Assembly (NCBI GenBank): GCA_030390025.1
Contig: JASTWF010000324.1
Coordinates: 310,001-374,000 of the forward strand
Direction: 5' to 3'
Length of the DNA: 64,000 nucleotides
Source: Squalus acanthias
Lineage: Eukaryota
A model generated the notes under the pieces. The model made no database searches. It saw nothing but the letters and a program-made list of their open reading frames with translations, and had not been told where the DNA came from. The position numbers and the translations under genes are program-made. Position 1 is the first letter of the stretch. Each line of letters starts with the position of its first letter. Below, piece after piece: positions 1 through 64,000 of the stretch.

Positions 1-3000
1 AGAATCAGAGACTGAGAGAGAATCAGAGAGACTGAGAGAGAATCAGAGAGACTGAGAGAGAATCAGAGAGACTGAGAGAGAATCAGAGAGACTGAGAGAG
101 AATCAGAGACTGAGAGAGAATCAGAGAGACTGAGAGAGAATCAGAGACTGAGGGAGAATCAGATACTGAGAGAGAATCAGAGACTGAGAGAGAATCAGAG
201 AGACTGAGAGAGAATCAGAGACTGAGAGAGAATCAGAGACTGAGAGAGAATCAGAGAGACTGGGAGAGAATCAGAGAGACTGAGAGAGAATCAGAGAGAC
301 TGAGAGAGAATCAGAGAGACTGAGAGAGAATCAGAGAGACTGAGAGAGAATCAGAGAGACTGAGAGAGAATCAGAGACTGAGAGAGAATCAGAGAGACTG
401 AGAGAGAATCAGAGAATGCGAGAGAATCAGAGAGACTGAGAGAGAATCAGAGACTGAGAGAGAATCAGAGAGACTGAGAGAGAATCAGAGAGACTGAGAG
501 AGAATCAGAGACTGCGAGAGAATCAGAGACTGAGAGAGAATCAGAGACTGAGAGAAAATCAGAGACTGAGAGAGAATCAGAGACTGAGAGAGAATCAGAG
601 ACTGAGAGAGAATCAGAGAGACTGAGAGAGAATCAGAGACTGAGAGAGAATCAGAGACTGAGAGAGAATCAGAGACTGAGAGAGAATCAGAGAGACTGAG
701 AGAGAATCAGAGAGACTGAGAGAGAATCAGAGACTGAGAGAGAATCAGAGACTGAGAGAATCAGAGACTGAGAGAGAATCAGAGAGACTGAGAGAGAATC
801 AGAGAGACTGAGAGAGAATCAGAGAGACTGAGAGAGAATCAGAGAGACTGAGAGAGAATCAGAGACTGAGAGAGAATCAGAGACTGAGAGAGGATCAGAG
901 AGACTGAGAGAGAATCAGAGAGACTGAGAGAGAATCAGAGAGACTGAGAGAGAATCAGAGAGACTGAGAGAGAATCAGAGAGACTGAGAGAGAATCAGAG
1001 AGACTGAGAGAGAATCAGAGAGACTGAGAGAGAATCAGAGAGACTGAGAGAGAATCAGAGACTGAGAGAGAATCAGAGAGACTGAGAGAGAATCAGAGAG
1101 ACTGAGAGAGAATCAGAGAGACAGAGAGAGAATCAGAGACTGAGAGAGAATCAGAGACTGAGAGAGAATCAGAGACTGAGAGAGAATCACAGACTGAGAG
1201 AGAATCAGAGAGACTGAGAGAGAATCAGAGAGACTGAGAGAGAATCAGAGAGACTGAGAGAGAATCAGAGACTGAGAGAGAATCAGAGACTGAGAGAGAA
1301 TCAGAGACTGAGAGAGAATCAGAGAGACTGAGAGAGAATCAGAGAGACTGAGAGAGAATCAGAGACTGAGAGAGAATCAGAGAGACTGAGAGAGAATCAG
1401 AGAGACTAAGAGAGAATCAGAGAGACTGAGAGAGAATCAGAGAGACTGAGAGAGAATCAGAGAGACTGAGAGAGAATCAGAGAGACTGAGAGAGAATCAG
1501 AGAGACTCAGAGAGAATCAGAGACTGAGAGAGAATCAGAGAGACTGAGAGAGAATCAGAGAGACTGAGAGAGAATCAGAGACTGAGAGAGAATCAAATAG
1601 AGACTGAGAGAGAATCAGAGAGACAGAGAGAATCAGAGACTGAGAGAGAATCAGAGAGACTGAGAGAGAATCAGAGAGACTGAGAGAGAATCAGAGAGAC
1701 TGAGATAGAATCAGAGAGACTGAGAGAGAATCAGAGAGACTGAGAGAGAATCAGAGAGACTGAGAGAGAATCAGAGACTGAGAGAGAATCAGAGAGACTG
1801 AGAGAGAATCAGAGAGACTGAGAGAGAATCAGAGACTGAGAGAGAATCAGAGAGACTGAGAGAGAATCAGAGACTGAGAGAGAGTCAGAGACTGAGAGAG
1901 AATCAGAGACTGAGAGAGAATCAGAGAGACTGAGAGAGAATCAGAGACTGAGAGAGAATCAGAGAGACTGAGAGAGAATCAGAGACTGAGAGAGAATCAG
2001 AGAGACTGTGAGAGAATCAGAGAGACTGAGAGAGAATCAGAGAGACTGAGAGAGAATCAGAGAGACTGAGAGAGAATCAGAGAGACTGAGAGAGAAACAG
2101 AGACTGAGAGAGAATCAGAGACTGAGAGAGAATCAGAGACTGAGAGAGAATCAGAGAGACTGAGAGAGAATCAGAGAGACTGAGAGAGAATCAGAGAGAC
2201 TGAGAGAGAATCAGAGAGACTGAGAGAGAATCAGAGACTGAGAGAGAATCAGAGAGACTGAGAGAGAATCAGAGAGACTGAGATAGAATCAGAGACTGAG
2301 AGAGAATCAGAGAGACTGAGAGAGAATCAGAGAGACTGAGAGAGAATCAGAGACTGAGAGAGAATCAGAGAGACTGAGAGAGAATCAGAGAGACTGAGAG
2401 AGAATCAGAGAGACTGAGAGAGAATCAGAGAGACTGAGAGAGAATCAGAGAGACTGAGAGAGAATCAGAGACTGGGAGAGAATCAAAGACTGAGAGAGAA
2501 TCAGAGAGACTGAGAGAGAATCAGAGACTGAGAGAGAATCAGAGAGACTGAGAGAGAATCAGAGAGACTGAGAGAGAATCAGAGACTGAGATAGAATCAG
2601 AGACTGAGAGAGAATCAGAGAGACTGAGAGCGAATCAGAGACTGAGAGAGAATCAGAGAGACTGAGAGAGAATCAGAGACTGAGAGAGAATCAGAGAGAC
2701 TGAGAGAGAATCAGAGCGACTGAGAGAGAATCAGAGAGACTGAGAGAGAATCAGAGACTGAGAGAGAATCAGAGAGACTGAGAGAGAATCAGAGAGACTG
2801 AGAGAGAATCAGAGAGACTGAGAGAGAATCAGAGAGACTGAGAGAGAATCAGAGACTGAGAGAGAATCAGAGAGACTGAGAGAGAATCAGAGAGACTAAG
2901 AGAGAATCAGAGAGACTGAGAGAGAATCAGAGAGACTGAGAGAGAATCAGAGAGACTGAGAGAGAATCAGAGAGACTGAGAGAGAATCAGAGACTGAGAG

Positions 3001-6000
3001 AGAATCAGAGAGACTGAGAGAGAATCAGAGAGACTGAGAGAGAATCAGAGACTGAGAGGGAATCAAATAGAGACTGAGAGAGAATCAGAGAGACAGAGAG
3101 AATCAGAGACTGAGAGAGAATCAGAGAGACTGAGAGAGAATCAGAGAGACTGAGAGAGAATCAGAGAGACTGAGATAGAATCAGAGAGACTGAGAGAGAA
3201 TCAGAGAGACTGAGAGAGAATCAGAGAGACTGAGAGAGAATCAGAGACTGAGAGAGAATCAGAGAGACTGAGAGAGAATCAGAGAGACTGAGAGAGAATC
3301 AGAGACTGAGAGAGAATCAGAGAGACTGAGAGAGAATCAGAGACTGAGAGAGAGTCAGAGACTGAGAGAGAATCAGAGACTGAGAGAGAATCAGAGAGAC
3401 TGAGAGAGAATCAGAGACTGAGAGAGAATCAGAGAGACTGAGAGAGAATCAGAGACTGAGAGAGAATCAGAGAGACTGTGAGAGAATCAGAGAGACTGAG
3501 AGAGAATCAGAGAGACTAAGAGAGAATCAGAGAGACTGAGAGAGAATCAGAGAGACTGAGAGAGAAACAGAGACTGAGAGAGAATCAGAGACTGAGAGAG
3601 AATCAGAGAGACTGAGAGAGAATCAGAGACTGAGAGAGAATCAGAGAGACTGAGAGAGAATCAGAGCGACTGAGAGAGAATCAGAGAGACTGAGAGAGAA
3701 TCAGAGACTGAGAGAGAATCAGAGAGACTGAGAGAGAATCAGAGAGACTGAGAGAGAATCAGAGAGACTGAGAGAGAATCAGAGAGACTGAGAGAGAATC
3801 AGAGACTGAGAGAGAATCAGAGAGACTGAGAGAGAATCAGAGAGACTAAGAGAGAATCAGAGAGACTGAGAGAGAATCAGAGAGACTGAGAGAGAATCAG
3901 AGAGACTGAGAGAGAATCAGAGAGACTGAGAGAGAATCAGAGAGACTCTGAGAGAATCAGAGACTGAGAGAGAATCAGAGAGACTGAGAGAGAATCAGAG
4001 AGACTGAGAGAGAATCAGAGACTGAGAGAGAATCAAATAGAGACTGAGAGAGAATCAGAGAGACAGAGAGAATCAGAGACTGAGAGAGAATCAGAGAGAC
4101 TGAGAGAGAATCAGAGAGACTGAGAGAGAATCAGAGAGACTGAGAGAGAATCAGAGAGACTGAGATAGAATCAGAGAGACTGAGAGAGAATCAGAGAGAC
4201 TGAGAGAGAATCAGAGAGACTGAGAGAGAATCAGAGACTGAGAGAGAATCAGAGAGACTGAGAGAGAATCAGAGAGACTGAGAGAGAATCAGAGACTGAG
4301 AGAGAATCAGAGAGACTGAGAGAGAATCAGAGACTGAGAGAGAGTCAGAGACTGAGAGAGAATCAGAGACTGAGAGAGAATCAGAGAGACTGAGAGAGAA
4401 TCAGAGACTGAGAGAGAATCAGAGAGACTGAGAGAGAATCAGAGACTGAGAGAGAATCAGAGAGACTGTGAGAGAATCAGAGAGACTGAGAGAGAATCAG
4501 AGAGACTAAGAGAGAATCAGAGAGACTGAGAGAGAATCAGAGAGACTGAGAGAGAAACAGAGACTGAGAGAGAATCAGAGACTGAGAGAGAATCAGAGAC
4601 TGAGAGAGAATCAGAGACTGAGAGAGAATCTGAGAGACTGAGAGAGAATCAGAGAGACTGAGAGAGAATCAGAGAGACTGAGAGAGAATCAGAGACTGAT
4701 AGAGAATCAGAGACTGAGAGAGAATCAGAGAGACTGAGAGAGAATCAGAGAGACTGAGAGAGAATCAGAGAGACTGAGAGAGAATCAGAGACTGAGAGAG
4801 AATCAGAGAGACTGAGAGAGAATCAGAGAGACTGAGAGAGAATCAGAGAGACTGAGAGAGAATCAGAGACTGAGAGAGAATCAGAGACTGAGAGAGAATC
4901 AGAGACTGAGAGAGAATCAGAGAGACTGAGAGAGAATCAGAGACTGAGAGAGAATCAGAGACTGAGAGAGAATCAGAGAGACTGAGAGAGAATCAGAGAG
5001 ACTGAGAGAGAATCAGAGAGACTGAGAGAGAATCAGAGAGACTGAGAGAGAATCAGAGAGACTGAGAGAGAATCAGAGAGACTGAGAGAGAATCAGAGAG
5101 ACTGAGAGAGAATCAGAGAGACTGAGAGAGAATCAGAGACTGAGAGAGAATCAGAGAGACTGAGAGAGAATCAGAGAGACTGAGAGAGAATCAGAGACTG
5201 AGAGAGAATCAGAGAGACTGAGAGAGAATCAGAGAGACTGAGAGAGAATCAGAGACTGAGAGAGAATCAGAGAGACTGAGAGAGAATCAGAGAGACTGAG
5301 AGAGAATCAGAGAGACTGAGAGAGAATCAGAGAGACTGAGAGAGAATCAGAGACTGGGAGAGAATCAAAGACTGAGAGAGAATCAGAGAGACTGAGAGAG
5401 AATCAGAGACTGAGAGAGAATCAGAGAGACTGAGAGAGAATCAGAGAGACTGAGAGAGAATCAGAGACTGAGAGAGAATCAGAGACTGAGAGAGAATCAG
5501 AGAGACTGAGAGCGAATCAGAGACTGAGAGAGAATCAGAGAGACTGAGAGAGAATCAGAGACTGAGAGAGAATCAGAGAGACTGAGAGAGAATCAGAGCG
5601 ACTGAGAGAGAATCAGAGAGACTGAGAGAGAATCAGAGACTGAGAGAGAATCAGAGAGACTGAGAGAGAATCAGAGAGACTGAGAGAGAATCAGAGAGAC
5701 TGAGAGAGAATCAGAGACTGAGAGAGAATCAGAGAGACTGAGAGAGAATCAGAGAGACTGAGAGAGAATCAGAGAGACTGAGAGAGAATCAGAGAGACTG
5801 AGAGAGAATCAGAGACTGAGAGAGAATCAGAGACTGAGAGAGAATCAGAGAGACTAAGAGAGAATCAGAGAGACTGAGAGAGAATCAGAGAGACTGAGAG
5901 AGAATCAGAGAGACTGAGAGAGAATCACAGACTGAGAGAGAATCAGAGAGACTGAGAGAGAATCAGAGAGACTGAGAGAGAATCAGAGAGACTGAGAGAG

Positions 6001-9000
6001 AATCACAGACTGAGAGAGAATCAGAGACTGAGAGAGAATCAGAGAGACTGAGAGAGAATCAGAGAGACTGAGAGAGAATCAGAGAGACTGAGAGAGAATC
6101 AGAGAGACTGAGAGAGAATCAGAGACTGAGAGAGAATCAGGGAGACTGAGAGAGAATCAGAGAATGAGAGAGAATCAGAGAGACTGAGAGAGAATCAGAG
6201 AATGAGAGAGAATCAGAGAGACTGAGAGAGAATCAGAGACTGAGAGAGAATCAGAGAGACTGAGAGAATCAGAGAGACTGAGAGAGAATCAGAGACTGCG
6301 AGAGAATCAGAGACTGAGAGAGAATCAGAGACTGAGAGAGAATCAGAGAGACTGAGAGAGAATCAGAGAGACTGAGAGAGAATCAGAGAGACTGAGAGAG
6401 AATCAGAGACTGAGAGAGAATCAGAGAGACTGAGAGAGAATCAGAGAGACTGAGAGAGAATCAGAGACTGAGAGAGAATCAGAGAGACTGAGAGAGAATC
6501 AGAGACTGAGAGAGAGTCAGAGACTGAGAGAGAATCAGAGACTGAGAGAGAATCAGAGAGACTGAGAGAGAATCAGAGACTGAGAGAGAATCAGAGAGAC
6601 TGAGAGAGAATCAGAGACTGAGAGAGAATCAGAGAGACTGTGAGAGAATCAGAGAGACTGAGAGAGAATCAGAGAGACTAAGAGAGAATCAGAGAGACTG
6701 AGAGAGAATCAGAGAGACTGAGAGAGAAACAGAGACTGAGAGAGAATCAGAGACTGAGAGAGAATCAGAGACTGAGAGAGAATCAGAGACTGAGAGAGAA
6801 TCTGAGAGACTGAGAGAGAATCAGAGAGACTGAGAGAGAATCAGAGAGACTGAGAGAGAATCAGAGACTGATAGAGAATCAGAGACTGAGAGAGAATCAG
6901 AGAGACTGAGAGAGAATCAGAGAGACTGAGAGAGAATCAGAGAGACTGAGAGAGAATCAGAGACTGAGAGAGAATCAGAGAGACTGAGAGAGAATCAGAG
7001 AGACTGAGAGAGAATCAGAGAGACTGAGAGAGAATCAGAGACTGAGAGAGAATCAGAGACTGAGAGAGAATCAGAGACTGAGAGAGAATCAGAGAGACTG
7101 AGAGAGAATCAGAGACTGAGAGAGAATCAGAGACTGAGAGAGAATCAGAGAGACTGAGAGAGAATCAGAGAGACTGAGAGAGAATCAGAGAGACTGAGAG
7201 AGAATCAGAGAGACTGAGAGAGAATCAGAGAGACTGAGAGAGAATCAGAGAGACTGAGAGAGAATCAGAGAGACTGAGAGAGAATCAGAGAGACTGAGAG
7301 AGAATCAGAGACTGAGAGAGAATCAGAGAGACTGAGAGAGAATCAGAGAGACTGAGAGAGAATCAGAGACTGAGAGAGAATCAGAGAGACTGAGAGAGAA
7401 TCAGAGAGACTGAGAGAGAATCAGAGACTGAGAGAGAATCAGAGAGACTGAGAGAGAATCAGAGAGACTGAGAGAGAATCAGAGAGACTGAGAGAGAATC
7501 AGAGAGACTGAGAGAGAATCAGAGACTGGGAGAGAATCAAAGACTGAGAGAGAATCAGAGAGACTGAGAGAGAATCAGAGACTGAGAGAGAATCAGAGAG
7601 ACTGAGAGAGAATCAGAGAGACTGAGAGAGAATCAGAGACTGAGAGAGAATCAGAGACTGAGAGAGAATCAGAGAGACTGAGAGCGAATCAGAGACTGAG
7701 AGAGAATCAGAGAGACTGAGAGAGAATCAGAGACTGAGAGAGAATCAGAGAGACTGAGAGAGAATCAGAGCGACTGAGAGAGAATCAGAGAGACTGAGAG
7801 AGAATCAGAGACTGAGAGAGAATCAGAGAGACTGAGAGAGAATCAGAGAGACTGAGAGAGAATCAGAGAGACTGAGAGAGAATCAGAGACTGAGAGAGAA
7901 TCAGAGAGACTGAGAGAGAATCAGAGAGACTGAGAGAGAATCAGAGAGACTGAGAGAGAATCAGAGAGACTGAGAGAGAATCAGAGACTGAGAGAGAATC
8001 AGAGACTGAGAGAGAATCAGAGAGACTAAGAGAGAATCAGAGAGACTGAGAGAGAATCAGAGAGACTGAGAGAGAATCAGAGAGACTGAGAGAGAATCAC
8101 AGACTGAGAGAGAATCAGAGAGACTGAGAGAGAATCAGAGAGACTGAGAGAGAATCAGAGAGACTGAGAGAGAATCACAGACTGAGAGAGAATCAGAGAC
8201 TGAGAGAGAATCAGAGAGACTGAGAGAGAATCAGAGAGACTGAGAGAGAATCAGAGAGACTGAGAGAGAATCAGAGAGACTGAGAGAGAATCAGAGACTG
8301 AGAGAGAATCAGGGAGACTGAGAGAGAATCAGAGAATGAGAGAGAATCAGAGAGACTGAGAGAGAATCAGAGAATGAGAGAGAATCAGAGAGACTGAGAG
8401 AGAATCAGAGACTGAGAGAGAATCAGAGAGACTGAGAGAATCAGAGAGACTGAGAGAGAATCAGAGACTGCGAGAGAATCAGAGACTGAGAGAGAATCAG
8501 AGACTGAGAGAGAATCAGAGAGACTGAGAGAGAATCAGAGAGACTGAGAGAGAATCAGAGAGACTGAGAGAGAATCAGAGACTGAGAGAGAATCAGGGAG
8601 ACTGAGAGAGAATCAGAGAGACTGAGAGAGAATCAGTGAGACTGAGAGAGAATCAGAGACTGAGAGAGAATCAGAGAGACTGAGAGAGAATCAGAGACTG
8701 AGAGAGAATCAGAGAGACTGAGAGAGAATCAGAGAGACTGAGAGAGAATCAGAGAGACTGAGAGAGAATCAGAGACTGAGAGAGAATCAGAGAGACTGAG
8801 AGAGAATCAGAGAGACTGAGAGAGAATCAGAGAGACTGAGAGAGAATCAGAGACTGAGAGAGAATCAGAGAGACTGAGAGAGAATCAGAGACTGAGAGAG
8901 AATCAGAGAGACTGAGAGAGAATCAGAGAGACTGAGAGAGAATCAGAGACTGAGAGAGAATCAGAGACTGAGAGAGAATCAGAGACTGAGAGAGAATCAG

Positions 9001-9508
9001 AGAGACTGAGAGAGAATCAGAGAGACTGAGAGAGAATCAGAGACTGAGAGAGAATCAGAGACTGAGGGAGAATCAGAGACTGAGAGAGATTCAGAGAGAC
9101 TGAGAGAGAATCAGAGAGACTGAGAGAGAATCAGAGAGACTGAGAGAGAATCAGAGAGACTGAGAGAGAATCAGAGACTGAGAGAGAATCAGAGACTGAG
9201 AGAGGATCAGAGAGACTGAGAGAGAATCAGAGAGACTGAGAGAGAATCAGAGAGACTGAGAGAGAATCAGAGAGACTGAGAGAGAATCAGAGAGACTGAG
9301 AGAGAATCAGAGACTGAGAGAGAATCAGAGAGACTGAGAGAGAATCAGAGAGACAGAGAGAGAATCAGCGACTGAGAGAGAATCAGAGACTGAGAGAGAA
9401 TCAGAGAGACTGAGAGAGAATCAGAGAGACTGAGAGAGAATCAGAGACTGAGAGAGAATCAGAGAGACTGAGAGAGAATCAGAGAGACTGAGAGAGAATC
9501 AGAGAGAC
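1..9508. repeat. GA-rich satellite, 18/20-bp unit ACTGAGAGAGAATCAGAG(AG), block 1
   Basis: Uninterrupted tandem array of mixed 18- and 20-bp units with sparse point variants; runs off the left edge of the window. Confidence 0.99.
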
Positions 9509-9757
9509 TGTAAGGGATTCTGACCCTGCGTGTCTCGCAGCCTGTGAGATTCACGCGGCTCTGTGCAGCCTGTGTGTCAGTGAAGGTTTAGGCCTTGTTG
9601 CCTGTTCTGGTCTCCAGCCAGTCTGGGAGCACTAGACACACCTGTGAGTGGTTCGAATCACTCGCCCTTACGGTTCTAGACACTGGACTTAGATGCGAGA
9701 GCAGTAATGGAGATGAAACTCAGGTAGACTCGGTTGAATGGTACGAAATGGAAAATC

Positions 9758-9763
9758 TTTATT
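9758..9763 (-). promoter_or_regulatory. LTR polyadenylation signal AATAAA
   Basis: TTTATT on the plus strand; conserved in the solo LTR (30346-30351). Confidence 0.65.
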
Positions 9764-10310
9764 GCATAATACTTAAGATTACAAAATACATGTCATAAGC
9801 ACAGATTAATGACAGTACAATCTTACACGCAGTTATGTAACTGATTTCAGGGAAACGAGGAACGAACGACACATCATAAATGGGGGCACACATTACAGTT
9901 ATCCTTAAAACTTAAACCCTCCCCTATCAATACCTATTCTAAACTAGACTGGTAGGATCGAGACTCATGCTCACCACTCGTGATAACTCGGAGAATTTTA
10001 AAGTAAGGCACTCGGCTCGTTTCGCTGCAGTTCTTTCTTGTATTTTCGGGCGCGGTCGGGGTTTACTGACCGTGGCGGTACGTGGATTCTTCTCCTCTTC
10101 TTCTCGTCTCGTCTCGTAGTCAACAGAGTCCAGAGAAAAACAGAAGGCTGCTCGTCCAGCAGAGCGATACCCGAGGATCAGAATAGGAGAATAAAAGTTC
10201 AGCAGTCATCAGCGAGATCAATCAGTCAAGAGTCCAGCCTGAGTCAAGAGTCAGCAGAGATATGAGTCGAATCCAGAGAATAAGCCCTTGATGGACATTT
10301 GTTCACTATA

Positions 10311-10316
10311 GTTATA
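10311..10316 (-). promoter_or_regulatory. Putative LTR TATA box
   Basis: Minus strand GCACTATAAC; the equivalent in the solo LTR is GCACTATAAT (~30963-30972) with GGGCGGG upstream, conserved within an otherwise diverged segment. Confidence 0.5.
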
Positions 10317-10885
10317 GTGCTGTGTTCCCTTATCTCCCGCTCAAATCTTAATGTTTGTCCTTTGTGAAATGCTGGTGCACAAAACTCCCAGCATGGGGCG
10401 ATTCTTTCCTTTAATGGGCTTCGGTAGCACCTTAAACTGGCCAAGTAGCCGTTAATGTTTTCCCCATTGTCGAGCCAGCTAGGAGTCTCCCTGACTGGGT
10501 TTGGGGCCTTCTCGAATACTGATATGTGTATTGCTGTGTCTGGATGGGCCTTCGATTGCCCATTACAATGGTCCTTACTTGTGCATGGAAAATGATTCCA
10601 GCACTTATATCTTTGCTATTGTGTCGAATGCAGACAGGTTGCATCCTGTCTTTATCAGTGTTTGCTGCGTATTAACCAATCTGATACTGAAATGTTTATT
10701 CGAACGCCATCTTGTCTGCCCACTGTATTCTGGAAGCTTCTGCCACGATGCTTGGCGGCCATTTTACAGGCTGCTTGTGTCCACTTTGAAAACCTGGCAG
10801 CATTCTGCTGAAATAAAAGCTGTTTGAACGAAACTCTGTGTTTTTCTCCTTATTAATAAAATCGCGATATATTGCGAATTCTACA

Positions 10886-10897
10886 GTCCCTCCTGTT
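10886..10897 (-). promoter_or_regulatory. Polypurine tract (PPT)
   Basis: Minus strand AACAGGAGGGAC immediately precedes the TGTAG start of the LTR. Confidence 0.75.
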
Positions 10898-11335
10898 GAT
10901 GCGAATAACTCCGCTTATCGTATCAAAAATCATAGTGGTGAGCAATATTATCTCGATTTTCCTCCGAATCCAGCAAATTAATCCCATAACTTTAACCTAG
11001 CTAGGGTCTCTGTGTCGTCCTTATTTCCCAAGAAAATTACATTTTATATCACCGTAGGCATTATTTGCCCTTAAACTTACACCACTTGTTTTCCTTCCCG
11101 GCGTAACCAGGCCGATGCCTCTCGTATCACCTGTATATTCATCTTTTATTCAGGGAAAGGAAAAACAAAACCCAAAACCAAACAATCATTTTTAACTGTA
11201 ACACCATCACCAAAATAATCAACACCAACTCTTAAAACATGTCGAGTTCCCAACGTATTTACAATCTCTGAAAATCATGATTGAGTACAAACTTCCGCGG
11301 CGCACGTGGCGAGCGGGAGTGACGCCATTTTCCGA

Positions 11336-13685
11336 TCACACGGTGCTTTCATCGTGCACGCGCACGTAACGTTCTCGCCACTCTCCCGTGTTTTCATGCT
11401 TGGTGAGGCGCTTGTCTCTTTTACAATGTACGACCAATAGGTACACTACAATGAAAACTTGGCATACGACTAAAATGTGGGAGGCTATTCTGATCCATGA
11501 AGGCACTTCAATATTGGTGAACAGATTCCACCACGGTGGAACTACTATATCCAGAATGTCTGTTCCTATTTCGACAGTTTTCTGTTCTAATGTGTAAAGT
11601 GTTTCTGTGACACCGCGACGGCTTTTAAAAGCTTGGTGAGGTGTTCAGGGAGAGGGGGAATGAGGTATCCAAAATGCGCGACGAATCGCTGCAAGTCGGT
11701 GAAATTCTCTTTTACTGTGAGATGAACAGTGGATGGTTCAGGGATTGGGACAATTCGCTATTGTGCTACTTGAACTTCCGCCCTGGGTTTGAAACAGAAA
11801 CTGCTGTCACTCACCGGACACCGGCTACGGTTTCCATGCTGGTAGTGTTGCGCTGCAGTGGTAACACAATATGTTCCACCCCCGATGTATGCTACCTGCG
11901 GAGGCACATGATCTTGTGCCATTGCCTCCATGGTACAATTCATGGACTTGGCGCCAGCCGTTCTGAACCCGCACTGTGGTGTTAAAAAGGCATTCAAGTG
12001 CTGGGGACACAGTATTATGTGTGCTCCCCTGCCACGACAACCAGAGAGATCTGTACCTGTCATCGTTTGCTCCCAGCGGATGACGTAGGGTGGAACCGCT
12101 GCATAGCGAATGTGGGCTCCCCCCTGAATGACACCAATGTTCTCTACCCGATACACCGGGGCGGGCTTTGCTGTGTCGCCCAAAACCGGCATGCGTAAAA
12201 CTATACCCATAATGGTATGGTTTGATCGTCCGCAGTCCACGGGGACTGGGTATGCTTCTGAAGCTAGCCTGAGCTGGCACGGACTTAATGCGTTCTGAAA
12301 AGGGTGGAGCGCCCGCAGGTGTTTGTTACTTATCCAGGACGGGACCAAACCTTGTTTTAAATCCTCCAAATTACTGCGGCCCTCGCCCAGTAACCACGCC
12401 CCGTAAAGCACGCACACCTCGTTCTGCGCAGCTTGATCGGATGCATTCCGATCTTCCCTAATCAGGGCATTTACCGTTTTTGCATGTTTCTCCAGCTCTG
12501 CTGTAATTTCCTTTAAATGGAGAGTCATGGCTTGGTCCTCGTGTAAACCCGACCCTACCACTTTATTTTCATCTATTAGAATGTCTTTTAATTGCTTTTT
12601 TAGACCATTAATCTGGGTCTGCAGCTCCACACTGTCTAGAGCGTTGACCACAGATGTACCCGTGTTAAAAGCAGTGAACGCATCGTTCACCAAACCCCTT
12701 CTTTGCCTCCCTACTTGATCCAAAACTTCCTGTGGTGCGGTGTACAAACTTGTTTTATCAATTTCCGCGAAATCGAATTCGTAAAATTGTCTGAACATCT
12801 TGGTCAACAGGACCTGATACAACTGTTCCGTCTTTTTGGGGCACCACTCTGGTAACCGCACCTCGGTGAGATTTAAAATCACCGAGGCCACCGCGTAATG
12901 TACCCCCTGAAATAGTATCTGGTCTGTGGGGACCAGTACCAAACCATTCCCGGGTCCCTTACTAGTTTTAGGGCACCCTTCTTCCTCAGCTAGAACCACC
13001 GGAATCGTGGGCGGGGCTTTGCGTGGGCGCGTAATGAGCTCAGTGGCATTTACCGGGATCGAAGAGTATGGGGCTCCGCACCCCCTGGTGCTCGCATCCC
13101 ACCTCATCCCCTGTCCGTTATCCTGCCACTGATTAATGAAAAATATGAATATGCCTTTGGGGCAAGGGTATTTTGACCCCCACATGCATACATAAATTCC
13201 CTCGTCCGGTTCCCACCATTTGTCCCGACAGACTTTCACTTGTCCGTTTGTCCCCGTAATTGTCCGATGGGTATTATTACCCAGTCGTTCCCACTCGACC
13301 GACGAGTTCCTCATAGTTTTGCTCAGCTTTCGCAGCCACCACCATCGGCTCAATGGGACATTCCCACTACAAGTCAAACAAATCCGTTTGCCGACGGTGA
13401 CGCTGATCCTGGGTGCGATGATCCTTACTTTGGGGCACATTAAAGAAGTCTCTTTGTAGGCAACCCCGATGTGCTAGAATACTCCGTTGAGTTCGTTCCC
13501 AGCCATCCTGGCCACCTTCCCTTGTGGAAATAGGTGCTGGTCTCCTCTGCCTCCCGTCTTCCGGTCCCATCCACCGCGATGGGGGCCGTGTCCCCGGAAC
13601 ATCCAAACACCACGACATCCTTGGTGCGGCCTCGATAGGCCAATCCACATCCGATTGCCGCGAGCAATACTAGAATTCGTTCCAT
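11336..13685 (-). pseudogene. env: Envelope glycoprotein (Ig-like domain + F-like class I fusion protein), about 783 codons, three lesions
   Basis: ATG at 13685 in AGGATGG context starts a signal peptide (MERILVLLAAIGCGLA). Frame break at ~13440, then the 560-aa block with RQRR furin site (12708-12697), fusion peptide GLVNDAFTAFNTGTSVVNA, heptad repeat and Cys-rich region. In-frame TAG at 11760-11758, then RIVPIPEPSTVHLTVKENFTDL...AVSQKHF; 1-nt frameshift near 11596, then YTLEQKTVEIGTDILDIVVPPWWNLF...WIRIASHILVVCQVFIVVYLLVVHCKRDKR...YVRVHDESTV and TGA at 11338-11336 (hand translation). Confidence 0.85.
11758..13440 (-). CDS. env: Largest intact block of env (560 aa): Ig-like domain, F2-like part, furin site, F1-like ectodomain
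   Basis: ORF track; several N-x-S/T sequons (NSS, NNT, NAT, NLT, NAS, NHT, NCT, NRS), RQRR|GLV cleavage site, coiled-coil LQTQINGLKKQLKDIL, DLSGC...ILCP motif. Lacks its own signal peptide and TM. Confidence 0.7.
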   Translation of the reverse strand: MCPKVRIIAPRISVTVGKRICLTCSGNVPLSRWWWLRKLSKTMRNSSVEWERLGNNTHRTITGTNGQVKVCRDKWWEPDEGIYVCMWGSKYPCPKGIFIFFINQWQDNGQGMRWDASTRGCGAPYSSIPVNATELITRPRKAPPTIPVVLAEEEGCPKTSKGPGNGLVLVPTDQILFQGVHYAVASVILNLTEVRLPEWCPKKTEQLYQVLLTKMFRQFYEFDFAEIDKTSLYTAPQEVLDQVGRQRRGLVNDAFTAFNTGTSVVNALDSVELQTQINGLKKQLKDILIDENKVVGSGLHEDQAMTLHLKEITAELEKHAKTVNALIREDRNASDQAAQNEVCVLYGAWLLGEGRSNLEDLKQGLVPSWISNKHLRALHPFQNALSPCQLRLASEAYPVPVDCGRSNHTIMGIVLRMPVLGDTAKPAPVYRVENIGVIQGGAHIRYAAVPPYVIRWEQTMTGTDLSGCRGRGAHIILCPQHLNAFLTPQCGFRTAGAKSMNCTMEAMAQDHVPPQVAYIGGGTYCVTTAAQHYQHGNRSRCPVSDSSFCFKPRAEVQVAQ

Positions 13686-13971
13686 CCTTCCTTGGTTCCT
13701 GTGATCAGATAGAATGAGGTAGCCAGCCTCGCAAGAGTCTCTGGCTTTTGTGAAGGGTGAGCGGGTCCCCTGACCTCGCCTCACGTAAACTTCAACGTTC
13801 GCTGAATAAACTTTAACTAAACCTATCTTTAAAGCTCCCATCATTTTATCGTTTTCTGTTAAAAACACTACAATCTTAACCTTATTAAAACTATAAACTT
13901 AACCTTGAACTATGAACTTAAAACTTAAAACTTATTACTATACAGTGCCGCCCGTTCTCAGGGCGGCCCCT

Positions 13972-15117
13972 TTAAATTCTGAGAAGGCTGCTGCGAGCTC
14001 TTCCCGACGGTGGGAGGGCACTGACCCTTCCCTTTGATCTGCCGCAGCCTGTTGCTGCACTGATTCCTTCCTCTGATCTGCCGCAGCCTGTTGCTGCTGC
14101 GATGGGGCCGGGCTGTATCTGGGTTGCCTTAACCTTAAGTCTACGCCTTGGGGCAGTCTGGGGACATGACCACATCATCCTGGGCTGGGGTTCTCTACTT
14201 GACCTACGGGGAGTTGCCATGGGCGGGGGTTCCGTGACTGACGGACCGGGTTCCGAGACTTCCATCGGGACGACCTGGGGTTCCACCACAGTCGCTGGCT
14301 CCGCCTCCGCTGACTCCGCCTCCCTAACCTCGGGGCTCGCAGTTTGTGGCTCCGCCCTGCTCGGCCCAGCAGGCGGCCCTTCACTCGCGATCTCTGCCTC
14401 CCCCGAGGGCGGGACGTTCAAAGCGGGCGGCTCTGTCTCTGGGGTCCTCACCGTCACTCCCTGTGCTCCCACAGCGGCTGGCCCCGCCTCCCCTAGCTCC
14501 TCCCTCCTGTCTTCGGGACCTGCAGCTTGTGTGTCCACCCTGTGTGGATCTCTATCTGCAGCCCGTATCCTCCCTATACCTAAAATGGGACCGTTCCCAA
14601 AAAACCACTCGTCTTCATCACTATCCTCATCTGACTCGAGTTCCCGGAATTCTCCCTCATCTGACTCCCAACCCCACAAAAATGCTTCATGATCTCCCAG
14701 GATGTCCCCTCCCCTGATGCAAGCTGCTTTGCCTGCCTGTGTGCCTTGTGGTCCTACCTGGGGCTGTGCTTCCCCACTGGCGGGGTTTACCCCTGTGGTT
14801 TTCCCTTGCGCACCTGGCTTGTACAGTTTGCACTGGTTTGCATCCTCATACTCCCGGCTTTTGGCTACCCTGTAGGCTGCTTTTATCTCACTAAGCTGCG
14901 CTTCTAGCCTGAGCACGTCTAACTTTCCCATTGATCGGGCGTTCTCCTCCCGCAGGGCCTGCTCTCTAAGCTGCCCTTCCAGCCCATCTATTTTCCCTAT
15001 TAAGCGGGCGTTCTCCTCCCGCAAGGCCTGCTCTTTTAACCTGGCCTCCTCACCGCAGACCCCCTCCTGTGTGTGTCTTTTAAAAGGACACAGGTAGGCA
15101 GGCTGCGTGGGCTCTAG
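13972..15117 (-). CDS. Orphan proviral ORF-x upstream of env (coiled-coil N-terminus, acidic patch, Pro/Glu/Ala-rich disordered region, basic C-terminus)
   Basis: 350-aa ORF (TTG start at 15024); the frame stays open up to a TGA at 15120-15118. EQALREENAR and AATGCGRS each occur twice. No capsid, zinc-knuckle, RT or integrase motif recognised. Confidence 0.6.
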   Translation of the reverse strand, partial: LEPTQPAYLCPFKRHTQEGVCGEEARLKEQALREENARLIGKIDGLEGQLREQALREENARSMGKLDVLRLEAQLSEIKAAYRVAKSREYEDANQCKLYKPGAQGKTTGVNPASGEAQPQVGPQGTQAGKAACIRGGDILGDHEAFLWGWESDEGEFRELESDEDSDEDEWFFGNGPILGIGRIRAADRDPHRVDTQAAGPEDRREELGEAGPAAVGAQGVTVRTPETEPPALNVPPSGEAEIASEGPPAGPSRAEPQTASPEVREAESAEAEPATVVEPQVVPMEVSEPGPSVTEPPPMATPRRSSREPQPRMMWSCPQTAPRRRLKVKATQIQPGPIAAATGCGRSEEGISAATGCGRSKGRVSALPPSGRARSSLLRI

Positions 15118-15169
15118 TCATTGGGTACTATTAGACGGTCCCTGCGGCACCTACGGGGCCGGTAGCAAC

Positions 15170-15369
15170 NNNNNNNNNNNNNNNNNNNNNNNNNNNNNNN
15201 NNNNNNNNNNNNNNNNNNNNNNNNNNNNNNNNNNNNNNNNNNNNNNNNNNNNNNNNNNNNNNNNNNNNNNNNNNNNNNNNNNNNNNNNNNNNNNNNNNNN
15301 NNNNNNNNNNNNNNNNNNNNNNNNNNNNNNNNNNNNNNNNNNNNNNNNNNNNNNNNNNNNNNNNNNNNN
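15170..15369. other. Assembly gap (200 N)
   Basis: Exactly 200 Ns; a round number suggesting a scaffolding gap of unknown true size. Confidence 0.99.
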
Positions 15370-18300
15370 AATCAGAGAGACTGAGAGAGAATCAGAGAGA
15401 CTGAGAGAGAATCAGAGAGACTGAGAGAGAATCAGAGAGACTGAGAGAGAATCAGAGACTGAGAGAGAATCAGAGAGACTGAGAGAGAATCAGAGAGACT
15501 GAGAGAGAATCAGAGACTGAGAGAGAATCAGAGAGACTGAGAGAGAATCAGAGAGACTGAGAGAGAATCAGAGACTGGGAGAGAATCAGAGACTGAGAGA
15601 GAATCAGAGAGACTGAGAGAGAATCAGAGACTGAGAGAGAATCAGAGAGACTGAGAGAGAATCAGAGAGACTGAGAGAGAATCAGAGACTGGAGAGAATC
15701 AGAGACTGAGAGAGAATCAGAGACTGAGAGAGAATCAGAGACTGAGAGAGAATCAGAGAGACTGAGAGAGAATCAGAGACTGAGAGAGAATCAGAGACTG
15801 AGAGAGAATCAGAGAGACTGAGAGAGAATCAGAGACTGAGAGAGAATCAGAGAGACTGAGAGAGAATCAGAGAGACTGAGAGAGAATCAGAGACTGAGAG
15901 AGAATCAGAGACTGAGAGAGAATCAGAGAGACTGAGAGAGAATCAGAGACTGAGAGAGAATCAGAGACTGAGAGAGAATCAGAGAGACTGAGAGAGAATC
16001 AGAGACTGAGAGAGAATCAGAGAGACTGAGAGAGAATCAGAGACTGAGAGAGAATCAGAGAGACTGAGAGAGAATCAGAGAGACTGAGAGAGAATCAGAG
16101 AGACTGAGAGAGAATCAGAGACTGAGAGAGAATCAGAGAGACTGAGAGAGAATCAGAGAGACTGAGAGAGAATCAGAGAGACTGAGAGAGAATCAGAGAG
16201 ACTGAGAGAGAATCAGAGAGACTGAGAGAGAATCAGAGACTGAGAGAGAATCAGAGAGACTGAGAGAGAATCAGAGAGACTGAGAGAGAATCAGAGACTG
16301 AGAGAGAATCAGAGAGACTGAGAGAGAATCAGAGAGACTGAGAGAGAATCAGAGAGACTGAGAGAGAATCAGAGAGACTGAGAGAGAATCAGAGAGACTG
16401 AGAGAGAATCAGAGAGACTGAGAGAGAATCAGAGAGACTGAGAGAGAATCAGAGAGACTGAGAGAGAATCAGAGACTGAGAGAGAATCAGAGAGACTGAG
16501 AGAGAATCAGAGAGACTGAGAGAGAATCAGAGAGACTGAGAGAGAATCAGAGACTGAGAGAGAATCAGAGAGACTGAGAGAGAATCAGAGAGACTGAGAG
16601 AGAATCAGAGAGACTGAGAGAGAATCAGAGACTGAGAGAGAATCAGAGAGACTGAGAGAGAATCAGAGAGACTGAGAGAGAATCAGAGAGACTGAGAGAG
16701 AATCAGAGACTGAGAGAGAATCAGAGAGACTGAGAGAGAATCAGAGAGACTGAGAGAGAATCAGAGACTGGAGAGAATCAGAGACTGAGAGAGAATCAGA
16801 GAGACTGAGAGAGAATCAGAGAGACTGAGAGAGAATCAGAGACTGGGAGAGAATCAGAGACTGAGAGAGAATCAGAGACTGAGAGAGAATCAGAGAGACT
16901 GAGAGAGAATCAGAGAGACTGAGAGAGAATCAGAGAGACTGAGAGAGAATCAGAGACTGAGAGAGAATCAGAGAGACTGAGAGAGAATCAGAGAGACTGA
17001 GAGAGAATCAGAGAGACTGAGAGAGAATCAGAGACTGAGAGAGAATCAGAGAGACTGAGAGAGAATCAGAGAGACTGAGAGAGAATCAGAGACTGGGAGA
17101 GAATCAGAGACTGAGAGAGAATCAGAGACTGAGAGAGAATCAGAGAGACTGAGAGAGAATCAGAGAGACTGAGAGAGAATCAGAGACTGGAGAGAATCAA
17201 GAGACTGAGAGAGAATCAGAGAGACTGAGAGAGAATCAGAGACTGAGAGAGAATCAGAGAGACTGAGAGAGAATCAGAGAGACTGAGAGAGAATCAGAGA
17301 CTGAGAGAGAATCAGAGACTGAGAGAGAATCAGAGAGACTGAGAGAGAATCAGAGACTGAGAGAGAATCAGAGACTGAGAGAGAATCAGAGAGACTGAGA
17401 GAGAATCAGAGACTGAGAGAGAATCAGAGAGACTGAGAGAGAATCAGAGAGACTGAGAGAGAATCAGAGAGACTGAGAGAGAATCAGAGGACTGAGAGAG
17501 AATCAGAGAGACTGAGAGAGAATCAGAGACTGAGAGAGAATCAGAGAGACTGAGAGAGAATCAGAGAGACTGAGAGAGAATCAGAGAGACTGAGAGAGAA
17601 TCAGAGAGACTGAGAGAGAATCAGAGAGACTGAGAGAGAATCAGAGAGACTGAGAGAGAATCAGAGAGACTGAGAGAGAAACAGAGACTGAGAGAGAATC
17701 AGAGAGACTGAGAGAGAATCAGAGAGACTGAGAGAGAATCAGAGAGACTGAGAGAGAATCAGAGAGACTGAGAGAGAATCAGAGACTGAGAGAGAATCAG
17801 AGACTGAGAGAGAATCAGAGAGACTGAGAGAGAATCAGAGAGACTGAGAGAGAATCAGAGAGACTGAGAGAGAATCAGAGAGACTGAGAGAGAATCAGAG
17901 ACTGAGAGAGAATCAGAGACTGAGAGAGAATCAGAGAGACTGAGAGAGAATCAGAGACTGAGAGAGAATCAGAGAGACTGAGAGAGAATCAGAGACTGAG
18001 AGAGAATCAGAGACTGAGAGAGAATCAGAGAGACTGAGAGAGAATCAGAGAGACTGAGAGAGAATCAGAGAGACTGAGAGAGAATCAGAGAGACTGAGAG
18101 AGAATCAGAGACTGAGAGAGAATCAGAGAGACTGAGAGAGAATCAGAGAGACTGAGAGAGAATCAGAGAGACTGAGAGAGAATCAGAGAGACTGAGAGAG
18201 AATCAGAGACTGAGAGAGAATCAGAGACTGAGAGAGAATCAGAGAGACTGAGAGAGAATCAGAGACTGAGAGAGAATCAGAGACTGAGAGAGAATCAGAG

Positions 18301-21300
18301 AGACTGAGAGAGAATCAGAGACTGAGAGAGAATCAGAGAGACTGAGAGAGAATCAGAGAGACTGAGAGAGAATCAGAGACTGAGAGAGAATCAGAGAGAC
18401 TGAGAGAGAATCAGAGACTGAGAGAGAATCAGAGACTGAGAGAGAATCAGAGACTGAGAGAGAATCAGAGAGACTGAGAGAGAATCAGAGAGACTGAGAG
18501 AGAATCAGAGACTGAGAGAGAATCAGAGAGACTGAGAGAGAATCAGAGAGACTGAGAGAGAATCAGAGACTGAGAGAGAATCAGAGAGACTGAGAGAGAA
18601 TCAGAGAGACTGAGAGAGAATCAGAGAGACTGAGAGAGAATCAGAGACTGAGAGAGAATCAGAGACTGAGAGAGAATCAGAGAGACTGAGAGAGAATCAG
18701 AGAGACTGAGAGAGAATCAGAGAGACTGAGAGAGAATCAGAGACTGAGAGAGAATCAGAGACTGAGAGAGAATCAGAGAGACTGAGAGAGAATCAGAGAG
18801 ACTGAGAGAGAATCAGAGAGACTGAGAGAGAATCAGAGACTGAGAGAGAATCAGAGACTGAGAGAGAATCAGAGACTGAGAGAGAATCAGAGAGACTGAG
18901 AGAGAATCAGAGACTGAGAGAGAATCGAGAGACTGAGAGAGAATCAGAGAGACTGAGAGAGAATCAGAGACTGAGAGAGAATCAGAGAGACTGAGAGAGA
19001 ATCAGAGAGACTGAGAGAGAATCAAGAGACTGAGAGAGAATCAGAGAGACTGAGAGAGAATCAGAGAGACTGAGAGAGAATCAGAGACTGAGAGAGAATC
19101 AGAGAGACTGAGAGAGAATCAGAGAGACTGAGAGAGAATCAGAGACTGAGAGAGAATCAGAGAGACTGAGAGAGAATCAGAGAGACTGAGAGAGAATCAG
19201 AGAGACTGAGAGAGAATCAGAGACTGAGAGAGAATCAGAGAGACTGAGAGAGAATCAGAGAGACTGAGAGAGAATCAGAGACTGAGAGAGAATCAGAGAC
19301 TGAGAGAGAATCAGAGAGACTGAGAGAGAATCAGAGAGACTGAGAGAGAATCAGAGAGACTGAGAGAGAATCAGAGAGACTGAGAGAGAATCAGAGACTG
19401 AGAGAGAATCAGAGACTGAGAGAGAATCAGAGACTGAGAGAGAATCAGAGAGACTGAGAGAGAATCAGAGAGACTGAGAGAGAATCAGAGAGACTGAGAG
19501 AGAATCAGAGACTGAGAGAGAATCAGAGAGACTGAGAGAGAATCAGAGAGACTGAGAGAGAATCAGAGAGACTGAGAGAGAATCAGAGACTGAGAGAGAA
19601 TCAAGAGACTGAGAGAGAATCAGAGAGACTGAGAGAGAATCAGAGAGACTGAGAGAGAATCAGAGAGACTGAGAGAGAATCAGAGAGACTGAGAGAGAAT
19701 CAGAGACTGAGAGAGAATCAGAGACTGAGAGAGAATCAGAGAGACTGAGAGAGAATCAGAGACTGAGAGAGAATCAGAGAGACTGAGAGAGAATCAGAGT
19801 CTGAGAGAGAATCAGAGACTGAAAGAGAATCAGAGAGACTGAGAGAGAATCAGAGAGACTGAGAGAGAATCAGAGACTGAGAGAGAATCAGAGACTGAGA
19901 GAGAATCAGAGACTGAGAGAGAATCAGAGAGACTGAGAGAGAATCAGAGAGACTGAGAGAGAATCAGAGAGACTGAGAGAGAATCAGAGAGACTGAGAGA
20001 GAATCAGAGACTGAGAGAGAATCAGAGACTGAGAGAGGATCAGAGAGACTGAGAGAGAATCAGAGACTGAGAGAGAATCAGAGAGACTGAGAGAGAATCA
20101 GAGAGACTGAGAGAGAATCAGAGAGACAGAGAGAGAATCAGAGACTGAGAGAGAATCAGAGACTGAGAGAGAATCAGAGAGACTGAGAGAGAATCAGAGA
20201 GACTGAGAGAGAATCAGAGACTGAGAGAGAATCAGAGAGACTGAGAGAGAATCAGAGAGACTGAGAGAGAATCAGAGAGACTGAGAGAGAATCAGAGACT
20301 GAGAGAGAATCAGAGAGACTGAGAGAGAATCAGAGACTGAGAGAGAATCAGAGACTGAGAGAGAATCAGAGACTGAGAGGAATCAGAGACTGAGAGAGAA
20401 TCAGAGAGACTGAGAGAGAATCAGAGAGACTAGAGAGAATCAGAGAGACTGAGAGAGAATCAGAGAGACTGAGAGAGAATCAGAGAGACTGAGAGAGAAT
20501 CAGGGACTGAGAGAGAATCAGAGACTGAGAGAGAATCAGAGACTGAGAGAGAATCAGAGACTGAGAGAGAATCAGAGAGACTGAGAGAGAATCAGAGAGA
20601 CTAAGAGAGAATCAGAGAGACTGAGAGAGAATCAGAGAGACTGAGAGAGAATCAGAGAGACTGAGAGAGAATCAGAGAGACTGAGAGAGAATCAGAGACT
20701 GAGAGAGAATCAGAGACTGAGAGAGAATCAGAGAGACTGAGAGAGAATCAGAGAGACTGAGAGAGAATCAGAGAGACTGAGAGAGAATCAGAGAGACTGA
20801 GAGAGAATCAGAGACTGAGAGAGAATCAGAGACTGAGAGAGAATCAGAGAGACTGAGAGAGAATCAGAGAGACTGAGAGAGAATCAGAGACTGAGAGAGA
20901 ATCAGAGAGACTGAGAGAGAATCAGAGAGACTGAGAGAGAATCAGAGAGACTGAGAGAGAATCAGAGAGACTGAGAGAGAATCAGAGAGACTGAGTGAGA
21001 ATCAGAGACTGAGAGAGAATCAGAGAGACTGAGAGAGAATCAGAGAGACTGAGAGAGAATCAGAGACTGAGAGAGAATCAGAGAGACTGAGAGAGAATCA
21101 GAGAGACTGAGAGAGAATCAGAGACTGGGAGAGAATCAGAGACTGAGAGAGAATCAGAGAGACTGAGAGAGAATCAGAGACTGAGAGAGAATCAGAGAGT
21201 CTGAGAGAGAATCAGAGAGACTGAGAGAGAATCAGAGACTGGGAGAGAATCAGAGACTGAGAGAGAATCAGAGACTGAGAGAGAATCAGAGAGACTGAGA

Positions 21301-24300
21301 GAGAATCAGAGAGACTGAGAGAGAATCAGAGACTGAGAGAGAATCAAGAGACTGAGAGAGAATCAGAGAGACTGAGAGAGAATCAGAGACTGAGAGAGAA
21401 TCAGAGAGACTGAGAGAGAATCAGAGAGACTGAAGAGAATCAGAGACTGAGAGAGAATCAGAGACTGAGAGAGAATCAGAGAGACTGAGAGAGAATCAGA
21501 GACTGAGAGAGAATCAGAGACTGAGAGAGAATCAGAGAGACTGAGAGAGAATCAGAGACTGAGAGAGAATCAGAGAGACTGAGAGAGAATCAGAGACTGA
21601 GAGAGAATCAGAGAGACTGAGAGAGAATCAGAGAGACTGAGAGAGAATCAGAGAGACTGAGAGAGAATCAGAGACTGAGAGAGAATCAGAGAGACTGAGA
21701 GAGAATCAGAGAGACTGAGAGAGAATCAGAGAGACTGAGAGAGAATCAGAGAGACTGAGAGACAATCAGAGAGACTGAGAGAGAATCAGAGACTGAGAGA
21801 GAATCAGAGACTGAGAGAGAATCAGAGAGACTGAGAGAGAATCAGAGACTGAGAGAGAATCAGAGAGACTGAGAGAGAATCAGAGAGACTGAGAGAGAAT
21901 CAGAGAGACTGAGAGAGAATCAGAGAGACTGAGAGAGAATCAGAGAGACTGAGAGAGAATCAGAGAGACTGAGAGAGAATCAGAGAGACTGAGAGAGAAT
22001 CAGAGAGACTGAGAGAGAATCAGAGACTGAGAGAGAATCAGAGAGACTGAGAGAGAATCAGAGAGACTGAGAGAGAATCAGAGAGACTGAGAGAGAATCA
22101 GAGACTGAGAGAGAATCAGAGAGACTGAGAGAGAATCAGAGAGACTGAGAGAGAATCAGAGAGACTGAGAGAGAATCAGAGAGACTGAGAGAGAATCAGA
22201 GAGACTGAGAGAGAATCAGAGCGACTGAGAGAGAATCAGAGAGACTGAGAGAGAATCAGAGAGACTGAGAGAGAATCAGAGACTGAGAGAGAATCAGAGA
22301 GACTGAGAGAGAATCAGAGAGACTGAGAGAGAATCAGAGACTGGGAGAGAATCAGAGACTGAGAGAGAATCAGAGAGACTGAGAGAGAATCAGAGAGACT
22401 GAGAGAGAATCAGAGACTGGAGAGAATCAGAGACTGAGAGAGAATCAGAGACTGAGAGAGAATCAGAGAGACTGAGAGAGAATCAGAGAGACTGAGAGAG
22501 AATCAGAGAGACTGAGAGAGAATCAGAGACTGAGAGAGAATCAGAGAGACTGAGAGAGAATCAGAGAGACTGAGAGAGAATCAGAGAGACTGAGAGAGAA
22601 TCAGAGACTGAGAGAGAATCAGAGAGACTGAGAGAGAATCAGAGAGACTGTGAGAGAATCAGAGACTGGGAGAGAATCAGAGACTGAGAGAGAATCAGAG
22701 ACTGAGAGAGAATCAGAGAGACTGAGAGAGAATCAGAGAGACTGAGAGAGAATCAGAGACTGGAGAGAATCAAAGACTGAGAGAGAATCAGAGAGACTGA
22801 GAGAGAATCAGAGACTGAGAGAGAATCAGAGAGACTGAGAGAGAATCAGAGAGACTGAGAGAGAATCAGAGACTGAGAGAGAATCAGAGACTGAGAGAGA
22901 ATCAGAGAGACTGAGAGAGAATCAGAGACTGAGAGAGAATCAGAGACTGAGAGAGAATCAGAGAGACTGAGAGAGAATCAGAGACTGAGAGAGAATCAGA
23001 GAGACTGAGAGAGAATCAGAGACTGAGAGAGAATCAGAGAGACTGAGAGAGAATCAGAGAGACTGAGAGAGAATCAGAGAGACTGAGAGAGAATCAGAGA
23101 CTGAGAGAGAATCAGAGAATGAGAGAGAATCAGAGAGACTGAGAGAGAATCAGAGACTGAGAGAGAATCAGAGACTGAGAGAGAATCAGAGAGACTGAGA
23201 GAGAATCAGAGACTGAGAGAGAATCAGAGACTGAGAGAGACTGAGAGAGAATCAGAGACTGAGAGAGAATCAGAGAGACTGAGAGAGAATCAGAGACTGA
23301 GAGAGAATCAGAGAGACTGAGAGAGAATCAGAGAGACTGAGAGAGAATCAGAGAGACTGAGAGAGAATCAGAGACTGAGAGAGAATCAGAGACTGAGAGA
23401 GAATCAGAGAGACTGAGAGAGAATCAGAGACTGAGAGAGAATCAGAGACTGAGAGAGAATCAGAGAGACTGAGAGAGAATCAGAGAGACTAAGAGAGAAT
23501 CAGAGAGACTGAGAGAGAATCAGAGAGACTGAGAGAGAATCAGAGAGACTGAGAGAGAATCAGAGAGACTGAGAGAGAATCAGAGACTGAGAGAGAATCA
23601 GAGACTGAGAGAGAATCAGAGAGACTGAGAGAGAATCAGAGAGACTGAGAGAGAATCAGAGAGACTGAGAGAGAATCAGAGAGACTGAGAGAGAATCAGA
23701 GACTGAGAGAGAATCAGAGACTGAGAGAGAATCAGAGAGACTGAGAGAGAATCAGAGAGACTGAGAGAGAATCAGAGACTGAGAGAGAATCAGAGAGACT
23801 GAGAGAGAATCAGAGACTGAGAGAGAATCAGAGAGACTGAGAGAGAATCAGAGAGACTGAGAGAGAATCAGAGAGACTGAGAGAGAATCAGAGAGACTGA
23901 GAGAGAATCAGAGAGACTGAGAGAGAATCAGAGACTGAGAGAGAATCAGAGAGACTGAGAGAGAATCAGAGAGACTGAGAGAGAATCAGAGACTGAGAGA
24001 GAATCAGAGAGACTGAGAGAGAATCAGAGAGACTGAGAGAGAATCAGAGACTGAGAGAGAATCAGAGAGACTGAGAGAGAATCAGAGAGACTGAGAGAGA
24101 ATCAGAGACTGGGAGAGAATCAGAGACGGAGAGAGAATCAGAGACTGAGAGAGAATCAGAGAGACTGAGAGAGAATCAGAGAGACTGAGAGAGAATCAGA
24201 GACTGGGAGAGAATCAAAGACTGAGAGAGAATCAGAGAGACTGAGAGAGAATCAGAGACTGAGAGAGAATCAGAGTGACTGAGAGAGAATCAGAGAGACT

Positions 24301-27300
24301 GAGAGAGAATCAGAGACTGAGAGAGAATCAGAGACTGAGAGAGAATCAGAGAGACTGAGAGAGAATCAGAGACTGAGAGAGAATCAGAGACTGAGAGAGA
24401 ATCAGAGAGACTGAGAGAGAATCAGAGAGACTGAGAGAGAATCAGAGACTGAGAGAGAATCAGAGACTGAGAGAGAATCAGAGACTGAGAGAGAATCAGA
24501 GAGACTGAGAGAGAATCAGAGAGACTGAGAGAGAATCAGAGAGACTGAGAGAGAATCAGAGAGACTAAGAGAGAATCAGAGAGACTGAGAGAGAATCAGA
24601 GAGACTGAGAGAGAATCAGAGACTGAGAGAGAATCAGAGACTGAGAGAGAATCAGAGACTGAGAGACAATCAGAGAGACTGAGAGAGAATCAGAGACTGA
24701 GAGAGAATCAGAGAGACTGAGAGAGAATCAGAGAGACTGAGAGAGAATCAGAGAGACTGAGAGAGAATCAGAGAGACTGAGAGAGAATCAGAGAGACTGA
24801 GTGAGAATCAGAGACTGAGAGAGAATCAGAGAGACTGAGAGAGAATCAGAGAGACTGAGAGAGAATCAGAGACTGAGAGAGAATCAGAGAGACTGAGAGA
24901 GAATCAGAGAGACTGAGAGAGAATCAGAGACTGAGAGAGAATCAGAGACTGAGAGAGAATCAGAGAGACTGAGAGAGAATCAGAGACTGAGAGAGAATCA
25001 GAGAGACTGAGAGAGAATCAGAGAGACTGAGAGAGAATCAGAGACTGTGAGAGAATCAGAGACTGAGAGAGAATCAGAGACTGAGAGAGAATCAGAGAGA
25101 CTGAGAGAGAATCAGAGAGACTGAGAGAGAATCAGAGACTGGGAGAGAATCAAAGACTGAGAGAGAATCAGAGAGACTGAGAGAGAATCAGAGACTGAGA
25201 GAGAATCAGAGAGACTGAGAGAGAATCAGAGAGACTGAGAGAGAATCAGAGACTGAGAGAGAATCAGAGAATGAGAGAGAATCAGAGAGACTGAGAGAGA
25301 ATCAGAGACTGAGAGAGAATCAGAGACTGAGAGAGAATCAGAGAGACTGAGAGAGAATCAGAGACTGAGAGAGAATCAGAGAGACTGAGAGAGAATCAGA
25401 GACTGAGAGAGAATCAGAGAGACTGAGAGAGAATCAGAGTCTGAGAGAGAATCAGAGACTGAAAGAGAATCAGAGAGACTGAGAGAGAATCAGAGAGACT
25501 GAGAGAGAATCAGAGACTGAGAGAGAATCAGAGACTGAGAGAGAATCAGAGACTGAGAGAGAATCAGAGAGACTGAGAGAGAATCAGAGAGACTGAGAGA
25601 GAATCAGAGAGACTGAGAGAGAATCAGAGAGACTGAGAGAGAATCAGAGACTGAGAGAGAATCAGAGACTGAGAGAGGATCAGAGAGACTGAGAGAGAAT
25701 CAGAGACTGAGAGAGAATCAGAGAGACTGAGAGAGAATCAGAGAGACTGAGAGAGAATCAGAGAGACAGAGAGAGAATCAGAGACTGAGAGAGAATCAGA
25801 GACTGAGAGAGAATCAGAGAGACTGAGAGAGAATCAGAGAGACTGAGAGAGAATCAGAGACTGAGAGAGAATCAGAGAGACTGAGAGAGAATCAGAGAGA
25901 CTGAGAGAGAATCAGAGAGACTGAGAGAGAATCAGAGACTGAGAGAGAATCAGAGAGACTGAGAGAGAATCAGAGAGACTGAGAGAGAATCAGAGACTGA
26001 GAGAGAATCAGAGACTGAGAGGGAATCAGAGACTGAGAGAGAATCAGAGAGACTGAGAGAGAATCAGAGAGACTAAGAGAGAATCAGAGAGACTGAGAGA
26101 GAATCAGAGAGACTGAGAGAGAATCAGAGAGACTGAGAGAGAATCAGAGACTGAGAGAGAATCAGAGACTGAGAGAGAATCAGAGACTGAGAGAGAATCA
26201 GAGACTGAGAGAGAATCAGAGAGACTGAGAGAGAATCAGAGAGACTAAGAGAGAATCAGAGAGACTGAGAGAGAATCAGAGAGACTGAGAGAGAATCAGA
26301 GAGACTGAGAGAGAATCAGAGAGACTGAGAGAGAATCAGAGACTGAGAGAGTATCAGAGACTGAGAGAGAATCAGAGAGACTGAGAGAGAATCAGAGAGA
26401 CTGAGAGAGAATCAGAGAGACTGAGAGAGAATCAGAGAGACTGAGAGAGAATCAGAGACTGAGAGAGAATCAGAGACTGAGAGAGAATCAGAGAGACTGA
26501 GAGAGAATCAGAGAGACTGAGAGAGAATCAGAGACTGAGAGAGAATCAGAGAGACTGAGAGAGAATCAGAGAGACTGAGAGAGAATCAGAGAGACTGAGA
26601 GAGAATCAGAGAGACTGAGAGAGAATCAGAGAGACTGAGTGAGAATCAGAGACTGAGAGAGAATCAGAGAGACTGAGAGAGAATCAGAGAGACTGAGAGA
26701 GAATCAGAGACTGAGAGAGAATCAGAGAGACTGAGAGAGAATCAGAGAGACTGAGAGAGAATCAGAGACTGGGAGAGAATCAGAGACTGAGAGAGAATCA
26801 GAGAGACTGAGAGAGAATCAGAGACTGAGAGAGAATCAGAGAGTCTGAGAGAGAATCAGAGAGACTGAGAGAGAATCAGAGACTGGGAGAGAATCAGAGA
26901 CTGAGAGAGAATCAGAGACTGAGAGAGAATCAGAGAGACTGAGAGAGAATCAGAGAGACTAAGAGAATCAGAGACTGAGAGAGAATCAGAGACTGAGAGA
27001 GAATCAGAGAGACTGAGAGAGAATCAGAGACTGAGAGAGAATCAGAGACTGAGAGAGAATTAGAGAGACTGAGAGAGAATCAGAGACTGAGAGAGAATCA
27101 GAGAGACTGAGAGAGAATCAGAGACTGAGAGAGAATCAGAGAGACTGAGAGAGAATCAGAGAGACTGAGAGAGAATCAGAGAGACTGAGAGAGAATCAGA
27201 GACTGAGAGAGAATCAGAGAGACTGAGAGAGAATCAGAGAGACTGAGAGAGAATCAGAGAGACTAAGAGAGAATCAGAGAGACTGAGAGTCAATCAGAGA

Positions 27301-30103
27301 GACTGAGAGAGAATCAGAGACTGAGAGAGAATCAGAGACTGAGAGAGAATCAGAGAGACTGAGAGAGAATCAGAGACTGAGAGAGAATCAGAGAGACTGA
27401 GAGAGAATCAGAGAGACTGAGAGAGAATCAGAGAGACTGAGAGAGAATCAGAGAGACTGAGAGAGAATCAGAGAGACTGAGAGAGAATCAGAGAGACTGA
27501 GAGAGAATCAGAGAGACTGAGAGAGAATCAGAGAGACTGAGAGAGAATCAGAGACTGAGAGAGAATCAGAGAGACTGAGAGAGAATCAGAGAGACTGAGA
27601 GAGAATCAGAGAGACTGAGAGAGAATCAGAGACTGAGAGAGAATCAGAGAGACTGAGAGAGAATCAGAGAGACTGAGAGAGAATCAGAGAGACTGAGAGA
27701 GAATCAGAGAGACTGAGAGAGAATCAGAGAGACTGAGAGAGAATCAGAGAGACTGAGAGAGAATCAGAGAGACTGAGAGAGAATCAGAGACTGAGAGAGA
27801 ATCAGAGAGACTGAGAGAGAATCAGAGAGACTGAGAGAGAATCAGAGACTGGGAGAGAATCAGAGACTGAGAGAGAATCAGAGAGACTGAGAGAGAATCA
27901 GAGAGACTGAGAGAGAATCAGAGACTGGGAGAGAATCAGAGACTGAGAGAGAATCAGAGACTGAGAGAGAATCAGAGAGACTGAGAGAGAATCAGAGAGA
28001 CTGAGAGAGAATCAGAGAGACTGAGAGAGAATCAGAGACTGAGAGAGAATCAGAGAGACTGAGAGAGAATCAGAGAGACTGAGAGAGAATCAGAGAGACT
28101 GAGAGAGAATCAGAGACTGAGAGAGAATCAGAGAGACTGAGAGAGAATCAGAGAGACTGAGAGAGAATCAGAGACTGGGAGAGAATCAGAGACTGAGAGA
28201 GAATCAGAGACTGAGAGAGAATCAGAGAGACTGAGAGAGAATCAGAGAGACTGAGAGAGAATCAGAGACTGGGAGAGAATCAAAGACTGAGAGAGAATCA
28301 GAGAGACTGAGAGAGAATCAGAGACTGAGAGAGAATCAGAGAGACTGAGAGAGAATCAGAGAGACTGAGAGAGAATCAGAGACTGAGAGAGAATCAGAGA
28401 CTGAGAGAGAATCAGAGAGACTGAGAGAGAATCAGAGACTGAGAGAGAATCAGAGACTGAGAGAGAATCAGAGAGACTGAGAGAGAATCAGAGACTGAGA
28501 GAGAATCAGAGAGACTGAGAGAGAATCAGAGACTGAGAGAGAATCAGAGAGACTGAGAGAGAATCAGAGAGACTGAGAGAGAATCAGAGAGACTGAGAGA
28601 GAATCAGAGACTGAGAGAGAATCAGAGAGACTGAGAGAGAATCAGAGAGACTGAGAGAGAATCAGAGAGACTGAGAGAGAATCAGAGAGACTGAGAGAGA
28701 ATCAGAGAGACTGAGAGAATCAGAGAGACTGAGAGAGAATCAGAGACTGAGAGAGAAACAGAGACTGAGAGAGAATCAGAGAGACTGAGAGAGAATCAGA
28801 GAGACTGAGAGAGAATCAGAGAGACTGAGAGAGAATCAGAGAGACTGAGAGAGAATCAGAGACTGAGAGAGAATCAGAGACTGAGAGAGAATCAGAGAGA
28901 CTAAGAGAGAATCAGAGAGACTGAGAGAGAATCAGAGAGACTGAGAGAGAATCAGAGAGACTGAGAGAGAATCAGAGACTGAGAGAGAAACAGAGACTGA
29001 GAGAGAATCAGAGAGACTGAGAGAGAATCAGAGACTGAGAGAGAATCAGAGAGACTGAGAGAGAATCAGAGACTGAGAGAGAATCAGAGACTGAGAGAGA
29101 ATCAGAGAGACTTCGAGAGAATCAGAGAGACTGAGAGAGAATCAGAGAGACTGAGAGAGAATCAGAGAGACTGAGAGAGAATCAGAGACTGAGAGAGAAT
29201 CAGAGAGACTGAGAGAGAATCAGAGAGACTGAGAGAGAATCAGAGAGACTGAGAGAGAATCAGAGAGACTGAGAGAGAATCAGAGACTGAGAGAGAATCA
29301 GAGACTGAGAGAGAATCAGAGAGACTGAGAGAGAATCAGAGACTGAGAGAGAATCAGAGACTGAGAGAGAATCAGAGAGACTGAGAGAGAATCAGAGACT
29401 GAGAGAGAATCAGAGAGACAGAGAGAGAATCAGAGAGACTGAGAGAGAATCAGAGACTGAGAGAGAATCAGAGAGACTGAGAGAGAATCAGAGAGACTGA
29501 GAGAGAATCAGAGACTGAGAGAGAATCAGAGACTGAGAGAGAATCAGAGACTGAGAGGGAATCAGAGACTGAGAGAGAATCAGAGAGACTGAGAGAGAAT
29601 CAGAGAGACTAAGAGAGAATCAGAGAGACTGAGAGAGAATCAGAGAGACTGAGAGAGAATCAGAGAGACTGAGAGAGAATCAGAGACTGAGAGAGAATCA
29701 GAGACTGAGAGAGAATCAGAGACTGAGAGAGAATCAGAGACTGAGAGAGAATCAGAGAGACTGAGAGAGAATCAGAGAGACTAAGAGAGAATCAGAGAGA
29801 CTGAGAGAGAATCAGAGAGACTGAGAGAGAATCAGAGAGACTGAGAGAGAATCAGAGAGACTGAGAGAGAATCAGAGACTGAGAGAGTATCAGAGACTGA
29901 GAGAGAATCAGAGAGACTGAGAGAGAATCAGAGAGACTGAGAGAGAATCAGAGAGACTGAGAGAGAATCAGAGAGACTGAGAGAGAATCAGAGACTGAGA
30001 GAGAATCAGAGACTGAGAGAGAATCAGAGAGACTGAGAGAGAATCAGAGAGACTGAGAGAGAATCAGAGACTGAGAGAGAATCAGAGAGACTGAGAGAGA
30101 ATC
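15370..30103. repeat. GA-rich 18/20-bp satellite, block 2
   Basis: Same unit and orientation as block 1. Confidence 0.99.
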
Positions 30104-31559
30104 TGTAAGGGATTCTCTCCTGACCCTGCGTGTCTCGTAGCCTGTGAGGTTCACGCGGCTCTGTGCAGCCTGTATGTCAGTGCGGGTCTAGGCCTGGTCT
30201 CCAGCCAGTCTGGGAACACTAGACACCCCTGTGAGTGGTTCGAATCACTCTCCCTTACGGTTCTAGACACTGGACTTAGATGCGAGAGCAGTAATGGAGA
30301 TAAAACTCATGTAGACTTGGTTTGAACGGTACGAAATGGAAAATCTTTATTGCATGATACTTAAAATTATGAAATACATGTCATATGCACAGATTAATGA
30401 CAGTACAATCTTACAAACAGTTATAATCACTCTTAGGGAAACGAGGAACGACCAGCACAACGTAAATAGGGCACACATTACAAATATCCTTAATCTTTAA
30501 ACCCTCCCCTATCAATAACTATCCTAAAACTAGCTTCGTAGGATCCCGAGACTCATGCTCACCACTCGTAATAACTCGGAGAAATCCCGAATAGCTGATC
30601 GGATGTTTTTCACCGCAGCACCCACGTGTTGGTCAGGAGATCTCCTGGTCCCACTTGTTTACTGCTTCTGCTGCTCGGTCAGTCGGCTGGACCGTCCGCT
30701 GTAGTGAAGACCTCGTGGCGATGGATAAGGTCTTCTTCTCTTCTCCTCTCATCTCATCTCATCTCATCTCATCTCATCCCGGGCCTTCGGTTCCGCTGCC
30801 AGCTACCAACATAGGTCTTTGCAACAGTCTTTTACCCAGGAGCAGCCACGAGGTTACGAATCGACCGGATAAAACACAGGAGCAGCCACGATGATAACAG
30901 CAGCAAGCGGCAAGAGTAAAGAGCAAAAGAGCAAGAGAGCGAATGGACGGTTTGGGCCTGCAATTATAGTGCACAGTTCTTCCGTTTCCCGCCCAACTAC
31001 AATGTCCATTCTTTTGTTTAAGGTTTGGCGCCCAAAAATGTCCTGTATGGGTGATCTCTGTCCTTAATGGGTTTCGGGGCTACTCCTGAATGTTTGAGTA
31101 CCTGTTAATATTTCTCCCATTGTTAAATCGGTCGGTGTTCCCCCTGGAGGGGTTTGGGGCTTCCAAGTGTCCTGTATAACTACCTGCTAACGGCTCTCTC
31201 ATCGTAGAGCCGTTGGGAGTTTACATATTAATGTCCTTTGGATGGGCCCTTGATGGCTTTCCTTTGTACCTGGGAGACCGATCCCAGTATCGATGTTTAT
31301 ACTGTAAACCCATAATGTCCTGTGTATTGTCTTCACTGTGCTGAATCGTTATCGATCCTGCAAAAATGTTTATTGGAACGCCATCTTGTCTGCCTGCTGA
31401 AAAGTCTCGAATGTTCTGTCACGCGGTGCGGCGGCCATTTTACAGGCTGCTTGTGTCCAATTTAAACCTGACAGCATTCCGCTGAAATAAAAGCTGTTTT
31501 GAACGAAACTTGTGTTTTCTCCTTATTAAAATGAAATCGCGATAATTGCGAATTCTACA
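30104..31559 (-). mobile_element. Solo LTR (1456 bp) of the same retroviral family, different subfamily
   Basis: TGTAAGGGATTC...GAATTCTACA; flanked by AATC at 30100-30103 and 31560-31563 (4-bp TSD); no PPT/PBS or internal sequence beside it. Confidence 0.95.
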
Positions 31560-34500
31560 AATCAGAGAGACTGAGAGAGAATCAGAGAGACTGAGAGAGA
31601 ATCAGAGAGACTGAGAGAGAATCAGAGAGACTGAGTGAGAATCAGAGACTGAGAGAGAATCAGAGAGACTGAGAGAGAATCAGAGAGACTGAGAGAGAAT
31701 CAGAGACTGAGAGAGAATCAGAGAGACTGAGAGAGAATCAGAGAGACTGAGAGAGAATCAGAGACTGGGAGAGAATCAGAGACTGAGAGAGAATCAGAGA
31801 GACTGAGAGAGAATCAGAGACTGAGAGAGAATCAGAGAGTCTGAGAGAGAATCAGAGAGACTGAGAGAGAATCAGAGACTGGGAGAGAATCAGAGACTGA
31901 GAGAGAATCAGAGACTGAGAGAGAATCAGAGAGACTGAGAGAGAATCAGAGAGACTGAGAGAGAATCAGAGACTGGGAGAGAATCAAAGACTGAGAGAGA
32001 ATCAGAGAGACTGAGAGAGAATCAGAGACTGAGAGAGAATCAGAGAGACTGAGAGAGAATCAGAGAGACTAAGAGAATCAGAGACTGAGAGAGAATCAGA
32101 GACTGAGAGAGAATCAGAGAGACTGAGAGAGAATCAGAGACTGAGAGAGAATCAGAGACTGAGAGAGAATTAGAGAGACTGAGAGAGAATCAGAGACTGA
32201 GAGAGAATCAGAGAGACTGAGAGAGAATCAGAGACTGAGAGAGAATCAGAGAGACTGAGAGAGAATCAGAGAGACTGAGAGAGAATCAGAGAGACTGAGA
32301 GAGAATCAGAGACTGAGAGAGAATCAGAGAGACTGAGAGAGAATCAGAGAGACTGAGAGAGAATCAGAGAGACTAAGAGAGAATCAGAGAGACTGAGAGT
32401 CAATCAGAGAGACTGAGAGAGAATCAGAGACTGAGAGAGAATCAGAGACTGAGAGAGAATCAGAGAGACTGAGAGAGAATCAGAGACTGAGAGAGAATCA
32501 GAGAGACTGAGAGAGAATCAGAGAGACTGAGAGAGAATCAGAGAGACTGAGAGAGAATCAGAGAGACTGAGAGAGAATCAGAGAGACTGAGAGAGAATCA
32601 GAGAGACTGAGAGAGAATCAGAGAGACTGAGAGAGAATCAGAGAGACTGAGAGAGAATCAGAGACTGAGAGAGAATCAGAGAGACTGAGAGAGAATCAGA
32701 GAGACTGAGAGAGAATCAGAGAGACTGAGAGAGAATCAGAGACTGAGAGAGAATCAGAGAGACTGAGAGAGAATCAGAGAGACTGAGAGAGAATCAGAGA
32801 GACTGAGAGAGAATCAGAGAGACTGAGAGAGAATCAGAGAGACTGAGAGAGAATCAGAGAGACTGAGAGAGAATCAGAGAGACTGAGAGAGAATCAGAGA
32901 CTGAGAGAGAATCAGAGAGACTGAGAGAGAATCAGAGAGACTGAGAGAGAATCAGAGACTGGGAGAGAATCAGAGACTGAGAGAGAATCAGAGAGACTGA
33001 GAGAGAATCAGAGAGACTGAGAGAGAATCAGAGACTGGGAGAGAATCAGAGACTGAGAGAGAATCAGAGACTGAGAGAGAATCAGAGAGACTGAGAGAGA
33101 ATCAGAGAGACTGAGAGAGAATCAGAGAGACTGAGAGAGAATCAGAGACTGAGAGAGAATCAGAGAGACTGAGAGAGAATCAGAGAGACTGAGAGAGAAT
33201 CAGAGAGACTGAGAGAGAATCAGAGACTGAGAGAGAATCAGAGAGACTGAGAGAGAATCAGAGAGACTGAGAGAGAATCAGAGACTGGGAGAGAATCAGA
33301 GACTGAGAGAGAATCAGAGACTGAGAGAGAATCAGAGAGACTGAGAGAGAATCAGAGAGACTGAGAGAGAATCAGAGACTGGGAGAGAATCAAAGACTGA
33401 GAGAGAATCAGAGAGACTGAGAGAGAATCAGAGACTGAGAGAGAATCAGAGAGACTGAGAGAGAATCAGAGAGACTGAGAGAGAATCAGAGACTGAGAGA
33501 GAATCAGAGACTGAGAGAGAATCAGAGAGACTGAGAGAGAATCAGAGACTGAGAGAGAATCAGAGACTGAGAGAGAATCAGAGAGACTGAGAGAGAATCA
33601 GAGACTGAGAGAGAATCAGAGAGACTGAGAGAGAATCAGAGACTGAGAGAGAATCAGAGAGACTGAGAGAGAATCAGAGAGACTGAGAGAGAATCAGAGA
33701 GACTGAGAGAGAATCAGAGACTGAGAGAGAATCAGAGAGACTGAGAGAGAATCAGAGAGACTGAGAGAGAATCAGAGAGACTGAGAGAGAATCAGAGAGA
33801 CTGAGAGAGAATCAGAGAGACTGAGAGAATCAGAGAGACTGAGAGAGAATCAGAGACTGAGAGAGAAACAGAGACTGAGAGAGAATCAGAGAGACTGAGA
33901 GAGAATCAGAGAGACTGAGAGAGAATCAGAGAGACTGAGAGAGAATCAGAGAGACTGAGAGAGAATCAGAGACTGAGAGAGAATCAGAGACTGAGAGAGA
34001 ATCAGAGAGACTAAGAGAGAATCAGAGAGACTGAGAGAGAATCAGAGAGACTGAGAGAGAATCAGAGAGACTGAGAGAGAATCAGAGACTGAGAGAGAAA
34101 CAGAGACTGAGAGAGAATCAGAGAGACTGAGAGAGAATCAGAGACTGAGAGAGAATCAGAGAGACTGAGAGAGAATCAGAGACTGAGAGAGAATCAGAGA
34201 CTGAGAGAGAATCAGAGAGACTTCGAGAGAATCAGAGAGACTGAGAGAGAATCAGAGAGACTGAGAGAGAATCAGAGAGACTGAGAGAGAATCAGAGACT
34301 GAGAGAGAATCAGAGAGACTGAGAGAGAATCAGAGAGACTGAGAGAGAATCAGAGAGACTGAGAGAGAATCAGAGAGACTGAGAGAGAATCAGAGACTGA
34401 GAGAGAATCAGAGACTGAGAGAGAATCAGAGAGACTGAGAGAGAATCAGAGACTGAGAGAGAATCAGAGACTGAGAGAGAATCAGAGAGACTGAGAGAGA

Positions 34501-37500
34501 ATCAGAGACTGAGAGAGAATCAGAGAGACAGAGAGAGAATCAGAGAGACTGAGAGAGAATCAGAGACTGAGAGAGAATCAGAGAGACTGAGAGAGAATCA
34601 GAGACTGAGAGAGAATCAGAGACTGAGAGAGAATCAGAGACTGAGAGAGAATCAGAGAGACTGAGAGAGAATCAGAGAGACTGAGAGAGAATCAGAGACT
34701 GAGAGAGAATCAGAGAAAATGAGAGAGAATCAGAGAGACTGAGAGAGAATCAGAGACTGAGAGAGAATCAGAGAGACTGAGAGAGAATCAGAGAGACTGA
34801 GAGAGAATCAGAGAGACTGAGAGAGAATCAGAGACTGAGAGAGAATCAGAGACTGAGAGGGAATCAGAGAGACTGAGAGAGAATCAGAGAGACTGAGAGA
34901 GAATCAGAGAGACTGAGAGAGAATCAGAGACTGAGAGAGAATCAGAGACTGAGAGAGAATCAGAGAGACTGAGAGAGAATCAGAGAGACTGAGAGAGAAT
35001 CAGAGAGACTGAGAGGGAATCAGAGACTGAGAGAGAATCAGAGACTGAGAGAGAATCAGAGACTGAGAGAGAATCAGAGAGACTGAGAGAGAATCAGAGA
35101 CTGAGAGAGAATGAGAGACTGAGAGAGAATCAGAGAGACTGAGAGAGAATCAGAGACAGAGAGAGAATCAGAGAGACTGAGAGAGAATCAGAGAGACTGA
35201 GAGAGAATCAAAGAGACTGAGAGAGAATCAGAGAGACTGAGAGAGAATCAGAGAGACTGAGAGAGAATCAGAGACTGAGAGAGAATCAGAGAGACTGAGA
35301 GAGAAACAGAGAGACTGAGAGAGAATCAGAGACTGAGAGAGAATAAGAGAGACTGAGAGAGAATCAGAGAGACTGAGAGAGAATCAGAGAGACTGAGAGA
35401 GAATCAGAGACTGAGAGAGAATCAGAGAGACTGAGAGAGAATCAAAGAGACTGAGAGAGAATCAGAGACTGAGAGAGAATCAGAGACTGAGAGAGAATCA
35501 GAGAGACTGAGAGAGAATCAGAGAGACTGAGAGAGAATCAGAGAGACTGAGAGAGAATCAGAGAGACTGAGAGAGAATCAGAGACTGAGAGAGAATCAGA
35601 GACTGAGAGAGAATCAGAGACTGAGAGAGAATCAGAGAGACTGAGAGAGAATCAGAGACTGAGAGAGAATCAGAGAGACTGAGAGAGAATCAGAGACTGA
35701 GAGAGAATCAGAGAGACAGAGAGAATCAGAGAGACTGAGAGAGAATCAGAGAGACTGAGAGAGAATCAGAGACTGAGAGAGAATCAAAGAGACTGAGAGA
35801 GAATCAGAGAGACTGAGAGAGAATCAGAGAGACTGAGAGAGAATCAGAGAGACTGAGAGAGAATCAGAGAGACTGAGAGAGAATCAGAGACTGAGAGAGA
35901 ATCAGAGAGACTGAGAGAGAATCAGAGAGACTGAGAGAGAATCAGAGAGACAGAGAGAATCAGAGAGACTGAGAGAGAATCAGAGAGACTGAGAGAGAAT
36001 CAGAGACTGAGAGAGAATCAGAGAGACTGAGAGAGAATCAGAGAGACTGAGAGAGAATCAGAGAGACTGAGAGAGAATCAGAGAGACTGAGAGAGAATCA
36101 GAGAGACTGAGAGAGAATCAGAGAGACTGAGAGAGAATCAGAGAGACTGAGAGAGAATCAGAGACTGAGAGAGAATCAGCGAGACTGAGAGAGAATCAGA
36201 GAGACTGAGAGAGAATCAGAGAGACTGAGAGAGAATCAGAGAGACTGAGAGAGAATCAGAGAGACTGAGAGAGAATCAGAGACTGAGAGAGAATCAGCGA
36301 GACTGAGAGAGAATCAGAGAGACTGAGAGAGAATCAGAGACTGAGAGAGAATCAGAGACTGAGAAAGAATCAGAGAGACTGAGAGAGAATCAGAGACTGA
36401 GAGAGAATCAGAGAGACTGAGAGAGAATCAGAGAGACTGAGAGAGAATCAGAGAGACTGAGAGAGAATCAGAGAGACTGAGAGAGAATCAGAGAGACTGA
36501 GAGAGAATCAGAGAGACTGAGAGAGAATCAGAGACTGAGAGAGAATCAGAGAGACTGAGAGAGAATCAGAGACTGAGAGAGAATCAGAGAGACTGAGAGA
36601 GAATCAGAGAGACTGAGAGAGAATCAGAGAGACAGAGAGAATCAGAGAGACTGAGAGAGAATCAGAGACTGAGAGAGAATCAGAGAGACTGAGAGAGAAT
36701 CAGAGACTGAGAGAGAATCAGAGAGACTGAGAGAGAATCAGAGACTGAGAGAGAATCAGAGAGACTGAGAGAGAATCAGAGAGACTGAGAGAGAATCAGA
36801 GACTGAGAGAGAATCAGAGAGACTGAGAGAGAATCAGAGACTGAGAGAGAATCAGAGAGACTGAGAGAGAATCAGAGACTGAGAGAGAATCAGAGAAACT
36901 GAGAGAGAATCAGAGAGACTGAGAGAGAATCAGAGAGACTAAGAGAATCAGAGACTGAGAGAGAATCAGAGACTGAGAGATAATCAGAGACTGAGAGAGA
37001 ATCAGAGACTGAGAGAGAATCAGAGACTGAGAGAGAATCAGAGACTGAGAGAGAATCAGAGAGACTGAGAGAGAATCAGAGAGACTGAGAGAGAATCAGA
37101 GAGACTGAGAGAGAATCAGAGAGACTGAGAGAGAATCAGAGAGACTGAGAGAGAATCAGAGAGACTGAGAGAGAATCAGAGAGACTGAGAGAGAATCAGA
37201 GAGACTGAGAGAGAATCACAGAGACTGAGAGAGAATCAGAGAGACTGAGAGAGATTCATAGAGACTGAGAGAGAATCAGAGAGACTGAGAGAGAATCAGA
37301 GATTGAGAGAGAATCAGAGACTGAGAGAGAATCAGAGAGACTGAGAGAGAATCAGAGACTGAGAGAGAATCAGAGAGACTGAGAGAGATTCAGAGAGACT
37401 GAGAGAGAATCAGAGAGACTGAGAGAGAATCAGAGATTGAGAGACAATCAGAGACTGAGAGAGAATCAGAGACTGAAATAGAATCAGAGACTGAGAGAGA

Positions 37501-40500
37501 ATCAGAGACTGAGAGAGAATCAGAGAGACTGAGAGAGAATCAGAGACTGAGAGAGAATCAGAGAGACTGAGAGAGAATCAGAGAGACTGAGAGAGAATCA
37601 GAGAGACTGAGAGAGAATCTGAGAGACTGAGAGAGAATCAGAGACTGAGAGAGAATCAGAGACTGAGAGAGAATCAGAGAGACTGAGAGAGAATCAGAGA
37701 GACTGAGAGAGAATCAGAGACTGAGAGAGAATCAGAGAGACTGAGAGAGAATCAGAGAGACTGAGAGAGAATCAGAGACTGAGAGATAATCACAGAGACT
37801 GAGAGAGAATCAGAGACTGAGAGAGAATCAGAGAGACTGAGAGAGAATCAGAGAGACTGAGAGAGAATCAGAGAGACTGAGAGAGAATCAGAGAGACTGA
37901 GAGAGAATCAGAGAGACTGAGAGAGAATCAGAGAGACTGAGAGAGAATCAGAGAGACTGAGAGAGAATCAGAGACTGAGAGAGAATCAGCGAGACTGAGA
38001 GAGAATCAGAGAGACTGAGAGAGAATCAGAGAGACTGAGAGAGAATCAGAGAGACTGAGAGAGAATCAGAGAGACTGAGAGAGAATCAGAGACTGAGAGA
38101 GAATCAGCGAGACTGAGAGAGAATCAGAGAGACTGAGAGAGAATCAGAGACTGAGAGAGAATCAGAGACTGAGAAAGAATCAGAGAGACTGAGAGAGAAT
38201 CAGAGACTGAGAGAGAATCAGAGAGACTGAGAGAGAATCAGAGAGACAGAGAGAATCAGAGAGACTGAGAGAGAATCAGAGAGACTGAGAGAGAATCAGA
38301 GAGACTGAGAGAGAATCAGAGAGACTGAGAGAGAATCAGAGACTGAGAGAGAATCAGAGAGACTGAGAGAGAATCAGAGACTGAGAGAGAATCAGAGAGA
38401 CTGAGAGAGAATCAGAGAGACTGAGAGAGAATCAGAGAGACTGAGAGAGAATCAGAGAGACTGAGAGAGAATCAGAGACTGAGAGAGAATCAGAGAGACT
38501 GAGAGAGAATCAGAGACTGAGAGAGAATCAGAGAGACTGAGAGAGAATCAGAGACTGAGAGAGAATCAGAGAGACTGAGAGAGAATCAGAGAGACTGAGA
38601 GAGAATCATAGATTGAGAGAGAATCAGAGAGACTGAGAGAGAATCAGAGACTGAGAGAGAATCAGAGAGACTGAGAGAGAATCAGAGACTGAGAGAGAAT
38701 CAGAGAAACTGAGAGAGAATCAGAGAGACTGAGAGAGAATCAGAGAGACTAAGAGAATCAGAGACTGAGAGAGAATCAGAGACTGAGAGATAATCAGAGA
38801 CTGAGAGAGAATCAGAGACTGAGAGAGAATCAGAGACTGAGAGAGAATCAGAGACTGAGAGAGAATCAGAGAGACTGAGAGAGAATCAGAGAGACTGAGA
38901 GAGAATCAGAGAGACTGAGAGAGAATCAGAGAGACTGAGAGAGAATCAGAGAGACTGAGAGAGAATCAGAGACTGAGAGAGAATCAGAGAGACTGAGAGA
39001 GAATCAGAGACTGAGAGAGAATCAGAGAGACTGAGAGAGAATCAGAGACTGAGAGAGAATCAGAGAGACTGAGAGAGAATCAGAGACTGAGAGAGAATCA
39101 GAGAGACTGAGAGAGAATCAGAGAGACTGAGAGAGAATCTGAGAGACTAAGAGAGAATCAGAGACTGAGAGAGAATCAGAGACTGAGAGAGAATCAGAGA
39201 GACTGAGAGAGAATCAGAGAGACTGAGAGAGAATCAGAGACTGAGAGAGAATCAGAGAGACTGAGAGAGAATCAGAGAGACTGAGAGAGAATCAGAGACT
39301 GAGAGAGAATCGCAGAGACTGAGAGAGAATCAGAGACTGAGAGAGAATCAGAGAGACTGAGAGAGAATCAGAGAGACTGAGAGAGAATCAGAGAGACTGA
39401 GAGAGAATCAGAGAGACTGAGAGAGAATCAGAGATTGAGAGAGAATCAGAGAGACTGAGAGAGAATCAGAGAGACTGAGAGAATCAGAGACTGAGAGAGA
39501 ATCAGAGAGACTGAGAGAGAATCAGAGAGACTGAGAGAGAATCAGAGAGACTGAGAGAGAATCAGAGAGACTGAGAGAGAATCAGAGAGACTTAGAGAGA
39601 ATCAGAGAGACTGAGAGAGAATCAGAGAGACTGAGAGAGAATCAGAGACTGAGAGAGAATCAGAGACTGAGAGAGAATCAGAGACTGAGAGAGAATCAGA
39701 GAGACTGAGAGAGAATCAGAGAGACTGAGAGAGAATCAGAGAGACTGAGAGAGAATCAGAGAGACTGAGAGAGAATCAGAGAGACTGAGAGAGAATCAGA
39801 GACTGAGAGAGAATCAGAGAGACTGAGAGAGAATCAGAGAGACTGAGAGAGAATCAGAGAGACTGAGAGAGAATCAGAGACTGAGAGAGAATCAGAGACT
39901 GAGAGAGAATCAGAGAGACTGAGAGAGAATCAGAGAGACTGAGAGAGAATCAGAGACTGAGAGAGAATCAGAGAGACTGAGAGAGAATCAGAGAGACTGA
40001 GAGAGAATCAGAGAGACTGAGAGAGAATCAGAGACTGAGAGAGAATCAGAGACTGAGAGAGAATCAGAGAGACTGAGAGAATCAGAGACTGAGAGAGAAT
40101 CAGAGAGACTGAGAGAGAATCAGAGAGACTGAGAGAGAATCAGAGAGACTGAGAGAGAATCAGAGAGACTGAGAGAGAATCAGAGAGACTGAGAGAGAAT
40201 CAGAGACTGAGAGAGAATCAGAGAGACTGAGAGAGAATCAGAGAGACTGAGAGAGAATCAGAGACTGAGAGAGAATCAGAGAGACTGAGAGAGAATCAGA
40301 GAGACTGAGAGAATCAGAGAGACTGAGAGAGAATCAGAGACTGAGAGAGAATCAGAGACTGAGAGAGAATCAGAGAGACTGAGAGAGAATCAGAGAGACT
40401 GAGAGAGAATCAGAGACTGAGAGAGAATCAGAGAGACTGAGAGAGAATCAGCGAGACTGAGAGAGAATCAGAGAGACTGAGAGAGAATCAGAGAGACTGA

Positions 40501-41550
40501 GACAGAATCAGAGAGACTGAGAGTGAATCAGAGAGACTGAGAGAGAATCAGAGACTGAGAGAGAATCAGAGACTGAGAGAGAATCAGAGAGACTGAGAGA
40601 GAATCAGAGAGACTGAGAGAGAATCAGAGAGACTGAGAGAGAATCAGAGACTGAGAGAGAATCAGAGACTGAGAGAGAATCAGAGAGACTGAGAGAGAAT
40701 CAGAGACTGAGAGAGAGTCAGAAAGACTGAGAGAGAATCAGAGAGACTGAGAGCGAATCAGAGAGACTGAGAGAGAATCAGAGACTGAGAGAGAATCAGA
40801 GAGACTGAGAGAGAATCAGAGAGACTGAGAGAGAATCAGAGAGACTGAGAGAGAATCAGAGACTGAGAGAGAATCAGAGAGACTGAGAGAGAATCAGAGA
40901 GACTGAGAGAATCAGAGAGACTGAGAGAGAATCAGAGAGACTGAGAGAGAATCAGAGAGACTGAGAGAGAATCAGAGAGACTGAGAGAGAATCAGAGACT
41001 GAGAGAGAATCAGAGACTGGGAGAGAATCAGAGAGACTGAGAGAGAATCAGAGAGACTGAGAGAGAATCAGAGAGACTGAGAGAGAATCAGAGACTGAGA
41101 GAGAATCAGAGAGACTGAGAGAGAATCAAAGAGACTGAGAGAGAATCAGAGACTGAGAGAGAATCAGAGAGACTGAGAGAGAATCAGAGACTGAGAGAGA
41201 ATCAGAGACTGAGAGAGAATCAGAGAGACTGAGAGAGAATCAGAGACTGAGAGAGAATCAGAGAGACTGAGAGAGAATCAGAGAGACTGAGAGAGAATCA
41301 GAGACTGAGAGAGAATCAGAGAGACTGAGAGAGAATCAGAGAGACTGAAAGAGAATCAGAGACTGAGAGAGAATCAGAGAGACTGAGAGAGAATCAGAGA
41401 GACTGAGAGAGAATCAGAGAGACTGAAAGAGAATCAGAGACTGAGAGAGAATCAGAGAGACTGAGAGAGAATCAGAGAGACTGAAAGAGAATCAGAGACT
41501 GAGAGAGAATCAGAGAGACTGAGAGAGAATCAGGGAGAATCAGAGAGACG
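31560..41550. repeat. GA-rich 18/20-bp satellite, block 3 (array edge)
   Basis: Same unit; decays into non-repetitive sequence at ~41530-41580. Confidence 0.99.
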
Positions 41551-42177
41551 GAGAGAAAGGAGAAATTGATGGAAATCAGTGAGCGACCGAAAGGATAAAA
41601 CTAAAAATGAGTGGATTCAGCAGAGAACAGGAGGCGGAACAAAGTGTGAGAATGATTGGTGAGAGTGTTGAATTGAGGAAGTGCTCACACAGCCTGAGAA
41701 CGAGAGACGGACACAATCTTTAGCAGACAGTGAAAACACAGCAACAGACAGACAGAGGGAAGTGAAAATAATCCGTTGGGAGCTGAGTCAATTTTCAAGG
41801 ACAATATAACAGAATTTTTTTAATCTCTTAAACATGGATAAATTAGTGGGAGACTGACAGCTGATCTATCACACAGACAAACTGCACAGAGAACAGACGC
41901 TTCGCTGGAGGACTGTGCTGGCTAATTTAATATTCTAATAGAATTCAAACACTCTTTAAACTAACAGGACTAACAACTCCATCATGTAACGCAAGAGAGA
42001 TTATGAGACACTGTACGTATAATGCCGAATCAGATCAGATCATAAAGCAGCCATGCTGCTTAGACAATTAAAGAGCAGCTCGCTTGTTAGCTCATTATCC
42101 AAGCATTTTGTTTGCATCTTTCTGTTGTGTCACTTTTTTTTGCCTGCTTTTAGTTTCCTCACAACATGTTTCTTTCT

Positions 42178-42257
42178 CAGCCCTGGCTCAGTGGGCAGCA
42201 CTTTCTCACCTCGGAGTCAGAAGGTCTTGGGTTCAAGTCCCACCCCAGAGACTTGTG
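42178..42257 (+). mobile_element. tRNA-derived SINE 5' fragment
   Basis: Box A TGGCTCAGTGG and box B GGTTCAAGTCC; homologous to the head of the SINE at 44367-44749. Confidence 0.75.
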
Positions 42258-42336
42258 GCAACCCTGTCTGATTTCCCCCTCTCTAACCCAGCGACACGAT
42301 GGCTGCACAGACTCGGCTTGGAATCTCCTGAGTGTG

Positions 42337-42729
42337 GGAGATTAAGGGGCGCTCCAATCGAGGTGTTTAAGATGATGAAAGTATTTGATAATGTAGATAC
42401 AGAGAGAAACTATTTCCTCTGGTGGGGGGAGTCCAGAACAAGGGGGCAGAACCTTCAAATTAGAGCCAGGCCGTTCAGGGGTGATGTCAGGAAGCACTTC
42501 TTCACACAAAGGGTGGTGGAAATCTGGAACTCTCTCCCCCAAAAAGCTGTTGAGGCTGGGGGTCAATTGAAAATGTCAAAACTGAGATTGATGTATTTTT
42601 GTTGGGTAAGGGTATTAAGGGTTATGGAACCAAGGCGGGTCAGTGGAGTTGAGACACAGGTCAGCCCTGATCTCATTGAATGGCAGAACAGGCTCGAGGG
42701 GCTGAGTGGCCTCCTCCTGTTCCTATGTT
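42337..42729 (+). mobile_element. CR1 LINE 3' fragment
   Basis: Translation RLRGAPIEVFKMMK...RKHFFTQRVVEIWNSLPQKAVEA (CR1 ORF2 C-terminus) followed by the CR1 3' UTR. Confidence 0.9.
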
Positions 42730-42800
42730 TCAGCTGCAATGCCCAAACTGCAATCAGCTAACCTGGGATTCCTCCTGGGGTGTGTCCTTCAGTTACACTT

Positions 42801-42895
42801 TAGAATCAGGGAATCATACAGCACAGAAGGAGGCCCTTTGGCCCATGCTCGCTCTTTGGTAGAACGATCCAATTAGTCCCACATCACCAGCTCTA
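42801..42895 (-). mobile_element. CR1 extreme 3' end remnant
   Basis: TAGAATC...ACAGCACAGAAGGAGGCC matches the 3' end of the CR1 at 45697. Confidence 0.65.
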
Positions 42896-42918
42896 TACAA
42901 ACAACAGCTGAATTCCTG

Positions 42919-44330
42919 CATCCCATCACTGTGTGGGGGAGTCGGTGATCCAGACCCACATCCCATCATTGTGTGGGGGAGTCGGTGATCCAGACCCACA
43001 TCCTATCACTGTGTGGGGGAGTCGGTGATCCAGACCCACATCCCATCACTGTGTGGGGGAGTCGGTGATCCAGACCCACATCCCATCACTGTGTGGGGGA
43101 GTCGGTGATCCAGACCCACATCCCATCACTGTGTGGGGGAGTCGGTGATCCAGACCCACATCCCATCACTGTGTGGGGGAGTCGGTGATCCAGACCCACA
43201 TCCCATCACTGTGTGGGGGAGTCGGTGATCCAGACCCACATCCCATCACTGTGTGGGGGAGTCGGTGATCCAGACCCACATCCCATCACTGTGTGGGGGA
43301 GTCGGTGATCCAGACCCACATCCCATCACTGTGTGGGGGAGTCGGTGATCCAGACCCACATCCCATCACTGTGTGGGGGAGTCGGTGATCCAGACCCACA
43401 TCCCATCACTGTGTGGGGGAGTCGGTGATCCAGACCCACATCCCATCACTGTGTGGGGGAGTCGGTGATCCAGACCCACATCCCATCACTGTGTGGGGGA
43501 GTCGGTGATCCAGACCCACATCCCATCACTGTGTGGGGGAGTCGGTGATCCAGACCCACATCCCATCACTGTGTGGGGGAGTCGGTGATCCAGACCCACA
43601 TCCCATCACTGTGTGGGGGAGTCGGTGATCCAGACCCACATCCCATCACTGTGTGGGGGAGTCGGTGATCCAGACCCACATCCCATCACTGTGTGGGGGA
43701 GTCGGTGATCCAGACCCACATCCCATCACTGTGTGGGGGAGTCGGTGATCCAGACCCACATCCCATCACTGTGTGGGGGAGTCGGTGATCCAGACCCACA
43801 TCCCATCACTGTGTGGGGGAGTCGGTGATCCAGACCCACATCCCATCACTGTGTGGGGGAGTCGGTGATCCAGACCCACATCCCATCACTGTGTGGGGGA
43901 GTCGGTGATCCAGACCCACATCTCATCACTGTGTGGGGAGTCGGTGATCCAGACCCACATCCCATCACTGTGTGGGGGAGTCGGTGATCCAGACCCACAT
44001 CCCATCACTGTGTGGGGGAGTCGGTGATCCAGACCCACATCCCATCACTGTGTGGGGGAGTCGGTGATCCAGACCCGCATCCCATCACTGTGTGGGGGAG
44101 TCGGTGATCCAGACCCACATCCCATCACTGTGTGGGGGAGTCGGTGATCCAGACCCACATCCCATCACTGTGTGGGGGAGTCGGTGATCCAGACCCACAT
44201 CCCATCACTGTGTGGGGGAGTCGGTGATCCAGACCCGCATCCCATCACTGTGTGGGGGAGTCAGTGATCCAGACCCACATCCCATCACTGTGTGGGGGAG
44301 TCGGTGATCCAGACCCACATCCCATCGTTG
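42919..44330. repeat. 40-bp minisatellite CATCCCATCACTGTGTGGGGGAGTCGGTGATCCAGACCCA, ~35 copies
   Basis: Near-perfect head-to-tail copies with no spacers. Confidence 0.98.
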
Positions 44331-44366
44331 TGCGGGAGGGATCGTAGGCACATGCCCTGGAGAGGC

Positions 44367-44749
44367 AGACTTGCATTTCTGTAGCGTCTTTCATGAACTC
44401 AGGACGTCCAAAAGCACTTGATCAGCCAATGAAGCACTTTTTGACAGCACTGTGATAATGATCAAATCGCCTGTTTTAGTGATAAATATTGGCCAGGACA
44501 CCGGGGAGAACTCCCCTGCTCTTCTTCGAAATCGTGCTATGGGATGTTTTACATCCACCTGAGAGAGCAGACGGGACCTCGGTTTAACGTCTCACCCAAA
44601 AGCTGGCACCTCCAGACAGTGCAGCACTCCCTCAGCACTGCACTGGAAGTGTCAGCCTAGGTTTATGCTCAAGTCTCTGGAGTGGGATTTGAACCCACGA
44701 CCTTCTGACTCAGAGACGAGAAAGCTACTCACTGAGCCACGGCTGACAC
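44367..44749 (-). mobile_element. tRNA-derived Deu-domain-type SINE (SacSINE1-like), nearly complete
   Basis: Minus strand GTGTCAGCCGTGGCTCAGTGAGTAGC...GGTTCAAATCC head, core CTCTCAGGTGGATGTAAAACATCCCAT...GGTGTCCTGGCCAATATT and LINE-like tail. Family name is from recall. Confidence 0.8.
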
Positions 44750-44763
44750 TAGCTGTCAAAGTA

Positions 44764-44884
44764 GAAAAAGAAAGAAAGACTTGTATTTCTATAGCGCCTT
44801 TCACAACCTCAGGACGTCCCAAAGCGCTGTCCAGCCAATGACGTACTTCAGAAATGCAGTGGGTGTAGAAAATGCGACAGCCAA
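44764..44884 (-). mobile_element. 3' tail of a second SINE of the same family
   Basis: GAAAGAAAGACTTGTATTTCTATAGCGCCTTTCACAACCTCAGGACGTCCCAAAGCGC parallels 44367-44420. Confidence 0.7.
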
Positions 44885-45780
44885 GATAAAGGCTGGCTAG
44901 ATGTGACATCGCCCTACCAACAAGCTTTTTCTTGTATCTGATCTGGGAGTATGCGAGGGGCATTCGAAGAGCCTCCACCAGCTCTGGGAGCAGGCCGACT
45001 GTGAGCTCCAGCATTGGCTATTCTGAGCATCACTCGGAACTGGCTTCATTCTAGCTGCAGAATGGCTGAGGCTGACAGCCAACGCTGCCTCTTTGGGATG
45101 ACACATTGTGAGCTGGCACGCCACAGCCCGCAGTCACTCTCAGAACCAACTGTCACCCACTGCACGCCAGGCCAGTGCGGGGAGTTTGTTCCTGATTAAC
45201 CGTGGAGACCCTTGCAGGCAGGAACCTATTAAAAAATATCTTCAGGCTCCTGCGCGATGTGGAAAGGTTTTATTGAAATAAAATATAGAAACATTTTGTC
45301 ACTGGTGCCGCTGCCTCTATTAATAATTACGCATCTCATGAGAGTGAGTTATAATATGCTTTTAACATCAGCTTCAAGTAAGGTTCATGAAATAACAAGC
45401 AGATTTCATCACTTATTACCCTGCCAACTCTTTTATCTTCTCTTGTCATTTTGTCGCTTATAGAATTCCTTTAATGTTTAATATATCTGCTCTTTCTTGG
45501 CCTCTCTGTCTGTCTCTCCCACTTCTCATCTTCCTATCTCTTTTCTACTTTTCTACCAGTGTTCAGACTTACCCTTAGATTCCCACCCACTCTAGCCCAG
45601 GAATTCCATCTTTTTACACCCATCTCCTCCCTGCTGTCTCCAAGCTCATCTCATCCCAGAGATCCATCCTCCTGCTTTCTTAATTCCCTCCTCACTCATA
45701 GAATCATAGAATGGTTACAGCACAGAAGGAGGCCATTTGGCCCGTCGAGCCCGTGCCGGCTCTCTGCAAGAGCACTTCAG

Positions 45781-48700
45781 CTAGTCCCACTCCCCGCCCT
45801 TTCCCCACAGCCCTGCAAATGTTTTTCCTTCAGGTACTTATCCAACTCCCTTTTTGAAAGCCGTGATTGGGTCGGCCTCCACCACCCTTTCAGGCAGTGC
45901 ATTCCAGACCCTCACCACTCGCTGCATAAAAAAGGTTTTTCCTCATGTCGCCTTTGGTTCTTCTGCCAATCACCTTAAATCTGTGTCCTCTGGTTCTCGA
46001 CCCTTCCGCCAATGGGAGCAGTTTCTCTCTATCTACTCAGTCTAGGCCCCTCATGATTTTGAGCACCTCTATCAAATCTCCTCTCAACCTTCTCTGCTCT
46101 AAGGAGAGCAACCCCAGCTTCTCCAGTCTATCCACGTAACTGAAGTCCCTCATCCCTGGAACCATTCTAGTAAATCTTTATCTAAGGCCGTCACATCCTT
46201 CCTAAAGTGCGGTGCCCAGAATTGGACACAATACTCCAGTTGAGGCCGAACTAGTGTTTTATACAGGTTCATCATAACTTCCTTGCTTTTGTACTCTATG
46301 CCTCTATTTATGAAGCCCAGAATCCCGTATGCTTTTTTAACCACTTTCTCAACCTGCCCTGCCACCTTCAGCGATTTGTGCACATATACCCCCAGGGACC
46401 CCAGTTCTCGTTGTTCGTGCACCCCCTTTAGGATTGTACCATTTAGTTTATATTGCCTTTCCTTATTCTTCCTACCAAAATATATCTGTTTGCACTTTTC
46501 TGCATTGAATTTCATCTGCCATGTATCCGCCCATTTCACCAGCCTGTCTATGTCCTCTTGAAGTCTATCACTCTCCTCCTCACTGTTCACTATACTTCCA
46601 AGTTTTGTGTCATCTGCAAATTTTGAAATTGTGCCCTGTACTCCCACATCGAAGTCATGAATATATATCAAGAAAAGCAGTGGTCCGAGTACCGACCCCT
46701 GGGGAACACCACTGTATACCTTCCTCCAGTCCAAAAAACAACCATTCACCACTACTGTCTGTTTCCTGTCACTTAGCCAGTTTCGTATCCATGCTGCCAC
46801 TGTTCCTTTTATTCCATGGGCTTCAACTTTGCTGGCAAGCCTATTATGTGGCACTTTGTTGAATGCCTTTTGGAAATCCATGTACACAACGTCAACCGCA
46901 CTGCCCTCATCAACCCTCTCTGTTACCTCATCAAATACTCGATCAAGTTAGTTAAACACGAGTTGCCTTTAACAAATTCGTGCTGGCTTTCCTTAATTAA
47001 TCCACACTTGTCCAAGTGACTGTTAACTTTGTCCCTGATTATCATTTCGAAAAGCTTCCCCACTACCGAGGTTAAAATGACTGGCCTGTAGTTGCTGGGT
47101 TTATCCTTACACCGTTTTTTGAACAAGGATGTAACATTTGCAATTCCCCAGTCCTCTGGCACCACCCCCGTATCTAAGGATAATTGGAAGATTATGGCCA
47201 GTAACTCCGCGATTCCCTCCTTAACTTCCCTCAGCGTCCTAGGATGCATCCCATCCACTCCTGGTGACTTACCTACTTTAAGTTCAGACAGCCTTTCTAG
47301 TACCTCCTCTTTTATCAATTCTTATCTCATCCAGTATCTCCTCTACCTCCTCTTTCACTATGACTTTGGCAGCATCTTCTTCCTTGGTAAAGACAGATGC
47401 AAAGTACTCGTTTAGTACCTCAGCCATACCCTCTGCCTCCATGCGTAGGTCTCCTTTTTGGTCCCTAATCGGCCCCACCCCTCCTCTTACTACCCGTTTA
47501 TTATTTATATGCCGAAAGAAGACTTTTGGATTCCCTTTTGTGTTGGCTGTCAATCTATTCTCATACTCTCTCTTCACCCCTCTTATTTTCTTCTCCACTT
47601 CCCCTCTGAACTTTCTATATTCAGCCTGGTTTTCACTTGTATATTCTCAACCTGACATCTGTCACACACCCCCTTTTTCTGCTTCATCTTACTCTCTATC
47701 TCTTTCGTTATCCAGGGAGCTCTGACTTTGGTTGCCTTACCTTTCCCCCTCATGGGAATGTACCTCGACTGTACCCGCACCATCTCCTCTTTAAAGGCAG
47801 CCCATTGTTCAATTACAGTTTTAACATAGACATAGAAACATAGAAGATAGGAGCAGGAATAGGCCATTCGGCCCCTCGAGCCTGCTCCGCCATTCAATGC
47901 GATCATGGCTGATCATCCAAATTCAGTACCCTGTCCCTGCTTTCTCCCCATATCCCTTGATCCCTTTAGCCTTAAGAAATATATCCAACTCCTTCTTGAA
48001 TATATTTAATGAATTGGCCTCTACTGCCTTCTGTGGTAGAGAATTCCACAGGTTCACCACTCTCTGGGTGAAGAAATTCCTCCTCATTTCTGTCCTAAAT
48101 GGCTTACCCCTTATCCTTAGACTGTGACCCTTGGTTCTGGACTCCCCCGCCATTGGGAACATCCTTCCTGCATCTAGTCTGTCCAGTCCTTTCAGAATTT
48201 TTTAAGTTTCAATGAGATCCCCTCTCATTCTTCTAAACTCCAGCGAGTATAAGCCCAATCGACCCAATCTCTCCTCACCCGGGCCAGATCCGTTCTCAAC
48301 CCACTGAAATTTGCCTTCCTCCAATTAAGCATTTTTACTCTAGATTGCTCCCTGTCCTTTTCCATAGCTAATCTAATCCTTATGATGCTATGATCACTGT
48401 TCCCTAAATGTTCCTCTATTGACACTTGCTCCACTTGACCCACCTCATTCCCCAGAACCAGATCCAGCAATGCCTCCTCCCTCGTCGGGCCGGAAATGTA
48501 CTGATCAAGAAAGTTCCCCTGAACACACTTCAGAAATTCTTCCCCCTCTCTGCCCTTAACACTATTACAATCCCAGTCTATATTAGGATAATTGAAGTCC
48601 CCCATTATTACTACTCTATAGTTCTTGCACCTCTCTGTAATTTCCCTGAAAATTTGCTCCTCTATATCCTTCCCAGTAGTAGGTGGTCTATAGAATACAC

Positions 48701-48950
48701 CTAGTAGTGTAATGGCACCTCTATTGTTTCTTAACTTTAACCAAATAGATTCTGTCCTTGACCCCACCAGGACATCCTCCCTCTCCAGCACTGTAACATT
48801 CTCCTGAACCAATACTGCCACACCACCTCCTATCTTTCCTGAACACCTTATAACCAGGAATATTTAATACCAATCCTGCCCTTTTTTGAGCTAGGTCTCC
48901 GTTATCGCCATGACATCATATTCCCATGTGGCTCTTTGCGCCTGCAGCTT
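45781..48950 (-). pseudogene. CR1 ORF2 (APE endonuclease + reverse transcriptase), frameshifted and interrupted
   Basis: GVFYRPP, MGDFNYPNIDW, LLDLVL, SDH (endonuclease); KSPGVDG, NYRPVILTS, YMDFQKAF, GVPQGSVLGPLLF, KFADDTKL (RT), split over several ORFs. Confidence 0.93.
47823..48277 (-). mobile_element. Second CR1 3' fragment nested in ORF2 of the long CR1
   Basis: Has its own tail AACATAGACATAGAAACATAGAAG and ORF2 C-terminus (GHSLRIRGKPFRTEMRRNFFTQRVVNLWNSLP), splitting TDLARV from KTVIEQWAAFKEE. Confidence 0.9.
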
Positions 48951-48992
48951 ACCAACCTTGTTTACCACGCTTCGTGCGTCTACACACATGCA

Positions 48993-50025
48993 CTATAAAC
49001 CTATCTTAGACCTTCTTTTATTCTCTCTTAATCTGACCCCACCTAATACCGTACTATTTCTTACTCTAGTGCTATCTGCCTCTCCCAATCCTTTGTGCAC
49101 CTTGTTTCTCCTTTCTAATGCTGCATCCTGGTGCCCGTCCCCCTGCCAAATTAGTTTAAACCCTCCCCAACAACACTGGCAAACCCCCCCACGAGGACAT
49201 TGGTTCCAGCTCTTTTGAGGTTCAATCCGTCCACCTTGTACAGATCCCACTCTCCCGCCACGCATTGATCTGCTCTATCCTCTTATTTCTATACTCACTA
49301 GCTCGTGGCACCGGGAGTAATCCGGAGATTACTACCTTTGAGGTCCTGCTTTTTAATCTCTTTCCTAGCTCCCTAAAATCTACCTGCAGGACCTCATCTC
49401 TCTTTCTGCCTATGTCATTGGTACCGATATGGAGCACGACCTCTGGCTGTTCACCCTCCCCCTCAGAATGTTCTGCAGCTGCTCCGTGACATCTTTGACC
49501 CTGGCACCAGGGAGACAACATACCATCCTGGAGTCATGTCTGCGGCCGCAGAAACACTTGTCTGTTCCCCTAACTATTGAATCCTCTATCACTATTGCCT
49601 TCCCGATCTTCCTCCCCACCCTGAACAGCTGAGCCACCCGTGGTGTTGTGGACTTGGCTCTGGCTGTACTCCGCAGAGGAACCATCACCCTCACCAGACC
49701 GGTTAGCGAGCGAGATGCACTCCGGGGACTCCTGCACTACCTGCCTGGTCCTCCTCTTCTGTCTGGCTGTCACCCATTCCCTCTCGGCCTGCACTCTCCT
49801 TAGCTGCGGGGTGACCAGCTCCTGAAACGTGCTATCCACGAAGCTCTCAGCCTCATGGATGCCCCGCAGTGAAGCCAGCTGCTGTTCAAGCTCCGAAACC
49901 CGGAGCTCGAGCTCCTCCAGCTGACGACACTTCCTGCACATGTGGTTGTCCAAGACACGGGAAGCGGCCTGGAGTCCCCACATGGCACAGGATGTGCATT
50001 CCACAGGACTGAGGTGCCCTGCCAT
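48993..50025 (-). pseudogene. CR1 ORF1 (zinc finger, leucine zipper, SGNH/GDSL esterase), frameshifted
   Basis: CTSC...HMCRKC, LEELELRVSELEQQL, VIEDSIVRG, CCLPGARVKDV, LHIGTNDIG, ISGLLPVP. Confidence 0.9.
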
Positions 50026-50077
50026 GCCTCTATTTATTCGACTATTAACTAACTTACAGAAATAAGCTTAAGACTAA

Positions 50078-50818
50078 GGGGGAGAAATTGGCCTTCTTTG
50101 CGCCTCCCGTTAGCACCTCTGGGGGCTGATAACAGGGCGCGAGGGGCTTACCGACCCGGCGCGGTGAAATTACCGATGCCCGCGAACTTTCATGGTGGGT
50201 TAGCGCTAGCACTAAAACAAACCGCCTCGATCTCCTGCGGCCTGGAGTTCATGACGTCATCCGGTGCGCAGCGCCCCGTTATCGCCCCGAATGTAGAATT
50301 CGCTCCCGCCCCCTGCAGCATCGCCGGGCGTCAACAACGGCAGCTACAGGAGGCATGGTCACCTCGGCCGGCCGCATGGGGAGCGGTAATTAGAGGGAGT
50401 GGTGGTCAGGTAGGCCAACATTTAATAATGTCCCCAGTGTGCTGTATTTTGATGTTTTTCCAGCCTGCGATTGATCGGCCCTGCGCTCTCTCTCACAGTG
50501 CTCGGGGCTGCTGTGCCCGTATCGCAGGTGCCGTCAACGACCATTCCCAGCCTCAGCCTTCAATGACCGCAGCATTGGGCCTTCCCTTTAAGGGAGGGAG
50601 GGAGCCTGTAAAATCGGCAACGCTGCCCGGAACATTGTGCAGCGCTCTGCCACTCCCGCCCCTCTCGCTCCCTTTAGCGCCCTCAGGGAAGTGGTAGCGC
50701 TTGATTTAGCGATCCATTTCCCTCTTGGAGCGCTAAACCGCAAGTTCCCGCCGGAATGAATTGTGTAGCTCCCGCAAAAATTATTGCCCCAAAGGGGCCG
50801 CTACGCAATTTCTAGCCC
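50078..50818. mobile_element. Non-autonomous PIF/Harbinger-type DNA transposon (MITE), 741 bp
   Basis: TIRs GGGGGAGAAATTG / CAATTTCTAGCCC (11/13 match); TAA on both sides (50075-50077, 50819-50821); GC/CpG-rich interior without a transposase. Confidence 0.8.
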
Positions 50819-50934
50819 TAAGAGTCTTAAAATTCGGGCCTATCTTTATCTCCGGTGGCTTCTCTCGCTCTCTTAGTTAAAGTCTTTATTCACAAGATTA
50901 CTTTTAGTCATATTAATTCGTTTATCTAGTTAAG

Positions 50935-51305
50935 TTTTTTTTAATTCGTTTATGGGAGGTGGGCGTCGCTGGCAAGTCCAGCATTTATTGCCGATCCCTA
51001 GTTGCCCTTGAGAAGGTGGTGGTGAGCTGCCTTCTTGAACCGCTGCAGTCCGTGTGCTGAAGGTACTCCCACAGTGCTGTTAGGGAGGGAGTTCCAGGAT
51101 TTTGACCCAGCGACGATGAAGGAACGGCGATATCTTTCCAAGTCAGGATGGTGTGTGACTTGGAGGGGAACTTGGAGGTGGTGGTGTTCCAATGCGTCTG
51201 CTGCCCTTGTCCTTCTAGGTGGAAGAGGTCGCGGGTTTGGGAGGTGCTGCCGAAGAAGCCTTGGCGAGTTGCTGCAGTGCATCTTGTAGATGGTACACAC
51301 TACAG
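50935..51305 (-). mobile_element. LINE 3' fragment (CR1/L2 group)
   Basis: RSFIVAGSKSWNSLP...LQRFKKAAHHHLLKGN-stop followed by an A-rich tail; closely similar to 60610-60925. Confidence 0.8.
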
Positions 51306-51384
51306 CCCCATCAAAGCTGGTGCAGGAGGGAGTTTCTGGTCTTGGCTTGGTCCTTGAGAGCTCCATCGGTACAGTCCCACTCTA

Positions 51385-53367
51385 GATCTCGCTCTCGCTC
51401 TCTGTCCCCTCTTCACGATCTCGCTCTCACTCTCACTCTATGTCCTCTCTTCACGATCTCGCTCTCACTCTCTGTCCTCGCTTCACGATCTCGCTCTCAC
51501 TCTCTGTCCTCTCTTCACGATCTCGCTCTCACTCTCTGTCCTCTCTTCACGATCTCGCTCTCACTCTCTGTCCTCTCTTCATGATCTCGCTCTCACTCTG
51601 TCTCCTCTTCACGATCTCGCTCTCACTCTGTCCTCTCTTCACGATCTCGCTCTCACTCTCTGTCCTCTCTTCACGATCTCGCTCTCACTCTCTGTCTCCT
51701 CTTCACGATCTCGCTCTCACTCTGTCCTCTCTTCACGATCTCGCTCTCACTCTGTCCTCTCTTCACGATCTCGCTCTCACTCTCTGTCCTCTCTTCACGA
51801 TCTCGCTCTCACTCTCTGTCCTCTCTTCACGATCTCGCTCTCACTCTCTGTCCTCTCTTCACGATCTCGCACTCACTCTCTGTCCTCTCTTCATGATCTC
51901 GCTCTCACTCTGTCTCCTCTTCACGATCTCGCTCTCACTCTGTCTCCTCTTCACGATCTCGCTCTCACTCTCTGTCCTCTCTTCACGATCTCGCTCCCAC
52001 TCTCGGTCCTCTCTTCACGATCTCGATCTCACTCTGTCTCCTCTTCACGATCTCGCTTTCACTCTCTGTCCTCTCTTCACGATCTCGCTCTCACTCTGTC
52101 TCCTCTTCACGATCTCGCTCTCACTCTCTGTCCTCTCTTCACAATCTCGCTCTCACTCTCTGTCCCCTCTTCACGATCTCGCTCTCACTCTCTGTCCTCT
52201 CTTCACGATCTCGCTCTCACTCTGTCCTCTCTTCACGAACTCGCTCTCACTCTCTGTCCTCTCTTCACGATCTCGCTCTCACTCTCTGTCCTCTCTTCAC
52301 AATCTCGCTCTCACTCTGTCCTCTCTTCACGATCTCGCTCTCACTCTCTGTCTCCTCTTCACGATCTCGCTCTCACTCTCTGTCCTCTCTTCACGATCTC
52401 GCTCTCACTCTCTGTCTCCTCTTCACGATCTCGCTCTCACTCTCTGTCCTCTCTTCACAATCTCGCTCTCACTCTCTGTCTCCTCTTCACAATCTCGCTC
52501 TCACTCTCTGTCCTCTCTTCACGATCTCGCTCTCACTCTCTGTCCTCTCTTCACAATCTCGCTCTCACTCTCTGTCCTCTCTTCACAATCTCGCTCTCAC
52601 TCTCTGTCTCCTCTTCGCAATCTCGCTCTCACTCTCTGTCCTCCCTTCACGATCTCGCTCTCACTCTGTCCTCTCTTCACGATCTCGCTCTCACTCTCTG
52701 TCCTCTCTTCATGATCTCGCTCTCACTCTGTCCTCTCTTCACGATCTCGCTCTCACTCTCTGTCTCCTCTTCACGATCTCGCTCTCACTCTCTGTCCCCT
52801 CTTCACGATCTCGCTCTCACTCTCTGTCCTCTCTTCACGATCTCGCTCTCACTCTGTCCTCTCTTCACGATCTCGCTCTCACTCTCTGTCCTCTCTTCAT
52901 GATCTCGCTCTCACTCTCTGTCCTCTCTTCACGATCTCGCTCTCACTCTCTGTCCTCTCTTCACGATCTCGCTCTCACTCTCTGTCCTCTCTTCACAATC
53001 TCGCTCTCACTCTGTCCTCTCTTCACGATTTCGCTCTCACTCTCTGTCTTCTCTTCACGATCTCGCTCTCACTCTCTGTCCTCTCTTCACGATCTCGCTC
53101 TCACTCTCTGTCTCCTCTTCACGATCTCGCTCTCACTCTCTGTCCTCTCTTCACAATCTCGCTCTCACTCTCTGTCTCCTCTTCACGATCTCGCTCTCAC
53201 TCTGTCTCCTCTTCACGATTTCACTCTCACTCTCTGTCCTCTCTTCACGATCTCGCTCTCACTCTCTGTCCTCTCTTCACGATCTCGCTCTCACTCTCTG
53301 TCCTCTCTTCACGAAATCGCTCTCACTCTCTGTCCTCTCTTCATGATCTCGCTCTCACTCTGTCCCC
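51385..53367. repeat. CT-rich 30/32-bp minisatellite TCACGATCTCGCTCTCACTC(TC)TGTCCTCTCT, ~63 copies
   Basis: Tandem array with a variable TC dinucleotide. Confidence 0.97.
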
Positions 53368-53961
53368 TCCTCATCATTTGACTCTTGCGTTTCAATCTCT
53401 GCTCACTTCCTAAATGCTCCTTTCTCAGGGGTGACATTCACAGGTCACAGGTGCAGGTTGGAAATAGACATTTTTTGTTGCCAAGCCTGTAATTCCCAAT
53501 GATGAAGGGCTTCTGAATCGCGCTGGATGATGACCGTTTATCTTGGCTGTCACTCCTACTGCACGTTTATGAATCCCCACAGACCAACGCCTCAGAAATC
53601 TGAGTTGGATTTTGTCTTTAACCGTTCTGTATCGAACAAGAGAAAAGTTTATTTACAACTTCACGGCTATGATTTTAAACTTTTGACACAGTCGTTGGGA
53701 TGATTTACTAACAGAGCTGGTCATTAACTGTGTCTTTTACAATCGGTGCTTTTAACCAGTGATATTGGCTGAGCTTCCTACTGGGGTGAAAGGTCAATTA
53801 CATCAAACAAGGTTACAGTCGCAAACATCCTTTTCCTTCAGTTACTTTCGACTGGTTTGGTCTCATACCCGAGGAGATTCTCACAACACCTTCCCGCTGC
53901 CCCTACACATCATCCAAGAGAAGGACTGTGGTCTGCTAGGAGGAAGCAACACCAAGAGGGA

Positions 53962-54065
53962 GTGGGGATGGAGATAGCGACACACTGAGGGATTGGAGAT
54001 GGAGGAGAGACACTGAGGGATTGGAGATTGAGGGAGAGACATGGAGGGATTGGAGATGGAGAGAG
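53962..54065. repeat. Short degenerate ~28-bp repeat (ACACTGAGGGATTGGAGATGGAGGAGAG)
   Basis: Three to four imperfect copies of GAGGGATTGGAGAT. Confidence 0.6.
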
Positions 54066-54077
54066 AGACCTCTCAAT

Positions 54078-54527
54078 CCTTTATTGCAAGGGGTTGGAGT
54101 ATAAGAGTAAGGAAGTCTTGCTACAATTGTACAGGGCCTTGGTGAGACCACACCTGGAATATTGTGCACAGTTTTGGTCTCCTTATCTAAGGAAGGATAT
54201 ACTTGCCTTGGAGACTGTGCACCAGATTGATTCCTGGGATGAGAGGGCTGTCCTATGATGAGAGATTGTGTAGAATAGGCCTATACACTCTGGAATTTAG
54301 AAGAATGAGTCTTTGGAATTCTCTGCCCCAGAGGGTTGTGGATGCTGAGTCATTGAGTATACTCAAGGCTGAGATCGATAGATTTTTGGACTCGAGGGGA
54401 ATCGAGGGATATGGGGATCGGGCGGGAAAGTGGAGTTGAGGTCGATGATCAGCCATGATCTTATTGAATGGCGGAGCAGGCTCGAGGGGCCGAATGGCCG
54501 ACTCCTGCTCCTATTTCTTATGTTTCT
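54078..54527 (+). mobile_element. CR1 3' fragment with internal deletions
   Basis: GLEYKSKEVLLQLYRALVRPHLEYCAQFWSPYLRKDI; LEFRRM joined directly to SLWNSLPQ; CR1 3' UTR. Confidence 0.9.
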
Positions 54528-54547
54528 TAAACTTGCTTTCTATTCCC

Positions 54548-54710
54548 TTGAGTTTAGAAGATTAGAGAGATGATCTAATTGAGGTGTCTTTTTGTTGGGT
54601 AAGGATATTAAGGGATACAGAACCAAGGCGGGTAAATGAAGTTGAGGTACAGCTCAGCCAGGATCTCATTGAATGGCGGAACAGGCTCGAGGGGCTGAGT
54701 GTCTCCTCCT
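54548..54710 (+). mobile_element. CR1 3' fragment (deleted)
   Basis: Similar to 42595-42720 (TTTTGTTGGGTAAGG...GGCTCGAGGGGCTGAGTG). Confidence 0.75.
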
Positions 54711-55794
54711 GAACCCAGAGGTAGTGAGGCCAGATGTTGTATGTCCCCCTCCCACTCCCACCGCAGCCACCTGCGCTGAGATCAGCTGACCTGAGATGGA
54801 GCGGGGGTATCGAACTCTGGGTCCTGAGGCTCTCTCCCTGCCTTTGGGGGAGCAGGGCAGGAGCGCAGCACCTGGAGGGACCCTTCACTCGGGCGGGAAA
54901 GTTCCCCGGGGACACTTCGGGAAGACTTGACTCTGCTCGTATCCGAGTTCTTGGAAACAGCTTAGTTGTGGTGGAATGGGTGAGTGAATCTGTGTGGGTG
55001 AGGGGTAAAGCTGTGAACATCCTTCCCTTCCTTTCCCCCCCCGCCCCCCACCCCGGGAGAGAATTGACGGATTACTTCCATCGGTCTAGACTGCCGCAAC
55101 CCATTAAGGAATAATTACAGAAAGTCGTGACATTCATGGCGAGTCGGAATATCAGAGAGAAGCAAAAATCTAATTAAAAGCCCTTCACCAGCGGGGATAC
55201 AGGAGCCTCCGCGAGGCGGTCCATCAAACCTAGTGTCTGGTTGCAGGCTCTAATTGCTCGGTCGTGGTTTTCACTGTGACGGGGCCTCTGAAAGCTGTGA
55301 GCAACAGGTCGGCCGCCTGCTCGTGGGCCTTTGCGGATCGGGCACAGCCCAGGGAGAGGCTGCAGGCCGTGGATTGGGAGCGCCTCGCTCGTAGGCCCGG
55401 CTTTCCGCCTCCCCTTGCCCCACACACACTCTCCCCCGCCCCCATCCCAGGGCACAGATCGATCTTAGACCTCAGTCAGCGTCGCTCACAGTGTGGGGGT
55501 GCGGTGGTCACCCAGCGGATTAGCTGAATTCTTTTTGCGAGGGAGATCTGCGTCGAGGCACAGGTGCTTTATTCGGGGGGGAGGCCTCTGTTGTGTCAGC
55601 TCTCTGATGGTGATACTCTTCGCACAGGTTTCAAAGTTCAAAACTGTAAAACGGAAGAACAAATATCCCGTGCTTCTCCCCAGCCGGACCAGATAATCAG
55701 GAAGAGAATTCAGATCTTTCCGACTTTTGGCCACTCCAGGCAGCACAGGATGGAGCCTGATTTGTAGGCCTCAGCATCACAACATATGATCAAA

Positions 55795-56003
55795 TGGTGA
55801 GAATGTGGAACTCGCTACCACAGGGAGTGGTTGAAGCGAATCGCAGAGATGCATTTCAGGGGAAACTGGATAAACACATGAGGGTGAAAGGAATAGAAGG
55901 ATATGCTGACAGGGTGAGATGAAGAGCGGTCGGAGAAGCTCGTGTGGAACATAAACACCGGCACGGAGCAGTTGGGTCGAAGGGCCTGTTTCTGTGCTGT
56001 ACA
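55795..56003 (+). mobile_element. CR1 3' fragment
   Basis: GTGAGAATGTGGAACTCGCTACCACAG (VRMWNSLPQ)...GGGCCTGTTTCTGTGCTGTA. Confidence 0.75.
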
Positions 56004-56031
56004 TTCCATCTAAATCATTGGGGGGAACTTT

Positions 56032-56664
56032 GGGAGAGAAATTTGCCATGCGTCCATATCGGGTGTGGAATCACCAGCGCGATTACTGGACTGAGCCCTG
56101 GGCCTGATTCGGTACTCCCCCTCGTTTGAGTGTTTGAGCCTGGTGCGGTCGCCAAGTGGGTCTTGACTAATCCCAGGGGGTGGTGGAGGTGGGGCAGGGG
56201 TTGGGTGGGGGGTGGTGAGCCCGGGCTGGCAGCAGCCAGCAGGAGTACTTTGGGACCAGGAGGAGCACGCCTGCATCTTGTGGCTGTTCAAGAAATATAA
56301 CTATGAAAACGTTTTGTGGCTGGTTTGTTGAGGGGCCTCTGACGGTCCCTATGAGGACCTCTGGTTAGGCCACTCAAGACCCAGTGGGACTAGGCGGAGC
56401 TATCGGCGCACATGCTCTGCCCATTTGGACCTGTATTTTCCATCGGGGGCCCTACAACCGGCAATGGGACCTCGATTTGCACCAGTTTCAGGCGGGTGGG
56501 GGTGAGGGTGGGGGTGGCTTGCCCATTTACAGGCCCCCCTCAATCTGGCGTCAGGCAGTCCGCAGGCATCAATGGGGCAGCCGAGGTTCCACCTCCGATT
56601 TTCAACTCCCGGCCGCCCGGTTTTCAGGCGCCCAATGGACAACTGTGTGTTGAATTTCTGCCCC
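56032..56664. mobile_element. Degenerate Harbinger-like MITE
   Basis: Imperfect TIRs GGGAGAGAAATTT / GAATTTCTGCCCC resembling those at 50078-50818; GC-rich interior; TSD not preserved. Confidence 0.45.
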
Positions 56665-56797
56665 TCGTGAATGAAATAAGCGGCCCCTTCCCCTCCCTGT
56701 CGCATTTTTAGAATCTCCATACAGGTGTATCACATTGGCTCAGGAATCTCTGACAGGCAAAGCTAAGTTCTGATGAAGGATTAAACCTCTGAGACCT

Positions 56798-57185
56798 CAT
56801 AGAATCAGATAAATTTACAGCACGGAAAGAGGCCATTTGGCCCATCGTGTCTGTGCCGACCGACAAAGAGCTATCCAGCCTCATCCCACTTTCCAGCTCT
56901 TGGTCCGTAGCCCTGTAGGTCACAGCACTTCAAGTGCATATCCAAGTACTGTTTAAATGTGAGGAGGGTTTCTGCCTCTACCACCCTTTCAGGCAGTGAG
57001 TTCCAGACCCCCACCACCCTCTGGGTGAAAAGATTTCTCCTCAACTCCCCTCTAATCCTTCTACCAATTACTTTAAATCTCTGCCCCCTGGTTATTGATC
57101 TCTCTGCTGAGGGAAATAGGTCCTTCCTATCCACTCTATCCAAGCCCCTCATAATTTTATACACCTCAATTATATCCCCCCTCAT
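56798..57185 (-). mobile_element. CR1 3' fragment
   Basis: RGDIIEVYKIMRGLDRVD...RRNLFTQRVVGVWNSLPERVVEA. Confidence 0.9.
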
Positions 57186-57404
57186 AACCAACCTCTTTAC
57201 TTTCCAGATGCTGACTGGCCTGATGTGTGTTATGTACGACACTTGCATATTGTTAATGGAACTTCACAAGACCGCTGATGGGAGCAAGCATTTTGCAGCA
57301 ATGTCTACCCTGACATTAATTTGTTTGTCCTTGACGGAATATTCCAGGCAGTCCTGACAGTAAAAGCAGCGAGTTATTAGCAAACCAATTTGCGTCATAT
57401 CACG

Positions 57405-57518
57405 GTTATCTGATTGTGGGACCTTGCTGTGCGCAAATTTGCTGCTGTTTTATACAATAAAACAGAAACAACACCTCAAAACAACGTCATTGGATGTAAA
57501 GAGTTTTGGGATGCCCTA
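57405..57518 (+). mobile_element. Old SINE 3' remnant
   Basis: TGTGGGACCTTGCTGTGCGCAAATT...CATTGGATGTAAAGAGTTTTGGGATG resembles the 3' part of the SINE family above. Confidence 0.5.
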
Positions 57519-57523
57519 ACGCA

Positions 57524-57924
57524 CCTGTGTATATTATAGGGAATAGCAGCCCCTGTGTATATTATAGAGAATAGCAGGCCCTGTGTATATTATAGGGAAT
57601 AGCAGCCCCTGTGTATATTATAGAGAATAGCAGCCCCTGTGTATATTATAGTGAATAGCAGCCCCTGTGTATATTATAGAGAATAGCAGCCCCTGTGTAT
57701 ATTATAGAGAATAGCAGCCCCTGTGTATATTATAGTGAATAGCTGCCCCTGTGTATATTATAGAGAATAGCAGCCCCTGTGTATATTATAGAGAATAGCA
57801 GCCCCTGTGTATATTATAGTGAATAGCAGCCCCTGTGTATATTATAGAGAATAGCAGCCCCTGTGTATATTATAGAGAATAGCAGCCCCTGTGTATATTA
57901 TAGAGAATAGCAGCCCCTGTGTAT
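57524..57924. repeat. 28-bp minisatellite GCCCCTGTGTATATTATAGAGAATAGCA, ~14 copies (left part)
   Basis: Tandem copies with period 28. Confidence 0.95.
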
Positions 57925-58765
57925 AAGAACATAAGAACATAAGAAATAGGAGCAGGAGTAGGCCAATCGGCCCCTCGAGCCTGCTCCGCCATTCAATAAG
58001 ATCATGGCTGATCTGATCCTAACCGCCAATCTACTATCTATCACAGAACCATCTCCTGCATCTAACAGAATTGCACACACGAAATAGGAGCAGAATCAGG
58101 CTACACAGTCCCTGGGCCCGCTCCACTACCCACAGGGCCATGACCGATCCGAACCTAGACTCATGTCCAAATTCCTGCCCGCTCCCCGTAACCCTTAATG
58201 CCCTTTACTTCTAGGAAACTGTCTATTTCTGTTTTAAATTTAATTAATGTTGTAGCTTCTACAGCTTTTTGTGGCAGCATATTCCATGGACCTACCACCC
58301 TCTGAGTGAAGTAGTTCCTCCTCATCTCAGTTTTGAAAGAGCAGCCCCTTATTCTAAGACTATGTCCCCTAGTTCTCGTCTCACCCGTCATCGGGAACAT
58401 CCTCCCCGCATCCACCCGATCCAACCCCTTCACAATCTTATATGTTTCAATAAGATCGCCTCTCATTCTTCTGAACTCCAATGAGTAGAGTCCCAATCTA
58501 CCCAACCTCTCCTCATATGACCACCCCCTCATCCCCGGGATTAACCGAGTGAACCTTTTTTGCACTGCCTCGAGAGCAAGGATGTCTTTCCTTAAGTAAG
58601 GACACCAAAACTGTATGCAGTATTCCAGGTGCGGTCTCACCAATACCTTGTACAACTGAAGCAATACCTCCCTATTTTTATATTCTATCCCCCTTCCATT
58701 TGCCTTCTTAATCACTTGCTGCACCTGCATACTAACCTTTTGAGTTTCGTGCACCAGGACCCCAG
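57925..58765 (-). mobile_element. CR1 3' fragment inserted into the 28-bp minisatellite
   Basis: Tail AAGAACATAAGAACATAAG; 197-aa ORF2 C-terminus (LVRPHLEYCIQFW...RGHSLRIRG). Confidence 0.93.
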
Positions 58766-58884
58766 AGAATAGAGAATAGCAGCCCCTGTGTATATTATAG
58801 AGAATATCAGCCCCTGTGTATATTATAGAGAATAGCTGCCCCTGTATATATTATAGTAAATAGCTTCCCCTGTGTATATTATAG
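58766..58884. repeat. 28-bp minisatellite, ~4 copies (right part)
   Basis: Same unit resumes after the CR1. Confidence 0.9.
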
Positions 58885-59164
58885 TGGTGTGCGCTCTCGA
58901 GTTATTTACTGACGCATGGGGTTGAAGGTTGTCTTAGCGGTGTCAGCTGATCTCAGCCTTGGCACTAGTTAGGGTTTCTCCAAGCTAAGGATGGGAAAAA
59001 TCAACCAGGGCTCCCACTCCTGTCCTCTACCATGTGGTTGAACTGATAGTGTTCCTCTCTCTGAGCCCTAACGATTTGGTTTCAAGTCCCAGTCCAGGAA
59101 CTGAGCTCATAGGTAGACACTCTAGTGCAGTATCCTAGTTGCTGGGTCAAAATTCTGGAACTTT

Positions 59165-60340
59165 AACATTGTAAAATATCCGAAGGCGCTTCACAGGACT
59201 GTTATCAATCACAATCTGACACAGAACTATAGAGCGTCAAGGAGATATTAGGACAGGTGACCAAAAGCTTGGTCAAAGAGGCAGGGTTTAAGGAGTGTCT
59301 TAAAGGAGGAGAGAGAGGTTTAGGGAGGGAATTCCAGAGCTTAGGGCCCAGGCACGGCCACCAATGGTGGAGCGATGGAAATCGGGAATCCACAAGAGGC
59401 CAGAATTAGAGGAGCGCAGATGTCTCGGGGGGTTGTGGGGCTGGAGGAGGTTACAGAGATAGGGAGGGGCGAGGCCATGGAGGGATTTGAAAATAAGGAT
59501 GAGAATTTTAAACTTGAGGCGTTTCTTAACCGGGAGCCAATGTAGGTCAGTGAGCACAGGGGTGATGGGTGAACGGGACTTGGTGCGAGTTAGGGCACGG
59601 TCAGCCGAGTTTTGGATGAGCTCAAGCTTACGTAGGGTAGAATGTGGGAGGCCGGCCAGGACTGCGATGGAATAGTCAAGTCTAGAAGTAAGAAAGGCAT
59701 GGATGAGGGTTTCAGCAGCGGATGAGCTGAGGCAAGGGCGGAGACGAGCGATGTTACGGAGGTGGAAGTAGGCGGTCTTTGTTATGCTGTGGATATGTGG
59801 TCGGAAGCTCATTTCAGGGTCAAATATGACGCCAAGGTTGCGAACAGTGTGGTTCAGTCTCAGACAGATGTTAGGGAGAGGGATGGAGTCAGTGACTAGG
59901 GAACAGAGTTTGTGGTGGGGACCGAAATCAATGGCTTCGGTCTCCCCAATATTTAATTGGAGAAAATTTCTGCTCATCCAGTACTGGATGTCGGCTAAAT
60001 AGTCTGACAATTTAGAGATCGTGGAGGGGTCGAGAGAAGTGGTGGTGAGGTAGAGCTGGGTGTCGTCAGCGTACATGTGGAAACTGATGTCGTGTATTCA
60101 GATGATGTCGCCGAGGGGCAAAGGGCAGATGAGAAATAGGAGGGGGCCAAGGATAGATCCTTGGGGGACACCAGAGGTAACGATGTGGGAGCGGGAAGAG
60201 AAGCCATTGCAGGTGATTCTCTGGCTATGGCTGGATCAATAGGAATGGAACCAGGCGAGTGCAGTCCCACCCAGCTGGACGATGGTAGAGAGGTGTTGGA
60301 GGAGGATGGAGTGGTCAACCGTGTCAAAGGCTGCAGACAG
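59165..60340 (-). mobile_element. L2 LINE, 5'-truncated (RT C-terminal half and 3' UTR)
   Basis: MYADDTQLYL, RNLGVIFDPEMSF, LIHAFLTSRLDY, TPVLTDLHWLPV, typical of L2-clade RT. Confidence 0.92.
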
Positions 60341-60344
60341 AGAG

Positions 60345-60595
60345 GACTCTATTGTTAGTGGTGCCAACTCTGAATCGACGCCCCACCTGCCCTCTCAGGT
60401 GGATGTTAAAGATCCCACGGCCACTATTGGAAGATGAGCAAGGAGCTCTCCCAGTGTCCTGGCCAACATTCCTCCCTCAACTAAAAACAGACTCACTGCT
60501 CAGTCACCTGATTTGCTGTTGGGGACTTTGTTTTGCTCTTTAAAAGTAATTTATCCCTTGAAAAGTGCTTTGAGATACAATGAGGTCCTGTATAA
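60345..60595 (+). mobile_element. Degenerate Deu-type SINE core and tail
   Basis: CCTCTCAGGTGGATGTTAAAGATCCCACGGCCACTATTGGAAGATGAGCA...GTGTCCTGGCCAACATT matches the core of 44367-44749. Confidence 0.7.
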
Positions 60596-60609
60596 ATTAT
60601 TGTAGCTTT

Positions 60610-61765
60610 CTGGGGATGTGGACGTCGTTGGCAAGGCCAGCATTTATTGCCCATCCCTAATTGCCCTTGAGAAGGTGGTGGTGAGCCGCCTTCTTGAACC
60701 GCTGCAGTCCATGTGGTGAAGGTGCTCCCACAGTGCTGTTAGGGAGGGAGTTCCAGGATTTTGACCCAGCGACGATGAAGGAACGGCCGATATATTTCTG
60801 AGTCAGGATGGTGTGTGACTTGGAGGGGAACTTGGAGGTGGTGGTGTTCCCATGTGCCTGCTGCCCTTGTCCTTCTAGGTGGTAGAGGTCACAGGTTTGG
60901 GAGGTGCTGCCGAAGAAGCCTTGTAGATGTACACACTGCAGCCACGGTACGCTGGTGGCAGAGGAAGTGGATGTTTAAGGTGGTGGATTGCTTTGTCATG
61001 AATGGTGTCGAGGTCCTTGAGTGTTATTGGAGCTGCACCCCTCCAGGCAAGTGGAGAGCATTTCATCACTGCCTTTTAGGTGGTGGAGATGCATTGGGGG
61101 GTCAGGAAGTGAAACACTTGCCGCAGAATACCCAGCCTCTGACCTGCTCTAGTAGCCATGGCATTTATGTGGCTGGTCTAGTTGAGTTTCTGGTCAATGG
61201 TGACCCCCAGGATGTTGATGGTGGGGGATTCGGCAATGGTAATGCCATTGAATGTCAAGGGGCAGTGGTTAGACTCTCGCTTGTTGGAGATAATCATTGC
61301 CTGGCAATTGTGTGGCATGAATTTTACCTGCTACTTATCAGCCCAAGCCTAAATGTTGTCCAGGTCTTGCTGCATGCGGGCACAGACTGCTTCATTATCT
61401 GAGGAATTGCGAATGGAACTGAACACTGTGCAATCATCAACGAATAGCCCCACTTCTGACCTTATGATGGAGGGAAGGTCTTGGATGAAGCAGCTGAAGA
61501 TGGTTCGGCTAGGTTACTGCCCTGAGGAACTCCTGCAGTGATGTCTTGAGGCTGAGATGATTGGCCTCCATCTTCCTTTGTGCCAAGTATGACTCCAGCC
61601 AGTGGAGAGTTTTTCCCCTGATTCCCATTGACTTCAATTTTACTTGATGTCAAGGGCAGTCACTCTCACCTCACCTCTGGAATTGAGCTCTTTTGTCCAT
61701 GTTTGAACCAAGGCTGTAATGTGGTCTGGAGCCGAGTGGTCCTGGCGGAACCCAAGCTGGGCATC
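60610..61765 (-). mobile_element. Degraded LINE (CR1/L2 group), same family as 50935-51305
   Basis: Shared 3' end; RT motif QDITAGVPQGS near 61540. Confidence 0.85.
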
Positions 61766-62293
61766 GGTTTGCTTGTTTCTTTCTACTTATCTGGGGAGCC
61801 CTGCGTGTGTGTGGGTGTTGGGTGAGGAGAGGATTGGGTTTAGCCTCCTATGAATACACAGCCTGCTGAACTGACTATCTGGACTCTCAGGTTGGGTGGG
61901 GGAATCCAGTGCCCACGGAACTGATGGCACCTTCACCAGCTGAGGGGAAGAGAGTGGGAAAGACAAGGGAACAAAACAACTCAACTCAGGCTGCTGGAGC
62001 CCAGAGATTCATCTCTTCACCACATCGCAATCAGCAAACGCCACTCACTGATCTGAAGGCGAGGCCGAAACCTACAGAAACCGGAGGGAGAGGGAATACA
62101 TCTTACAAATTACTGCAATAAATCTGCATATATCTCTATTAAAATCAGTGATGGGTTATGAGGAAAAGACTGTCATGCCTGTTAAGGTGTATTTGTGTAT
62201 CAGAGGCATGCCTGAGCTTTTAGCTCTGCTCCTTACTGTGTCAAAGCAGGACAGGGGATTGAATTACTTTACTGCAAGACTGAGGTCGAGCTT

Positions 62294-62527
62294 CTGTGTG
62301 TGTGTATCTGTGTGTCTGTGCGTGTGTGTGTGTCTGTGTGTCTGTGTGTGTGAGTGTGTCTGTGTGTCTCTGTGTGTGAGTGTGTCTGTGTGTCTGTGTG
62401 TGTGAGTGTGTGTCTGTGTGTGTGAGTGTGTCTGTGTGTCTGTGTGTGTGTGTGTCTGTGTGTCTGTGTGCTCTGTGTGTGTCTCTGTGTGTTCTGTGTG
62501 TGTGTCTGTCTGTGTGTGTGTGAGTGT
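62294..62527. repeat. Compound (TG)n/(TGTC)n microsatellite
   Basis: Directly visible. Confidence 0.95.
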
Positions 62528-63013
62528 GACTGACTCACTGATACAGATTACAGTGAATACTTTAGGATTAGACTGATGTTAAAACAAGTCACAATGAGCA
62601 GCAGTCTGATGGTAAAATGTTCTTTCTGGTCCTTTAAATCCTCTCCAGCTAACATCAGCTAACTCACAACAGACCAGGGCCACTCCTGAACCTGGCAATA
62701 TATTTACCATCGAGCTACCCAGACACACCTGGGCAGCAGGCTCGGAACACGAGAATCCCTTTCAACACAGCAAGTTGCCGAGTGCATCCTGTGTTGTGGT
62801 GGATTAGTGCTGTGAATCGATGCTGAGGGGAAGCTCACGCACAGAGATTCTGTTGCAAGGTTTCTCAATACTTCAATTATCATTTCACAAAAGGTAGCTG
62901 AACAGTGTGAGGCAGAGTGTCATTGATCGGTCTGCCAGGGGGTCACGAAGTCTCACAGCAGTGTCAGCGTCTCGTAACTGAGGTAAAATACACCAAAACA
63001 ACTTAAAGGCATT

Positions 63014-64000
63014 TACACTGTCCCATCAAACACTCCCAGGGCAGGTACAGCATGGGTTAGATACAGAGTAAAGCTCCCTCTACACTGTCCCATCAAACAC
63101 TCCCAGGGCAGGTACAGCACGGGTTAGATACAGAGTAAAGCTCCCTCTACACTGTCCCATCAAACACTCCCAGGGCAGGTACAGCACGGGTTAGATACAG
63201 AGTAAAGCTCCCTCTACACTGCCCCATCAAACACTCCCAGGGCAGGTACAGCACAGGTTAGATACAGAGTAAAGCTCCCTCTACATTGTCCCATCAAACA
63301 CTCCCAGGCCAGGTACAGCACGGGTTAGATACAGAGTAAAGCTCCCTCTACACTGTCCCATCAAACACTCCCAGGGCAGGTACAGCATGGGTTAGATACA
63401 GAGTAAAGCTCCCTCTACACTGTCCCATCAAACACTCCCAGGGCAGGTACAGCACGGGGTTAGATACAGAGTAAAGCTCCCGCTACACTGTCCCATCAAA
63501 CACTGCCAGGGCAGGTACAGCACGGGTTAGATACAGAGTAAAGCTCCTTCAACACTGTCCCATCAAACACTCCCAGGGCAGGTACAGCATGGGTTAGATA
63601 CAGAGTAAAGCTCCCTCTACACTGCCTCATCAAACACTCCCAGGGCAGGTACAGCACGGGTTAGATACAGAGTAAAGCTCCCTCTACACTGTCCCATCAA
63701 ACACTCCCAGGGCAGGTACAGCACGGGTTAGATACAGAGTAAAGCTCCCTCTACACTGTCCCATCAAACACTCCCAGGACAGGTACAGCACTGCTTAGAT
63801 ACAGAGTAAAGCTCCCTCTACACTGTCCCATCAAACACTCCCAGGGCCGGTACAGCACGGGTTAGATACAGAGTAAAGCTCCCTCTACACTGTCCCATCA
63901 AACACTCCCAGGGCAGGTACAGCACCGGTTAGATACAGAGTAAAGCTCCCTCTATACTGTCCCATCAAACACTCCCAGGGCAGGTACAGCGGGCGTTAGA
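63014..64000. repeat. 67-bp tandem repeat TACACTGTCCCATCAAACACTCCCAGGGCAGGTACAGCACGGGTTAGATACAGAGTAAAGCTCCCTC, ~15 copies, runs off the window
   Basis: Period 67 (63081 to 63148). Confidence 0.97.

Follow-up and report, generated by a model that had tools for sequence, protein, structure and literature searches.

As described by Wang & Han (Mol Biol Evol 2020, PMC7947760), the Env protein of lokiretroviruses comprises a signal peptide, a basic cleavage site, a fusion peptide, a coiled coil and a membrane anchor, and resembles the F protein of paramyxo- and pneumoviruses. The paramyxovirus F protein depends on a separate attachment protein, and the F scaffold is also found together with receptor-binding modules, placed at the N-terminus in the coronavirus spike and inserted in the foamy virus Env (PMC11468914).

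We analysed a window of 64,000 nucleotides of the Squalus acanthias genome. The window contains a degraded copy, represented by its 3' part (end of pol, env and 3' LTR), of an ERV-like element of lokiretrovirus type that is young and present in high copy number. The label expresses that the element is closest to the published lokiretroviruses in genome layout and Env fold, and not its placement in an RT tree. The following features were located, from the upstream end of the element to its 3' LTR:

15170..15369, no strand: assembly gap, 200 N
13975..15117, minus strand: C-terminal tail of pol after the integrase, with coiled-coil, acidic and Pro-rich stretches
13638..13685, minus strand: start of env with its signal peptide (codons 1-16 in the numbering of the 783-aa protein), in another frame than the 560-aa ORF
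13441..13637, minus strand: beta-rich leader (codons 17-82), with a single Cys and a single N-glycosylation sequon, conserved in relatives
13117..13440, minus strand: Ig-like domain (codons 83-190), as judged from conservation, PDB profile matches, sub-threshold Pfam Ig_3 matches and the model
12976..13116, minus strand: linker (codons 191-237), carrying the Pro-rich stretch and an N-glycosylation sequon that is conserved
12697..12975, minus strand: F2-like part (codons 238-330), where distant env relatives and F structural alignments start
12697-12708, minus strand: RQRR cleavage site, at the end of the F2-like part
11761..12696, minus strand: F1-like part, made up of the fusion peptide, a long helix of heptad repeats (355-444) and beta domains rich in Cys (477-645)
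11336..11757, minus strand: remainder of env, not readable in the window copy: second heptad repeat, membrane anchor and tail
9508..10867, minus strand: 3' LTR, matching a full copy's 1630-nt LTR at either end but different in the middle

The provirus is truncated in the window by the assembly gap, beyond which neither gag, the 5' LTR nor the remaining pol is present. In the 1203-aa pol frame of a full copy, the pol segment corresponds to residues 865-1203 (86% match). A satellite with a 10-nt period flanks the island 9400-15170 on both sides. The domain order of env can be followed along the window copy, which is broken at three places: a 1-nt loss near 13463, in the leader, breaks the frame; a premature stop lies at 11758-11760 (codon 643); and past this stop there is another 1-nt loss near 11599. 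The 560-aa ORF is the translation of 11761-13440 on the minus strand, and is a fragment of env with an internal Met start.

A 783-aa env is preserved in many paralogs of this genome, which start 82 residues upstream of the Met of the 560-aa ORF with a frame that is continuous into the Ig region. In these proteins the signal peptide is followed by a leader of ~65 aa, the Ig-like domain (83-190), the Pro-rich linker, the F2-like part and RQRR, and then by the fusion peptide, the long heptad helix, the beta domains, the second heptad repeat and the membrane anchor. The earlier note on this DNA, made from its sequence, had placed the Ig domain at residues ~6-102 of the 560-aa ORF; the Met of that ORF is not the start of the protein, and the domain is not at the very N-terminus, as the signal peptide and leader precede it. 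The env ATG of the paralog that served as ruler falls at window position 13685, the hydrophobic N-terminus is found in the upstream frame 13443-13898, and the frame 11339-11644 carries an anchor-like stretch. The same reading frame is open, at 98-99% identity, at no fewer than 77 other places in the genome; a DNA search of the genome yielded at least 40 copies at 99-100%, and env is conserved at 38-72% in relatives of other species.

A full copy of the element shows the order LTR, 626-aa gag-like frame, PR-RT, RNase H-like tether, RNase H, integrase plus tail, env and LTR. Its Pfam domains are RVP, RVT_1, RT_RNaseH_2/RT_RNaseH, RNase_H, Integrase_H2C2, rve and SH3; the 626-aa gag-like frame had no Pfam match. 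The full copy thus contains each of the parts that mark a lokiretrovirus genome (PR, RT, tether, RNase H, IN). Those that mark a lokiretrovirus Env (a Mononegavirales-type fusogen with signal peptide, RXKR-type site, fusion peptide, coiled coil and TM) are recognised in the env by fold and layout, and not by Pfam. There is no separate attachment gene in its LTR-to-LTR layout. The two LTRs of one copy are 99.6% identical.

We then considered the N-terminal part of env. The earlier note had reported an Ig motif at 13135-13425, and it is present: residues 6-102 of the 560-aa ORF map to 13425-13135 on the minus strand and contain V14-x-x-G17-x-x-x-x-L22-x-C24, W33-W35 and D79-x-G-x-Y-x-C85. C24 and C85 are 61 residues apart and correspond, in the 783-aa numbering, to Cys106 and Cys167, with Trp117-119 and D-E-G-I-Y-V-C. 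Taking as the mark of a V/I-set domain two Cys ~55-75 residues apart, a Trp 10-15 residues after the first and D/E-x-G-x-Y-x-C before the second, the env domain carries the whole motif. The translation also contains the candidate second Cys pair mentioned in the note, C21/C71 (103/153 of the 783-aa env), and the Pro-rich stretch (residues 137-147 of the 560-aa ORF). The core residues are kept in homologues: C24 and the C-strand Trp were invariant in 5 of 5 relatives compared, the motif Gly and C85 were identical in all four relatives that reach them, and the first motif position is D or E in these four. Over seven clade sequences, both Cys, the Trp and the motif Gly showed no variation.

A profile restricted to the clade, made from seven close relatives that are 53-72% identical to the Ig-like domain, matched seven PDB sequences at E<=1, five of which are Ig-superfamily domains; the best match was CRTAM, with E 0.006 across the whole domain (E range 0.006-0.035). 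Another PDB profile search gave Ig-superfamily domains for 8 of 11 matches. With a mixed 12-sequence profile there were 468 PDB matches (best E 4.7e-7; the 60 listed are all IgSF), and the single-domain CD8a and CRTAM were matched at about 2e-4, E-values that are better because N-terminal pieces of distant lineages were added, whose homology to the Ig-like domain is unestablished. Of 34 family members, four matched Pfam Ig_3 (best E 0.0027; window ORF E 0.19), at most at ~17 bits against a cut-off of 30 bits; every other Pfam family was matched by a single member at most, and no Pfam Ig model reached its cut-off with the window ORF, the intact paralog or the 34 members. In the ESM Atlas the best scores (0.80 and 0.87) were below the tool's trust level, and the named neighbours were mostly Ig families. 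A search of the PDB with an untrimmed alignment gave a zinc-finger match alone, which was discarded as an artefact of a chimeric gene model. All together, the support for an Ig domain at the level of sequence matching is marginal, and weaker than the structural support.

The AlphaFold model of full-length env (mean pLDDT 65.9, pTM 0.41) predicts an Ig-topology, two-sheet Greek-key beta-sandwich in the head. Strands of the Ig region have pLDDT 70-85, with values <50 at 121-129, inside the domain; the leader strands 21-30, 36-39 and 48-59 are at about 67-80, and the linker is low at 225-235. (An earlier AlphaFold model of the N-terminal 240 residues alone, from 8 sequences, had a mean pLDDT of 39 and was unusable.) In an all-against-all VIA-align comparison, 40 of the 50 best chains were Ig-type domains lying on the N-terminal part, with rmsd 2.4-4.1 Å across 83-109 residues (in many cases almost all of the target domain) and Z 8.3-9.0, Z values of 8-9 being, by the tool's own note, little above the level often reached by unmatched models. 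The identity to cellular Ig domains in these structural alignments is 10-19%. Because the alignments span model residues about 27-224, the strands that form the sandwich are not fixed. The model, the structure matches and the profile of close relatives nevertheless agree on an Ig beta-sandwich.

The remainder of the model resembles F. All 37 matches shown by Foldseek against the PDB were paramyxo- or pneumovirus F proteins (E 7.5e-11 to 5.9e-6), the best being hPIV3 F (E 7.5e-11, TM 0.50 on target), and VIA-align gave Z 10.9 for NDV F and 9.1-9.2 for the F proteins of measles, Ghana virus and PIV5, the alignment running from model residue 245 onwards in each case. Since the F alignments of both tools begin at model residue 238-245, the Ig-like head is an addition to F and not the Ig-like domain II of F itself, in line with the proposal of an Ig domain placed in front of an F-type protein. 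Foamy virus Env matched the env model at Z 8.3-8.5 (prefusion form 8.5), through the shared F-like core alone. PF00523 (Fusion_gly) had no match at E<=1 with the window ORF, the intact paralog or the 34 members (25 families shown of 32), nor in a strict first search over the whole genome, which is uninformative since control genomes likewise gave none. A sequence search of the PDB with a whole-family env profile found no F protein and coiled-coil noise alone, and was not retained. The env core is F-like by predicted fold, and not a PF00523 member by sequence match. In the modelled surface subunit, an extra module precedes the F2-like part: the beta-rich leader, the V/I-type Ig-like sandwich and a glycosylated Pro-rich hinge.

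At least four diverged env lineages of this genome retain the Ig-like domain, as do relatives in skates and sharks. In a comparison of two env lineages whose synonymous sites are saturated (pS 0.7-0.8), pN was 0.22 in the Ig part, 0.30 in the leader, 0.28-0.32 in the linker and 0.12 in the F1-like core; the linker has the highest extracellular non-synonymous divergence, and the anchor-and-tail segment alone exceeds it. Among 15 intact copies pN/pS was 0.05 in the Ig part and 0.07 overall, values that are biased because the copies were picked by protein similarity, which lowers pN. The Ig-like head is conserved and under purifying selection. A related lineage (Mustelus, Pristiophorus) has a different, Cys-rich N-terminal module at the same place, for which no relation to the Ig-like head (probability 0.7%) and no PDB match was found. 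When clade 1 was compared with the Chiloscyllium-type clade, hhalign gave a probability of 0.5% over 18 columns (the W..W....G...C stretch), and the profile of the latter clade itself found no Ig domain in the PDB; on these results the idea of one homologous Ig head in all env lineages was dropped. The automatic UniRef name of the Chiloscyllium protein is 'Ig-like domain-containing protein', and one relative matched Pfam V-set with E 0.045.

What could the Ig-like module do? In the explanation that best joins these observations, and that we regard as reasonably probable, the lokiretrovirus-type env is a single-chain class I F-like fusogen with an Ig-like receptor-binding head. The head is probably a built-in receptor binder, because the element is devoid of a separate attachment gene. 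The different module that the Mustelus and Pristiophorus lineage carries at this place, and the receptor-binding modules on the F scaffold of coronaviruses and foamy viruses, also speak for this reading. Furin-type cleavage at RQRR would prime the protein; engagement of a receptor by the head would then trigger it, releasing the F-like core, which would refold and fuse the membranes.

We weighed this reading against others. The module might instead be a shield or regulator, namely a glycosylated cap against antibodies, a prefusion clamp or an immune decoy or modulator, with the F-like core contacting the receptor. Captured Ig domains of large DNA viruses act as immune decoys or modulators, and pneumovirus F is able to make receptor contact itself. 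Four N-glycosylation sequons in residues 17-237, the membrane-distal, N-terminal position of the head and the presence of herpes- and poxvirus Ig-type proteins among the BFVD matches to the model (ranks 41 and 50) agree with such a role; however, the element offers no alternative candidate for an attachment protein, evolution of the head is slower than that of leader, linker and tail, which would not be expected of a mere shield, and no secreted form or separate start was seen. We therefore judge this alternative unlikely, and the immune decoy role evoked in the earlier note gained no support among the analyses run.

Somewhat less likely again is that the head originated in viruses and came to resemble Ig by convergence, as a beta-sandwich comparable to the Ig-like core of the gammaretroviral RBD, the C...W...DxGxYxC motif being coincidental. 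The sub-threshold Pfam Ig scores, the low identity to Ig domains in the structural alignments and the lack of demonstrable homology among heads from different env clades would fit this possibility, but the full motif set is present at the right spacing and conserved, and the profile matches are almost only to IgSF (5/7 and 8/11) and come with a fold match. Finally, that the motif arose by chance, or that a decayed ORF or a faulty gene model produced it, as a broken window copy with an ORF that begins at an internal Met could suggest, is most improbable and is refuted by the many open copies, the conservation in other species and purifying selection.

Returning to the receptor-binding reading, the head may derive from a cellular Ig domain. 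The earlier note had spoken of a captured host IgSF domain, which would at best be an old event: the domain is kept in at least four synonymously saturated lineages and in skates and sharks, and its identity to cellular Ig domains is low. More tentatively, and with a little less than even confidence, we propose that an F-type fusogen became self-sufficient by taking up, long ago, a host IgSF domain as N-terminal head, that heads are exchangeable (they would be Ig-like here and Cys-rich in the sister lineage) and that the element spread by reinfection until very recently, the last point because many env copies are open and the LTRs of one copy are nearly identical.

To our knowledge, no exogenous member of this deep-branching retrovirus lineage has been isolated, and the Ig-like head, if confirmed, would offer a handle for finding its receptor. 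It would also show an Ig domain put to use within a viral fusion protein itself and provide a simple, testable case of modular design on the F scaffold. If the wider proposal is correct, it would be a third, undescribed way of arming that scaffold, beside the N-terminal domains of coronaviruses and the inserted RBD of foamy viruses. Moreover, the abundance of the element and its many open env frames make this genome suited to studying the amplification of an env-bearing element. As the earlier note had supposed, no Ig-F envelope was found in the literature searched on lokiretroviruses, retroviral envelopes and cartilaginous fish, including PMC7947760, PMC9040795, PMC12440569, PMC13709493, PMC11468914 and bioRxiv 2023.10.26.564294 and 2021.11.23.469661; nor is an Ig domain mentioned in the lokiretrovirus papers searched.

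Compared with the lokiretroviruses of PMC7947760, the element has the same LTR-gag-pol-env layout and the same RNase H-like tether plus second RNase H; it also shares a coiled-coil addition near the end of pol, an smc gene being reported there for some members. The published Env model has no N-terminal domain (the words 'immunoglobulin' and 'Ig-like' are absent from that text); moreover, a salmonid lokiretrovirus element matches PF00523 with E 2.2e-7 (PMC7947760), in contrast to the env of this element. Paramyxo- and pneumovirus F proteins share the predicted fold over residues ~240-700 (F2-like strand-helix, cleavage site, fusion peptide, HRA, domains I/II, HRB) at 10-16% sequence identity and with no Pfam match, but have no N-terminal extension, their mature chain starting at the equivalent of env residue ~240. 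Foamy virus Env (Fernandez et al., Sci Adv 2024, PMC11468914) is like this env in combining an F-like core and an added domain with no separate attachment protein; its RBD, however, has a previously unidentified fold and is inserted into the surface subunit, at a point upstream of the furin site, whereas the module here is Ig-like and N-terminal. Foamy virus Env also has a leader-peptide subunit, which is missing here, and the Pfam foamy Env family did not match the window ORF or the intact paralog. Cellular V/I-set domains (CRTAM, CD8 alpha, JAM-A, DIP/IgLON, titin/obscurin) share the motif set, domain length and predicted fold of the head, which differs from them by the candidate extra Cys pair, by extra strands (in the leader and after the G-strand region) and by having no assignable parent gene. 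In gammaretroviruses, the core of the RBD is an Ig-like beta-sandwich and the SU has the same order as here, beta-sandwich head, Pro-rich hinge, rest of SU, cleavage site and fusion subunit; the fusion core differs, being a short gamma-type TM there and an F1-like subunit of 450 aa in this env.

The 560-aa minus-strand ORF with the Ig-like motif lies in a provirus remnant embedded in satellite and adjoining an assembly gap. The satellite, of 10-nt period, occupies most of window 1-41600 (purine-rich blocks of tens of kb at 1-9400, 15370-30000 and 31600-41600, the period being 10 nt, or 20 nt alternating) and is broken by an island of complex sequence at ~9400-15170, itself cut by 200 N at 15170-15369. 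The island holds the following features:

13975-15117, minus strand: 381-aa open frame, the pol tail, 86% identical to that of a full copy of the element
13443-13898, minus strand: 152-aa open frame
11758-13440, minus strand: the 560-aa ORF carrying the Ig-like motif
~10867-9508, minus strand: variant 3' LTR, from comparison with the full copy

Elsewhere, window 46153-48863 and 51358-53410 hold non-LTR retrotransposon reverse transcriptase fragments (minus strand) and a long tandem array, in which all three plus-strand frames are open and encode Ser/Arg/His/Leu-rich repeats.

The earlier note had placed an Ig-like domain in front of a viral fusion protein at ORF residues 6-102. Both its translation and its coordinates (window 13425-13135) were reproduced, as was the motif: V14..G17....L22.C24, W33-35 and D79.G.Y.C85, with 61 residues between the two Cys. 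The ORF is a fragment of a longer env: in intact paralogs the protein is 783 aa long, starting 82 residues before the ORF's Met with a Met and a hydrophobic signal peptide and ending in a membrane anchor and tail. Compared with one such paralog, the window copy is 97.6% identical over 4161 nt; its frame is broken by 1-nt losses near 13463 (codon ~75) and near 11599 (codon ~696) and, between them, by a premature stop codon at 11758-11760 (codon 643).

Intact Ig-F frames, which the earlier note had proposed to look for, are plentiful in the 3.7-Gb Squalus acanthias genome. At least 77 further places match the ORF at 98-99% protein identity, and among the 78 candidates scored, of 10,498 in a first look, 64 have an open frame of 844-861 aa and four a stop inside the match. 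The env start was located in 17 of 19 fetched copies, 15 of which have exactly 783 codons. Such env-bearing elements occur in the genome in extreme abundance and diversity: for the window's family, a first look gave those 10,498 candidates at the protein level and 3,900 at the DNA level. The same genome contains at least three further lineages of the window's clade (61-65% identical to one relative), together with many older copies of the Chiloscyllium-type env (33-81% identity).

The evidence that the head of this env is Ig-like comes from several sources. The ORF alone gave weak signals (Pfam Ig_3, E 0.19; antibody light chains in the PDB, E ~0.3). Consistent with the earlier note's expectation that the motif be kept among homologous copies, seven clade sequences with 53-72% identity to the domain all keep both Cys, the Trp and the motif Gly. 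A profile of these seven matched CRTAM across the whole domain (E 0.006 and 0.013), five of its seven PDB matches at E<=1 being IgSF; with a five-sequence profile, 8 of 11 were IgSF. Of 34 members, four matched Ig_3 (best E 0.0027), and every other Pfam family was matched by one member at most; no Pfam Ig model reached its cut-off. A 12-sequence profile that included head pieces of distant lineages gave 468 matches, of which the 60 listed were all IgSF (DIP-alpha, 4.7e-7; CD8a and CRTAM, ~2e-4), the homology of the added pieces to the domain being unsupported. We do not lean on this profile, because hhalign gave a probability of 0.5% between the clade and Chiloscyllium-type heads, and because the Chiloscyllium-type profile alone found no Ig domain in the PDB.

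We modelled the natural 783-aa env with AlphaFold from a 50-sequence alignment (mean pLDDT 65.9; 384 residues >=70). Head strands were predicted at 81-97, 102-107, 115-118, 141-146, 149-154, 163-171 and 180-189 (pLDDT 70-85), with low confidence at 121-129. The Ig fold read from the motif was supported by this full-length model: 40 of the best 50 chains in a wide structural search were IgSF domains, as classed from entry titles (antibody, TCR and IgNAR V domains, CD8, CD79b, BTLA, NCAM2, titin, obscurin). Their Z scores of 8.3-9.0 (rmsd 2.4-4.1 Å over 83-109 residues) lie in a range, 8-9, not far above the tool's stated background. NCAM2 Ig1 aligned over 83 of 93 residues at 2.4 Å on model 91-221; most Ig alignments cover ~27-224, and the leader strands and strand 215-220 may belong to the sandwich. 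Judging from model and profiles, the head very probably has an Ig-like fold, and its descent from a cellular Ig domain is likely.

By sequence, the core shows no kinship to F proteins: among the matches listed, none was to PF00523, whether for the ORF, for the intact env or for the 34 relatives, and the family profile retrieved no F protein from the PDB. A strict scan of the whole genome with PF00523 carries no information, as the control genomes gave no match either. By structure, the 37 Foldseek rows listed were paramyxo- and pneumovirus F only, led by hPIV3 F (E 7.5e-11), then NDV, Langya, RSV, PIV5, Nipah and others. A structural search without Foldseek gave NDV F (Z 10.9), measles, Ghana virus and PIV5 F (9.1-9.2) and foamy virus Env (8.3-8.5). 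In the model, then, the env core is F-like by fold, not by sequence. The F alignments begin at model residue 238-245, which puts the Ig-like part ahead of the F-like protein, as the earlier note had it; residues 17-237 thus have no counterpart in F, and the head is distinct from the Ig-like domain II that F itself possesses. Among predicted viral structures, the best matches were F-type glycoproteins of arli-, lispi- and chu-like viruses, baculovirus F and paramyxovirus F. The model was also matched by a 928-aa protein (E 1.3e-15, 796 columns), an abalone herpesvirus protein and the epsilonretrovirus Envs of walleye epidermal hyperplasia virus 1 (E 1.7e-12) and walleye dermal sarcoma virus (E 1.6e-7).

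Searching 1.84 billion representative proteins gave 41 matches to the ORF at E<=0.001. Relatives spanning the head are 48-73% identical (skate, Rhinoraja; sawshark, Pristiophorus; two more); more distant full-length relatives (Mustelus, Chiloscyllium, the frog Pelodytes, one further) are 20-32% identical and align only from ORF residue ~140-155 onward. One relative matched Pfam V-set (E 0.045), and the Chiloscyllium protein carries the automatic UniRef name 'Ig-like domain-containing protein'. Two proteins (P0008, P0017) of a sister env lineage (Mustelus, Pristiophorus) bear another module at this position, Cys-rich and comparable in length (~130 aa), for which no relationship to the Ig head or to any PDB entry could be detected. 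With or without a common origin of these heads, a variable N-terminal module here precedes a conserved F-like core, the pattern expected of a host-contact part. In public sawshark gene models (P0009, P0006), env pieces are joined to a C2H2 zinc-finger protein and to a Niban-like one, probably as chimeras created by annotation across ERV insertions.

In three complete comparisons of the window's lineage with another from this genome, synonymous sites were saturated (pS 0.7-0.8), and pN along the protein was 0.30 (leader), 0.22 (Ig part), 0.28-0.32 (linker), 0.19 (F2-like part), 0.12 (F1-like part) and 0.41-0.43 (anchor and tail). Selection thus keeps the head, though less strictly than the fusion core. 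The 105 pairs among 15 intact copies gave pS 0.033 and pN 0.0023, with pN/pS of 0.07 overall and 0.05 in the Ig part, pN being biased downward since copies were chosen by protein score. These ratios and the LTR pair of one full copy (99.57% identical; 5 mismatches, 2 gaps) suggest that replicating, env-dependent lineages amplified until recently.

The full copy (~12.7 kb) reads: 1630-nt LTR, 626-aa gag-like frame without Pfam match, protease and RT, an RNase H-like domain adjoining RT, a second RNase H, integrase (H2C2 finger and SH3), pol tail, env, LTR. The pol tail, seen in window 13975-15117 and within L021:6102-9710, comprises ~280 aa of coiled-coil or heptad-like repeats, acidic runs and Pro-rich stretches, with only a weak coiled-coil match in Pfam; it varies between copies (86% protein identity, against ~99% in env). 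In two small read runs only guessed to be RNA, depth over L006:1-4680 rises ~5-10 fold at the env start, with a further rise in the LTR, whereas a larger run of unspecified kind gives a roughly flat profile; no joints were reported. This pattern could reflect a spliced env message or unequal copy numbers.

A mode of action may be proposed, in which the anatomy is shown and binding and triggering are inferred. The surface subunit starts with signal peptide and leader, continues with the Ig-like head and a glycosylated Pro-rich hinge, and ends in the F2-like part; cleavage at RQRR would set free the F1-like subunit's fusion peptide. The head may bind a host surface molecule, and its displacement would release the core to refold through a long HRA helix and HRB packing.

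In the main texts of the literature searched, we found no mention of an Ig-like head on an F-like Env. The F-like Env of lokiretroviruses is itself published, and the 2020 abstract names no cartilaginous fishes among their hosts (PMC7947760). Published lokiretroviruses combine gag-pol-env, a tether plus RNase H and an Env resembling F; some also carry an smc-like addition (PMC7947760), to which the pol tail may correspond. Our element shares the gag-pol-env layout, tether and RNase H, and F-like Env (PMC7947760) and thus fits them, a likeness of layout rather than of placement in an RT tree. Given the matches of the model to walleye retrovirus Envs, F-like cores may occur among fish retroviruses beyond those that the lokiretrovirus label covers. 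The proposed env mechanism would mirror how the foamy virus RBD is proposed to act on this scaffold (PMC11468914).
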